NCBI GenBank assembly: GCA_038087875.1
Contig: CM075991.1
Location: 11,472,001-11,536,000, forward strand
Source of the DNA: Malacoraja senta
Taxonomy: Eukaryota
Direction of reading: 5' to 3'
DNA length: 64,000 bases
Shown: in pieces, positions 1 through 64,000 of the stretch
Layout of the letters: each line of letters opens with the position of its first letter
Position numbering within the stretch: the stretch's first letter is position 1
The notes under the pieces: generated by a model
Told to the model about the DNA's origin: nothing
The model's input: the letters and a program-made list of their open reading frames with translations, nothing else
Database searches by the model: none
Made by a program: the position numbers and the translations under genes

Positions 1-311
1 CGCGTCACCCCGCGTCACGCCCCAACCACGCCGCTACAATCTCTTTTCAGGCTGTCGCCGAAAATGACGCCCAAGTGAGACAGGCCCTTAGCGTTTACGT
101 TGCTGCCTTCTCCCCGCGCATCCCGACATCTTTCCCTTGACGAGCGTCACTCACGCACGTTACATGGTCATGTTCTCCTTGAGCTGGGCGGCAGCTTGCT
201 GTGCATCTGAAGGCAGGTCATTCACCGGGTGTGGAGTGTAGGTGTCCTCTGGTTTGTGTGGGTCGCTGGGGACAAGGACTGTGTCGATGTGCGGTTCTTG
301 CCTCTTCCCAG

Positions 312-457
312 GTTGGCATCGTCCTCCATTATTCATCCCTTTCAACTTTGCTGTGGATCGGAGTTTCCGCCAGGGTCATTTACAAAGAAGCCACGCAGAA
401 GTTACAGCGGCAACAGGAGCTCGAGCTGCCTGCTCCTGCACAGCGTCCGATGCTCAG
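312..457 (+). CDS. ADGRA2: Adhesion GPCR A2 (GPR124) internal coding exon, TM3/ICL2 region
   Basis: Acceptor ttcccag|GTT at 311/312 and donor CAG|gtaagg at 457/458. Translates [26 protein letters not shown]...RPML(R), matching the recalled ADGRA2 segment [22 protein letters not shown]...PMLR. Confidence 0.93.
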
Positions 458-469
458 GTAAGGAGAAGG

Positions 470-990
470 ATTATGATCTCCCGGTTGCTAGACAATTAAC
501 TTCCCCTCCCATTCCCACACCGACCTTTCTGTCCTGGGCCTCCTCCACTGTCAGAGTGAGGCCCAATGCAAATTGGAGGAACAGCACCTCATATTTCACT
601 TGGGCAGCTTACACCCCAGCGGTATGAACATTGACTTCTCTAACTTCAAGTAACCCTTGCTTTCCCTCTCTCTCCATCCATCCCCATCCTAGTTCCCCGA
701 CCAGTCTGATTGTCCCCTAGGTTACATTTTATCTCTGTATGCTTTGTTCTCACCTTCCCCGAGCTAACAATGACCTATTCTACATACTCATCCCCTTTGA
801 TCCCTCGTTTCCACACCTTACCCTTCCATATCTCTGTGTCTCACTCTCTCCTGACTCTACGTCTGAAGAAGGGTCTCGATCCGAAACATCACGCATTCCT
901 TCTATGCAGAGATGCTGCCTGAACCACTGAGTTACTCCAGCATTTTGTGTCTATCTTTGGTGTAAGCCAGCATCTGCAGTTCCTTCCTAC
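470..990 (+). mobile_element. Penelope-like element 3' fragment (GIY-YIG endonuclease C-terminus plus terminal repeat with hammerhead-like motif)
   Basis: Encodes LGLLHCQSEAQCKLEEQHLIFHLGSLHPSGMNIDFSNFK*, which resembles a PLE endonuclease end. Followed by the ctgaagaagggtctcga...gaaac repeat seen throughout the window. Confidence 0.75.
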
Positions 991-1011
991 TCATAAACCA
1001 AACTAAATTTA

Positions 1012-1492
1012 AGGGCCTGTCCCACTTGGCCGTCATTTGCGCCTTATTTACGCGTCATATGTAAAATAGGTCGACGAGTCGTTACACGCGACATCGCGCG
1101 CAAATCACGCGTCATCGTGCCGTTTGGTGCGCGTGACGTCATTAGGACACCCTGCGGCGCGGGCCGACACATGGATACGCACAGTGACGTAACCATATAC
1201 GTCACCGCGCGATACACGTGAGACGTCGGGACGCTAGCGTGCGTACACAATGCGTCAGCGTGTGAACCCAATGTGTCAGCGTGCGTACGCGATACGTCAC
1301 GCAGGTGGCGCGCGAGGATTTCGTGCAGCACGAAATCCTGGAACGCCGCGCGATACCGCGCGCAACTCCACATTCCTCCACGCCTCTCCGTCCCGCGCTA
1401 CCCACACGCTACCCGTGCGTCACAACGCGACCACCACATTTTTGGAGGTCACGTAAATGGCGTGTAAATGACGGCCAAGTGGGACAGGCCCT
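1012..1492. mobile_element. PIF/Harbinger-like MITE
   Basis: TIRs AGGGCCTGTCCCACTTGGCCGTCATTT...AAATGACGGCCAAGTGGGACAGGCCCT with TTA/TAA flanks and a CpG-rich interior. Related right ends occur at 1-88 and about 35408. Confidence 0.7.
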
Positions 1493-2329
1493 TAACAGTC
1501 TTAAAGTCAATGTCACATGCTGTCTATTTGGGATCAGCTAACAATGTCTTATCTTATTTTAAAATAGTTCTGCTTCAAAATCTTCTCGTTGTGCTTTGAT
1601 ATTACCATCTAAAATTTTTAAATCAAATCAGTTGTAACTGTGCGAAGAGCCCCTGGGGATAATTTGTCACTGCAGATAAAATCTCCATTCATTGCGACTT
1701 TTAAAATCCCATTCACATTTTTCGCTTGACTCAAGAAAAGCCAAAATCCCTCACAGTTTGAATTATTCAATAGAATGATTCAAAACAGCTGACTTTTAAT
1801 TACAATCTCAGGACTGGAATAAGAGGGGATGATTCCCTTTACACGTGATCATTGTAGAATTCAGATCCTTAGGACGTCTTTAAATTTTAATTCATATTGA
1901 TATTTTATTAACACATTAGAAAGGAGAAAGAAAAGACAAAACTCATTTTCATTTTTTTAGTTGCCTATAAGTTAATTATTTTTTATTTTTTTTATTTTTA
2001 TTTATTAGAAGTACATTACATTACAACCACATACATTAGTACTCGTCACTTATGTCTTCTTACAATTAATGTACTCCATTTATTTTTTACACTAGAAAAA
2101 GGAAAGGATTGAAAGAAAGAAGAAAGTGAAGGAAAAAGTGAAAGTGTAGAAAATGTACAACAAAAAGGACGAAGACCCTACAAGAGCAAAATTAAAAAAC
2201 AAAAGAAAAAGAGTTAAGAAATAGACCCTAGAAAAGAAAGAGAAAGAGAAAGAGGAAAAAGAGAGAAACAAATATTTTTATGAGCATTACGTAAATGGGA
2301 CATACCAACTCTTCAACTAGCATCCCCCC

Positions 2330-2650
2330 TTACCTGACCTCAATTTTTTTTTTAAAGTACTTTTGCACCCTATATTTGTAATAATTCTATAAATGCAGAC
2401 CACGTCAGGTGGAAGTGATCTGGTTTACCTGCTAGGAGGAGTCTTATCTCTTCTAGGTGTAATGTTTCGAACATATTTGAAGTCCACATATTTATAGTTG
2501 GTGTTGGAGCCTTCTTCCAAAATTTTAGAATTAGCTTTTTTCCAGTTATTAACCCATAGTCCATTAGTTTCTTTTGAAACACATTTAGTTCTGGGCCATC
2601 TTCCGTTATTCCGAAGATAATCCATTCTGCTTTGGGTATCAGTCTTAGGT
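2330..2650 (-). mobile_element. L1/Tx1-clade LINE ORF2 3' fragment
   Basis: GLITGKKLILKFWKKAPTPTINMW...LEEIR...FHLTWSAFI resembles the L1-clade ORF2 C-terminus. Confidence 0.6.
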
Positions 2651-2727
2651 TAATTCAAATGGCTGAAAACCCCCCCCGATAAATCTGAAGAAGGTTGTGA
2701 TCCAATCTAAGCTGCTTAAAATAGGTC

Positions 2728-3108
2728 ATTGAAACATATAAGATTGTTAAGGGCTTGGACACGCTAGAGGCAGAAAACATGTTCCCGATGTTGGGGCAGT
2801 CCAGAACCAGGGGCCACAGTTTAAGAATAAGGAGTAAGCCATTTAGAACGGAGACGAGGAAACACTTTTTCTCACAGAGAGTGGTGAGCCTGTGGAATTC
2901 TCTGCCTCAGAGGGTGGTGGAGGCCGGTTCTCTGGATGCTTTCAAGAGAGAGCTAGATAGGGCTCTTAAAGATAGCGGAGTCAGGGGATATGGGGAGAAG
3001 GCAGGAACGGGGTACTGATTGGGGATGATCAGCCATGATCACATTGAATGACGGTGCTGGCTCGAAGGGCGAAATGGCCTACTCCTGCACCTATTGTCTA
3101 TTGTCTAT
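2728..3108 (+). mobile_element. CR1 (HER1-like) LINE 3' fragment
   Basis: SRTRGHSLRI...FFSQRVVSLWNSLPQ...FKRELD, a conserved 3' UTR and a (TATTGTC)n tail. Other copies at about 9915-10125(-), 12760-12943(-), 18502-18988(+), 20805-20990(+), 21916-22158(-), 25278-26205(-), 34722-35072(+), 47305-47728(-), 51190-52172(-), 55095-55555(-) and 62940-63306(+). Confidence 0.9.
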
Positions 3109-3299
3109 TCTGTTTTTAACCTTACAATCCTATGCAAAGCGTATTTAGTTTAAAACCAAATACCGAATCAGAAAAAAAGTACATTGTAAGAAGGAACTGC
3201 AGATGCTGGTTTACTCTGACGATAAACACCAAATGCTGTAGCAAGTAAGAATGCTATTGTTCTATCCGGGACATGTGACAATAAAACACCCTCGACTCT

Positions 3300-3770
3300 C
3301 AGCGGAGGCTTGGCCATCGTTTCGCCGAACACCTCCGCTCGGTCCGCAATAACCAACCTGACCTCCCGGTGGCTCAGCGCTTCAACTCCCCCTCCCATTC
3401 CGTATCGGACTTCTCTGTCCTGGGTCTCCTCCATGGGCAGAGCGAGCAATACCAGAAATTGGAGGAACAGCACCTTGGGGAGTCTGCATCCTGGGGGCAT
3501 GAACATTGAATTTTCCCAATTTTGTTAGCCCTTGCTGTCTCCTCCCCTTCCTCAGCCCTCGGGATGTCTCCTCCCATCCCTCAGCCCTCGGGCTCCTCCT
3601 CCGCCTTTTTCCTTTCTTCTCCCCACCCCCCCCATCAGTCTGAAGAAGGGTTTCGGCCCGAAACGTTGCCTGTTTCCTTCGCTCCATAGATGCTGCTGCA
3701 CCCGCTGAGTTTCTCCAGCATTTTTGTCTACCTTCGATTTTCCAGCATCTGCAGTTCCTTCTTAAACACC
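3300..3770 (+). mobile_element. Penelope-like element 3' fragment, second subfamily
   Basis: FAEHLRSVRNNQPDLPVAQRFNSPSHS...KLEEQHL...GSLHPGGMNIEFS, followed by CTGAAGAAGGGTTTCGGCCCGAAACGTT. Confidence 0.75.
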
Positions 3771-3806
3771 CTCGACTCTCTCCTCTCTCCCTCTCTCTCT
3801 GCGCAG

Positions 3807-3896
3807 GTTTTATCTAATAGCTGGAGGCATACCTCTGATTATCTGTGGGATCACTGCAGCAGTCAACCTCCACAATTACAGCAATGTCAGCCCATA
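3807..3896 (+). CDS. ADGRA2: ADGRA2 penultimate coding exon (90 nt), TM4
   Basis: Acceptor ctctgcgcag|G and donor TA|gtgagt. Phase 2 at both ends keeps frame with the flanking exons. Translates (R)[29 protein letters not shown](Y). Absent from the ORF track. Confidence 0.93.
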
Positions 3897-4429
3897 GTGA
3901 GTATCTTTATGTTAAGCGCTGCGGTTAATTTTATTTTCATCAGCATGGTCCACAATCCAGTTGGTGTTGGAAGGAACTGCAGATGCTGGTTTACACCGAA
4001 GATACAGGAACAAAACGCTGGAGTAACTCAGCGGGACAGGCAGGATCTCTAGAGAGAAGGAACGGGTGACGTTTCGTGTCGAGACCCTTCTTCAGACTGA
4101 GAGTCAGGGAAGAGAGAGACACAGGGATAAGGAATGCAGTGAGTGGCCAGGCTCCATTTTCATGAATAAACTCCAAAGGAATTGTGTAAACAGCATGCTG
4201 TGTGTCGGATGATCCAGTTGCCTGATCAGTAACCAGAGGAGAGGTCAAGGAACAGCAGGTTTCTGCGATTTCTTGCCTGTAGGGGAGTTGGATGTGGATT
4301 CACGAGCTCTCAATGTTGAATTGTTTAGATGTGTGGAGTATAGACATTTGCAGGAACTTGGTCCTAATTGAAGAACTCTGAGATGTTATGTTTTGTGTTT
4401 GTTTGACTGCAGCCAAGTGACAAGCTGCT

Positions 4430-5008
4430 GCTCTTGGGCAGGTGAGGTGTGGTGGGCAGGTGAGGTGTGGTGGGCAGGTGAGGTGTGGTGGGCAGGCGAG
4501 GTGGGCAGGTGAAGTGTGGGCAGGTGAGATGTGGTGAAGTGGGCAGGTGAGGTGTGGTGGGCAGGTGAGGTGTGGGCAGGTGAGGTGTGGTGGGCAGTTG
4601 AGGTGAGGTGGGCAGATGAGGTGTGGTGAAATGTGCAGGTGAGGTGGGTAGATGAGGTGTGGTGGGCAGGTGAGGTGTGGTGGGCAGATGAAGTGTGGGC
4701 AGGTGAGGTGTGGTGGGCAGGTGAGGTGTGGTGGGCAGGTGTGGTGGGTAGATGAGTTGCGGTGAAGTGGCCAGGTGAGATGGTAGCTAGGTGAGACTTG
4801 ACGTGGGCTGGTGTGGTATGGGCTGGCCCTGTGGTGAGGGGTGGTGAAGTGGGCAGGTGAGGTTTGGTGGGGAGGTGAGTTGGGCATGTGAGGTCTGGTC
4901 ACCACACCTGTCTCCAGGTAAGGTGTGGAGAAGTGGCCAGGTGAGGTGGTAGCCAGATGAGATGTGGCGTGGACAGGTGTGGTGAGGTGGGCAGGTGAGG
5001 TGGGCAGA
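4430..5008. repeat. G-rich minisatellite, about 18-bp unit GGGCAGGTGAGGTGTGGT, in the last ADGRA2 intron
   Basis: Tandem units visible, degenerating toward the 3' end. Confidence 0.9.
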
Positions 5009-5080
5009 GAATAAACCTGCCAATGTTCTGTCTGTTACAAGCGTCTAACCTGTTGTTTTCCTCCCTGCGCCCACCTGAAG

Positions 5081-6131
5081 CTGCTGGCTGGCCTGGAAGC
5101 CGAGCCTGGGTGCTTTCTACGTGCCAGCAGGCTTCACCGTACTGGTCAGTTGGATCTACCTACTGGGTGCCGGCCTGCAGCTGGGCTGCCGACGGCGGGG
5201 CAAGGCCGATGCCGGGGGATTGCCGGAGCAGCCGGCGGTCAGCGGCGGCCAGGGCCCGGACTCGGCCTCGGTCAGCGGGCCCTCTCCGGCCACCGACATC
5301 GTGTATTCGCTGGAAGCGCGGCTGTGGGCACTGGCCGGAACTCAGCTGCTCTTCGTCGGCCTGTGGATCTGCGGGGCACTGTCAGTGTGGGGGACGCCGC
5401 CGTTGGCCGTCCTCTTCAGCTGCCTGTACGGGGTGGGGGCCGTGGCTCTGGGCCTCTTTGTGCTCATCCACCACTGCCTCCGGCGGCACGACGTGTGTGG
5501 GCCGTGGCGGGGCTGTGCCCGGCAGCCGGGGGCAGAGGCTGGCGGCTCCCCGGCCCCCCCTCCGGCCGGCCCGGGCCCCGAGGCTGGCGGCAGCCCCTTC
5601 TCGGCGGGCGGCCAGTGCAAGATGACCAACCTGCAGGCGGCGCTGAGCCAGGGAGACCGCGGCGCTGCCGCCAGGAGCCCGACTCCGTGCGTGGACAGCG
5701 AGGCGGAGGCCGAGGACAAGGCGCCGGCCTGCCGTGGCCACAGGACCCGGACTAAGCCGCCAGTGGACGGCAAACAGCAGCGGCTGAGGGCGCTGAGAGC
5801 CGCCGCCGCCGCCACCACCTCGGACGCGGCCTCGAGCGACACCGGCAGCCCGGCGGGCAGTGGGCGTCTGAGTAACGGCAGGCCGGGCCGGCACGCCAGC
5901 CACAGCCCGTCGGAGGGCAGCGACAGCAGCGGACAGGCCCCAGGCTCAGGCTCAGGCTCGGGCCCGAGGCCGGGCCTACAGGCCAGCGTCAGCCGGGACA
6001 GCCTGAAGCAGGCCGGTCCCCTGGAGAAGGAGGTGAAGCGGAGGTCCTACCCGCAGAACGGCGCTCAGAGGGCCGGCGAGACCGGAGCCACCATCAGCGC
6101 TGGTCTGTGGAAGAGCGAGACCACGGTGTAA
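5081..6131 (+). CDS. ADGRA2: ADGRA2 terminal coding exon: TM5-TM7 and cytoplasmic tail with PDZ-binding motif
   Basis: Acceptor cctgaag|C. Translates (Y)CWLAWKPSLGAFYVP...LFSCLYGVGAVALGLFVLIHHCLRRHDV...KRRSYP...GLWKSETTV*, with stop TAA at 6129-6131. KRRSYP and GLWKSETTV match the ADGRA2 C-terminus. Confidence 0.95.
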
Positions 6132-7979
6132 AGACGCTGCCGCGGGGAGCGGTGTCCAGGCCTGCCCACGACCCAGAACAAAGCTCCCCTCCAGAGGAAA
6201 ACTCCCAACGCCAGCTTCACAACAGGCCTCCAAAACCCAGGGGCCTCCAGCAAGGTTGGTTCCTCAGCGCCATCTCTTCAATCACTTTATATCTTAAAAA
6301 AAAATATTTTTATATAAACTCGCTCTCAAAAGAAGAGAACAATGTTTGAGGATCTGATCAAACCCAGGGCAGGTGGGAGCCCAACTAAATATGGATCTCA
6401 GCGATGGCTGGGGATGTTGGATGGTGTCTTCTGCACTTCTCTTCTCAGAGACTGTGGGACGGACCAGGGTCAGTGTTTCTGCCATGGACTGTGTTTCCCA
6501 TGGTGGAGGCTGCCAGGGTCAGGGAACATCATCAAAATCCAGAGGTTCAGGGCATGAGGGGACACATTTTATCGTGGAATTTGAAAGGCACACAGTGGTT
6601 GATGTTTAGAACGGGCTGCCCGAGGAGGAGATGGAGTCAGATACAATCGCGACGTTGACACAAGCACTTAAACCTAATGCAGACAAACTGAAGCTGTGCA
6701 GATGGGCCAGCATGACTGGTGATGGGCTGAAGGGCTCGTTTCCAATCTGTTCGACAGTGACTATCCACAGAGAGTAGACGGTGAGCTTGAACCTCTTGTC
6801 ATGATTGCTATTGCTTACTGCCAAGCTACTCGTTTTCCGTCAGCAAATTCCTTTTCACCACCAGTTGTCTCGGTAACACATATACAATGGACATCCATTC
6901 ACAATTGGAATGTCCTCTACTGCTCAACGGGACTCCGGACCCACATTGATTTTCCTAATGTCCTTATACTTCTACAGTTCTACTTCTGAGATCAGGTCAC
7001 GTGAGTTCAGACAAGGACCGATTGGATTGGTTTGGTGAAAATCTAAGAGAAGGGTCTTTTCAGGAGCGATTTTGGGAGATTCCAATTTGTTGGCCAAGGC
7101 AATGGGACTCCAGGTGAACATGGATGAATTAATACACATCCAAAGATTTCTCCTTCCCTGGAAGGAAGTGGAGAAAATTGAGGGATGGAGGGAGCTTGTT
7201 TGGAACCCCCACCTCTGGTGCTGACATACTCTTACCCTGTCAGGCTAAGTTTCAAGTATGCCAACAGTCCTCAGATGGGTTGCAAGACCCAAGACTTTCC
7301 CTCTCTCTCTCCATCCCCTCCCCCTTCCCAGTTCTCCCACCAGTCTTACTGTCTCCGACTGCATTCTATCTCTGTCCCGCCCACTCCCCTGACGTCAGTC
7401 TGAAGAGGGGTCTCGACCCGAAGCATCACCCATTCCTTCTCTCCAGAGATGTTGGCCGTCCCGCTGAGTTACTCCAGCATTTTGTGTCTACCTTCGATTT
7501 AAACCAGCATCTGCAGTTCTTTCCTACACAGGGCTAAGTTTCATGTATAGTACAGGGAGGTTCATTCTGGTGCCTGACAATTGCTGCCCTCCCCCTACCT
7601 CCCTCTCACTCCCCTCCCCCTCCCGTGTGTGTGTGGGGGGTGGTTAGTGTACGTGTGAAGTCGCAGCACCCCACCCCCCACCCAACCGTGCGTTGGGGGA
7701 ACAGACCCAGTGGGTCTGAACTTGGTCTAGTAATCCCTTAAAACAGCCAAGCTCGGCACGTTGGCTGTCGGACAAGCCATGACCATTCGACGCACTTTAA
7801 ACCACTTAACCGTCCCTCGTTCCTGCAGCAAGTCTTGGGTCTTGCAACCCATCCGAGGACTGTTGGCATACGTCGACCCCACACCTCTGCCTGATTGCTA
7901 GCGGCAGGTTCAGTTCCCAGCCAGGGGTTTGGAGCATTCCAGCTGAACTTCCCCACAGAGAAGGGTCGGGAGGACCTTG

Positions 7980-8245
7980 TTCAGTTTAGAGTCCGCGCCA
8001 ACCAGCGATCCCCGCGCACTAACACTATCCTACTCACCAGGGTCAATTCACAATTTTTGCCCAAACCAATAAACCTACAAACCTGCACGTCTGTGGAGTG
8101 TGGGGAAACCGGAGCTCCTGGGGAAAACCCACGCAGGTCCCGCAGGACCCACGAGAACGTACAAACTCCGTACAGACAGCACCCGTAGTCAGGATCGAAC
8201 CTGGGTCTCTGGCGCTGTGAGGCAGCAACTCTACCGCTGCGCCAC
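7980..8245 (-). mobile_element. tRNA-derived SINE (HE1/V-SINE-like)
   Basis: A-box GTGGCGCAGCGG, B-box GGTTCGATCC and conserved core TGTCTGTACGGAGTTTGTACGTTCTC. Other copies at about 16005-16310(-), 19725-20018(-), 22222-22515(-), 24488-24750(-), 32462-32738(+), 52196-52492(-) and 60336-60628(-). Confidence 0.85.
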
Positions 8246-8945
8246 TTGTGCTCACCACAAACAGACTCCAGTGAAATACAAATGCTCCTTGCCCTCGGGA
8301 TCCCACTCACTTGTTGCTATCAGTGACTGGAACTCAACGTGATCAATATCCCTGTCCGTAACAAGTGCCATTTGGCATGGGCTTCATGCCAAACCAAGTC
8401 TTGGTTTGGGGGCCTCTAAAATTGAAATTGGCCTGGGCCCCAGTTCCTCTATGAGCGGGCCTGCCTGGCCGTGCCATGGTCACACTGCTTTGTCCAACAC
8501 TTTGTAACAGGGTGCCAACTCTAAGCTGTTGATTCCTATCTCCAGAACTCAGAACTGAACTGGGTTCAACTCGCCTACATCTGGTGCTGAGATTACATAG
8601 AACGTAGACGGCACAATCCCAGCTAATGAGAGTGGCCTTTGTTGGCCTGGAGCTCATTAACATCCCCATTTAACTCTCTCATGTTGAGGGCATTGGAGAC
8701 AAGCTGCAGAATGGACAAGTTGAACTTTCTAAACCACTGAGCAATTGTCCTCCCCCCTTCCCCCTTCTCAGTAAGAAGGAGAATAGTATTAAATACTTTG
8801 CTACCATCCTCATCCCATGGTCCAGCAGTTTAGCACATGACTGGTATATAAACCTGTCTATTTTTTTACCTTATCAATTCCATGTTAACTTCCAAACTAA
8901 TTCTGTCGTTGGTCAACAGTCTCGACCCTGCAGACCAGCATTGAA

Positions 8946-9145
8946 NNNNNNNNNNNNNNNNNNNNNNNNNNNNNNNNNNNNNNNNNNNNNNNNNNNNNNN
9001 NNNNNNNNNNNNNNNNNNNNNNNNNNNNNNNNNNNNNNNNNNNNNNNNNNNNNNNNNNNNNNNNNNNNNNNNNNNNNNNNNNNNNNNNNNNNNNNNNNNN
9101 NNNNNNNNNNNNNNNNNNNNNNNNNNNNNNNNNNNNNNNNNNNNN
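8946..9145. other. Assembly gap (200 N) flanked by a duplicated ~164-bp sequence
   Basis: 8782-8945 is repeated almost identically at 9146-9309. Confidence 0.95.
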
Positions 9146-9364
9146 AATAGTATTAAATACTTTGCTACCATCCTCATCCCATGGTCCAGCAGTTTAGCAC
9201 TTGACTGGTATATAAACCTGTCTATTTTTTTACCTTACCAATTCCATGTTAACTTCCAAACTAATGCTGTCGTTGGTCAACAGTCTCGACCCTGCAGACC
9301 AGCATTGAATCATTCACCCAGTTACTGACTAGATGTCTAGAGACCAACAGCCATTCATTGTCCA

Positions 9365-9812
9365 CCATCCAATCATTGACTTAGTGATCCATCCATTGAT
9401 CTAGCGATCCAGTCATTGACCTCGTGATCCAATCATTGACTTAGTGATCCAATCATTCATCTAGCGATCTAGTCATTGACCTCGTGATCCAATCATTGAC
9501 CTAGTGATCCAATCATTGATCTAGCGATCCAGTCATTGACCTAGCGATCCAATCATTGACAGTGATCCATCCATTGATCTAGCTATCCAGTCATTGACCT
9601 TGTGATCCAATCATTGACCTCGTGATCCAATCATTGACCTAGTGATCCAATCATTGATCTAGCGATCCAATCATTGACCTCGTGATCCAATCATTGACCT
9701 CGTGATCCAATCATTCATCTAGCGATCCATCCATTGATCTAGCGATCCAGTCATTGACCTCGTGATCCAGTCATTGACCTCGTGATCCAATCAGTGATCG
9801 AGCGATCCATTG
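9365..9812. repeat. 20-bp minisatellite (AATCATTGACCTAGTGATCC variants), about 22 units
   Basis: Head-to-tail units with variant positions and no spacers. Confidence 0.92.
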
Positions 9813-10237
9813 AACCAGAGGCTCCTCTTGAGACCCGATCAGTGGCCAGCAACCCTCTATTGATCAGCACACCAAATCAGTAATGCAACCTTGTTCAGGA
9901 ATACACAAATTCACCAGTTACAGGAGGAGAATTAGGCCATTCGGCCCATCGAGCCCACTCCGCCATTCAATCATGGCTGATCTCTGCCTCCTAATCCCAT
10001 TTTCCTGCCTTCTCCCCATAACCCTTGACACCCGTTCTAATCAAGAGATTTGTCTATCTCTGCCTTAAAAATATCCACTGACTTGGCCTCCACAGCCCTC
10101 CCTCTGTGGCAATGAGTTCCACAGATTAATTCCATAATGGGTTCAGATGCTCACTGTTATTCTAATGGTTCTTTTTATATCTAGGGTTATCCATTATCAA
10201 TCCCGAAAAAAAGAGGGGAATGCCTGTGTGTGTTTTT

Positions 10238-10289
<52 letters not shown>

Positions 10290-10819
10290 CGTTGATGCTG
10301 TGTAGCGATATACAAAGCGCTTTGTGATGAGGAGAAAACTGCTGCTGCACTTCACCAATGAATGAGCTGCCAGCTGCACTAATCCAGAGCTTTCATGTTC
10401 ACTGTCAATTAGTGTGTACCCTTTGGAAGCTTTGCACATACAGCAGGACCTCTTCATCTGTTGCCAATTTGCCTTACAAAGAAAGATTCTTCTTCTTCTA
10501 CAAGTGCCAAAGAGATATATAAATCTTACTGAAACATAGATTAAATGTAGAACGTGTGTGTGGATTTAAAGTGATTATAAGACGTTTTTGCAGTTCAATG
10601 CCATGTACAAAACTGTCCACAAGGTTTAATGCTGTGCCAAAAGCCGCCCGTAATATTGGGTCAAATGGAACCAAATATTATGGCTTCAAAGCATCGCGTC
10701 CAGGGGGGTGTGTTTGTTGGGTTGCTGACGGTGCCCGCACTTCGATTCCCATTCCACCGCTCAGCACAACCTATGCACCAATTAAGCAGCAACCGGGGCC
10801 AGGAGGGGAGCTGAGAGAG

Positions 10820-11822
10820 AGGGTGTGGGTGTGTGATTGTGTGGGTGTGTGATTGTGTGTGGGTGTGTGTGTGCTCATGTGGTTGTGTGTGTCTATATGT
10901 GGGTGTGTGATGGTGTGCACGTGGGTGTGTGATTGTGTGGGTGTGTGAGTGTGCTCATGTGGTTGTGTGAGTCTATATGTGTGGGTGTGTGATTATGTGG
11001 TGGTGTGGGTGTGTGTGATTGTGTGAGTGCATATGTGTGGGTGTGTGATTGTGTGGGTGTGGGTGTGTGCACGTGGTTGTGTGATCGCGTGCATGTGTAC
11101 GTGTGTGTGTGTGATTGTGTGATCGTGTGTGTGATTGTGGGTGTGTGTGTGAGTGATTGTGTGTGTGTGATTGTGGGTGGGTGTGATTGTGTGGGTGTGG
11201 GTGGGTGTGGGTGTGTGTGTGTGGGTGTGTGTGGGTGTGGGTGTGTGTGTGTGATTGTGTGTATGTGTGTGGGTGCGTGTGTGTGTGGGTGCGTGTGTGT
11301 GTGTGTGTGTGGGTGCGGTGTGTGTGTGTGTGTGTGGGTGTGTGTGTGATTGTGTGTATGTGTGTGGGTGCGTGTGTGTGTGGGTGTGTGTGTGGGTGCG
11401 TGTGTGTGTGGGTGTGTGTGTGGGTGCGTGTGTGTGTGGGTGTGTGTGTGGGTGCGTGTGTGTGTGGGTGTGTGTGTGTGTGTGGGTGCGTGTGTGTGTG
11501 GGATTGTGTGGGTGTGTGTGTGTGTGCGTGTGGGTGGGTGTGTGTGTGTGGGTGCGTGTGGGTGTGTGATTGTGTGTGCGTGTGATTGTGTGGGTGTGTG
11601 ATTGTGTGGGTGTGCGTGTGTGTGTGTGCTTGTGTGTGTGTGGGTGGGTGTGTGTGTGTGGGTGCGTGTGGGTGTGTGATTGTGTGTGCGTGTGATTGTG
11701 TGTGCGCGTGTGTGGGTGCGTGTGTGTGTGGGTGCGTGTGTGTGTGTGATTGTGTGTGTGTGTGTGATTGTGTGGGTGTGTGATTGTGTGGGTGTGCGTG
11801 TGTGTGTGTGCTTGTGTGTGAT
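10820..11822. repeat. Compound (TG)n microsatellite
   Basis: About 1 kb of TG-based low-complexity sequence. Confidence 0.95.
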
Positions 11823-14275
11823 GCGTTTAAGGATGCTTGGGCCTGCCAAGGTGGTACAGGAGCCGAACCAACTGAAACGTCAAAGAGAATGTTTGTTTTT
11901 CGTCATCTTCCATGAATACATTTGCTTGTTAGTTATAAACCATATGGAAGGTGGGTTAAGAAGGATGTTTGATTGAGAGCTGAGAATTATTCAGCTGGGG
12001 AATGGAAAGCTTGCTCTGCCAATGTAACCCGTGCTCCAGAGGGGTGAGGCTGATTGCTCTATAGATGCCAGCCCTGGCAGGATGGGCCGAATGGGCCCAG
12101 TATGGTGCAGTAATGTGGGGTGCCTGCTGCAGAGAAGGAGAGGGGTGTGGGGTGGGGGGGTGGGTACCCGTGCTCTCCCCGCTCCCCCGACTGCCACATG
12201 TTGCTACTTAAGGTGCATAATATCGAGCTTTGGTTGTAGAAAACTAATGCCATGCTTTTAAAAATAAGGAAGTGGGTTTTATGCCTACACAGCCCTTATT
12301 AACAGAAGAGGCTGGATCTAAACTCTCCCTCCCCGATCAGGTGGAGATGGGATTACATCTGTGTAATGGAAACAGGAATTAAAGCCATTCTATAGCTTAG
12401 TGTATGATTACATGCTGGGATTTAAATGCCCAGTTCTGCTCTAATATGCTTTATTTAATTCCATATATATCAGCACTATCAATATTGTCCTTTTTCCTGG
12501 TTTGTTTTTATCCAAAGAGAAATTTGAGGAGTAAAATGTTTCGATACTAAACAACTGTTGTTGCTGTTGTATTATGCAATCATCTATTTTATAAGCCATG
12601 TATTTGTGATACTATTTATGTTGTGTATTTGCACATATCATTTCACACCAACCAGAGTTTCCACTGCTCCAGTCACGTCGCTGGTCGATAGCAACCATTC
12701 TGATGTTAAATGTTGTGACTGAATCCTTCAGAACCATCAAGCACAAAGATTCAAGACTCAATAGACGATAGGTGCAGGAGTAGGCCATTCGGCCCTTCGA
12801 GCCAGCACCGCCATTCAATGTGATCATGGCTGATCATCCCCAATCAGTACCCCGTTCCTGCCTTCTCCCCATATCCCCGCTATTTTGAAGAGCCCTATCT
12901 AGCTATCTCTTGAAAGCATCCAGAGAACCTGCCTCCACTGCCTTCATTGTTCTACTTCTCTTCAAATCATCATTTATATCTCTCGTTTCCCTTTCCTGTG
13001 ACCATTAGTCTGAAGAAGGGTCTCGACACGAGACGTCACCGATTCCTTCTCTCCAGAGATGCTGCCTGTCCCGCTGAGTTACTCCAGCTCTCCGCGTCCA
13101 TCTTCACATGAGATGCTGGCCTGCTTTGTTCCTGTTATCTGGCACTTTTGTCCATTTTGCTCTCTAAATGAGAGCATCGATCGAGCCGATGTGCAGGGTG
13201 GAAATGGTTTCCTGCATTAATCTCGAAGCATGGACCCGTTGCCGTGTTTGTTCCTCATGTGGCTGAATGTCAGCGGACACTTCCTGCACGCCAAGCGGAG
13301 ATCCCACTCCCTCTTGCAAGGGAGGTTTTGTACTGGAAAAAGTTCTTCAAAATGTTGAAAGATGTTGAGAGGGCAGAAATAGACAAGATGGTTTCACTCG
13401 TGAGAGGAATGCTGGGCCATGGCAGGATGGCCACTTCCATACTAGAGCGTTGGGTGTGGCATTAGATTCCACAATAAGGATTCAGGTTTTCTTCTTGTCG
13501 AGTCCACACACAAGATTAGAAGTTGCTCAGCCAGAGCTGAACTCACCTCTCGGCATCCGCATACAATGGTGTCTGTCTTGTGTATCGTGTGCGTGGTGGT
13601 GGAAAGATTGGTGGAAACAGGGCCGCGAGGTGAACGCTCTTTCCTTGACCCCTAGATTCAGGTAAAGAGATGCATTTGAAAGCAAGTGGGGCAAACACAA
13701 TGGAAGAGGTGGAATGGGGAGATTAAAGAGAGGAGAGAGGACATTCACATGAACCAGAAGCACAGGTCCACGGTTGGACTGAATGGCCTGGTTTGGTGCT
13801 ATAATCTCTGTATATTTCTGTGCAATATATTACACTACAGTATTCCCAACATCAGTACTTATTACTGAAAATATGTTTTATGGCCGACATCAAAGTATTA
13901 TTACCAGTTAGTATGAGTAGTATTTTAACATGCAACCGCTGACAGAGAGCATTCTTACTGGATTCAGTTAGTATTAGTGTTTGTAGACCATTATATTAAT
14001 GATAATGGCGGTGAAATAAAGTTATAAGCTGTTATATTGTGGTGAAGATATTGAAAATTGAACATAGCAAGATTTTGTTGTCAACTCTGTGTGATGAAAC
14101 GTTTGGTTGTCGAGGAACTTCAGTATTAGAGTAGGTTGCAATGCTATAAGTTGATTAGTTCTGCACATTAGTGGTGTCATGGATATGCCACAGTTATTAA
14201 TCTTGCTGCTCTGAGCAGGCAAGACAAGACTGGACCTCCGCACTTTCCATCACAATGTTAGGACCTGGTTTTAAT

Positions 14276-14668
14276 CAAAGATCCTATAGCAAGCAAGATA
14301 GTCCACTCGTCGAAAAAGACGTAGTACGGTCATGGGTAATTTTCGGCCCCATTTCCGTAACCGGCTTCCATCTCCGCACCAAAGATCCCATCACAGCGGA
14401 GCAAAGATAACTAGTGCGGGGACGGAAACCAGTTACGGAAACATCCTCGTAAAAATAAAAGTTCTTTGGTAAAAATCTTCTCATTTTCAGAATTTTAATT
14501 TATTAACACAAACTGTTCCCCCGCAACGTTGATTACACTGTGGGTCGGGTCGGGTTGGGTCACTGAAATGGATGAAAAAAAGGCCCACGTTCCGCTCCGT
14601 TGCGTACTACACATCAGCCCATTGCATTTAGCAAGAGTGGTCTATCTTGCTCCGCTAGAGGATCTTTG
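14276..14668. mobile_element. P-element-like non-autonomous DNA transposon (MITE)
   Basis: TIRs CAAAGATCCTATAGC..AGCAAGATAG / CTATCTTGCTCCGCTAGAGGATCTTTG with a perfect 8-bp TSD GTTTTAAT (14268-14275 and 14669-14676). Confidence 0.75.
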
Positions 14669-17411
14669 GTTTTAATCACTAGACTGATCAGTCAATGACA
14701 AAGAGGGTACACAAAAATGCTGGAGAAACTCAGCGGGTGCAGCAGCATCTAGGGAGCGAAGGAAATAGGTAACGTTTCGGGCCGAAACCCTTCCTCAGAC
14801 AAAGAGGTGTTGATGTTGGGTTGGAAACCCCCCTCTTACCTCAGTGGGACCTAGAGAGTTGATTTGAGGTCTGGATGGAACCAGGCTGCTGTTTGATGGG
14901 CCAGCCGTGGTGCCTGATCTCACCACCTTATCTCCAAGCAATCAGCTCACCTACTCTATCCATTTGTAGGCCCCCCTCGGTCATGACTGACCATGGGTGA
15001 TGCATCCTAGTTGTTGGCTGCTTGCTCCAACCCTTGGCTGGAGGAGCGCCACATGTGGCTGATGAGACCAATGCGGGAGTGGCAGTCTCTGTGGCAAAGG
15101 TCACATGTGTGTGTGTGTGTGGTCTCTGGTTTGTTGAAGTTGCCGCGCTCCTTTCTGCGCGCCCCGCGTTACTCCCGCTGCGTTCAACAGTTTCTCTTCC
15201 CCCATTTGGAGACGTTGGTTCAGGGTAACCTCTCCACCTCGTGCTGGACAGCTGCAAGGCTCTCCCAGGAATCCGACCCTGCCAGAACAATCTCCCCCCC
15301 ATCAGATAAAGTGCCAAATCCTCCCTGAATTGTGAGCAGGCCAGACCCCCCCCCCCTCTCACCCAGTGGCCCCCTCAATTGAGAGAAGGCAAAGTGACTG
15401 AGAAGCTTTGAAATCTCCCGTTGGTGTTGTTTATTGTGCAGTTGCAGAACGCAATCAATCGCTTAACTCGCTGACAGTATTTTGGCTGCATGTTTAGATC
15501 CAGAGTATTTTTTATGCTTTTGATATTCAGGTGCTTTATAAATTCAAAAGGATCATTTTGTCATGAAAAGCTATTTTAATAATAAATTATGGATACCAGC
15601 AATGGGTTTGCAAATCGTGTTTTCTTTGTTGATTTTGGCATGCATGTGTAATAAATAGAAATTATTCTGAAGGCGATATTGATCTGCATTGTCTGGGCAG
15701 GGGTGAGCTATCAGAATTGGTTTGGTTGCCTGAAAATAATTGTGGCAGAATTACCTGGACTTTGTACTACAAGTAAATGTCATTTGCTTTTCCCAGAAGA
15801 TCCCATGGCTTGGTTTGTTTAAGAAAGAATGGCAGATGTTGCCATTCTTGTGGTTTGGTTTGATTCAGTTAATGTCACGTGTATAAAGATTCATGCCCAT
15901 TTGACATTTCCATCCAGTAAAATCACACCGTACATGGTGTATCTGGGACAGTCCCACACCTCTGGTCAAGATCATGTAGAATGGCCGCGATTCGAGGCTT
16001 TATCAGTGTAGTTTAGTGATACAGCGCGGAAACAGGCCCTTCAGCCCGCGCCAACCAGCCAAGCCATCCCCGCACATTAACACTACCACACACACACACA
16101 CACACACACTAGGGACAATTTTACATTTACACAACACCAATTACCCTAAAACCTGTACTTCTTTGGTGTGTCGGAGGAAACCAAAGATCTTGGGGAAAAC
16201 CCAGGCAGGTCATGGGGAGAATGTACAAACTCTGTATAGACAGCACCTGTGGTCAGGATCGAACCCGGGTCTCTGGCGCTATAAGGCAATAGCTCTACCA
16301 CTGCGCCGCCCCTTATTGCTGCCAGTCAATAGACAACAGGTGCAGGAGTAGGCCATTCGGCCCTGCACTGACATGGGCTGCTGGCCCCAATTCATCTGGT
16401 GGTCAAAATCCAAACACCCAGGCACCCACCAAAGACCCTGGTGGGCAACCAGCTTCACTCCACTGTCCTACAGTCTTTCCAGCAAAGGCTTTGTATGTTT
16501 ACTGGGCCCAGGTGATGGTGTTTGGTGGATGAGAGATTTGCAAGCATCATTGGGGTGAAGATTCTGGTGGGCGTTGTAGCAAGTGGACAGTCTTGTCCAC
16601 CAGAGTCCTGGCCAAGTGCTGAGAGGGTCTGTGGGCCCCATTGGAGTTTAGCATCTGTAAATCATGGACCATGTGCCGTCCACCACCCCAGTCTGGTCTG
16701 TGTGAAACCAGCCATATTTTAGAAGTGAGCTCATCCATCTGTTGTTTCAGGGAGTATGACAAGTCGAAAATACAACGCCCCAACAACTCGTGAGACTGAT
16801 TCATACATTCCTGTCTCCGCACTTCTGCAGTTCGGAGGTTAGAGCCATTTGTATCTGCGGCCAATATTGGTGAAGAAGCTCCAAAGAAGAATGATACGTG
16901 GCCAAGACCGTGATCAAAGTGCTGAGAGAATTATAATAATAATAATAATAATCATTTTATTTACTGGCGCCTTTCTAAAACCCAAGGACACCTTACAATG
17001 CATAGAATCACAAAAAAAAAATAAAAAAAAAAATTAGAAGATAGACACAGAGTGCCGGAGTAACTCAGCAGGTCAGACAGCATCTCTGGAGAAAAGGAAT
17101 AGGTGACGTTTCAGGCCGAAACCCTTCTGAATTCTGAAGAAGAGTCTCCACCCCAAAACGTCACCCGTTCCTTCTCCCCAGCGATGCTGCCTGTCCCGCT
17201 GAGTTACTCCAGCTTTTTGTGTCTATCTTCGGTTTAAACCAGCATCTGCAGTTCCTTCCTACATTTTGTCTGAGGGAACGAGACATGGACGAGGAGTAAA
17301 TGGCTTGGAATAGTTCCAGAGGTTGGATTAGAGATGCAACACAACCCTGGCGAGGATCTGACGTCTGATGACTTGCTCCGTCTGCTGTTCACAGCCTAGA
17401 GCAAATGTGGC

Positions 17412-17506
17412 CTGTGTGTGTGTGTGTGTGTGTGTTTTTGTGTGAGTGTGTGTGTGTTTTTGTGTGTGTGTGTGAGTTTTTGTATGTTTTTGTGTGTGTG
17501 TGTGTG

Positions 17507-17544
<38 letters not shown>

Positions 17545-17548
17545 TGTG

Positions 17549-17582
<34 letters not shown>

Positions 17583-18008
17583 GTGTTTGTGTGTTGTGTG
17601 TGTGTGTGTGTGTGCGTTTTTGTGTGTGCGTTTTTGTGTGCGCGTTTGTGTGCGTGTGTGTTTGCGTGCGTGTGTTTGTGTGTGCGCGTGTGTTTGTGTG
17701 TGCGCGTGTGTTTGTGTGTGCGCGTGTGTTTGTGTGTGCGCGTGTGTTTGTGTGTGCGCGTGTGTTTGTGTGTGCGCGTGTGTTTTTGTGTGTGTGCGTG
17801 TGTGTTTTTGTGTGTGTGTGCGTGTGTGTTTTTGTGTGTGTGTGCGTGTGTGTTTTTGTGTGTGTGTGCGTGTGTGTTTTTGTGTGTGTGTGCGTGTGTG
17901 TTTTTGTGTGTGTGCGTGTGTGTTTTTGTGTGTGTGTGCGTGTGTTTTTTTTTGTGTGCGTGTGCGTGTGCGTGTGCGTGTGCGTGTGCGTGTGCGTGTG
18001 CGCGTGTG
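17412..18008. repeat. Compound (TG)n/(TGCGTG)n microsatellite
   Basis: Seen directly in the sequence. Confidence 0.95.
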
Positions 18009-20618
18009 ATAAATGCTATATTTGTCAACAAAACAAACACCACCAACATAGACGGTTCGGTTGGTGCCACCATACAAACGGCTTTGTATAGGAAGATGCT
18101 GGTTTAAACCGAAGATAGCCACGAAAAGCCGGATTAACTCAGCGGGTCAGACAGCATCTCCGGAGAGAAGGAATGGGTAACGTTTCTGGTCGAGACCTAT
18201 TCCTTTTCTCCAGAGATGCTCTATAAACTTCAAGACAATGCCAGTGTTTGACAACTGTTTGGGGCTCAGCCCCATGTTGATGCCTTGCTGCTTGTCGCTG
18301 GCAGCTCGTCTGAAGAATAGATTTTCACAGCCAGCCTTCCCCTGTTGCTATGGCGATGAAAGCCTTGATAAAAATAAACTCGGCTGCAATGTGCCACCAT
18401 CAATAATAAACCTCTCCGGTGTTTGTGAGCGTAGGCACATATTTTCACAAACCTCTGGATAATAAAAGTACCAGATTAAAGCGATTGGGAGCAGCTCTCT
18501 GCCTGGCTTCACCAGATTGATCCCTGGGATAGCGGGACCGTCATATGAGGAAAGATTGAAAAGACTAGGCTTGTATTCACTGGAGTTTAGAAGGATGAGG
18601 GGGGTTCTTATAGAAACATATAAAATTATAAAAGGACTGGACAAGCTGGATGCAGGAAAAATGTTCCCAATGTTGGGCGAGTCCAGAACCAGGGGCCACA
18701 GTCTTAGAATAAAGGGGAGGTCATTTAAGACTGAGGTGAGAAAAAACGTTTTCACCCAGAGAGTTGTGAATTTATGGAATTCCCTGCCACAGAGGGCAGT
18801 GGAGGCCAAGTCACTGGATGGATTTAAGAGAGAGTTAGATAGAGCTCTAGGGGCTGGTGGAGTCGAGGGATATGGGGAGAAGGCAGGCACGGGTTATTGA
18901 TAGGGGACGATCAGCCATGATGACAATGAATGGCGGTGCTGGCTCGAAGGGCCGAATGGCCTCCTCCTGCACCTATTTTCTATGTTTCCTTGTGACCCAC
19001 AAAAGCACGGGGAGATGAGATTAGTTGAACTTGGCATCAAGTTCAGTACAGACATCGTGGGCCGAAGGGCCTCTTCCTGCACCGTGCTGTTCTACATAGG
19101 AAGGAACTGCAGATGCTGGTTTAAGCCTCAGATGGAGACAAAAAGCTGGAGTAACTCAGTGGGTCAGACGGCATCTCTGGAGGAAAGGAATGGGTGACTT
19201 TTTTGGGTTCTGAAGAAGGGCCTCGACCCGAGACGTCACCCATTCCTTTGCTCCAGATATGCTGTCTGACCCACTGAGTTACTGCAGGTTTTGGTGTCTA
19301 TCTTCTATGCGCTCTGTGTTCTAACCCAACCATGCAGAACTAGTAAGCCCCTGGAAAACCAGCAACTGTGCTCTAAATATTACCAAGGTTCTTGGAATTG
19401 CATGGAAAGTGTGAAACATATGCAGAACCATACAGACCCGTGGACAGAGACACCAAGCATCAGGTCACTTGTAAGTTTATTGTTCATGCAGCTGAAACAC
19501 CGCTAAAAGCCAGTTAGTTTATACCGGAAAGGCCGTGAGTTGCAGAATGAGAATCTTTAACATTTTTTTAAAATTCAGCAGCTGAACTATTAAAGCTTCC
19601 AAACCGATACATCACATTGCGGAAATTCACACTGAAACCATGACCACGTCGTAGCAAGGAGAATGCATTAAAACTATCTGGCCACACGCCTTTCAACAAT
19701 GCTGCTATTCCTTTATAAAAAATGTAGTTTAGTTTAGATACAGCGCGGAAACAGGCCCTTCGGCCCACCGAGTCCGTGCCGACCAGCCGATCCCCGCACA
19801 TTAACACTATCCTACACACAATGTTTACATCTACCAAGCCAATATACCTACAAACCTGCACGTCTTTGCCGTGTGGGAGGAAACCGAAGATCTCGGCGAA
19901 AACCCGCGCAGGTCACGGGGAGAACGTACAGACTCCGTGCAGACAGTGCCCGTAGTCGGGATCGAACCCGGGTTTCCAGCGCTGCAAGGCAGCAACTCTA
20001 CCGCTGCGCCACCGTGCCGTGACCCTTGGAGTCAAATGAAAATCATTTCATCTGATTTGGGAGAAGATGGACAGTTGAGAGGAGGGAGTGAGAATAGGAT
20101 GGTTAATTAAAATGAAAGGTGACTGAAAGCTCAGGGTCAGCCTTTGGAAACAGACGCCCCTGCTGAGCAGCTTTAGGTCTATTTTAGTCAAGCGTACCCA
20201 GGTACGGTGAATAGCTTTGTTTCGCAGCGCTATCAGGTCAGATCAGATAACACAACGCATAACTTCAAACTCCAGTACAACAGGTAGAGCAAAGGGGAAG
20301 ATACAGATAGCAGAATGTAGTTCTCAGCGTTGTAGCGCATCAGTTCCAGGGACAAAGCCAATGTCTGCAATGTGGTAGAGGTGCCTTAGCTTGTGGAAGG
20401 ACCGTTCAGAAGTCACCTAATCGGAACCTCGTTTCTGTCCTGCAGAGGTTCTGGAGGGAAAAAAAAGTCAACTGGACATTGCCAATGGCATGTACATCCC
20501 TAATCACAGTGGGGTTCTGAAATCGGCCGCAGGGCACGTGTTCGGCCACTGGTACCGACAGGCCCAGCTCCTTAACAATGGACTGTGGCGGCACCAAACG
20601 TGGTGAATAAACAGTTGT

Positions 20619-20624
20619 TTTATT
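20619..20624 (-). terminator. Candidate poly(A) signal (AATAAA) of the prion-family gene
   Basis: TTTATT on + reads AATAAA on -, about 790 nt downstream of the stop codon, followed by T/GT-rich sequence on -. Confidence 0.5.
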
Positions 20625-21413
20625 CACATAATAGGTGGAAATACATAGACGTTTGGTCCTCTAACATAATGTCATTGTTGCTGCTGCTGCGGCTGAGCGT
20701 GGGTGTTGTCTACCTGTCGACTTGTGACCTCCAGGTGAGATCTGCTCAAGCACTAGGACACTACCCCTAAACCCATGACATCACGTGACAGCCCCCGCCT
20801 CACGAGGGCGGTGGAGGCAGGTTCTCTGGATGCTTTCAAGAGAGAGCTAGATAGGGCTCTTAAAAATAGCGGAGTCAGGGGATATGGGGAGAAGGCAGGA
20901 ACGGGGTACTGATTGGGGATGATCAGCCATGATCACATTGATGGCGGTGCTGGCTCGAAGGGCCAAATGGCCTACTCCTGCACCTATTGTCACCACTGAC
21001 GAAGGTTCGACTGTTGGTGGTCTGAACATAAGGTGATGCCACAGGGCATTACTTTGGGGTTAAAGCATTTAAAAAACAATGCTCCCAAAGAGTTGGAGAG
21101 GTTTGACCCAACTGGACTTGCGAAGCTTCTCTTGCCCGTGCAGTTGGTGGAGTTGGGAGTGAAGGCGATGGGGAACTTCTCAAAAGAGGTGCATATTCCG
21201 CTGGCAAGCTGCGCTGTCAAAGCTAGGAGTAGGTTAAATGGGCTGAACGGCCTTTGTGCAAGAGATCTGGGATGGGGTCCAGGGCATGGCAGTCTCAGTT
21301 GGACTGCATCACTACAGTGCAATGGGGTAACAGGATGAAATTCAGGGAAGCACAGAGGAGGTGGTTAGGAACGACGCCAGCCTTTGTTGGTCAGGCAGAC
21401 CCTGGCGACCAGG

Positions 21414-21791
21414 TTAAGCTGAAACACAAGGAGCCAGGAGGAACATTGAACTGACCAGCCACAGGCTGCCCAGTGGACTGACCACACCATTGCTCCAGGT
21501 GTCCACCCAGGTCCCGTTGATCTGCTGATAGCGGTTGTTCCGCAGGTGGCTCTCGGACCGGCCTCCACTGAGGACCGAGCCCAGGATCATCCCCCCCGCC
21601 AGTCCCCCCACCCCAGCCGCTGCGATCTTCGCCTTGTTGGACATTCCCTTCTTGGGCTTGTACCCGGTATTGGGCTTGTACCCGGATTGGGGCCGGCCAG
21701 AACTCTTCCAGCCGCCGGCCACAAGGAGGATGTCGCTCAGGGCCCCGGTGAGGATGAGAAGCACACAGGCAGAGACCATCTCCTGCCTCAT
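21414..21791 (-). CDS. Prion-family (PrP/Shadoo-like) GPI-anchored protein, 125 aa, single coding exon
   Basis: Kozak ccaccATG with a splice acceptor 10 nt upstream. Hydrophobic signal peptide, then GGW, two PxxGYK hexapeptides and basic KPKK. The Ala/Gly hydrophobic stretch KAKIAAAGVGGLAGGMILGSVLS resembles PrP [23 protein letters not shown]. One NGT sequon and a hydrophobic C-terminal GPI-signal-like tail follow. Confidence 0.85.
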   Translation of the reverse strand: MRQEMVSACVLLILTGALSDILLVAGGWKSSGRPQSGYKPNTGYKPKKGMSNKAKIAAAGVGGLAGGMILGSVLSGGRSESHLRNNRYQQINGTWVDTWSNGVVSPLGSLWLVSSMFLLAPCVSA

Positions 21792-23169
21792 GGTGGATTA
21801 TCTGGCCAAACCAAAAAGAGAGAGAAGTCAGGTTTCATTTACTTTATTACCATGTGTACCGAGGTACAGTGAAAAGCTTTTTTATTGAGTGGTATCAGAC
21901 TCATCGCCTTCAATCATAGAAACATAGAAAATAGGTGCAGGAAGAGGCCATTCGGCCCTTCGAGCCAGCACCACCATTCATTGTGATCATGGCTGTTCGT
22001 CCCCAATCAATAACCCGTGCCTGCCTTCTCCCCATATCCCTTGACTCCACTAGCCCCTAGAGCTCTATCTAACTCTCTCTTAAATCCATCCAGTGACTTG
22101 GCCTCCACTGCCCTCTGTGGCAGGGAATTCCACAAATTCACAACTCTCTGGGTGAAAATCAATTCATCCGATTCGGGAGAATCCGATTTCCTTTGAGTGT
22201 AGATCAGTTTTTTTTTTTTTAATATACAGTGCGGAAACAGTCCTTTCGGCCCACCGAGTCCGTGCCGACCAGCGACCCCCCGCACGTTAACACTATCCTA
22301 CACACATTAGAGACAATTTACACATACACCAAGCCAATTAACCTACACACCTGCATGTCTTTGGAGCGTGGGAGGGAGGAAACTGAAGATCTCGGAGAAA
22401 ACCCACGCAGGTCACTGGGAGAACGTACAAACTGCGTTCAGACAGCACCCGTAGTCGGGATCGAACCCGGGTCTGTGGCGCTGTAAGGCAGCAGCTCTAC
22501 CCGCTGTGCCACTGCGCCCACCGGTAGATCCTTTCATGAGATTTCCCCACATAGAAAGAAAAAATCTGGCGGCCCCACCATCAGGCTCCCAGCGCACAAC
22601 TCCAGAAAGGGAAAAGTGACAGTCTCTCTAGAATTAGACGGTCGCTTGGGATGCATAACGCCACGAAACTCTGGCTTCCACTCATAGAGCAACATGGGCC
22701 TCATGGTGATGTGGTGGAACATCCAAGGAGAACATCCACCATACAACATGTCCCAGCAAGGGAGAGAGGCAGCCATCCAGCTACGGTGGGGGAGGAATGC
22801 GACGTTTTGCATTTCAATTGTTGATTTCCCAAATCACGCCTCAATATATTCTGAAGAAGGGTCTCGACCTGAAACGTCACCCATTCCTTCTCACTAGAGA
22901 TGCTGCCTGTCCCACTGAGTTACTCCAGCTTTTTATGTTTATCTTCAATATATTAGCTGGTGGAGTCTTTCATAAGGAAACAGTAACCGGAAACGCATTG
23001 TGTTTAGAGGGTGTCCTTGTCCACCAGACTTAACATACAGCGAGAGATTAGGAACGCAAGTGTTTTTTTATTGCAAGATGGCTTGAGTACATGATGGGAG
23101 GTCTATTTTTCTTGCCGAGACCACATCTGGAATAGCCTGGCCATCCTGCCAGGAGGATCAATGAGGATT

Positions 23170-24040
23170 TATGAATAGGAATCACCTTTGACAGATCTGT
23201 TTGTGGTTGTAACTAGCAGAATTGAGAAGGGTTTACCACTTGATCTCATCCACTTGGACTTTCCCCCAGGGCTTGCAATAAAGGTGCCACATGTCTTTTT
23301 TGAACAAAGCTGGATACTTTTGAGAAGCTATACACTGGATGGGTTGAGAATTGGCGAATGGATAGCAAGCCAAGTATAAATAAACATGTTGTATTTTGAG
23401 TTGGGAGGCTGTGATTATTTGGGCTGCTCAAGGGATCAGTATCAAGGGCCATCTGTTCATAATCTATGTCAATGATGTCTAAATGTGTTGATGATACAAC
23501 GCTGGGTGACAATGTGGGCTATGAGGAGAAGGTAGCAGGGTATAGATAGGTCAAGTGAATGGTGGATGGCCAAGCTGGCAGACGGAATAATATGGAGAAA
23601 GATATATGGTCAACCATTCTAGAAAATATTATAGAAACAATTAATTTTTCAAATGGTAAGTATGGGAAACGCATTGTGTTTAGAGGTTGTCCTTGTCCAC
23701 CGGACTTAACATACAGCAAGAGATTTGGAACGCAAGTGTTTTTTATTGCAAGATGGCTTGAGTACATGATGAGAGGTCTATTTTTCTTGCCGAGACCACA
23801 TCTGGAATAGCCTGGCCATCCTGCCAGGAGGAGGATTGAGTGAGTGGGATCAAATAATTCCTGGACTGGTGGGTTTGTGACTGGGGAGGGCAGGCAGAAT
23901 GATCAGAGGTGGATCGATGCTGCAGGATAGACGCAGGACAGTGGCCTTCATGTCCGGGATGGCGTAGAATGGGGATGGCCATTCGGGCCAGAAAAGAGAT
24001 TTCTTCATCCAAAGGGCAGTGAATGGCAACACTAGGAACT
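23170..24040 (+). mobile_element. Old, degenerate CR1 RT fragment
   Basis: Decayed motifs DLIHLDF...KVPH, QGSV, SKCVDDTTLG and RPHLE. Confidence 0.55.
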
Positions 24041-25460
24041 GCAGATTCACCGTCTCCTCTGTTATTCCTCCACATCCCAAAGCTGTTCTGGTCAATTAAC
24101 TGTGTAGGAAGGAACAGCAGATGCTAGTTCTGAAGACTGAAGAAGGATCTTGACCCGAAACATCACCCATTCCTTCTCTCCAGAGATGCTGCCTGTCCCG
24201 CTGAGTTACTCCAGCTTCTTGTGTCTAATGGTAAATTAATTGGCCATCACAAGTTAAGATTGAGTGTCGGCAGTATGAGTTTGATAAGGACTCAAATCAC
24301 CACAGAGCACGAGATTATTTTCCGCATATCAAATGTTTTCACGTGATCACCTTCCATGCCGCAGATTAAAACATTGGTCAGCAGGTATTCGAGCTTTCGG
24401 GATGGGATCCTTCAGTCTGAAGAAGGGTCCTGACCCAAAACATTGTCTATCCATTCCATCCACAGATGCTGGATGATCAGCCGAGTTTTAGTTTAGTTTA
24501 GAGATACAGCGCGGAAACAGGCCCCTCGGCCCACCGAGTCCGCGCCGACCAGCGATCCCCGCACATTAACGCTACCCTAACACACACACACTAGGGACAA
24601 TTTACACGTACACCAAACCATTTAACCTACATACCTGTACGTCTTTGGAGTGCGGGAGGAAACCGAAGATCTCGGAGAAAACCCACGCGGTCACGGGAGA
24701 GAGCGTACGAACTCCGTACAGACGGCACCCGTAGGCAGCAACTCTACCGCTGAGCCCGAGTTCCTCCAGCACCTTTTTTAAGCAAGATACAATAACGAAG
24801 TAAGATACAACGCGGTAAGAGACTGTAAAGATCTTGGTTTGAGGCAGTGAAGGACAGGACTCCAGTGAGATCACTGCTGCACTCTATGGGTCTTGCATCC
24901 ACCAAGAAGAGGCGATCTGAAGCCCACAACATGTGCTGGAGTAACTCTGCGGGTCAGGCAGCATCTCTGGACAACATGGATATGCCATGTTTCGGGTGTG
25001 GACCCTTCAGATCGATCCCAGAAGTGTCCTGACCCAAAGCGTCACCTATCCATGTTCTCCAGAGATGCTGCCTGACCCACCCGCTGAGTTACTCCAGCAC
25101 TCGGTGTCTTTTTTTGCAAACCAGCATCTGCAGTTCCTCGTGTCCATCCTTCACCTGGAACGTTGCTCCCTCAATAGTGCAGCCCTCCGCTCACATGCTG
25201 GACTGGGACTTGGACTCGAGCACAGGAGCTCTGCCAACATTGTGGCTGCTGACCACACAACTGATGGGAGTTATCACAAGTGATAGGAGCAGAATTAGAC
25301 CATTCGGCCCATCAAGTCTACCCTGCCATTCAATCATTGGCTGATCTATCTCTCCCTCCTAACCCATTCTCCTGCCTTCTCCCCATAACCCCCGACATCC
25401 GTACTATCTGTTTCTGCCAAGTCAAATATCCACTGACTTGGCCTCCACAGCCTTCTGTGG

Positions 25461-25632
25461 CAGGGGTGTCAAACTCAGATTGGGTCACGGGCAAAATGCA
25501 ACTTCATTCGCGGGGTCAACGCGGGGAACACAGTCCGTTCCGGCCTCGGGGACAGCTGCAGCCCGCTCTGGCCTGGATCAGACCCCCTCGCGGGAAGCAT
25601 CTGGCCCGTGGGCCGCAAGTTTGACACCCCTG
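25461..25632. mobile_element. hAT (Charlie-like) MITE inserted in a CR1 fragment
   Basis: TIRs CAGGGGTGTCAAACT / AGTTTGACACCCCTG with 8-bp flanks TTCTGTGG / TTCCATGG, consistent with CpG decay of one TSD. Confidence 0.8.
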
Positions 25633-27339
25633 TTCCATGGCAAGGAATTCCACATATTCACCACCCTCAGACCAAAGAAATTCCTCCGCATCTCCTTCCC
25701 AAAGGAACGTCCTTTAATTCTGAGGCCGTGACCTCTGGTCCTAGACTCTCCCACCAGTGGAAACATCCTCTCCACATCCAGTCTATCCAGGCCTTTCACT
25801 ATTCACCAATGTTAGACAATAGACAATAGACATAGGCAATAGGTGCAGGAGTAGACCATTTGGCCCTTCGAGCCAGCACCGCCATTCAATGTGATCATCG
25901 CTGATCATCCCCAATCAGTACCCCGTTCCTGCCTTCTCCCCATATCCCCTGACTCCGCTATTTTTAAGAGCCCTATCCAGCTCTCTCTTGAAAGCATCCA
26001 GAGAACCTGCCTCCACTGCCCTCTGAGGCAGAGAATTCCACAGACTCACCACTCTCTGTGAGAAAAAGTGTTTCCTCGTCTCCGTTCTAAATGGCTTACT
26101 CCTTATTCTTAAACTGTGTGTGGCCCCTGGTTCTGGACTCCCCCAACATCGGGAACATGTTTCCTGCCTCTAGCGTGTCCAAGCCCTTAACAATCTTACA
26201 TGTTTCATTCTGGTTCAGAATGTTCAATTCTGCTTTTGCACAATTAGCATTTCTGACTCTGAATAATTCTCTAAATGTTTCGTCATCATCAGAGGCTGGC
26301 GAATGCACAATATATTACAGGATTAGTTTCACCTACATCGCTTCTCTGGATCAACAATTTCTACCGAGGCAGACGTGGTGAACTATCGGCGAGGTTGCCT
26401 AGCAACACCCATCATCCTCCTCCTCCTCTTCTTCCTCCTGCTGCTGCAGCTAGGCAACAGGAATAGGAGATTGGGAGGACTGGGATGGGGCACGGTGGCT
26501 AGTGTGATGGAGGCTGCAAATAGCGTTACTTGTGAACAAGTCATAACATTATCCGAGACGTTCCACCCAGTGTCGTGGCCTCATACGATCATGTGTAGGA
26601 AGGAACTGCTGTTACTGCTTTAAACCGAAGACAGACACAAAAAGCAGGAGCAACTCAGCGGGTCAGACAGCATCTCTGGAGAGAAGGAATAGATGATGTT
26701 TCTGGTCGAGACCCTTCTGATCCAAGATATCACCTATTCCGTTTCACCAGAGATGCTGTCTGATCTGCTGAGTTACTCCAGCTTTTTGTCTCAATCATAA
26801 GATCATGTACCAGATTTGTAATTTGTTGCAGCTTATGGTTTGATAAATTATTCAGTGCTACTTTTGATATCCTGCAGTTAATATTTCAAGTGACGTCTTT
26901 TAAAATGTTTTCCATCGTCCCATTTTATTTTGATGAGCAAAACATGTGGGGGCTTTTACATGGACATACATCGGCCAGCGAAAGCCTCAACTCCCAGAGA
27001 GAAATTGTACAAACAAGCCTGGTATTTCAGTACAGTGTTAGCAAAAGGGAAGGACAGGTGGACAGTCTGTTGGCGTGGCCTTTCTTTCACCACTCTTTCC
27101 ATACTATCCCAGAGTGGAACATCCTTCCTGACACCACCGGGTGTGCACCAACCTTGTCACTCTTCAAGTGGCAGCACGACGACTTGGACACGGGTCACCT
27201 CACCAAACATGCCCACCTAAAAATCTCAATAGCCCTTTTGCAGCCAGTGCCCATGCCCCATGCGAGCGCGACCTGCATGAGATGGGCCAGCTGTTGGCAG
27301 ATGTGCAGTAAGCATGTAGCAGCAGAACTACCACTCTGC

Positions 27340-27820
27340 CCTCCAACCCCACCCGCCCCTTCCCCTCCAACACCCCCCCCTCCCCTCCCCACACCTCTCC
27401 CCTCCCACACCTCCCCCCTCCCACACCTCACCTCCCCCCTCCCACACCTCACCTCCCCCCTCCCACACCTCACCTCCCCCCTCCCACACCTCACCTCCCC
27501 CCTCCCAGACCCCCACCTCTCCCAGACCCCCACCTCTCCCAGACCCCCACCTCTCCCAGACCTCCCCTCCCACACCCCCCCTCCCCTCCCACACCCCCCC
27601 TCCCCTCCCACACCCCCCCTCCCCTCCCACACCCCCCCCCCTCCCCTCCCACACCCCCCCTCCCCTCCCACACACCCCCTCCCCTCCCACACACCCCCTC
27701 CCCTCCCACACCCGCGCCCTCCTCTCCCCCTCCTCCCACCCTCCCATCTCCCACACCTCCCCCCCACACACATCCCCTATCTCCCCCCCTCCCCCACACA
27801 CCCCCTCCCACACCCAGCCC
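27340..27820. repeat. C-rich low-complexity tandem repeat
   Basis: CCCCTCCCACAC-type units. Confidence 0.9.
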
Positions 27821-28485
27821 CTCTGTCTACACACAACCCTGTCTTCAGCTTCGAAGAGCGATAGACACAAAATGCTGGAGTAACCCAGTGGGACAGGCAG
27901 CATCTCTGGAGAGAAGGAATGGGTGACGTTTCAGGTCGAGACCCTTCTCCAGACTCGGGGGAGAGGGAGACACAGAGATAAGGAAGGTTTAAGGTGTGAA
28001 AAAAAACCACATCAAAGGGGATGCAGATGAAGGAAAATGTCGAATAGATCAGTGTTAGCTGGGGGAGTCAGACTGGTCGGAGAACTAGGATGGGGAGGGA
28101 TGGAGAGAGAAGGGGGGAAGCAAGGGTTACTTGAAGTTAGAGAAGTCTGAAGAAGGGTCTCGACCAGAAACGTCACCCATTGCTTCTCTCCAGAGATGCT
28201 GCCTGTCCCGCTGAGTTACTCCAGCGTTTTGTGTTTACCTTCAATATTCATGCCTGGGGTGCAAGCTGTCCAAGCCAAATAGCGGGTGGTCAGCTTCGCC
28301 TGGTCAAGGGACAGTGGCCCCTTCTTAGAAACTGTGTGCGAGTGTAACCCCTGGTCCCACCCAGAGCCCGGCACCTCCACCTTGCACCTTGCCCGGCCCA
28401 ACCCAGTGAAGCCCATCAAGGTGGATACATGTCATGTCCTTGCCCCGTGATAGATCACAGGGAAGCGATGGACGATGGCGACAGC

Positions 28486-29032
28486 TTCCTCTCCCCCCTC
28501 TCTCTCTCTCCCCCTTTCCTTCTCCCCCTCTCTCCCCCCATCTCTCTCCCTCCCACCCCCTCTCCCCTCCCCGTCTCCCCTACCCTCTCCCATTCTCCCC
28601 ATCTCCAACCCTCTCTCTCCCCCCTCTCTCCCCTCTCTCCCCCTTTCCTTCTCCCCCTCTCTCCCCCCATCTCTCTCCCTCCCACCCCCTCTCTCCCCTC
28701 TTTCCCCTACCCTCTCCCATTCTCCCCATCTCCAACCCTCTCTCTCCCCCCTCTCTCCCTCTCCCTCTCCCCCCTCTCTCCTTCTCCCCCTCTCTCCCTA
28801 TCTCTCTCCCTCCCACCCCCTCTCCCCTCTCCCCTCTTTCCCCTCCCCGTCTCCCCTACCCTCTACCATTCTCCCCATCTCCAACCCTCTCTCCCTCTCC
28901 CCCCTCTCTCCCCATTTCCTTCTCCCCCTCTCCCCCCCATCTCTCTCCCTCCCACCCCCTCTCTCCCCTCTTTCCCCTACCCTCTCCCATTCTCCCCATC
29001 TCCAACCCTCTCTCCCTCTCCCTCTCCCTCCC
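28486..29032. repeat. Polypyrimidine (CT-rich) tract with internal duplications
   Basis: Nearly pure C/T; the block CCCTACCCTCTCCCATTCTCCCCATCTCCAACCCTCTCT recurs about 4 times. Confidence 0.9.
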
Positions 29033-29080
29033 CGCCTGGACCTCTGCCCCTTGACCACCCCAGTGTCCAGCCCAGGTTAC

Positions 29081-29146
29081 CTGCCGACAGCCCAGATCCA
29101 CCGTCAACCTGTCCAGTGCCTGCTCCAGCCGGGAGCTCCTGCAATT
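29081..29146 (-). other. Candidate non-coding exon 1 (5' UTR) of the prion-family gene
   Basis: Unique GC-rich sequence between repeats. Starts at an Inr-like TCAATT about 32 nt downstream of a TATA-like box and ends in donor CAG|GTAACC (GT at 29080-29079). It could splice to the acceptor at 21801. Confidence 0.55.
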
Positions 29147-29170
29147 GAACAGCCGCGCCCGTCCTCGACG

Positions 29171-29215
29171 CTATTTAAGCTGCCTTGAGAATGACAGACG
29201 GCAAGATCGGCCAAT
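29171..29215 (-). promoter_or_regulatory. Candidate core promoter: TATA-like TTAAATAG (29178-29171) and CCAAT box (29211-29215)
   Basis: Motifs read directly from the sequence; spacing to the putative start site and donor is canonical. Confidence 0.5.
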
Positions 29216-29712
29216 GGTAAGAACCATTTGTGTGTGTGTGCCTATGTGTGTGAGTGTATACATACACACTGAACTTTTTTCTCTCTCGTTTATCATATTG
29301 TTTACAGTGTATTATCAAGTCTAGAGAGTTTATTGTCATGTGTCCCAGATAGGACAATGACATTCCTGCTTGCTTTCCACGTTTCCATATTCTGTTGTGC
29401 TGCTGCTAGTAAGAATGTCATTGTTCTATCTGGGACACATAATGAAACACTCTTGCCTCTTGGCTCTTGGCCACTCGATGCTTTCATCGAAGAGAGAGAG
29501 AGAGCAATGTTGTGGTGAAGGAGGGAAGGACCCAGCCCTGTATAATGTTACAGCTGTGTGAAGTGAATGGTCTTCACTGTTGTTTGGGTCAGTCAACGCT
29601 GCCATTCAGCAGAGTTTGAATCTGGTCCAGCTACTCCCACAGACTGGATCAAAAAGGCAGCCAGCATCATCAGAGACCCCCACCATCCTGGCCACGCTCT
29701 CATCTCACCCCT

Positions 29713-29947
29713 GTACGCACGCACACACACACACGCACACACACACACGCACGCACACACACACACACACACATACATATATATATACGTACACACACAC
29801 AATATATATACGTACACACACACACATGCACATATATATATACGTACACACACACATACACATACATATATATACGTACCCACACACATACACATATATA
29901 TATACGTACACACACATATATATACGTACACATACACACATATATAT

Positions 29948-29999
<52 letters not shown>

Positions 30000-30022
30000 A
30001 CATATATATATATACTACACAA

Positions 30023-30053
<31 letters not shown>

Positions 30054-30466
30054 CCACACACACACACACACAAACACACACGCACACACACACACGCACA
30101 CACACACACGCACACACACACACACACGCGCACACACACACACGCACACACACACACGCACGCACACACACACACACACACATACATATATATATACGTA
30201 CACACACACACATATATATACGTACACACACACACATATATATACGTACACACACACACACACACACACATACATATATATATACGTACACACACACACA
30301 TATATATACGTACACACACACACATATATATACGTACACACACACACACACATATATATATACGTACACACACACATACACATACATATATATACGTACC
30401 CACACACATACACATATATATATACGTACACATACACACATATATATACGTACACACACACACACA

Positions 30467-30537
<71 letters not shown>

Positions 30538-30562
30538 CGTACACACACGACACACATATATA

Positions 30563-30646
<84 letters not shown>

Positions 30647-30650
30647 ACAT
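29713..30650. repeat. Compound (CA)n/(TA)n microsatellite with recurrent TACGTA
   Basis: Seen directly in the sequence. Confidence 0.95.
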
Positions 30651-30679
30651 ATTAAGGGCGGCATGGTGGCACAGTAGTA

Positions 30680-32460
30680 GACAAGTGAGTTTATTGTCAT
30701 GTGTCCCAGATAGGACAATGAAATTCTTGCTTGCTGCAGCACAACAGAATATTGTAAGCCTAAATACAAAACAGTTCAGTTCAATATACACATAAATAAG
30801 CAGATAAAGTGCAATAGGCTGTTACAGTTCAGAGTCTGTTTGTTGGCGAGTTTAATAGACTGATGGCTGTGGGGAAGTAGCTATTCCTGAACCTGGTCGT
30901 TGCAGTCTTCAGGCTCCTGTACCTTCTTCCTGAAGGTAGCGGGGAGATGAGTGTGTGGCCAGGATGGTGTGGGTCCTTGATGATACTGCCAGCCTTTTTG
31001 AGGCAGCGACTGCGATAGATCCCCTCGATGGAAGGGAGGTCAGAGCCGATGATGGACTGGGCAGTGTTTACTACTTTTTGTAGTCTATTCCGCTCCTGGG
31101 CGCTCAAGTTGCCGAACCAAGCCACGATGCAACCGGTCAGCATGCTCTCTACTGTGCACCTGTAGAAGTTAGAGAGAGTCCTCCTTGACAAACCGACTCT
31201 CCGTAATCTTCTCAGGAAGTAGAGGCGCTGATGTTTTTTTAAATAATTTATTTATTTATTTATTTGTTTGTTCCGAACAAGTAAAGACATAAATAGGAAT
31301 AAATAATAACAACAAAATCGGAAATAGTCAAACATTGGTCATTCCAGGCAATATTTGCAAAGCAATGAAAAGCATACTGCAAAATTTAAATGTCCGACAC
31401 TTTTTCTTTACAAGCTCGAAAAGGAGTGAGAAGAAGAATAACGTATTTAATCTCACCCCTTCTCCCTAAACCCTTCTTCCATATTTAATAATTAATTAAT
31501 TAATAATAATACTACCCCAGACAATTTTTAGAGATACATACAGACATACATATACATACAACTGATATACACATACAAGTAATATCTATGAAGTAACCAA
31601 AAGATAAATAAATAATAAATAAAATAATAAATAGACATTAACCCCTGTTTGTCAACCATCCCCTTCATCCCTGTACCTTGTGAAAAAAAGTTTTTTGTAT
31701 GTCATTTTGAACTGGTTCATGTTTGGACATTGCTTTAATTCCACATTCAAGCTGTTCCACAATCCTACTCCACATACCGAAATACAACAAGTTTTTCTGG
31801 TCGTGCGGACTCTTTGTACCTTAAAATTAAATATTCTTCTTAAATTATAACCCCCCCACTCGCACATTCAATAATATTTGTATATTTCCAGGTACGTTTT
31901 TATTTTTGGCCCTAAACATTATCTGCGCTGTTTTAAATGCAACCAAATCTTCTAATTTTAATAATTTTGACTGTAAGAATAATGGATTAGTGTGACCCAG
32001 ATACCTGACCTTGTGAATAATACGTATTGCTCTTTTAAATAGGGTAAGATTAGTGAACAGTAGAGAATGCGGAGTGATTTGTGATCCAGAACCTGCTTAA
32101 CTTTGTGTAATACCGAAATGGTTTTTGACAGTGCTTTCTTTATAATTGCATCAGTGTGCTGGGACCAGGAAAGATCTTCGGAAATATGCACATCCAGGAA
32201 TTTGAAGCTCTTGACCCTTTCCACCATCGACCCGTTGATATAAACGGGATTGTGGGACCCTATCCTACCCCTTCCAAAGTTCGCAATCAGTTCCTTGGTT
32301 TTGCTGGTGTTGAGAGCCAGGTTGTCGTGCTGGCACCATTTGGTCAGTCGGTCGATCTCTCTTCTATACTCTGACTCGTCCCCATCAGTGATTCGTCCCA
32401 CAACAGTGGTGTCGTCGGCGAACTTGATGATGGAGTTCCCACTATATCCGGCTACGCAGG
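30680..32460 (-). mobile_element. Rex1/Babar LINE 3' portion, split by a nested LINE
   Basis: [24 protein letters not shown]...SKTKELI (32130-32460) continues into LSNFYRCTVESMLTGCIVAWFG...LPSGRRYRSLK (30829-31230). A related 3' copy lies at about 41790-42133. Confidence 0.85.
31234..32130 (-). mobile_element. L2-group (Crack/Daphne-like) LINE 3' fragment nested in Rex1
   Basis: LSKTISVLHKVKQVLDHKSLRILYCSLILPYL...YNLR...GVGLWNSL...FK with an (AATA)n tail. It interrupts contiguous Rex1 sequence. Confidence 0.65.
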
Positions 32461-33254
32461 TGCTGCCTCACAGTGAATGTAGTGATGGAGACCCGGGTTC
32501 GATCCCGACTACGGGTGCTGTCTGTACGGAGTTTGTACGTTCTCCCCGTGACCTGCGTGGGTTTTCTCTGAGATCTTCGGTTTCCTCCCACACCCCAAAG
32601 ACGTGCAGGTTTGTAGGTTAATTGGCTTGGTACAAATGTAAATTGTCCCCAGTGGATAGTTTTAATGTGCAGGGATCGCTGGTCGGCACGGACTCGGTGG
32701 GCCGAAGGGCCTGTTTCCGCGCTGTATCTCTAAACTGAACGTTGTGAGTTCAAGCTTCAATCGAGGGACCTGAATCCCACCATTCCTGGTTGACATTCCC
32801 GGCATGAAAGGCCAGATAGAGTGGATGTGGAGGGTAAGGACCGTCAGTATGGGAATGGGAAGGGGAGTTGAAATGGATGGAACCAAGGAGATTCTGGGAT
32901 TTTTGGATGTCCTACCGCATATTTATTCTTTAAACAAACCAAGAAACAAATCCTGGTGCAATCCTTCCAGACTATCTGAAGGTTCTGATTCCTGAGTTCT
33001 GAGTGAAGGCCTGTTTTCCTTTCACATCGTTACTTTTTTGCATCTTTCCTTCATTTTGTTCCATATCTCTCCACATCACCGTCTATATCTCTCGTGTACC
33101 TCTCCCTGCGACTCTCTGTCTGAAGAAGGGCCTCGACCCGGAACGTCACCCGTTCCTTCTCTCCAGAGATGCTGCCTGTCCCGCTGAGTTACTCCAGACC
33201 TGTACGTCTTTGGAGTGCGGGAGGAAACCGAAGGTTTCAGAGAAAACCCAGGCG

Positions 33255-33810
33255 ATAGACAATAGACAATAGGTGCAGGAGTAGGCCATTCGGCCCTTCG
33301 AGCCAGCACCGTCATTCAATGTGATCATGGCTGGTCATCCCCAATCAGTACCCCGTTCCTGCCTTCTCCCCATATCCCCTGACTCCACTATTTTTAAGAG
33401 CCCTATCTAGCTCTCTCTTGAAAGCATCCAGAGAACCTGCCTCCACCGCCCTCTGAGGCAGAGAATTCCACAGACTCACCACTCTCTGTGAGAAAAAGTG
33501 TTTCCTCGTCTCCGTTCTAAATGGCTTACTCCTTATTCTTAAACTGTGGCCCCTGGTTCTGGACTCCCCCAACATCGGGAACATGTTTCCTGCCTCTAGC
33601 GTGTCCAAACCCTTAACAATCTTATATGTTTCAATAAGATCCCCTCTCATCCTTCTAAACTCCAGAGTGTACAAGCCCAGCTGCTCCATTCTCTCAGCAT
33701 ATGACAGTCCCGCCATCCCGGAAATTAGCCTTGTAAACCTACGCTGCACTCCCTCAATAGCAAGAATGTCCTTCCTCAAATTAGGGGACCAAAACTGCAC
33801 ACAATACTCC
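33255..33810 (-). mobile_element. CR1 LINE 3' fragment
   Basis: EYCVQFWSPNLRKDILAIEGVQRRFTRLI...TRGH...WNSLP. Confidence 0.9.
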
Positions 33811-35549
33811 TATTGAGATGTTTAGCAAATGAGAGATCCAGTGGGCCTTGGTGGAGCGAGACCGTGTTCAGCAAAATGGTTGCTGAGCCAACAAGATTTG
33901 ATTAAAGGCTACAATAGTCAAAATCAGCGCAAGCCTCAGTTATTACAGCGGCAGAGCTAATGCCTTGCAGCTCCATATTCGATCCTGACTATGGGTGCTG
34001 TCAGTACGGAGTTTGTACGTCCTCCCCATTATCGCCAAGACTGTCATATGGCGGTGCTGGCTCGAAGGGCTGAATGGCCTGCTCCTGCACCTATTGTCTA
34101 TTGTCTATTGTCTATTGTCTAATACCTCTACCCTCTCAGCTCATATATAACAGCAAGTAAGAATGTCATTGTTCATCTGAGTAAGAACTGCTGCCCACTA
34201 ATTGACTTTGGGATTTTGCAGCATGTAATATTAGTTTACATACTAATGCCATTTTTACAAAGAATGTACATTTTAGAGAGAACGGAAGTAGGCTGGTTCA
34301 AGTCAGTGCCTAATGGAACAATAGCATAAATAATTGTCCATAAAAGATTGAAATACAAAATGGGCAGCACATTACTAGTTATTAGATAACAGATGGAATT
34401 TACACAGTGGAGGGACTCTCATTTCTACCCTTCAAATGTAGTTCCAACCTTTCTCAGCTTTCCCAGTGACTAAGTATATGTTTACCCCAGTCTATTCCGC
34501 CAGCTCAGATCCAAAGATAGACACAAAAAGCTGGAGTAACTCAGCGGGACAGGCAGCATCTCTGGAAAAAAGGAATAGGTGACGTTTCGGGTCGAGACCC
34601 TTCTTCAGACTGAGTCAGGGGAGAGGGAAACGAGCGATATGGACCAGTGATGTACAGAGATCCAGAACAAATGAACGAAAGATATGAGAAATGATTTTTC
34701 CAATGCAGGAAAAAAAATTCCCAAATGCAGGAAATATGTTCCCAATGTTGGGCGAGTCCAGAACTAGGGGCCACAGTCTTAGAGTAAAAGGGAAGCCATT
34801 TAAGACTGAGGTGAGAAAAAACGTTTTCACCCAGAGAGATATGAATTTGTGGAATTCCCTGCCACAGAGGGCAGTGGAGGCCAAGTCACTGGATGGATTT
34901 AAGAGAGAGTTAGATAGAGCTCTAGGGGCTAGTGGAGTCAAGGGATTTGGGGAGAAGGCAGGCACGGGTTATTGATAGGGGACGATCAGCCATGATCACA
35001 ATGAATGGCGGTGTTGGCTCGAAAGGCCGAATGGCCTCCGCCTGCACCTATTTTCTATGTTTCTAGGTTTCTAAGGCCATTGTTAGCTGTGGGTTTGGTG
35101 AGAATGAGTTACAGACCATGAGACTCAACAAGGCGACTTTGAAGCTGGAACAACTTGGGTGGAGGAGGGATGGAGAGAGAGGATTGCTTGAAGTTAGAGA
35201 AATACAACTGGGGTGTAAGCTGCCCAAGTGAAATATGAGACATGTCTACACGTGACGCTTGTACGGCCATGAGTAGTCACGCAAAGAGCCGTACCTTTTT
35301 CTGGTCACCGCTGGATTTTCAACATTTAAAATGATGTTGGCGACCTGTTGCGACTGTACCGGGTGCCGGCAAGTCGCCGAACAAAACCGCGTAAGTGGGA
35401 CAGGCCCTTAGAGGTTAGACAAGAAGCAAGTGGAGTGGCAGCTAAATCATCCTACCACGACCAGAGAGCAGTGCTGAACCTCTATCCACCTCTTTGGTGA
35501 CCCTTGGACTATCCCTGGTCTGAAGAAGGGTCTCGACCCGAAACGTCCT

Positions 35550-36095
35550 TGTCCTTCCAAATCTGAGGAAGGACATTATAGCCATAGAGGGAGTGCAGAG
35601 AAGGTTCACCAGACTGATTCCTGGGATGTCAGGACTTTCATATGAAGAAAGACTAGATAGACTTGGCTTATACTCGCTAGAATTTAGGAGATTGAGAGGG
35701 GATCTTATAGAAACTTACAAAATTCTTATGGGGTTGGACAGGCTAGATGCAGGAAGATTGTTCCCAATGTTGGGGAAGTTCAGGACAAGGGGTCACAGCT
35801 TAAGGATAAGGGGGAAATCCTTTAAGACCGAGATGAGGAAAAACTTTTTCACACAGAGAGTGGTGAATCTCTGGAACTCTCTGCCACAGAGGGTAGTTGA
35901 GGCCAGTTCATTGGCTATATTTAAGAGGGAGTTAGATGTGGCCCTTGTGGCTAAAGGGATCAGGGGGTATGGAGAGAAGGCAGGTACGGGATACTGAGTT
36001 GGATGATCAGCCATGATCATATTGAATGGCGGTGCAGGCTCGAAGGGCCGAATGGCCTACTCCTGCACCTATTTTCTATGTTTCTATGTTTCTAT
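35550..36095 (+). mobile_element. CR1 LINE 3' fragment
   Basis: QRRFTRLIPGMSGLSYEERL...WNSLPQ with a (TTTCTATG)n tail. Confidence 0.9.
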
Positions 36096-36592
36096 GTCAC
36101 CCATTCCTTCTATCCAGAGACGCTGCCTGTCCTGCGGAGTTATTCCAGCATTTTGTGTCTATCTTTGATCGGACTTTGCTGGCTTTACCTTGCACTAAAT
36201 GTTATTCCCTTGTCATGTATCTGTACACTGTAAATGGATCGATTGTAATCACGTATTGTCTTTCTGCTGACTGGATAGCACGCAACAAAAGCTTTTTACT
36301 GTACCACATTCGCCACAGACGTTACAGACTTCATAAAGAAATGTGTGGAGGACTGCATCCCAACAAAAACCTTCCGATTGTTTCCTAACCAGAAGCCTTG
36401 GATGAACCATGAGATCCGCACTCTTCTGAAGTCCAGATCCCGGGCATTCATGTCTGGAAATACAGAGGTCTAAAAGAAGTCCAGATACGACCTTGGTAAG
36501 GCCATCAAAAAGGCCAAAAGGGACTTCTGCTCCAAGCTGGAGGATGAGACAGATGTTCGGCAACTGTGGCAGGGCCTGAATTCCATCATCTC

Positions 36593-39478
36593 TGTAAAGA
36601 AGTTCCAACGACACACTGTTACTTTACTATCTTTATTCATACTGGAGCATTACACATTGCACTAGCTGTACGTGGTCTGTCACAGGAACTAGAGAGCGAT
36701 CTGTGGGTGGGGAGGTTGTAGTTATACTTGTGATATGGGGAGTGGTTAGTAGTGATGAGGTCACTATATTAAAGGCACATGCATATATCATCTACATCCT
36801 TCCCCTTGGAAACGACAGGCAAATACCATAGTGACAGGTCGACCACGGCTCATGCGCTGGGACGGTTAAACAAAATCGCCATAGCGGACAGGCGGTTTGA
36901 CAACACGTCCCGACCGGGTTCGCATCTCGCCACCCTCCCTTCCGGCAGGAAGAAGAGGCACCGATGGGGGCAGACGAACCGGAAAGGGGGAAACGGGAGG
37001 AGACGGAGGAGACCGCGGCACCAAAACCGGAGGTGATGCGGGATCAGGAGCGGGCAGAGCGCGGGCAGGCGAGCGAGGACTAGCCGGAGTAGGGTGGGAC
37101 GGAAGGAGTTGAGGTGGTGTAGACCGTTGCATGTTAGGAAGGACGGGCAGAGCATCGCCCGGACGCGGAAACTGCAGTGGGGGAGCAAAGGGATCCGCGG
37201 CAGGAGGACGCGGCTCGTTGACGAGCCGAAGGTGCTGGCGGGACCGTCGGTAAATGGTTCCCGCATGGTCGACGAGATAAGACCTGGGCGATCCCGCAGA
37301 GCCGACGACGGTAGCGAGCTTGGAGTGACCGGAAGGGGTCTGCATGCGGACAACTTGACCGGGGAAGAGGCACGGCAGTGGGTGGCAGGACCTGTCATGG
37401 GAACGCTTCTGGACATCGTGCCTGAAGGCAATGCGTTTCTGAACAGCAGCAGGCGTGAGGACAGACGGTATGAGGGAGCGCTGGGCCACAGGGAGCGGGA
37501 GTCTGGTAGCGCGAGACATGAGCCGCTGAGCAGGGGAGCCCATGGCAGAGTCGCGGGAGATGTTGCGGAGGTTGAGGAGGGCCAGATAGAAATCGGAGTT
37601 GGATAAACGACATTGTTCCAGCAGGTTCTTTGCACTGCGGACGGCGCGCTCGGCCAAACCGTTGCTTTGCGGGTACTCCGGGCTGCTGGTGAAATGGTGG
37701 AAATTCCATCTGGAAGCGAGAGCTTTAAACTCGGAGCTCGTGAACTGGCTGCCATTGTCCGACTGCAGGCTTGCCGGGGGGCCAAAAGTGCAAAAATGAT
37801 GGCATAACGTGTCGATGACGGCCGAAGAGGTTAGGGAATGCAGCCGGTCGACCTCGAACCAGCTGGAGTAGGGGTCAACGACAACCAGGAAGTGTTTGCC
37901 CCGCCACTCGAAAATGTCGACGGCATCTGCCATCCAGGGCAGTTCGGGCGCGGGCTGCTGCAGAAGCGGCTGGCGCTGCTGGTGGGGGGCGAGACTGTTG
38001 CAGGTGGAACACGAGGAGACCCTCTCCCGGATGTATTGGGCCATACCAGGCCAGTAGAACTGGCTCCGGGCGAGAGACACGGTGGCTTCGGCCCCAGGAT
38101 GTCCGCGGTGAGCGACCTGAAAATAGTGGTCGTGCAGCGCAGCGGGCACGACCACCTTGTGACCCTTCACCACCATGCCGTCGTGTAGTACGAGCTCATC
38201 ACGGACCAGGAAGTAGGGCACGGCGCCAGCCGGCAACGCGGAACGACGGTCGGGCCAGCCCCGCTGGATGAAGGCAGAAAGCTGTTGCAGGGCAGGGTCA
38301 TTGGCAGTGTGTTCAACCAGGGACTTCATCTGCTGTGAAGGGACGATGTTCACTTGGAGCACCATCAGATCAGACATCTCATAGGGGTGGCGATCGGTGG
38401 ACGTTAGCGGGGCGCGAGACAACGTGTCGGCCACGAACATGTCCTTGCCCTTACGATAAACCACGTTGAACGTGAAGCGCTGGAGCTGCAGCATCATGCG
38501 CTGCAGGCGTGATGAGGCAACATGGATCGACTTGTTGAGAATGGTGACAAGCGGCTGGTGGTCAGTTTCAATGGTGAAAGTGTTGCCCAGGACGTAGTCT
38601 TTGAATTTGGAGCAGGCAAACACCACGGCCAGTAGCTCCTTCTCGATCTGCGCGTAGTGCTGTTCGGTGGCGGTCATGGTGCGGGATGCGTAGGAGACAG
38701 GCAGCTGTAGGCCGTCATGGACCTGGAGACAGGCGGCACTGAGTCCGAACTGAGAGGCGTCGCAGGTGAGGACAATGGGACGCTGCAGGTCAAAAAACTT
38801 GAGTGTGGGGGTGCTGATTAGCTTGGATTTAAGGATGTCGAAGGCTTTCTGGTGGTGGGGGAACCAAACCCAGGACGTGTCCTTTTTTATCAAATCCCTC
38901 AGGGGAGCGCTGAGGTCGGGGATGAACTTCCCCAGGTAGTTCACCATGCCCAGGAAGCGTTGTAGGCCTGCCACATCAGTAGGAGAAGGCATCCCGGAAA
39001 TGGCAGACGTTTTTTGCGGGTCGGGTTTCAGCCCCTCGGCGGTGAATACATGTCCAACATAGGTGACCTCCGGGACGCGAAATCGGCACTTCTTGGGGTT
39101 CAGTTTCAAGTTGATTTTCCGGTCCCGGTCCAGGACCTGGCGGAGGTTGAAGTCGTGTTCGGCGATGTCCTTACCGTAAACGAGGAAATGAGAAGGTTGG
39201 GGAAACAAAAAACTGGGACAAAATTAAATGATAAACCGATAGACAGGAGGCGCAAGGTAAGAGGTATGACACCATGTAAAGAAGTTCTAACGACACATCA
39301 TTACTTTACTATCTTTATTCATACTGGAGCGTTACATATTGCACTAGCTGTACGTGGTCTGTCTCAGGAACTAGAGAGCGATCTGTGGGTGGGGAGGTTG
39401 TAGTTATACTTGTGATATGGGGAGTGGTTAGTAGTGATGAGGTCACTATATTAAAGGCACATGCATATATCATCTACA
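36593..39478 (-). mobile_element. Gypsy/Ty3 LTR retrotransposon, internally deleted
   Basis: 204-bp TG...CA LTRs at 36593-36796 and 39275-39478 with 5-bp TSD ATCTC. PBS-like TGGTGTCA next to the 5' LTR and PPT AAGGGGAAGGA before the 3' LTR. Confidence 0.95.
36866..39208 (-). CDS. Truncated Gypsy pol ORF (RT C-terminal half, RNase H, integrase), 780 aa open
   Basis: FLGMVNYL; RNase H CDAS...YAQIEKELLA...ETDHQPL; integrase HHCC (HRGH...CSTC) and DDE (AVDIF, SDNG, AERAV). Domain order RT-RH-IN indicates Gypsy. Confidence 0.9.
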   Translation of the reverse strand: MFPQPSHFLVYGKDIAEHDFNLRQVLDRDRKINLKLNPKKCRFRVPEVTYVGHVFTAEGLKPDPQKTSAISGMPSPTDVAGLQRFLGMVNYLGKFIPDLSAPLRDLIKKDTSWVWFPHHQKAFDILKSKLISTPTLKFFDLQRPIVLTCDASQFGLSAACLQVHDGLQLPVSYASRTMTATEQHYAQIEKELLAVVFACSKFKDYVLGNTFTIETDHQPLVTILNKSIHVASSRLQRMMLQLQRFTFNVVYRKGKDMFVADTLSRAPLTSTDRHPYEMSDLMVLQVNIVPSQQMKSLVEHTANDPALQQLSAFIQRGWPDRRSALPAGAVPYFLVRDELVLHDGMVVKGHKVVVPAALHDHYFQVAHRGHPGAEATVSLARSQFYWPGMAQYIRERVSSCSTCNSLAPHQQRQPLLQQPAPELPWMADAVDIFEWRGKHFLVVVDPYSSWFEVDRLHSLTSSAVIDTLCHHFCTFGPPASLQSDNGSQFTSSEFKALASRWNFHHFTSSPEYPQSNGLAERAVRSAKNLLEQCRLSNSDFYLALLNLRNISRDSAMGSPAQRLMSRATRLPLPVAQRSLIPSVLTPAAVQKRIAFRHDVQKRSHDRSCHPLPCLFPGQVVRMQTPSGHSKLATVVGSAGSPRSYLVDHAGTIYRRSRQHLRLVNEPRPPAADPFAPPLQFPRPGDALPVLPNMQRSTPPQLLPSHPTPASPRSPARALPAPDPASPPVLVPRSPPSPPVSPFPVRLPPSVPLLPAGREGGEMRTRSGRVVKPPVRYGDFV

Positions 39479-42134
39479 ATCTCCTACAAGGCGACATCAG
39501 GAGGCAGCTCAATTGTCAGGGAAGCATCACTCCCTGATGAGCTCAATGCGTTTTACGCACGCTTTGATAGGGAGAACACCGATGTGCCTTCCCGAGCCCC
39601 CATTCGCCGTGATGGTATTTCAGTCTCAGTCACAGAGGCCAAACATCAGAAGATCCTTCAGGGGGGTGAACCCTCGGAAAGCGCCTGGACCTGATGGTAT
39701 ACCTGGTCGTGTTCTAAAAACCTGTGCGGACCAACTGGCTGGGGTTTTTACCGACATTTTCAACCTCTCACTTCTGAGGTCTGAGGTTCCCACTGCTTCA
39801 AAAGGGCATCAATTATACCGGTGCCCAAGAAGAGCAAGGTGACGTGTCTCAATGACTATTGACCTGTGGCACTAACGTCTGTGGTGATGAAGTGCTTTGA
39901 GAGGTTGATCATGACGCAGATCAACTCCTACCTCGACAAAAACCTGGACCCACTGCAGTTCGCTTACCGCCACAACAGATCAACGGTGGATGCGATCTCG
40001 CTGGCCCTCCAATCCGCTCTGGACCACTTGGACAACAAAAACTCATATGTCAGGCTGTTATTCATCGACTACAGCTCGGCGTTTAATACAATCATCCCCT
40101 CCAAGCTGGTTACCAAGCTCTCAGTTCTGGGTCTCTGCGCATCCCTCTGCAATTGGATCCTCGACTTCCTCATCCGCAGGCCACAGTCTGTCCGTATTGG
40201 TGGAAATGTGTCATCCTCGATAACAATCCGCACGGGAGCACCTCAAGGCTGCGTGCTCAGCCCCCTGCTGTACTCACTCTATACTCATGACTGCGTAGCC
40301 GGGCATAGTGCAAACTCCATCATCAAGTTCGCCGACGACACAACTGTTGTGGGACATATCACTGAAGATTCAAAGGTTCAAAGGTTCTTTATTAGTCACC
40401 TACACTAATTGGTGTTGTGAAATGCAGATTGCCATTGCAACACATAAAAAAACAAATACAACATAACAGTAATAAAGACATTTAAACATAAAAAACATCC
40501 CCCACAATGGTTCCCATTATGAGGGAAGGCACAGAGTCCAGTCCCCATCCCCATGTCCACCCATAGTCGGGCTATTGAGGCCCGATGTTCTAGAATGTTC
40601 TCGCCAGATGATATAAATGTATGTATAACAGCAAGAATTATAATCTGATTCCCATTCATGAATATACTAAGGTCATTCATGTGCTGCACCTGTTGATCAG
40701 AGCCTGGCTCTACAGTGGAATGTAATTAGGAATGTAATCTAGCCTAACCCTATTCATACCTAATCCAATTTGAAGCGTAAATGTTGCATTCAAGTGTGTT
40801 AAAAGACTCGCCACAGCATGCACCAGATGGCACAATTTTAAGCTGAAAAATTCAAAAAGCTCCCTACAGTGGGAGAGGGGACACCCCCCTCCCACACGCT
40901 AATCCCCCCACCCCCCCCTCGGTCGCTAGGCTCCCTCGGGCTTGGTCACTGCACTCTCTCGCAGTTCACTCTCAACTCTCACCCAATGTTGGCAGCCCTG
41001 GATATAGCTCTTGGTGCTAAAGTAATCGGGGGATATGGGGGAAAAAGCAGGGTTCTGATTTTGGATGATCAGCCATGATCATATTGAATGGCGGTGCTGA
41101 CTCAAAGGGCCGAATGGCCTACTCCTGCACCTATTGTGTATGTTTCTATGTTTCTGTGCACAGGTAAATGTAGTTCTACTTTAATAGCAAGAGCCTTAAC
41201 AGCATTTATATACAGATTGATCCTGGGGTCTAGGTCTGTTGCTCTTTGAAAATGGCAACAGATAGACAGAATGGTAAAGGCAGCATATGGTACGCTTGCT
41301 TTCATAGTTCACCCATTGAGTTTAACAGTAGGAAGTCTTTATACTGTGCAGCTTAATACTGTGTGGGAAGGAACTGCAGATGCTGGTTTAAACCCAAGGT
41401 AGACACAAAATGCTGGAGTAACTCAGCAGGACAGGCAGCAGCTCTGGAGAGAAGGAACGGGCGTCAGACTGAAGAAGGGTCTCGACAGGTAACGTCACCC
41501 ATTCCTTCTCTCCAGAGATGCTGCCTGTCCCGCTGAGTTACTCCAGCATCTTGTGTCTACCTGGCTGAGGTGAATATTTATCTTGCTTCATGTTAAAAGC
41601 AGCTGAGATCATCAGGGGAATAAGGGCATCCATCAGAGGATGTGGTAGCAGGATGCAATTAGCTAATTGTATAAAGTGGAATGTAGTTTGTGCAGAACTT
41701 TAACCTCATTTAGATCAGATACATGTGGAGCAGATAACAGGCCATCTTGTAGAAATCAACGGGCTTGCATACGTTCTCCAGATCAGTTCAGTTTATTGTC
41801 GTGTGTCCCAGATAGGACAATGAAATTCTTGCTTGCTGCTGCACAACAGAATATTGTAAACATAAATATAGAACAGTTCAGTTCAATATACACATAAATA
41901 GACAGATAACGTGCAATAGGCTGTTACAGTTCAGAGTCTGTTTGTTGGTGAGTTTAATAGCCTGATGGCTGTGGGGAAGTAGCTATTCCTGAACCTGGAT
42001 GTTGCAGATTTCAGGCTCCTGTACCTTCTGCCTGAAGGTAGCGGGGAGATGAGTGCGTGGAAAGGATGGTGTGGGTCCTTGATGATGCTGCCTGCCTTTT
42101 TGAGGCAGCGACTGCGATAGATCCCCTCGATGGT

Positions 42135-42680
42135 GTATCAGTGTGTGTGTGTGTGAGGGTGTGTGTGAGGGTGTGTCAGTATGTGTGAGAGTGTGTGTCA
42201 GTGTTTATGAGAGTGTGTATCAGTGTGTGAGTGTGTATCAGTGTGTTAGAGTGTGTGTGAGAGTATATGTGCGAGGGTGTGTCAGTGTGTGTGTAAGTGT
42301 TTGTGAGAGTGTGTGTGAGGGTGTGTGTGAGAATATATATGTGAGGGTGTGTGTGAGATTGTGTGTGAGGGTGTGTGTGAGGGTGTGTGTGAGGGTGTGT
42401 CAGTATGTGTGAGAGTGTGTGTCAGTGTTTATGAGAGTGTGTATCAGTGTGTGAGAGTGTGTGTGAGAGTATATGTGCGAGGGTGTGTCGGTGTGTGTGA
42501 GAGTGTGTGTGAGGGTGTGTGTGAGGGTGTGTGTGAGGGTGTGTGTGAGGGTGCGTGAGTGTGTGTGTAAGTGTTTGCGAGAGTGTGTGTGAGAATATGT
42601 GTGTGAGGGTGTGTGTGAGAGAGTGTGTGCCAGGGTGTGTATCAGTGTGTGTGTCAGGTTGTGTGTGAGAGTGTGTGTCA
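42135..42680. repeat. (TG)/(GTGTGTGAGG)-type low-complexity repeat
   Basis: Seen directly in the sequence. Confidence 0.9.
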
Positions 42681-44079
42681 GTGAAGTGTCGACAATACCC
42701 GGAGTGAGTGGGCATTTGAGGACTTTGTGATGTCTGGGGAGCGTTTTCCTCTCCCCCCCCCCCGTCTCTCCCCCCCCCCCCCGTCTCTCCCCCCTCCCCC
42801 CGTCTCTCCCCCCTCCCCCCCCCCTGGGAATGTGGGCCCGCCCAGGTGCTCTGTGTCCAGCTAGGGTCCGGGGGAGGTGAGGGTCAGTGACCCGGGGGTC
42901 GGGCATCGGAGCGGAGCCTTAGCCCAAGATTCATCCCCGCGGCTCTGGAGGTGGCACCGACGCCCCCACTCACCCGGTCCGCTCCTCGCTCCTGGCTCCG
43001 GGCCGGGGTGAAAACTCCGTGGGATGTGGACAGAGTGGCCGGCGGGCACTGGAGGTGAGTTGAGGGTGGGAGGTGTGAGCGGTGCCTCAGGGGTCGGTGC
43101 TGGGACCACCGCCATGTCTCACCTCTCACACCAATCTGCACGGGAATGTGTGGTTTAGTTGAGAGTCTAATCATCCCGCGGGCCGGATTGGACCCTTCGT
43201 GGGCCGGTAGTTTGACAGCCCTGCTTTAAACCAATGCCTTGAATCACATATCCCGGGAAAAAGACTATACATTCACCTTATATATTCCCCTCGTGGTTTT
43301 TATTCACCTCTAGAACAACTTTTGCTTTATTTAGAATCCGTGACTATTATTATTATTATTTAAAAAAAAAAAATTTGAGCGTGAGAAATTCTGTGATCAG
43401 CGTGAGAGCGTGAGAATTTCATGAAATGCGTGATTCTCACGCTCAATGCGTGAAAGTTAGCAGCCCTGTTATGTCTAACTCTCACTTGAAAACATCCAGT
43501 GAATTGCCCTCGACTGCCTTCTGTGGCAGAGAATTCCACAGATTCACAACTCTCTGGCTGAAAAAGTCTTTCCTCATCTCAGTCCTAAATGGCCTACCCC
43601 TTATTCTTAAACTGTGTGACCCCTGGTTCAGGACTCCCCCAACACCGGGAACATTTTTCCTGCGCCTGGAAAATATTCCATCAAATGCCTAACATGCCAT
43701 TTTGAGACGAGGGAGTCAGGAGGCAGGAAAATTTGTCAGAAGATTCTAAATATATGCAAGTTATGTTGTCACATGTAGCCCAAGCTTAGCCGCTAACTCA
43801 AGATTCCTGTTAAAGAAGGAACTGCAGATGCTGGAAAATCGAAGGTAGACAAAAATGCTGGAGAAACTCAGTGGGTGCAGCAGCATCTATGGAGCGAAGG
43901 AAATAGGCAACGTTTCGGGCCGAAACGTTGCCTATTTCCTTCGCTCCATAGATGCTGCTGCACCCGCTGAGTTTCTCCAGCAACTCAAGATTCCTTTCAA
44001 CCTGCAGGGCATATTGCTACCACCAGATGGTGCACTTACACAGTGAACCACAACACAAGTAGTCGAATAGTCATTCTTA

Positions 44080-44678
44080 GGAGCAAAGAGGACCTTCTGC
44101 AGTTGTACAGAGCCCTAGTGAGACCACACCTGGAATATTGTGTGCAGTTTTGGTCCCCTAATTTGAGGAAGGACATTCTTGCTATTGAGGGAGCCCAGCG
44201 TAGGTTCACCAGGTTAATTCCCGGGATGGCGGGACTGTCATATGCTGAGAGAATGGAGCGGCTGGGCTTGTACACTCTGGAGTTTAGAAGGATGAGAGGG
44301 CATCTCATTGAAACATATAACATTGTTAAGGGTTTGTACACGCTAGAGGCAGGAAACATGTTCCCGATGTTGGGGGAGTCCAGAACCAGGGGCCACAGTT
44401 TAAGAATAAGGGGTAAGCCATTTAGAACGGAGACGAGGAAACAGAGAGTTGTGAGTCTGTGGAATTTTCTGCCTCAGAGGGCAGTGGAGGCAGGTTCTCT
44501 GGATACTTTCAAGAGAGAGCTAGATAGGGCTCTTAAAGATAGCAGAGTCAGGGGATATGGGGAGAAGGCAGGAACGGGGTACTGATTGGGGATGATCAGC
44601 CATGATCACATTGAATGGCGGTGCTGGCTCGAAGGCCCAAATGGCCTACTCCTGCACCTATTGTCTATTGTCTATTGT
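44080..44678 (+). mobile_element. CR1 LINE 3' fragment
   Basis: LLQLYRALVRPHLEYCVQFWSP...GYGEKAGTGY* with a (TATTGTC)n tail. Confidence 0.9.
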
Positions 44679-47600
44679 AATATTTTAACCTTATATCCAG
44701 ATTTACTTTGCTATTTTGTTTACTGTTAATATTATTTTACAATATGTGTTTATTACTGAGAATGGCTGGTTTGAGCAGCATTGATTCTGTGGGTCCATAT
44801 AATGAATGCTGTGATTCTGAAATATTTGTGCCAGCCCAAAATGTTGACTTTCTATTTCCCTCCACAGATGCTGCCTGATGTGCCGAGTTCCTCCAGCACT
44901 TTGAGGTCTGCTTAAGATCCCAGCATCTATCTCTAGTTCCTTCTGGCTCATCTGAACTGTTGGCTTCCTCCACCGCCGCTTCCACCCACAAGGTGGCGAG
45001 GTTGTTGCTCCAATCTTCTGGCAATGCTCCTGCAGCTAAGGTCGACCACAACTTTTCTGCCAGTTTTTTATCAATTGAAATATTTGTCCACTGTGGCTGC
45101 GAATCTGCGAAATTTCAAGTCTTGATTCGTGACAATGTCCCTGCTTATCGCTGAAAACCCCTCCGGTGTTTTTCTGACCTCATTCGGGCTCTTTAGACAC
45201 TATTGAGACACTACAGTCTGGAATTCTTGTGTGGGAAGGAACTGCAGATGCTGCTTTACACCAAAGATAGACACAAAATGCTGGAGCAACTCAGCGGGAC
45301 AGGCAGCATCTCTGGAGAGAAGGAACGGGCGACGTTTCGGGTCGAGTCCCATCTTTCCTGATCATCTGTGCCTTTTCCAGACAGTTCCAGACATTATTTG
45401 ACGGCATTCCCTGGAGCTGTAGGAATCATTTGTTGCAATAATGGCAACATGGACTAGGCAACATTTTTGGAACAGTGTAATGCCTAAATAGAACACAGAC
45501 TAGTCAAATGGTTGAACCTCGCAGCATTGCATGTTTAATGCAACCTCACATGTTTAATCGATAATGTTTTATTAATAGGTACACAAAATTGCTGGAGAAA
45601 CTCAGCGGGTGCAGCAGCATCTATGGAGCGAAGGAAATAGGCAACGTTTCGGGCCGAAACCCTTCTTCAGACTGACAAATGATTCCTACAGCTTCAGGGG
45701 ATGCCATCAAGTAATGTCTGGAACTGTCTGGAAAAGGCACAGATGATCAGATGACTCGACCCGAAACGTTGCCCGTTCCTTCTCTCCAGAGATGCTGCCT
45801 GTCCCGCTGAGTTACTCCAGCATTTTGTGTCTATCTTTGGTGTAAAGCAGCATCTGCAGTTCCTTCCCACATAAGAATTCCAGACTGTAGTGCCTCAATA
45901 GCTAAAGAGCGCGAATGAGGTCAGAAAAACACTGGAGGGGTTTTCAGCGAAAAGGAGGGACATTGTCACGAAGCAAGATTAATGTTTTATTATTAATGTT
46001 TAACGTTTTGTGTCATTCCTGACTGTCACTGGATGTCATGTTGTCACTTGTGGGCGGAGCACCAAGGCAAATTCCTTGTATGTGAATACTTGGCCAATAA
46101 ACTTATTCATTCATTCGTTGGCAAAGAGACAACATGGAGTAGGATTTTGCCCATTGTCACCCCTTCATTTCAGTCCAGCAGCTTCTTGTGTAGACAGTGA
46201 CTGAGTTGCTTTGTTTGTCAGTGGCCCACACCTCCATAACCCCATGGGGCCTTAACCCCACACCTTCCCCAGTTGGGCATTAGTCCAGAAATCGAGGAAA
46301 AGGAAGATGAGCAGACTTCAAGATAGCCCGAAAAATGCTGGCGTAACTCAGCGGGACAGGCAGCATCTCTGGAGAGAAGGAATGGTTGACGTTTCGGGTC
46401 AGGACCCTTCTTCAAACCTGAAACCGTCACCCATTCCTTCTCTCCAGAGATGCTGCCCGTCGCGCTGAGTGACTCCGGCATTGTGTGTCTATCTCCGGCT
46501 TAAACCAACATCTGCCGTTCCTTCCTGCACAGAGAAGACTTCAATCTCTGTAACTCTTTACAGATCTAAGGATTTTCCGAAGCTCTCCAGTGGCAGTGAG
46601 GTGGACATTGGAGTGGAAAAATAATGGATTGGATTTAGGTAGACATAAAATGCTGGAGTAACTCAGCGGGTGAGGCAGCATCTACAGAGTGAAGGAATAA
46701 GGTGACGTTTCAGGTCTGCTCTGGGCAAGGGACTCTGTGCATCTACCTGATCTATTCCTCTCATGATTCCCCCTAGGTATCCTCTTGTTTTTAGTGCTAG
46801 TGTATTCCCATCTTGGCCAGGACCCTCTCTGATGAGATGTAGATAATCCGGTGGTCTCCCCCAACCTCCAATGATCAGGGCAAAGGACTAGGATCTGAAG
46901 AGCAGCACCCCATCAAAGCAGGGGTGGAAGTTGCAACCTTTCACGGCCGGGAAGGTGGGTGTAGGAATGAACTGCAGATGCAGGTTTAAACTGAAGATAG
47001 ACAAAAAGTGCTGGAGTAACTCAGCGGGACAGGCAGCGTCTCTGGAGAGAAGGAATGGGTGACGTTTCGGGTCGAGGCTGGTCTGAAGAATGGTCTCGAC
47101 CCGAAACGTCACCCATTCCTTCTCTCCAGAGATGCTGCCTGTCCCGCTGAGTTACTCCAGCATTTTGTGTCTGTCTTCTGGAGGAGGCTGTTGTTAGGAA
47201 TGTGTCGCCATGGATAGTTTGGGCCAGATCAAGACCTGATGGAATTGTGTAAAAATTCTGGCAGTGGCCAACAAATTGAACAATGTAGGTGTGAAGAAGG
47301 GTTTCAATAGACAATAGACAATAGACAATAGACAATAGACAATAGGTGCAGGAGTAGGCCATTTGGCCCTTCGAGCCAGCACCGCCATTCAATGTGATCA
47401 TGGCTGATCATCCCCAATCAGTACCCCGTTCCTGCCTTCTCCCCATACCCCCTGACTCCGCTATCTTTAAGAGCCCTATCTAGCTCTCTCTTGAAAGCAT
47501 CCAGAGAACCTGCCTCCACCGCCCTCTGAGGCAGAGAATTCCACAGACTCACCACTCTGTGAGAAAAAGTGTTTCCTCGTCTCCGTTCTAAATGGCTTCC

Positions 47601-49648
47601 TCCTTATTCTTAAACCGTGGCCCCTGGTTCTGGACTCCCCCAACATCGGGAACATGTTTCCTGCCTCTGGCTTGTCCAAACCCTTAACAGTCTTATATGT
47701 TTCAATGAGAAACCCTCTCATCCTTCTAACGAAACTCTTCTTCAGACTAATTATCTATAGAGCGAAGGAAATAGGCAACGTTTCGGGCCGAAACCCTCGG
47801 GTTTCGGCCCGAAACGTTGCCTATTTCCTTCGCTCCATAGATGCTGCCTCACCCACTGAGTTTCTCCAGCATTTTTGTCTACCTAGGCAACTTTCACTTC
47901 ATTCAAGGGAGATAACGATGAATGTGTAGGAAGGAACTGCAGATGCTGGTTTACACCGAAGATAGACACAAAAAGCTGGAGTAACTCAGCGGGACAGGCA
48001 GCATCTGTGGAGAGAAGGAATGGGTGACGTTTCGGGTCGAGAGTTATGTCCAACTGGTGTTAGCTCAGTAACACCCATTTCACAACCCTACACAGCAAAG
48101 ATCCCGTAGCAAGGACGCTATAGGATCTTTGCAACACAGAGTGAGAAACCGCTGACGTTAATCAAAATATCCCTGAAAGCAGCCCTTAGTTTATTCAGTC
48201 TGAAGAAGGGTTGCCTATTTCCTTCGCTCCATAGATGCTGCCACACGCGCTGAGTTTCTCCAGCATTTTTGTCTGAAGAAGGGTTTCGGCCCGAAACGTT
48301 GCCTATTTCCTTCGCTCCCTAGATTGAAGATTCAAGTGAGTTCATTGTCATGTGTCCCTGATAGGACAATGAAATTCTTGCTTTGCTTCAGCACACAGAA
48401 CATAGTAGGCATTGACTGCAAAACACATCAGTGTGTCCATTTACCATATACCATATACCACTGCCATCATAGATGCTGCCGCACCCGCTGAGTTTCTCCA
48501 GCATTTTTGTCCACTTTAGTTTATTCCTTGGTACACAAAAATGCTGGAGAAACTCAGCGGGTGCAGCAGCATCTATGGAGCAAAGGAAATAGGCAACGTT
48601 TCGGGCCGAAACCCTTCTTCAGTTTATTCCTTGATGGTTTGAAGACAAAGCTCCCCCCACCCCCCCCCCCCCCCCGGCCCACTTTACCGTGCCCCAGTCT
48701 CTCGAGCTAGTCGAAAGTAATTGTCAGGATTCACTTTGATTTTTTTTATTCTTTACCTTCTGTAAAGGTCACCTCTCTATTCATGGGTGAGAGCATTTCT
48801 TCAAAGCTCCCTGGTCCCAAATGGTTAATAGTTCCCTGTTAACTCCCATAATCTGCCCCTGATTGTTGCCCACACCGGTACCTGGATACATTGTCCGGCC
48901 GGCCGCAGACTAGCCAAGAGTTTTGTGCTTTCACACATCAAAGCCCCGTGGAGCTCCGTGTGAGGGTTGGGATCAGAGAGGAGGGGGGGGGGTGGGCGGG
49001 GGGGTGGGGTGGGGGGGGGGGGTGAAGAAAGTGTCTGCGAAGGTTGTAATCATTGCTCTCACAATCAGAAGGTTAATTAGAAATTCTGTGTTTACTGTGA
49101 ATGTGCAGGTCCCAGCGTGGGGTCTCTGCCAGATACCTGTGGGAAAGGTAACACCTCTAAATTCAATCACTCCTGGCCATGAATGGTGACTGCCCATTCT
49201 CCTCACACAATTGCATCCCTTTTATGCCTCTCCACTTGTCATTTGGCCCTGACAAGGTGTAAAGTGCCATTTGCCCGAGCGTTTGAAGGCTCCCCCCCCC
49301 CCCTCCCTGCTTTCTCCCTCGCCTCAATTGAACCAAGGTGTCACCATCCATTAAATTGGGGATTTCCAGGGATTAAAAAGCAAATTGTTTCTTTTTTTTT
49401 TGAGCTGGGACGGGATAAATGTTTCCTTTGCTGAATAAGCTCCATTATTTACGGAGCCCAAGGTAGGCCTCAGCTGCCCAAATCAAGTTTGCCAATACAT
49501 GGCCAGGTCTGTTCCGCTGTTAAACCTTGTTATTGGGAACTGCAGAGGAAGAAACAAAAAAGTTCTAGAAGATTCCGCCTCCAATGAGGGTGGGCAGGAA
49601 ATCATTTGACTTCAAGGGCTTCATTTGTCTAAGAGGCTGAGATAGTTA

Positions 49649-49832
49649 AGGGTCTGTCCCACTTGGCAATTTTTTCGGCGACAGCCGGCATCATTAACTG
49701 ACATATCACGGCAACGAAAAATTCGTGGCGTGATGACGTATTGCCGAGCGGTGTTTTTTCAAGTGTCGCAACATTTTTTCTGTGGGCGACACTGATATGA
49801 CGGCGAAAAATTCGCCAAGTGGGACAGGCCCT
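49649..49832. mobile_element. PIF/Harbinger-like MITE
   Basis: TIRs AGGGTCTGTCCCACTTGGC...GCCAAGTGGGACAGGCCCT with TTA target-site duplication. Confidence 0.72.
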
Positions 49833-50826
49833 TTACTGAATTTAAGCTGGTCAAGAGAGGCCATTTGGTTCCACTGTAGATAGACACAAAATGCTGGAGT
49901 AACTCAGCAGGACAGGCAGCATCTCTGGAGAGAAGGAACGGGTGACGTCTCTGAAAGAGGGTCTCGACCCGAAACACCACCCGTTCCTTCTCTCCAGAGA
50001 TGCTGCCTGTCCCGCTGAGTTACTCCAGCATTTTGTGTCGACCTTCGGTTCAAACCGGCGACTGCAGCTCCTTCCTGCACAGACTCCACTGGTTGTTGAG
50101 TTAGTTATTGTAAAGCAGCAGCTTCAAGCTTAAAAGAGGTTGTTGGAGTTAATAATGCCAAGCTGAAACTGCAATGGAAGTAGAATCAAGAGTAAGCTTC
50201 AAGCAGAAAGAGCAGAAATGTTTGTAAGAAAATTGATAAAACACTAGGGGGAAAAGGCAAGGTGAAAGACATGCGATTGTGAACACAGCGATTAAATAAA
50301 TATTGGTTCAATCCTCCTGGATATTGTCCTGCTCAGCGTCTGATACATTCTAGTGCATCCCTTTATCGACCCAATGTGTTCCTCTGCATCTCTTGTCTAT
50401 ATAATATATATATCAGGCAGATACAGGAGTGTGAAAACGCACACCTCCAGATTCAGGGACAGTTTCTTCCCAGCTGTTATCAGGCAACTGAACCATCCTA
50501 CTACAACCAGAGAGCGGTCCTGAACTACCATCTACCTCATTGGTGACCCTCAGACTATCCTTGATCAGACTTTGCTGGCTTTACCTTGCATTAAACGTTA
50601 TTCCCTTATCATGTATCTATACACTGTAAATTATAGATTTATTATAGACAATTATAATCATGTATTGTCTTTCCACTGACTGGATAGCATGCAACAAAAG
50701 CTTTTCACTGTACCTCGGTACAGGTGACAATAAACTGATATATATATATAAGATAAATACAAAGTACTGGAGTAACTCAGCGGGACAGGCAGCATCTCTG
50801 GAGAGAAGGAATGGGTGACGTTTCAG

Positions 50827-51026
50827 NNNNNNNNNNNNNNNNNNNNNNNNNNNNNNNNNNNNNNNNNNNNNNNNNNNNNNNNNNNNNNNNNNNNNNNNNN
50901 NNNNNNNNNNNNNNNNNNNNNNNNNNNNNNNNNNNNNNNNNNNNNNNNNNNNNNNNNNNNNNNNNNNNNNNNNNNNNNNNNNNNNNNNNNNNNNNNNNNN
51001 NNNNNNNNNNNNNNNNNNNNNNNNNN
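50827..51026. other. Assembly gap (200 N)
   Basis: Run of N; both sides carry the same Penelope-terminus sequence. Confidence 0.95.
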
Positions 51027-51236
51027 AACTCAGCGGGACAGGCAGCATCTCTGGAGAGAAGGAATGGGTGGCGTTTCAGGTCGAGACCCTTCTTCACTCT
51101 TCAGAACTTCAGATGCTGGTTTAAACCCCAAAGATAAAACAAAGTTAGGTTTGAAGAAAGTTCATCACCTGAGACATCACCCATTAAATGCAATAGACAA
51201 TAGACAATAGGTGCAGGAGTAGGCCATTCGGCCCTT

Positions 51237-51717
51237 CCACACATTCATCTCCTCCCGCCTAGATTACTGCAACTCCCTTTACACTGGCATCAGCCAATCT
51301 TCCCTGTCCCGCCTGCAACTGGTCCAAAACGCCGCAGCGAGACTCCTGACGGGCACCCGAAAAAGGGACCACATCACCCCGATCCTGGCCTCTCTCCACT
51401 GACTCCCTGTGCGGTGCCGTATAAACTTCAAGATCCTCCTCCATGTCTACAAAGCCCTCAATGGGCTTGCCCCCACCTACATAAAAAGTCATCTCACCCA
51501 CCACTCCACCTCCAGGCCCCTCAGATCGGCCGACTTGGGGTTGCTGAATATCCCACGGTCTAGGCATAAGCTCAGGGGCGACCGCGCCTTTGTGGTTGCA
51601 GCTCCTAGACTGTGGAACAGCACCCCCTTCCCATCAGAACTGTCCCCTCCATCGACTCCTTTAAGTCAAGACTAAAGTTGTTTTTAAATGTGCTATATAA
51701 CTAAATGTGACTTGACT
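51237..51717 (+). mobile_element. L2 LINE 3' fragment nested in a CR1 3' UTR
   Basis: RLDYCNSL...LQLVQNAAARLLTG...DHITPILASLH*LPV..RINFKILL...RAFVVAAPRLWNS. It splits the CR1 tail between GGCCCTTC and GAGCCAGC. Confidence 0.85.
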
Positions 51718-53496
51718 TCGAGCCAGCGCCGCCATTCAATGTGATCATGGCTGATCATCCCCTATCAGTACCCCGTTCCTGCCTTCTCCCATATCCCGTG
51801 ACTCCGCTATCTTTAAGAGCCCTATCTAGCTCTCTCTTGAAAGTATCCAGAGAACCTGCCTCCACCGCCCTCTGAGGCAGAGAATTCCACAGACTCACCA
51901 CTCTCTGTGAGAAAAAGTGTTTCCTCGTCTCCAAATGGCTTATTCTTAAACTGTGTGGCCCCTGGTTCTGGACTCCCCCAACATCGGGAACATGTTTCCT
52001 GCCTCTAGTGTGTCCAAGCCCTTAACAATCTTATATGTTTCAATGAGATACCCTCTCATCCTTCTAAACTCCAGAGTGTACAAGCCCAGCCGCTCCATTC
52101 TCTCAGCATATGACAGTCCCGCCATCCGGGAATTAACCTTGTAAACCTACGCTGCACTCCCTCAATAGCAAGATAGTTGGGTAAATGCAAGGTTTTTAGT
52201 TTTGGAAGTACAGCATGGAAACAGGCCCTTCGGCCCACCGAGTCCATGCCGACCATCAGTCCCCTATTCACACTAGTTCTACATTATCCCACTTTCTCAT
52301 CTAGTCCCTACACATTGGGGGGAATTTACAGATGGCCAATTAACCTACAAAACCGCACATCTTTGGGATGTGGGAGGAAACCGGAGCAAACCCGTGTGGT
52401 CACAGGGAGAACGTGCAAACTCCACACAGATAGTACCTTAGGTCAGGATTGAACGCTGGTCTCTGGCACTGCGAGGCTGCGGCTCTACCAGCTGGACGTT
52501 TTCAAGAGAGTTAGATTTAGCTCTTTGGACTAAAGGAATCAAGGGAAATGGGGAGAAAAAGCCAGAACGGGTACTGATTTTAGATGATCAGCCATGAACA
52601 CATCGAATGACGGTGCTGGCTCGAAGGGCCGAATGGCCTACCCCTGCACCTATCGTTCTGTCTCTATGCACCAATGTGCATCCTGTGCATAGTAATGTCA
52701 TGAACAAGCACTGAGACACATTGTCTGTTGTGTCAGGCATGTGTGAGCATTTACCTGGATGAATAACTGATTGCACCCTGATCTTCAACATTGCCGTACA
52801 ATAGAAGTCCCCCTGTTTTAAAACTACTCCCGTTAGATTAGTCTTGTTGCTCGATCTGCTTTCATGTTAATTTGGGTCAGTCGGTTAGTTCAAAGCCTGA
52901 TGTGGCTGCTTGCCTACCATTTGTTGGTCTCCATCATAGACTCAGATAGGAAGAAGGCCATTCGGCCCATTGTGTCCCTGCTGGCTCTTCGAAGAAGCCA
53001 AATTTTTAGTCTGAAGAAGGGTCTCGACCCGAAACGTCACCTATTCCTTCTCTCCAGAGATGCTGTCTGACCCGCTGAGTTACTCCAGCTTTTTGTCTTC
53101 TAATCTGCTATCACTCCCACTCCCCCTACTAACGAGTGCAAGGTGTGTATTCAACTCCTTTTGATTGTTCCCTCTGAACTTGGTTCCATTGTCCTGGCAG
53201 ACTCTATATTCCATGTAATCACAACCCATCAGTGGTATTTACGTTTAGCATTGGCTCACGAATACAAGGTATCACTGCATCAGTCTGAGGAAGGGTTTCG
53301 GCCCGAAACGTTGCCTATTTCCTTCGCTCCATAGATGCTGCCTCACCCGCTGAGTTTCTCCAGCACTTTTGTCTGTCACTGCATTTTGACTCATTTGTTT
53401 AATCAGCCTGCTTTTTCTGTGGCAACTTTTAGTTTATTGAATGTTATTAACAGTTTCAAAAGAGACATACTCCATGTTTAACCCTTCAGTCTGAAG

Positions 53497-53899
53497 CAAA
53501 GATCCTACAGCGAGCAAGATAGACCACTCAACAAAAAAGACCTAGTACGGTCATGGGCAGATTCGCGGGTAATTTTCAGCCCCATTTCCGTAACCGGCTT
53601 CCGTCTCCGCACCAAAGATCCTATAGCGGAGCAAAGATAACTAGTGCGGAGACGGAAGCCGGTTACGGAAACATTCTCGTAAAATTAAAAGTTATTTGGG
53701 AAAAATCTTCTCCTCATTTTGAGAATTTTAATTTATTAACACAAACTGTTCCCCCGCAACGTTGATGACACTGCGAGTCGGGTCGGGTCGGGTTACGGAA
53801 ATGGATGAAAAAAAGGCCCATGTTCCGCTCCGTTGCATACTACACGTCAGCCCATTGCATTTAGCAGGAGTGGTCTATCTTGCTGCTATAGGATCTTTG
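53497..53899. mobile_element. P-element-like MITE, second copy, inserted in a Penelope terminus
   Basis: Same TIRs and interior as 14276-14668, with a perfect 8-bp TSD GTCTGAAG. Confidence 0.75.
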
Positions 53900-56065
53900 G
53901 TCTGAAGAAGGGTCTCGACCCGAAACGTCACCTATTCCTTCTCTCTATAGATGCTGCCTCGCCCGCTGAGTTTCTCCAGCATTTTTGTTTAACCTTCCAT
54001 GTTTAACTGTGCATCTTACTTATTTTGGCTCTGGTTCTGCGGTGGTCAAATTTACAGCGGGCAACTTTGTAACCTTGTTGAACTTCTGTAGCCCATATGA
54101 ATCAGATGCTCCCACAGAGTTACAGAGTGGGGTGTTGCAAGATCGACACAAGATTTGTTTTATTCTTGATCTTAAACCATGTATTGTGCTTTTGCATGTA
54201 ATTTATTGTGCATTTGTATGCAGTTTATTCCATGTAATGTCTAAGAAGGAACTGCAGATGCTGGAAAAATCGAAGGTAGACAAAAATGCTGGAGAAACTC
54301 AGCGGGTGAGCCAACACTTCATGCTGCCTCACCCGCTGAGTTTCTCCAGCATTTTTGTCTACCTATGTAATGTCTTGTCTTTTATCTGGATCTTGAGTCT
54401 GTAATAAAACTCAGCATTGAAGGGCTTGGATGCATTTCCAAATCAACACCGCGTTCTCGAGTGATACAGCATGGAAACAGGCCCTTCGGACCAACTTGCC
54501 CACACCGGCCAACATGTCCCAGCTACACTAGTCCCACCTGCCCGCGTTTGGCCCATATCCCTCCAAACCTGTCCTATCCATGTACCTGTCTAACTGTTTC
54601 TTAAACGTTGGGATAGTCCCAGCCTCAACTACCTCCTCTGGCACAAAAAGCTTGAGGAACTCAGCGGGACAGGCAGCATCTCTGGAGGGAAGGAATGGGT
54701 GACCCTTCAAGGGTCTCGACCCAAAACGTCACCCATTTCTTCTCTCCAGAGATGCTGCCTGTCCCGCTGAGTTACTCCAGCTTTTTGTGTCTATCTTCGG
54801 TTTAAACCAGCATCTGCAGTTCCCTTCTGACATACCTCCTCTGGCAGCTTGTTCCATACACCCACCACCCTTTGTGTGGAAAGGATACTTGGATTACTTG
54901 CAGGAGAACTTGTAGATAGATGGTTGTGGTCCTATGCACCGGCTGGTTTTATTTAAGCTGACGATGTACCTCTGATAATGCACCACTTCTGTCCAAGTCA
55001 CAGTGAATGATGGGACTTCCCTAGAGTGCCACTTGTACCTTGGACTTGACACACCTCTGAGCACCTTTTTGAATTGCGAGCAATCACTAAGGTCGTAAGT
55101 GATAGGAGCAAAATTAGCCCATTCAGCCCATCAAGTCTACTCCACCATTCAATCATGGCTGATCTATCTCTCCCTCCTAACCCCATTCTCCTGCCTTCTC
55201 CCCATAACCCCTGACACCCGTACTGATCAAGAATCTATCTATCTCTGCCTTGAAAATATCCATTGACTTGGCCTCCACAGCCTTCTGTGGCAAAGAATTC
55301 CACAGATTCACAACCCTCTGACTGAAGAAATTCCTCCTCATCTCCTTCCTAATGGAACGTCCTTTAATCCAATGAGTTGGATGATCAGCCATGATCATAT
55401 TGAATGGCGGTGCAGGCTCGAAGGGCCGAATGGCCTACTCCTGCAGCTATTGTCTATGTTTCTATGTCTTTTAATGCTGAGGCTTTGACCTCTAGTCCTA
55501 GACTCTCCCACTAGTGGAAACATCCTCTCCACATCCATTCTATCCAAACCTTTCACCAGTTGTACTTTGCCCAGCATACCATACTGTATACAGAAATATT
55601 TAAATGATTGTGGACCCATCCGAGATAACCCGTGAGTGTGCGAGAGAGACTGTGTGAAAATTATGTTTAAGAAAGAACTGCAGATGCTGGAAAAATCAAA
55701 GGTAGACAAAAAGGCTGGAGAAACTCAGTGGGTGAGGCAGCATCTATGGAGCGAAGGAAAGTGCCTCGACCCAAAATGTCAACCATATCTTCTGTCCAGA
55801 GATGTTGCCTGTCCCGCTGAGTTACTCCAGCTTTTTGCGTCCACCTTCGGTTTAAACCAGCATCTGCAGTCTGAAGAAGGGTCTCGACCCGAAACGTCAC
55901 CTATTCCTTCGCTCCATAGATGCTGCCTCACCCGCTGAGTTTCTCCAGCATTTTTGTCTACCGTGGAAATATATAATCGGGGTGCATCTTGCAAACATTC
56001 TAAGCATGAATTTACACAATGGCGCAGTCTTTGACGTGTACAACCTGGAACATATTGAACAGCCG

Positions 56066-56071
56066 TTTATT
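56066..56071 (-). terminator. Candidate FGF17 poly(A) signal AATAAA
   Basis: AATAAA on - about 150 nt after the stop codon, following an AU-rich 3' UTR. Confidence 0.45.
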
Positions 56072-56220
56072 TTTACAACTTTGCTTCATTTTTTTTTTTT
56101 TTGCAATTCACTTTTTAATTATTTTTTTTTAAAAACCTGCTTCTGTCCCCACTGCCTACCCATTAAAATGAAGTATAAAAAAATAAAACATCTTATTTAA
56201 AAAATATTGCGAGTCCGAGT

Positions 56221-56514
56221 CTAGGTCCGGTGACGCTTCGGAAGTCGTGTCCTCCGGGACCTTTTGGTGACGGGGTAATTTATAAACTCAAAGTGCCTTT
56301 GCCGGTCGCGGTTGGGGAAGAGCGGCTCCCCTTTGAACAGTCTTTTCATGAAGTGGACTTCTCTCTGGTTCTGCCTGGTCTTGGCTGCTTTCCGGGGTTG
56401 CCCTTTCCTGGTGAAGGCCATGTACCACCCTTCATACTTGGTGTTCCTCAGTGCTGTGTAGTTATTTTCCAGCAATATTTCCGTGAAAATGCAGTCCTTG
56501 CCCTTGCCGACCAG
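56221..56514 (-). CDS. FGF17: FGF17 terminal coding exon
   Basis: Acceptor tttttgcag|CTG. Translates [42 protein letters not shown]...[16 protein letters not shown]...FEFINYP...*, with stop TAG at 56223-56221. Confidence 0.92.
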
Positions 56515-57241
56515 CTGCAAAAATAATGAAACAGGGCGGTCAATAAATGAAGAGGAGCCTCGACCACATTGCTCACATTGAATGGCGGTGCTGGCTCGAA
56601 GGGCCGAATGGCCTACTCCTGCACCTATTGTCTATTGACCTCGAAACGTCACACCCATACTTTCTCTCCAGAGATACTGCCTGTCCCGCTGAATTATAGA
56701 CAATAGACAATAGACAATAGGTGCAGGAGTAGGCCATTTGGCCCTTCAGGCCAGCACCGTCATTCAATGTGATCATGGCTGATCATCCCCAATCAGTACC
56801 CCGTTCCTGCCTTCTCCCCATATCCCCTGACTCCGCTATTTTTAAGAGGACTCCAGCTTTTTGTGTCTACGGTTTAAACCAGCATCTGCAGTTCCTTGCT
56901 ACACAATATCCTGCAACTCGTTTTCCCAAATTCTAAAGTGTAAACAGCAGGCATTCCACATCCTTGGGATGAGCTACATTGCAACGCAAACAGCAATGCT
57001 TGGAATGACACAAAATGCTGGAGTAACTCAGCGGGTCAGACAGCATCTTGGGAGGAAAGGAATAGGTGACATTTCGGGTCGAGACCCTTCTTCAGACCCA
57101 CAAGATCACCTATTCCTTCTCCCCAGAGATCCAGTCTGACCCGTTGAATTACTCCAGCTTTTTGCGTCTATCTTCGGTTTAAACCAGCATCTGCAGTTCC
57201 CTCCTAGGCAATGCTCGGAAATGCTGGTTCACCCTTGCTTA

Positions 57242-57576
57242 TGGCCCTGTCCCACGGTACGAGTTCATTCCAAGAGTTCTCCCGCGTTTGCCCTGATTCG
57301 AACTTGGAGATTTACGGTAATGGCCACTCGTCGGCACTCGGGGCTCTCGTGGACATTTTTCAACATGTTGAAAAATCTTCACGAGTCTTCCCGAGCTTAC
57401 CTGCCGTTAGCGAGTCTTCCCGAGTACCTGCCGTTAGCGTTACGAGCCGCTAAGAGACGTCCCCGAGCTCCTACGTACCCGCTACGTTCATTCTCCGTGC
57501 TTACCACGAGTTTGATTTTTTTAAAACTCGGGAGAGCTCTTGGAATGAACTCGTACTGTGGGACATCACAGGGCCA
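57242..57576. mobile_element. PIF/Harbinger-like MITE in the last FGF17 intron
   Basis: TIRs TGGCCCTGTCCCACGGTACGAGTTCATTCCAAGAG...CTCTTGGAATGAACTCGTACTGTGGGACA(tcac)AGGGCCA with TTA TSD. Confidence 0.7.
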
Positions 57577-58256
57577 TTAGTTTTTCCATCGGGCTCCAGA
57601 ATTAAATGATCATTACCACCATTGTTGAGTTCCCCACCATCAACATCCAGGGCAACAACTCCCTGGACTTGATTCCACCCTGATCTGCTCCACTAGGGTG
57701 ACACTTTTTTTATTTTTTGCCAAAATTGATTCATGTTCACAACTAAAGTATATCATAGTGACTGGAGTCATAGAGTGACAGAGTGGAAACAGGCCCTTCG
57801 GCCCAACTTGCCCACTCTGGCCAACAATGTCCCAGCTACACTTGTCCCAACTGCCCGCGTTTGGCCCAAACCTGTCCTATCCTATCCATGCACCCGGACA
57901 AAAAATGCTGGAGAAACTCATCCAAAATCAGTACCCCGTTCCTGCTTTCTCCCCATATCCCTTGATTCCGTTAGCCCTAAGAGCTACTGTATATCTAACT
58001 CTCTCTTGAAAACATCCAGTGAATCGGCCTCCACTGCCTTCTGTGGCAGAGAATTCCACAGATTCACAACTCTCTGGGTGAAGAAGTCTTTCCTCATCTC
58101 AGTCCTTATTTATAGTGAAGTGAGTGTTGCTACGTCAATGTCCAGGCTACTGGAGCTGGTATTGCAGGGAGCTGGTGGTGGTAATTTCTTCTGTGGGCCT
58201 CTGCCACTTCCAGACGCTAGCGATCGTCACACCTCAGCTTCACCGCTCACACTTAC

Positions 58257-58363
58257 CTTTCCAACAAGCTTCCCTCTCCTGTTCATGCAGATATAATGTC
58301 CCGTCTCCGCGCCCCGAATCCGCACTCGACTGTCAAACGTATCCGTTTCCACCAGCAGTTTGG
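58257..58363 (-). CDS. FGF17: FGF17 coding exon, 107 nt
   Basis: Acceptor cttgcag|CC and donor AAG|gtaagt. Translates (A)[35 protein letters not shown], in frame with both neighbours. Absent from the ORF track. Confidence 0.92.
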
Positions 58364-58994
58364 CTGCAAGGGATAGAACGTTCCAGATAAACTTGTAGCA
58401 AGGGACTGGAGACGCTGGTTTAAACCAAAGAGAGACACAAAAAGCTGGGGCAACTCAGCGGGACAGGCAGCGTCTCTGGAGAGAAGGAACGGGCGAGGTT
58501 TCGGGTCGAGTCTGAAGAAGGGTCTCGACCCGAAAAGGCCACCCATTCCTTCTCTCCAGAGATGCTGCCTGTCCCGCTGAGTTACTCCCCAGCTTTTTGT
58601 GTCTTTCTTCCATTAAACTTGCGGCCAACTCTGGAGAGATCAGGATAGTTGGCAGCGTCGATTGGGAAGCCACATAATGTAGGGAAGGGAGTTGGGTACC
58701 GGAGGTGAGGGGAATGGGGCAATAGAATGCACATCCTCCATGGCCTGTGGGATCCAGGGGTTCCCAGCCAGGTGCTTGCCTCATCTAAATCAAATCAAAT
58801 TAAATCCAAATTCAAGAGGAAGGCCTTCACTGAATTATCCTATCCTATCCACGAGGTCCTGCAGGCAACGCTCAACATTGGAAGCATAAATTTAGAATCA
58901 TAGAGTGATCCATCAATAATCAAATGTGAATGTGAATGTTCTATGAATAAACTCATTGAATATCAGATGTTCGACATCCGAACATCAGGTGGCA

Positions 58995-59299
58995 GGCAAG
59001 GTGGTGCAGTGGTAGAGCTACTGTCTTACAGCGCCAGGGTCGCGGGTTCGATCCCGACTACGGGCGCTGTCTGTACGGAGTTTGTACGTTCTCCCCCGTG
59101 ACCCGCGTGGGTTTTCCCCCGAGATCTTCGGTTTCCTCCCACACTCCCAAAGACGTGCAGTACAGGTTTGTAGGTCAATTGGCCTGGGTTTGTATACTTG
59201 GTATAAGTGTACATTGTCCCTGGTGTGTGTTGGCGTGCGGGGATCGCTGGTCGGCGCGGACTCGGTGGGCCGAAGGGCCTGTTTCCGCGCTGTATCTCT
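58995..59299 (+). mobile_element. tRNA-derived SINE (HE1/V-SINE-like) in an FGF17 intron
   Basis: A and B boxes, V-core, and a CR1-like 3' tail GGGCCGAAGGGCCTGTTTCCGCGCTGTATCT. Confidence 0.85.
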
Positions 59300-59472
59300 G
59301 AGGGTGGCGAGGGGGGATGGGATGGCGAGGTTGGGTTTGTGCGATCTTATGGGATAGACAGAACAAGTGTTGGTACCCAAGGGGTGGGTGATGGTGGTGA
59401 GACCAAGAGAGACTGGGATTGGGATACACGCGCTGTGTCTCTAAAACCACAGCGTTGACCGGCATTCCTCAC

Positions 59473-59650
59473 CATATTTGCTGCCATCTTCAGCGGTCGC
59501 GTTGATTCTCTTGCCGAGGATCTGGACGTGCTTTCCGCTGGTGCGACTGTACAGCTGGTAAACGCGGATGTGTCTTCTGCTCAGCTGGTCGGTGTTCCGG
59601 GCGTGATCTCTGACGTGCTGATTAAAATTAGGAGACGATTGATTCTCCCC
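59473..59650 (-). CDS. FGF17: FGF17 (FGF8 subfamily) coding exon, 178 nt
   Basis: Acceptor aaaag|GGG and donor G|gtgagg. Translates [59 protein letters not shown]. The GENxxSPNFNQ start is FGF17-like. Confidence 0.9.
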
Positions 59651-61034
59651 CTTTTTAGTTTGCAAAAGGAGAAATAAAATCAATTTGCTTTTACTGTGCC
59701 GGAGCCCGGCGATCGGGCGCGGATCGCACCGCGTGCCCCAGCGCCGGTCTCTCTCCGTCCCCCGCCACCACCGCATCACCTCGTGGGTTCCAGCGCAGGT
59801 TGGGTCTATTCCTGAACCCCAACCTCGCCATCCCACCCCTTACCACCCTCACCCACCACAACCACACACCCTTAACATCAACCATCCTATCAGTCTCGAC
59901 CCGAAACGTTGCCCATTCCTTCTCTCCTGAGATGTTGCCTCACCCGCTGAGTTACTCCAGCGTTCTGTGTCTACCTTTGGTTTAAACCCCTGAAGGATCT
60001 GCAGTTATTTCTTACACAGCTCTATTTCTGTACCTGTTCTGTCCCCGTTATCCAATTCTTCATCCAGATTCAGCTACATTTGACCTACATTCACTTTAAA
60101 CCAGCATCTGCAGTTCCTTCCTACACACTAACATCAGCTTTGTTGTTATCTTCTCCCAGCTAACAATTCTACAATTTCCTTGAACTCCATTCCCTTTGTT
60201 CTGTTTTCACACCTTGCACATCCCTATCTATGTATCCCCAGTCTGAAGAATGGTCTCGACCTGAAACGTCACCCATTTTCCTTCTCTGCAGAGATGCTGC
60301 CTGTCCCGCTGAGTTACTCCAGCATTTGGTGTCTATTAGTTTAGAGAAACAGGCCCTTCGACCCACCGGCTCCGCGCCGACCAGCGATCCCCGCACGCTA
60401 ACACTATCCTGCACACACTAGGGACAATTTTACCTTGATACCAAGTCAATCAACCTACAAACCTGCACGTCTTTGGAGTGTGTGAGGAAACCAAAGATCT
60501 CAGAGAAAACCCACGCGGGTCACGGGGAGAGCGTACAAACTCCGCACAGACAGCACCCGTAGTCGGGATCGAACCCGGGTCTCCGGCGCTGTGAGGCAGC
60601 AACTCTACCGCTGCACCACCTTGCCACCCATAGATAAGCAATAGAGACAAACAGACGGAAATAGGTCCTTTTGCCCACTGAGTCCGAGCTGACCCTCGTA
60701 CGCTAACCTGACAATAATCCCATTTCATTCTCCTCACATTCCTATCAACATCATTGAGGTACCGCCCCTATAGTCTTTTTTTCCCCTCGAGAAACAAGGA
60801 ACTGCAGATTCTGCTTTACAAAAAAAAGACCCAAATTGCTGGAGTAACTCAGTGGATCAGGCAGCACACTGGACAACATGGATAGACAGGTCTGAAACCC
60901 CCCCCCCCCAACCCAAAAGTCACCTATTCATGTTCTCCAGAGATGCTGCCTGACCCACTGAGCAACTCCAACACTTTGTGGCATTTTCCCATTTTTTTCT
61001 CATTAGTCGAGAATAATCTGGTGTTCGTTGTTGT

Positions 61035-61562
61035 TAGGGTTGGCAACTGTCCCGTATTAGCCGGGACATCCCGTATACTGGGCTAAATTGGTTTGTCCCG
61101 TACGGGACCGCCCTTGTCCCGTATTTGACCGCTACTACTCGGGTCGAGGGGACTGTCGGGTCGGAGCGCCGCGTCCGGCTTCGCCTCACCCTTCCCGACG
61201 TAGTGCAGCCCGTGGAGTGCAGCAGCAGCAGCAGCAGCAGCAGCGCCTCGCCCGTGGCCCCGTCGGTCGGTCGGCAGCCCGGCCAGCTGTCCGGACCTTC
61301 GGACCTTCGCTTACCGCCGATACCACCACCGCCCCTCCTTCTCCTGTCCGATCATCGGTTCATGAGTTGGATGGGGTGCCGGACTTTGGGCCCAAACTCC
61401 TCAGCTGGCCCGCCGGCTGGGCTTTGTGTGCAGTCCAGCACCCGGGGCCAACTCATCGTTCACCCAGCCACAGCCGAGTCGGTCAACGAATTGCCGTCGG
61501 GAATGTGTCCCTTATTTTGACCTTTTGTCCCTTATTTGGGAGTGAGGAAGTTGGCGACCCCA
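61035..61562. mobile_element. hAT-like MITE (TAGGGTTGGCAAC termini)
   Basis: TAGGGTTGGCAACT...AGTTGGCGACCC with subterminal GTCCCGTA/GTCCCTTA repeats. TSD not clear. Confidence 0.55.
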
Positions 61563-64000
61563 ATCGATCTATTTCTCTACCCATTCACCAACCTATCAAG
61601 TTTTCATCCAAATTCAGCTCCTTTTGACCTCCATACCCTCCAGTTGATGGCTTTCCCCATCCGCGCCCCATTAATGTGCCTCATCTTCTCCTCTGTTAAT
61701 CTACCACGGCCAGACCTCTCCCTCTGTGCCTCATTCAATTAGTACGGGTGTCAGGGGTTACGAGGAGAAGGCAGGAGATTTGGGCTGAGTAGACTTGATG
61801 GGCCGAATGGCCTAAGTCTGCTCCGATCACTGATGGACACGCCTGTTTGAAACATAGAAAATAGGTGCAGGAGTAGGCCATTCGGCCCTTCGAGCCAGCG
61901 CACCGCCACTCAATATGATCATGGCTGACCATCCAGAATTAGTACCCTGTTCCTGCTTTCTCCCCCATAACCCTTGATGCCGTTAGCCCTAAGAGCTATA
62001 TGTAACTCTGACTCTGTGGCAGAGAATGCCACATGTCTCTGCCCGTTCCCCATAATACAGGAAGATTATTAGATTTAAAGTGGAGGTCTATACTGGAGAG
62101 TCCCTCTGAAGATTGCTGCCTAGGTGGTCCGATGGAAGCTACGGGGAGATCTAACGATTCCGCTATCCATTTGCAGCCTCTTCTATTTTTACCATCGAGA
62201 CACAAATGTTCCTCTGGCCACGGCATTTTTTCCATGCCCCGCGCTGAATCGAGCTTCTTGTGTCCACAATACATAAATATTCTCGAATTTCACTCGGTTG
62301 TTTCACCTGGAGAGTTCGGGCCGAACCCGAGGTCTCCAGAGGTCTGAGCGACTGTGAATTCCACGGTGACTGTGTCGGAAGGAATTGCTGCCAGATAGAC
62401 GCAAAATGCTGCATTAACTCAGCGGGACCGCCAGCATCTCTGGAGAGAAGGAATGGGTGACATTTGGGGTCGAGACGTCGGAGTCTGAAGAAGGGTCTCG
62501 ACCCGAAACGTCACCCATTCCTTCTCTCCAGAGATGCCGCCTGTCCCGCTGAGTTACTGCAGCATTTTATGTCTATCTGCGACTGCAGTGAATGGCTGGA
62601 CCACGGGCCTGGTGACTCATTTTGTTTTTTAAATGCGGACACATCAACCAATGTTTCTTTCTGACTGAGTAGAGGGGGCTAACGGTGGCCTGGAGAACGA
62701 TCGAGCATAAATCAACAACCCTCAGAGATCATTCCCTGCATGCCTACTCTGGGTATTATCAGTATTTTGGGTTCTTCAAACCAAGTGTGAAACCCAAAGT
62801 ATCTGAATCAGAAGATTCTCTTCTGATTCAGATACTGTCCTCTCAGAGTGCGATGTGTATAAAGGATAATAGACAATGGACAATAGACAATAGACAATAG
62901 GTGCAGGAGTAGGCCATTCGGCCCTTCGAGCCAGCACCATATAAGATTGTTAAGGGTTTGGACACGCTAGAGGCAGGAAACATGTTCCCGATGTTGGGGG
63001 AGTCCAGAACCAGGGGCCACAGTTTAAGAATAAGGAGTAAGCCATTTAGAACGGAGACGAGGAAACACTTTTTCTCACAGAGAGTGGTGAGTCTGTGGAA
63101 TTCTCTGCCTCAGAGGGCGGTGGAGGCCGGTTCTCTGGATGCTTTCAAGAGAGAGCTAGATAGGGCTCTTAAAGATAGCGGAGTCAGGGGATGTGGGGAG
63201 AAGGCAGGAACGGGGTACTGATTGGGGATGATCAGCCATGATCACATTGAATGGCGGTGCTGGCTCGAAGGTGCCTACTCCTGCACCTGTTGTCTATTGT
63301 CTATTGTTTTACGCAACGTTTCAACTTCTCAACATAGAGTTGGTTCGTGGCCCCGACCACGGATGAACAAAGGAGGAGGACTGAACGTTATTGCCTTCCA
63401 CCACAGTGAAGAATGTTGATTCCACTGTGGTGGACGTTGATGTGGTATTCTCTTGTGTATTGTGCTCTTTGTGGCTGCATGGTGTCATATTCCACTCTTA
63501 CCTCAATTGGTGCGTGTGGCAATAAATGTGAACTTGAACTTGGGTTAAATGGCAAAAAGGACACAATTACAAAGTGGATTGGGTTTGAGTGCAGTAACAC
63601 CTGCCTTTGAGATGAAGGAGGAAGCTACTAAATGCAAGGAAACGCTGCAAACTGCAGATGCTGAAATTGGGAGGTAAAGTCAAAGTGCTGGAGAAACTCA
63701 GCGGGTCAGGCAGCAACTGTACAGAGAATGGACAGACATTCTTTTGGGCTGGAAGGAACTGCAGATGCTGATTCGGAATCCGAAGGTAGACACAGAAAGC
63801 TCAGCGGGTCAGGCAGCATCTCTGGAGAAAAGGAACAGGTGACTTTTCGGGACGAGACCCTTCTTCAGACTGAGAGTCAGGGGAGAAGGGAAACGACCGA
63901 TACAGACCGTGAATGTAGAGAGATGGTGAACAAGTGAATGGGTCTGAAGAAGGGTTTCGGCCCGAAACGTTGCCTATTTCCTCCAGTCTGAAGAAGGGTT

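Follow-up and report, generated by a model that had tools for sequence, protein, structure and literature searches.

Introduction

How SPRN, PRNP and the short prion-related genes of fish are related to one another is unsettled. Almost all prion genes have a single coding exon according to PMC3203146, which also gives RASSF2 and SLC23A as neighbours of PRNP in fish and tetrapods. Shadoo (SPRN) carries a KGG/RGG box reported as conserved from fish to human (PMC2735946), and an Arg-rich Shadoo is recorded in the whale shark (PMC7024060); SPRN is described as lying beside GTP (MTG1) and PAOX across vertebrates (PMC1781936). Teleosts carry PrP-rel-1 (Sho2) and PrP-rel-2 (PrP3), described in PMC11711791 as short, GPI-anchored and equipped with a PrP-like core while lacking a complete globular domain. 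PMC1781936 treats SPRNB as a gene that appeared in the fish lineage once tetrapods had split off and places fish SPRNB between calsenilin and PrP1, with chicken PRNP adjoining PROM2; PMC2745754 offers two models of how Sho and PrP originated. Here we compare with these systems a gene of the skate Malacoraja senta, which a sequence-only reading had proposed as an under-described chondrichthyan prion paralogue.

Results

Coding sequence and protein layout

We analysed a window of 64,000 nucleotides (G000:C15:11472001-11536000) on a 14.3 Mb contig, in which the coding sequence and its parts are:

21414..21791, minus strand: coding sequence, 125 aa plus stop, in one exon (ORF list, GC3, orthologues)
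21714..21791, minus strand: predicted signal peptide, aa 1 to about 26, probable cleavage after G26 (hydropathy)
21627..21713, minus strand: basic N-terminal region, aa 27-55, with the conserved end GYKPKKG[ML]SNKAK (alignment)
21652..21691, minus strand: 18-nt tandem repeat, 2.3 copies, coding the doubled hexapeptide GYKPNT/GYKPKK
21564..21626, minus strand: Ala/Gly hydrophobic core, aa 56-76, IAAAGVGGLAGGMILGSVLSG, aligning to the PrP hydrophobic domain
21510..21518, minus strand: invariant N-glycosylation sequon N92-G-T (alignment, sequence scan)
21417..21494, minus strand: likely omega site (S100/N101/G102) and predicted GPI signal to aa 125 (rule-based)

The intact 125-aa open reading frame of the sequence-only reading was confirmed on the minus strand at 21414-21791, stop included, but the longer span then given to it, 21414..21803, ends too far out in that it takes in the acceptor AG (21802-21803). 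Third-codon-position GC was 0.78 in the frame vs about 0.5 GC for the flanking kilobases, and the start context is TCCACCATGA. The skate protein carries 12 Lys+Arg vs 4 Asp+Glu, a single His, and no RG, RGG or KGG; its only Cys residues, 9 and 122, each lie within a signal sequence and leave the mature region without Cys, in agreement with the earlier claim that neither RG repeats nor a mature Cys pair is present.

Hydropathy revealed three hydrophobic segments (about aa 3-28, 54-77 and 102-125), and the signal-peptide peak (2.64 over aa 3-28) was seen in 4/4 proteins tested. The signal peptide and GPI-like tail were likewise predicted in all four, as had been proposed, on hydropathy and omega-site/small-residue rules rather than by SignalP or a GPI predictor. 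The claimed spacing of the remaining parts also stood, with the core at aa 56-76, the NGT sequon at N92 and about 24 aa (about 25 had been given) from the end of the core to the likely omega site. KPKK begins at residue 45, and the GYKP hexapeptide is doubled in skates and present as a single copy in catshark. Of the 217 ATG ORFs with 90-200 aa in the surrounding 284 kb, 2 passed a crude test for signal, core, sequon and hydrophobic tail, the second being a microsatellite ORF.

Conservation in skates and catshark

Word-index and HMMER searches of 5.8 billion proteins recovered relatives that fall into 3 clusters at 90% identity, and a whole-library HMMER search found only 2 clusters at 50% identity, both elasmobranch; the gene has nearly been missed by protein databases, where it bears only 'uncharacterized' and 'hypothetical' names. 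Its relatives comprise five Logan proteins (on contigs of 1.0-1.1 kb; 113/125 identical to the skate query), Rhinoraja longicauda LOC144610373 ('uncharacterized', four RefSeq accessions, 97/122 identical) and scyTo_0019847 of the catshark Scyliorhinus torazame ('hypothetical', 57/121 identical). The skate and catshark proteins gave a local score of 256, whereas 1000 shuffles averaged 32.6 and never exceeded 65, and this locus was the only significant match of the catshark protein in the present genome (1/3 matches, E 7e-26).

Conservation in other chondrichthyans, on which the sequence-only reading had staked its proposal, was observed: the ORF is kept in skates and catshark, with all five parts retained in frame. 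The basic region (aa 27-55) is the best-conserved part vs catshark (17/29 identical), S19, D20, L23, V24 and G26 are invariant in the signal region, and N101 and the tail motif PLGSxWxxSS are invariant across the aligned proteins. The ORF is a real, conserved elasmobranch gene, without a name in either NCBI record found. No description of a cartilaginous-fish gene of this kind was found in the literature searched; subscription papers may cover one.

The GGW-basic region and KPKK noted earlier are present as residues in the skate, but the W varies (GGRGR in Rhinoraja, DGKTS in catshark), and GGW was rejected as a PrP hallmark since its W is not conserved. Among the 10 ORF differences to run contigs contained in 40 of the 244 differences, 3 were synonymous and 7 nonsynonymous, on a single-base reading in which several differences fall in the same codons and the numbers are too few for inference.

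Splicing and transcript evidence

The coding sequence is flanked by the following transcript features:

21792..21831, minus strand: 10-nt 5' UTR piece, acceptor AG (21802-21803), pyrimidine tract and CTGAC branch-like motif
20600..21413, minus strand: probable 3' UTR, whose true end may be further on (X6 contig, AATAAA)

The splice acceptor sits 10 nt ahead of the ATG, and the whole ORF lies in one exon, as is usual in the prion family. Of 24 listed sequencing runs, 4 were used as transcript evidence; these derive from other organisms, and that they are RNA is a guess. On expression, the evidence favours the gene: contigs of two probable RNA runs, X1 and X5, follow the exon over 21417-21804 and beyond the acceptor carry a further 53 and 47 nt without a genomic match there, the pattern expected from an upstream exon joined there. 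The X6 contig spans 20992-21614, and contigs of run X22 leave the ORF without cover. Unique flanking DNA (22522-22812) was essentially uncovered in all four runs (depth 0-0.44), and X1 and X5 contigs leave the unique 3' UTR at 21067-21260 uncovered. AATAAA occurs at 20619-20624, 790 nt past the stop; contigs go past it, also covering 20000-20565. The gene apparently yields a spliced transcript with the entire ORF in the last exon, spliced in relatives and expressed in 3/4 runs examined.

A very common repeat lies inside the probable 3' UTR (about window 20800-20992). Run shares from the 24-run search are uninformative, because its query contained a common repeat.

Sequence, language-model and structure comparisons

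A check against the Pfam Prion and Shadoo models, as the sequence-only reading had envisaged, gave no match in 5/5 family members scanned. PT-VENN, an unrelated Gly/Ala-rich Pfam model, matched at E 0.003, on par with PrP scores, so the core similarity could be partly compositional. In the PDB search, PrP entries took rows 1-30 of the 38 listed, with E 0.005 at best, the top three alignments beginning in vector-tag residues and the next having E 0.037-0.14; no Shadoo entry was among the rows, so this search cannot rank PrP against Sho. A four-sequence profile gave the PrP core at E 0.009, no better than the single sequence.

The nearest clusters by ESM were three from chordates that bear a Shadoo name or in part match Pfam Shadoo (0.93, 0.92 and 0.92; 187-190 shared features; Pfam Shadoo cover in 72%, 17% and 54% of members), followed by an unnamed 176-aa chordate cluster (0.88) and PrP (0.83); the recognition score of 1986 is under the tool's bar, which makes the 0.93 similarity weak evidence. 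On the earlier impression of a protein more PrP- than Shadoo-like, the two comparisons diverge: the PDB gives PrP alignments (with no Shadoo entry to compare), whereas ESM ranks Shadoo clusters above PrP.

AlphaFold2 with 4 sequences gave a pLDDT of 48.9 and no confident fold, with helices only over the three hydrophobic segments, a low confidence also expected from so shallow an alignment. An Atlas structure search with the catshark protein returned no TM above 0.46, and no longer homologues appeared among 8000 candidates, which is weak evidence. Protein homology searches returned no Sho, Sho2 or PrP3 sequence, and no significant teleost Sho2 or PrP3 appeared in the whole-library HMMER search. 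Taking sequence, layout, ESM and exon structure together, prion-family membership is very probable, weak as the sequence evidence itself is.

Genomic neighbourhood

A 284 kb exon scan revealed the order DOK-like (minus strand), XPO7-like (plus), ADGRA (plus), prion-family gene (minus) and FGF8/17-type (minus) on G000:C15:11347000-11529000, with two neighbouring exons inside the window:

5079..6131, plus strand: final exon of an adhesion GPCR of the ADGRA family, with the ending ETTV, taken as ADGRA2/GPR124
56221..56514, minus strand: last exon of an FGF8/17-subgroup gene (Pfam FGF E 2.6e-15)

The XPO7-like neighbour matched Pfam TPR_XPO7 at E 6e-17. The FGF8/17-type exon scored 111 bits against FGF8 and 88 bits against FGF18 in the PDB, and is named FGF17 because its neighbours are DOK2-like and XPO7-like. 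We take the plus-strand neighbour to belong to the ADGRA family and to be the ADGRA2/GPR124 paralogue; the names DOK2, ADGRA2 and FGF17 are partly our assumption and partly from the literature. With neighbour paralogue names partly assumed in this way, the skate gene is placed on the Fgf17-Dok2-Kcnip3-Prom2 paralogon. The neighbours given in PMC6233590, where dok2, xpo7, fgf17, gpr124 and nkx6-3 are common loci, support the ADGRA2 name. PMC2446394 assigns Fgf17, Npm2, Dok2, Loxl2, Prom2 and Kcnip3 to one paralogon on chicken chromosome 22 and regards it as sister to the human chromosome 10 paralogon that holds Fgf8; human ADGRA1, NKX6-2 and SPRN are reported within one 1 Mb stretch at 10q26.3 (PMC12453924).

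In the interval from XPO7 to FGF17 we noticed no NPM2 exon during that scan. An LTR retrotransposon pol lies between the gene and FGF17 (window 36866-39223, minus strand), with a 785-aa frame without stops that holds the RT end, RNase H and integrase.

On the same contig, a RASSF SARAH exon, presumably of RASSF2, lies at 3855041-3855187 (3.86 Mb), 7.6 Mb from the gene, and SLC23A exons lie at 6141186-6156605 (6.14-6.16 Mb), 5.3 Mb from it; the gene shares the contig with RASSF2 and SLC23A2 and is not immediately adjacent to them, as PRNP would be. The RASSF2-like and SLC23A-like genes, neighbours in other vertebrates, are separated here by 2.3 Mb. We interpret this split, together with a PROM2-like gene on unplaced contig C1700, as rearrangement or mis-scaffolding around the expected PRNP site. 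After the RASSF2 exon, a 330-aa open frame (L035, G000:C15:3866870-3867859, plus strand) resembles a large coding exon.

Among the matches listed, no YlqF-type or amine-oxidase match, as contiguity with MTG1/PAOX would give, fell on this contig, and KCNIP3 and LOXL2 were not located on it in our searches. No PrP-type ORF was found between the gene and FGF17, a stretch with a short N gap near 50.8-51.0 kb, or by profile among 3720 frames in 264 kb. Neighbour and contig evidence together place the gene on the PRNP/SPRNB side, beside a paralogue of a gene near SPRN.

A second ADGRA lies on contig C1, near a PROM1-like and a second FGF8-family gene, as expected of ADGRA3. Contig C1 (396 Mb, a fifth of the 1.94 Gb genome) holds the ADGRA3-like gene at 334.6 Mb, PROM1-like at 340 Mb and FGF18/24-like at 394.9 Mb, a set that corresponds to the expected fourth-chromosome paralogon.

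Searches for SPRN and PRNP in the assembly

In this genome, the search for SPRN by PF14999 gave 3 weak matches, none above cut-off; PF00377 for PRNP gave no match, with its control also silent, and PF11587 (Prion_bPrPp) and PF11466 (Doppel) gave none above cut-off. A KGGRGG-type pattern produced 154 matches vs 223 for its reversed control, which is noise. The AAGAAAGA pattern produced 7 matches, of which the 3 examined were not SPRN and presumably belong to an antisense HES-like gene, a TICRR-like gene and a coiled-coil gene; the AAAGA[VI]xG core pattern produced 8, all examined and none prion-like. No Shadoo-like ORF was present in 10 kb past the MTG1-like gene on contig C3607, nor any PrP ORF in about 25-30 kb at the RASSF2 exon (625 frames, best E 1).

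Only 2 FGF8-family genes were found in the assembly and the PROM2-like gene is on an unplaced contig, so the assembly looks incomplete. Because it seems incomplete and the searches are insensitive, failure to recover SPRN and PRNP does not show their absence, and since neither was found, three separate genes in one genome cannot be shown. For the existence of a true shark SPRN we rely on the Arg-rich whale-shark Shadoo described in PMC7024060.

Discussion

Identity of the gene

We consider the gene a genuine short prion-family member distinct from SPRN, most likely the elasmobranch representative of the teleost PrP-rel-1 (Sho2/SPRNB)/PrP-rel-2 (PrP3) line and a WGD sister of SPRN, with a probability of about 0.55. 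This reading is supported by conservation, splicing and expression, the single exon, the PrP rows in the PDB, the ESM neighbours, the lack of a confident fold and the paralogon position; it is weakened by the lack of Pfam and teleost matches, the differing micro-synteny, RASSF2 lying 7.6 Mb off, KCNIP3 not being located on the contig, and runs that come from other species. The earlier proposal of an under-described chondrichthyan gene of prion layout is supported: the gene is conserved, apparently spliced and expressed, unnamed in two NCBI records, and probably not SPRN, in view of the missing RGG box and of ADGRA2-like and FGF17-like neighbours on a contig with RASSF2 and SLC23A. A PrP-like core without a globular domain is not a new architecture, however, since teleost PrP-rel-1/Sho2 and PrP-rel-2/PrP3 already have it (PMC11711791). 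Grouping with SPRN2/Sho2, the outcome that the sequence-only reading had named as removing its novelty, is our leading explanation, the orthology itself being putative.

The gene might instead be a separate prion-family line, retained beside ADGRA2 as a WGD sister of SPRN and not orthologous to PrP-rel, which would then be later tandem PrP copies. That it adjoins no PrP gene, RASSF2 or KCNIP3, that the whole-library search held no teleost match, that its ADGRA neighbour mirrors ADGRA1 near SPRN, and that PMC1781936 takes SPRNB as a ray-finned-fish novelty are all consistent with this; we nevertheless regard it as unlikely, given a paralogon shared with SPRNB and PRNP, local rearrangement evident on the contig (RASSF2 and SLC23A 2.3 Mb apart) and the speed with which short disordered proteins lose detectable similarity. 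Loss of the globular domain from the elasmobranch PRNP itself, the 'PrP that lost its fold' of the sequence-only reading, is now a minor and rather improbable rival. In its favour, no PRNP was found in the assembly by Pfam models, by the core motif pattern or after the RASSF2 exon, the core and KPKK align to PrP, and NPGY in Rhinoraja matches the avian PrP repeat PHNPGY (PMC4101497), but the assembly looks incomplete, the Pfam controls gave no match anywhere, the gene is distant from RASSF2 and SLC23A, and NPGY is four residues in one species.

It is improbable that an unrelated small GPI-anchored surface protein came to resemble PrP through the composition of its Gly/Ala segment, because the order and spacing of five parts, a single coding exon whose acceptor lies 10 nt ahead of the ATG, and the agreement of ESM neighbours and paralogon position on the prion family argue against it, even though no Pfam family matches, PT-VENN scores alike, and the best PDB E of 0.005 includes tag residues (0.037-0.14 without them). 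A relocated and diverged SPRN would account for none being found in the assembly and for the Shadoo names of the nearest ESM clusters; it is very improbable, given that the KGG/RGG box reported as conserved in Sho from fish to human (PMC2735946) is missing, that the whale shark has an Arg-rich Shadoo (PMC7024060), and that SPRN is described as staying beside MTG1/PAOX in vertebrates (PMC1781936), whereas the neighbours differ here.

More tentatively, and on balance doubtfully, the gene might be the surviving WGD sister of SPRN in the ancestral ADGRA-FGF8/17 setting, a living stand-in for the short Lys-rich source of the PrP N-terminal half before the ZIP-derived globular domain, and thus a fifth vertebrate prion-family line, lost in tetrapods. 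If true, this would speak for the model that starts from a Sho-like gene. If the gene is, as we prefer, the counterpart of the bony-fish short prion-related proteins, its line would date to the jawed-vertebrate ancestor. A short elasmobranch paralogue on the PRNP-side paralogon, with SPRN near ADGRA1 as its mirror image on the sister paralogon, would place the split at the early vertebrate genome duplications and would allow the Sho/PrP origin models to be tested with shark genomes. For prion disease the gene has no evident bearing.

Possible mode of action

As predicted from the protein layout, the signal peptide would direct entry into the ER, N92 would receive a glycan, and near N101 the tail would be exchanged for a GPI anchor, so that a mature chain of about 75 disordered residues would be displayed on the outside of the cell. 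If Shadoo and the N-terminal part of PrP are a guide, the stretch rich in Lys and Arg may bind polyanions or membrane lipid, the hydrophobic core may mediate self- or PrP-type contacts, and the protein may serve in rafts as a modulator of signalling or protection; membrane-current and protective effects of Shadoo in cells are reported to be governed by its basic motif and hydrophobic domain (PMC5098206). Since conservation is strongest in the Lys-rich run that leads into the core, polyanion/membrane binding coupled to core contacts would be the likeliest mode, and with one His and no repeat array, copper binding of the PrP-octarepeat type is unlikely.

Comparison with known prion-family proteins

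The skate gene shares with PRNP a KPK-basic stretch leading into a GG.LAGG.[IV]LGS.LS core and a single coding exon, and the PRNP-neighbour genes RASSF2 and SLC23A lie on its chromosome segment. Unlike PRNP, it has no three-helix domain and no disulfide (the mature region lacks Cys, about 24 aa follow the core, and PF00377 does not match), its only counterpart to an N-terminal repeat array is one doubled hexapeptide, in skates only, and no longer form was found. The skate protein and Shadoo agree in size, basic N-terminus, hydrophobic core, a single N-glycan site, predicted GPI signal, disorder and lack of a globular domain, and Shadoo-named clusters are nearest in ESM, whereas the skate gene lacks the KGG/RGG box and the (RXXX)n basic motif, as defined in PMC2735946 and PMC5098206, a match to Pfam Shadoo (PF14999) and the SPRN neighbours.

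Teleost PrP-rel-2/PrP3/PrP-like is, like the skate protein, a short GPI protein with a conserved hydrophobic domain and without most of the globular fold, but it has His-rich hexarepeats and adjoins PrP2 and RASSF2, whereas the skate protein has one His and its gene lies 7.6 Mb from RASSF2. Teleost Sho2/SPRNB lies between calsenilin and PrP1, whereas the skate gene has no adjoining PrP gene and does not share the teleost PrP-rel position directly downstream of one. A similar run into the core, KGLS..KM.GA..AG, occurs in zebrafish Sho2. Teleost PrP-rel-1/Sho2/SPRNB and the skate gene are alike in being short, in the GPI anchor (predicted here), in a PrP-like core without a full globular domain, and in lying on the same paralogon.

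What the first reader, a model, noticed from the sequence alone, without database searches (positions are those of the whole stretch)
48088..48139. 36-bp double-ended remnant resembling a P-element excision footprint
Seen: CTACACAG | CAAAGATCCCGTAGC AAGGA CGCTATAGGATCTTTG | CAACACAG. That is about 15 and 16 bp of the two termini of the MITE family at 14276 and 53497, joined by a 5-nt filler and flanked by a 7/8 matching 8-bp TSD. Established: Drosophila P transposase cuts with 17-nt staggered ends, so end-joined donor sites keep about 15-17 bp of each TIR, whereas hAT excision does not leave TIR ends. Inference: a fossil of P-type excision chemistry in a vertebrate germline.
Basis: partly seen in the sequence, partly recalled or inferred. 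Interest (0 to 1): 0.7.

Follow-up and report, generated by a model that had tools for sequence, protein, structure and literature searches.

The report
Fossil P-type transposon excision scar
This 36-base stretch holds the two outer tips of a small jumping element joined together between duplicated host bases, and is most likely the old repair scar left when a P-family transposon was cut out of a vertebrate germ-line chromosome; similar scars in other organisms hint that this transposon lineage may cut deeper into its own ends than the 17 bases known from fruit flies.

Summary
Observation confirmed: 48096-48131 joins 15-18 and 16 bp of the termini of a ~400-bp MITE (copies at 14276, 53497; exact 8-bp TSDs) between 7/8-matching 8-mers. 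A probable orthologue in another organism keeps the same 36-bp remnant with the TSD mismatch restored, and 31-38-bp remnants occur at other loci in 4 of 4 runs laid. A metagenome scan gave 51 matches with the same termini; 21 have 7-, 8- or 9-bp TSDs and nearly all have different junctions. The 7/8/9-bp TSDs, 33-34-bp TIRs and likeness to the 1360/hoppel TIR favour the P superfamily; no transposase was found, so hAT or another superfamily is not excluded. Best reading: an end-joined excision footprint of a 1360-like P-superfamily MITE, possibly from a deeper (~24-nt) stagger. The genome-wide length test could not be run: no assembly is held.

The parts
48088..48095 (+). [quoted passage not shown]
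48096..48110 (+). left arm: outer 15 bp of the MITE TIR (2 mismatches at 48105-48106; extends to 48113, 18 bp, against the left end of the 14276 copy)
   Evidence: the probable orthologue has the TIR-consensus letters at 48105-48106
48111..48115 (+). junction: 5-nt (or 2-nt) filler not explained by a simple join of the two ends
   Evidence: no difference listed here for the probable orthologue
48116..48131 (-). right arm: outer 16 bp of the MITE TIR
   Evidence: 16/16 to the internal TIR copy at 53613; 15/16 to the ends at 53497 and 14668
48132..48139 (+). right copy of the TSD (CAACACAG, one mismatch; the mismatch is absent in the probable orthologue)
48042..48197 (.). host stretch holding the remnant, single-copy within the window, between abundant short repeats
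14276..14668 (+). MITE copy A, 393 bp, 33-34-bp TIRs, exact 8-bp TSD at 14268-14275 and 14669-14676
53497..53899 (+). MITE copy B, 403 bp, 32-33-bp TIRs, exact 8-bp TSD at 53489-53496 and 53900-53907
53582..53595 (.). 14-bp subterminal inverted repeat of MITE B, left copy (partner 53791-53804; in MITE A 14349-14362 and 14558-14571)
53585..53671 (.). internal 28-bp perfect inverted repeat of MITE B enclosing a third TIR-like copy (53613-53639); same structure in MITE A at 14352-14441

Best explanation
The 36 bp are the joined outer tips of a ~400-bp MITE family inside a target-site duplication, most likely left when a P-superfamily (1360/hoppel-like) transposase cut a copy out in the germ line and the host likely end-joined the two TIR-derived overhangs with a short filler. 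Shown: the arms, the TSD, the parent family, recurrence at other loci and conservation in a second organism. Inferred: (1) a MITE or autonomous relative once sat here; (2) the transposase cut one strand at the element end and the other inside the TIR, leaving TIR overhangs on the donor, as Drosophila P does at 17 nt; (3) polymerase-theta-type end joining trimmed the overhangs and added 2-5 nt; (4) in this lineage the inner cut may lie deeper than 17 nt, near 24 nt, because arms in relatives reach but do not pass 24-25 bp. The scar has no subterminal sites and is predicted to be immobile and without function.
For: Parent family with exact 8-bp TSDs. Probable orthologue keeps the remnant with the TSD mismatch absent. 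Remnants of 31, 33, 36 and 38 bp in 21 of the 22 records listed besides the locus's own contig, in 4 of 4 runs, many with unrelated flanks. Metagenome scan: 51 matches; TSD within 1 mismatch of 8 bp in 11, 7 bp in 9, 9 bp (exact) in 1; shuffled flank pairs give a mean of 0.08 (8 bp) and 0.14 (7 bp). P-superfamily TSDs are 8 (P), 7 (1360, Galileo) and 8-9 (repleta P, BuT5) (PMC3698922); hAT has 10-25-bp TIRs and 8-bp TSDs (PMC3942097), while this TIR is 33-34 bp with a 14-bp subterminal IR. MITE ends match the 1360 TIR at 19-20 of 31 positions with at most one gap; 40-488 of 20000 random ends with the first five letters fixed score as well. In a 12-locus subfamily, 11 distinct junction types (1-5-bp microhomology, 1-4-nt filler, one TIR-templated 12-nt insert; two loci share one type) and no arm beyond 24-25 bp; random breakpoints would give this with p about 1.7e-4 for the 11 TSD-bearing loci. 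Same junction classes as Drosophila P donor repair (PMC2895639 Table 1). hAT and MULE form hairpins on the flank, not TIR overhangs (PMC5499845).
Against: No transposase found (0 P-transposase domains in 146 window ORFs and 69 locus ORFs), so the superfamily rests on DNA features; the TSD consensus (GTCTAGAC-like) and the first five bases also fit hAT (recalled). The 1360 comparison was chosen after the fact and is only moderately significant. No full element or empty site was seen at the orthologous position (no joints). The laid runs can only show lengths near 36 bp. The 24-25-bp cap could be the TIR boundary of that subfamily, whose full TIR is unknown, and the reference arm was itself 24 nt long; six other loci (L002, L005, L016, L022, L027, L044) keep 10-15 unexplained middle bases that could be longer arms. 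30 of 51 metagenome matches have no recognisable 7-9-bp TSD. A multi-copy 33-bp remnant in two laid organisms has the same TSD as this locus, which ascertainment may or may not explain.
Confidence: 0.65

Rival explanations
1. Transposase-independent loop-out: the two TIRs pair in single-stranded DNA and replication slippage or hairpin processing deletes the interior between short repeats inside the stem, leaving TIR tips and both TSDs (like the nearly precise excision of bacterial Tn10, recalled). The arm cap would then be the stem length.
For: The MITE folds into a strong stem-loop (z -10.4). Several remnants are perfect palindromes joined at microhomologies inside the TIR (22, 30, 36, 46 bp). 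The cap at 24-25 bp may equal an unknown TIR length.
Against: The window's remnant and several relatives (L012, L025, L031, L029, L007) carry fillers or templated inserts, which point to break repair rather than slippage (PMC3814204 passages). In the window's family the arms seen (13-20 bp) stop well inside a 33-34-bp TIR, though only near-36-bp remnants could be seen.
Confidence: 0.13
2. Abortive gap repair or random internal deletion: after excision by any cut-and-paste transposase, or a chance break inside the element, both ends are recopied or kept for a random length and joined; this is simply the short tail of a broad distribution.
For: Abortive gap repair is the accepted source of deleted Ac, P, Tc1 and Mutator copies (PMC3814204). 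Lengths in relatives fill the whole 22-52-bp window scanned. Arms over 17 bp need either resynthesis or a deeper cut.
Against: No arm beyond 24-25 bp in 11 TSD-bearing loci of one subfamily although totals up to 52 bp were allowed (p about 1.7e-4), and 7 of 24 arms reach 23-24 bp. The window holds 2 full copies, 1 remnant and no intermediate.
Confidence: 0.1
3. The family is not P but hAT or an uncharacterised 8-bp-TSD superfamily, and the remnant arose by that family's own (unknown) chemistry or by gap repair.
For: 8-bp TSDs with T at position 2 and A at position 7 in 3 of 3 window sites also fit hAT (recalled); no transposase in hand.
Against: 7-, 8- and 9-bp TSDs with the same termini; TIR longer than the 10-25 bp given for hAT; likeness to the 1360 TIR; hAT hairpins form on the flank.
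Confidence: 0.08
4. A mobile or passively copied mini-element (MADE1-like TIR pair, or a cassette carried by another repeat) inserted here as a ready-made 33-36-bp unit.
For: A 33-bp remnant with the same TSD is multi-copy in runs X1 and X4 (summed depth about 1450 against about 35 for the single-copy record in X4).
Against: Junctions differ between TSD-bearing loci in relatives; the window's junction differs from the 33-bp class by three bases of length; flanks beyond the TSD do not resemble the multi-copy class (by eye, table 7); the remnant lacks half of the TIR and the subterminal IR.
Confidence: 0.04

Closest known systems
Drosophila melanogaster P-element donor-site end-joining products (PMC2895639 Table 1; PMC7776569)
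   Same: Both TIR tips kept inside an intact 8-bp TSD; junctions with short microhomology, blunt joins or short and templated insertions; ~31-34-bp TIR with a subterminal inverted repeat about 100 bp in.
   Different: Natural, old and shared by two organisms, in a vertebrate; TIR sequence unlike D. melanogaster P (3-4 of 17 ungapped); arms in relatives exceed the 17-nt limit (18-20 bp in laid organisms, up to 24-25 bp in metagenome loci).
1360/hoppel/ProtoP, P superfamily (TIR in PMC13643785; 7-bp TSD in PMC3698922)
   Same: TIR length (31 vs 33-34 bp) and sequence: 17-18 of the first 23 bases, 19-20 of 31; relatives with these termini include 7-bp-TSD families.
   Different: The window's family makes 8-bp TSDs; no transposase was found to place it in the clade; I found no cleavage offset for 1360 in the papers read.
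Zebrafish Pdre elements and THAP9 (PMC10983969)
   Same: P-like elements once mobile in a vertebrate, 8-bp TSDs, subterminal inverted repeats, deleted copies.
   Different: Pdre2 has a 13-bp TIR unlike this one (4-5 of 13 ungapped); the text reports larger flanking deletions after zfTHAP9 excision in cells, and the parts read report no natural TIR-tip footprints.
P-MITEs of Anopheles gambiae and BuT5 (PMC1562414; PMC3698922)
   Same: Non-coding MITEs of a few hundred bp to 1 kb with P-type ends and 8-(9-)bp TSDs.
   Different: Their autonomous partners are known; the passages read describe no excision remnants.
MADE1 and other microhomology-derived TIR-only miniatures (PMC3814204)
   Same: Two TIR ends joined by end joining with a short filler.
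   Different: Those became amplified families; here only half of the TIR is kept and junctions differ locus by locus.

Membership tests
P superfamily | transposase with THAP, GTP-binding insertion and RNase H domains | tested here: inconclusive
   no such domain in 146 window ORFs or 69 locus ORFs; the element is non-coding and no genome is held
P superfamily | 7-9-bp target-site duplication | tested here: met
   8 bp in 3 of 3 window sites; 7, 8 and 9 bp in 21 of 51 metagenome matches; reference PMC3698922
P superfamily | TIR of about 27-32 bp with subterminal inverted repeats | tested here: met
   33-34-bp TIR and 14-bp subterminal IR; reference PMC3698922, PMC7776569
P superfamily | TIR sequence related to a known member | tested here: inconclusive
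   1360 TIR: 19-20 of 31, empirical p 0.002-0.024, comparator chosen after the fact
Drosophila-type P excision footprint | both TIR tips retained inside an intact TSD | tested here: met
Drosophila-type P excision footprint | no arm longer than 17 nt | tested here: not met
   the window's remnant fits (15+5+16) or breaks it (18+2+16); the 33-bp class needs at least 18; 10 of 12 loci of one related subfamily need more than 17
Drosophila-type P excision footprint | junctions with microhomology or short/templated insertions, different at each site | tested here: met
   against PMC2895639 Table 1
Drosophila-type P excision footprint | a full element formerly at the site | tested here: inconclusive
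   one probable orthologue carries the remnant; no full element or empty site among 4 runs
Drosophila-type P excision footprint | staggered cleavage by the transposase, GTP-dependent | not testable with these tools
   needs biochemistry
hAT superfamily | 8-bp TSD | tested here: met
   reference PMC3942097
hAT superfamily | short TIR of 10-25 bp | tested here: not met
   33-34 bp against PMC3942097
hAT superfamily | hAT transposase | tested here: inconclusive
   no hAT domain among the ORFs scanned; element is non-coding

The most novel reading that the evidence does not exclude
A widespread 1360-like P-superfamily lineage, once active in a vertebrate germ line and in other animals, cleaves its non-transferred strand about 24 nt inside the TIR rather than 17 nt, and its natural excision scars record both the cleavage offset and germ-line polymerase-theta end joining, so that the stagger of an extinct transposase can be read from genome sequence alone.
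Probability: 0.35. Interest if true: 0.7.

Novelty: new variant of a known kind. Interest (0 to 1): 0.45.

Why it matters
The 17-nt staggered cut is the oddest feature of P transposition, and the papers read here document it for the Drosophila enzyme only (PMC7776569, PMC10983969). Natural TIR-tip scars would show that P-superfamily cut-and-paste with a long stagger worked in a vertebrate germ line, give a genome-wide record of how those breaks were repaired, and let the cut position be inferred from the cap on arm length. A cap near 24 nt would mean the offset varies within the superfamily, a direct and testable prediction for 1360-like transposases. The single remnant itself is most likely neutral junk.

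Tried and rejected
Records behind 45 metagenome loci could not be searched further. Viral contigs: MITE-end pattern 0 matches; shorter end pattern 7 matches, all single hits in gene-dense contigs with no partner end, taken as chance; remnant pattern 1 match, not examined. Genome contigs: 2 matches, single hits in bacterial genes or gene-dense DNA, taken as chance. Plasmids: no match to the MITE. Rfam: no match in 47000-54500. Pfam on 146 window ORFs and 69 locus ORFs: no DNA-transposase domain. Earlier findings of this scan: nothing for this genome or sequence; 8 unrelated prokaryotic or viral MITE notes. Runs X1 and X2 gave no contig of the orthologous flank, which proves nothing. The automatic arm-length comparison between loci read through into the partner arm for 11 of 32 loci and was replaced, for one subfamily only, by a fixed 24-nt reference. 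Dropped before the subfamily count: 8 loci of a telomere-repeat palindrome family, loci in phage or microbial genes (L010, L046, L047), and the other subfamilies, whose consensus ends were too uncertain. Paper searches for prior reports of natural P-type footprints in vertebrates or of this TIR listed none by title or abstract start; the library lacks most subscription papers and Repbase reports, so this is weak. The idea that the TSD pattern alone names the superfamily was rejected: it fits both P (PMC2577343) and hAT (recalled).

Full report
OBSERVATION. The structure is in the sequence as described: 48096-48131 is a 36-bp pair of facing arms between CTACACAG (48088-48095) and CAACACAG (48132-48139). 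The arms are the outer ends of a non-coding element present twice in the window, at 14276-14668 (393 bp, exact TSD GTTTTAAT) and 53497-53899 (403 bp, exact TSD GTCTGAAG), 88% identical. That element has 33-34-bp TIRs, a 14-bp subterminal inverted repeat 86 bp from the left and 96 bp from the right end, and an internal 28-bp hairpin around a third TIR-like copy. The remnant parses as 15+5+16, or 18+2+16 against the left end of the 14276 copy. 300 shuffles of the window gave no facing pair of such arms. The remnant lies in a 156-bp stretch that is single-copy in the window, about 8 kb beyond the stop codon of an FGF8/17/18-family gene, so the host is very probably a vertebrate and the site probably intergenic. 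That it is a skate or ray is my recollection from the abundant short repeats and was not tested.

RELATED GENOMES. No assembly is held. Of 21 runs listed I laid 4, from 4 coded organisms, on 48042-48197 at 80% likeness (contigs only; 24 records laid, 22 listed). Record 9 (run X15) is the locus itself, identical over 150 bp, and may be the window's source. Record 15 (run X4) spans 132 bp without gaps and with 17 mismatches at a depth like the run's other single-copy records: a probable orthologue. Decomposing the depth columns shows that it has T at 48133, so that the TSD mismatch is absent, the TIR-consensus letters at 48105-48106, changes at 48116 and 48118, and no listed change in 48107-48115. 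The remnant is therefore older than the split of two organisms that differ by about 13% here. The other 20 listed records cover only the remnant and a few flanking bases: implied lengths are 31 bp (1 record), 33 (11), 36 (7) and 38 (1), in all 4 runs, with unrelated loose ends for the 36-bp records shown. This shows recurrence, but only lengths near 36 bp can be laid, so it is no length spectrum. The gap positions show that the 33-bp class joins 18-20 bp of one end to 13-15 bp of the other over a 2-bp microhomology (inferred from the tables, the record sequences were not shown). Part of this class is multi-copy in X1 and X4 and has the same TSD as the window's locus; beyond the TSD the flanks listed do not resemble the window's (by eye). 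Ascertainment favours matching flanks, but this is not fully explained. No joint, empty site or full element was seen at the locus.

OTHER ORGANISMS WITH THE SAME TERMINI. A scan of metagenome contigs for the outer 11 bases of both ends within 52 bp gave 51 loci, in 38 flank clusters; the same pattern gave 1 match in viral contigs. The loci share nothing with the window's MITE beyond 17-18 terminal bases. Most are gene-poor, and one has a fragment of a eukaryotic phosphomannomutase, so I infer host-animal DNA; I did not establish the hosts. Flanking direct repeats: 8 bp exact in 7 loci and with one mismatch in 4; 7 bp exact in 3 and with one mismatch in 6 (two of these are one locus, two are probably chance); 9 bp exact in 1; 30 of 51 have none. 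Shuffled flank pairs give means of 0.08 and 0.14. In one subfamily (12 loci, 11 with a TSD, from three contig sets) the junctions are 1-5-bp microhomologies (8), 1-4-nt fillers (3) and one 12-nt insert copied from the TIR; two loci share one junction type. A second pair (L007, L015) also agrees out to 24-25 bp. Against a general cap: six loci of other subfamilies keep 10-15 unexplained middle bases, and the full TIR of these families is unknown, so the cap could be the TIR boundary.

SUPERFAMILY. No transposase was found. The TSD consensus of 14 sites is GTCTAGAC-like, near the P motif core GTCCGGAC (PMC2577343, passages) but also like hAT targets (recalled). What favours P: TSDs of 7, 8 and 9 bp around one terminal motif, the range given for 1360, Galileo, P and BuT5 (PMC3698922 and PMC4168063, passages); a TIR longer than the 10-25 bp given for hAT (PMC3942097, passages) and like the 27-32 bp of insect P elements; a subterminal IR about 100 bp in, as in Drosophila P (PMC7776569, passages and section 6); and likeness to the 31-bp 1360/hoppel TIR printed in PMC13643785 (figure legend): 17-18 of the first 23 and 19-20 of 31 bases with at most one gap, against 3-4 of 17 for D. 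melanogaster P and 4-5 of 13 for zebrafish Pdre2, ungapped. With the first five letters fixed, 40-488 of 20000 random ends score as well. The comparator was chosen after the fact. I put P-superfamily membership at about 0.8.

MECHANISM. Established: Drosophila P transposase makes a 17-nt staggered cut and leaves 17-nt 3' TIR tails on the donor; end joining gives products with up to 17 bp of each end, microhomology, blunt or inserted junctions and intact TSDs (PMC2895639, one results section with Table 1 and passages). hAT, Transib and MULE form hairpins on the flanking DNA (PMC5499845, passages). Inferred: a member of this family sat at 48096, was cut out with TIR overhangs left behind, and the overhangs were trimmed and joined with a 2-5-nt filler in the germ line (confidence 0.65). 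Arms of 18-20 bp in the laid organisms and a cap at 24-25 bp in relatives suggest a deeper inner cut in this lineage (about 0.35); the alternative for long arms is brief resynthesis from the sister chromatid. Rivals: transposase-independent loop-out of the stem-loop (0.13; the MITE folds strongly, but fillers argue for a break, PMC3814204 passages); abortive gap repair or random deletion (0.10); a non-P superfamily (0.08); a ready-made mini-element (0.04).

COMPARISON AND NOVELTY. It works like a P-element excision footprint. It is not shown to be a member of the 17-nt Drosophila type, since that limit fails in relatives. P-like elements once mobile in a vertebrate are known (zebrafish Pdre; PMC10983969, first two of seven parts, passages and supplement text read; the junction figures could not be seen). 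Searches for natural P-type TIR-tip footprints in vertebrate genomes or for this TIR (listings only) showed none, but the library lacks most subscription papers and Repbase. PMC5753468 (passages) gave no TSD or terminus data of use. Verdict: a real, old, most likely neutral remnant; a new variant of a known kind; interest 0.45, rising to 0.7 if the deeper cut is confirmed.

Noticed in passing
window 53585-53671 and 14352-14441: Both MITE copies carry an internal 28-bp inverted repeat whose loop is a third copy of the first ~27 bases of the TIR; it could act as an alternative end or record a nested origin.
   Followed up: partly
L011, L024, L026, L030, L038, L043, L048, L051 (around the match): A different repeat has the same outer motif but a variable number of telomere-type TAACCC units between the arms, sits inside longer inverted arms and has no TSD at the core; possibly telomerase-type fill-in or a palindromic element with a telomeric centre.
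   Followed up: partly
runs X1 and X4, records 1-4 and 16-20 (window 48086-48139): A 33-bp remnant with the same TSD as this locus is multi-copy (roughly 40-fold the single-copy depth in X4), apparently carried by another repeat; its relation to this locus is unexplained.
   Followed up: partly
L005, L009, L017, L049: One 51-bp remnant occurs in four contigs with shared flanks, i.e. duplicated after it formed.
   Followed up: no
window 53484-53496 and 53900-53907: MITE B sits in a short palindrome within one of the window's abundant short repeats.
   Followed up: no
window 56221-56514 (minus strand) and about 59444-59839: Exons of an FGF8/17/18-family gene; the remnant and MITE B lie downstream of its stop codon.
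   Followed up: partly
window 5079-6131 (plus strand): A 350-aa open frame ending in ETTV, without a Pfam hit; it looks like the last exon of an adhesion-GPCR gene (recalled, untested).
   Followed up: no
window 36866-39223 (minus strand): A 785-aa open frame with RNase H and integrase domains of an LTR retrotransposon.
   Followed up: no
window 49652-49832: A ~180-bp element with terminal inverted repeats (seen in the printout), probably another MITE family.
   Followed up: no
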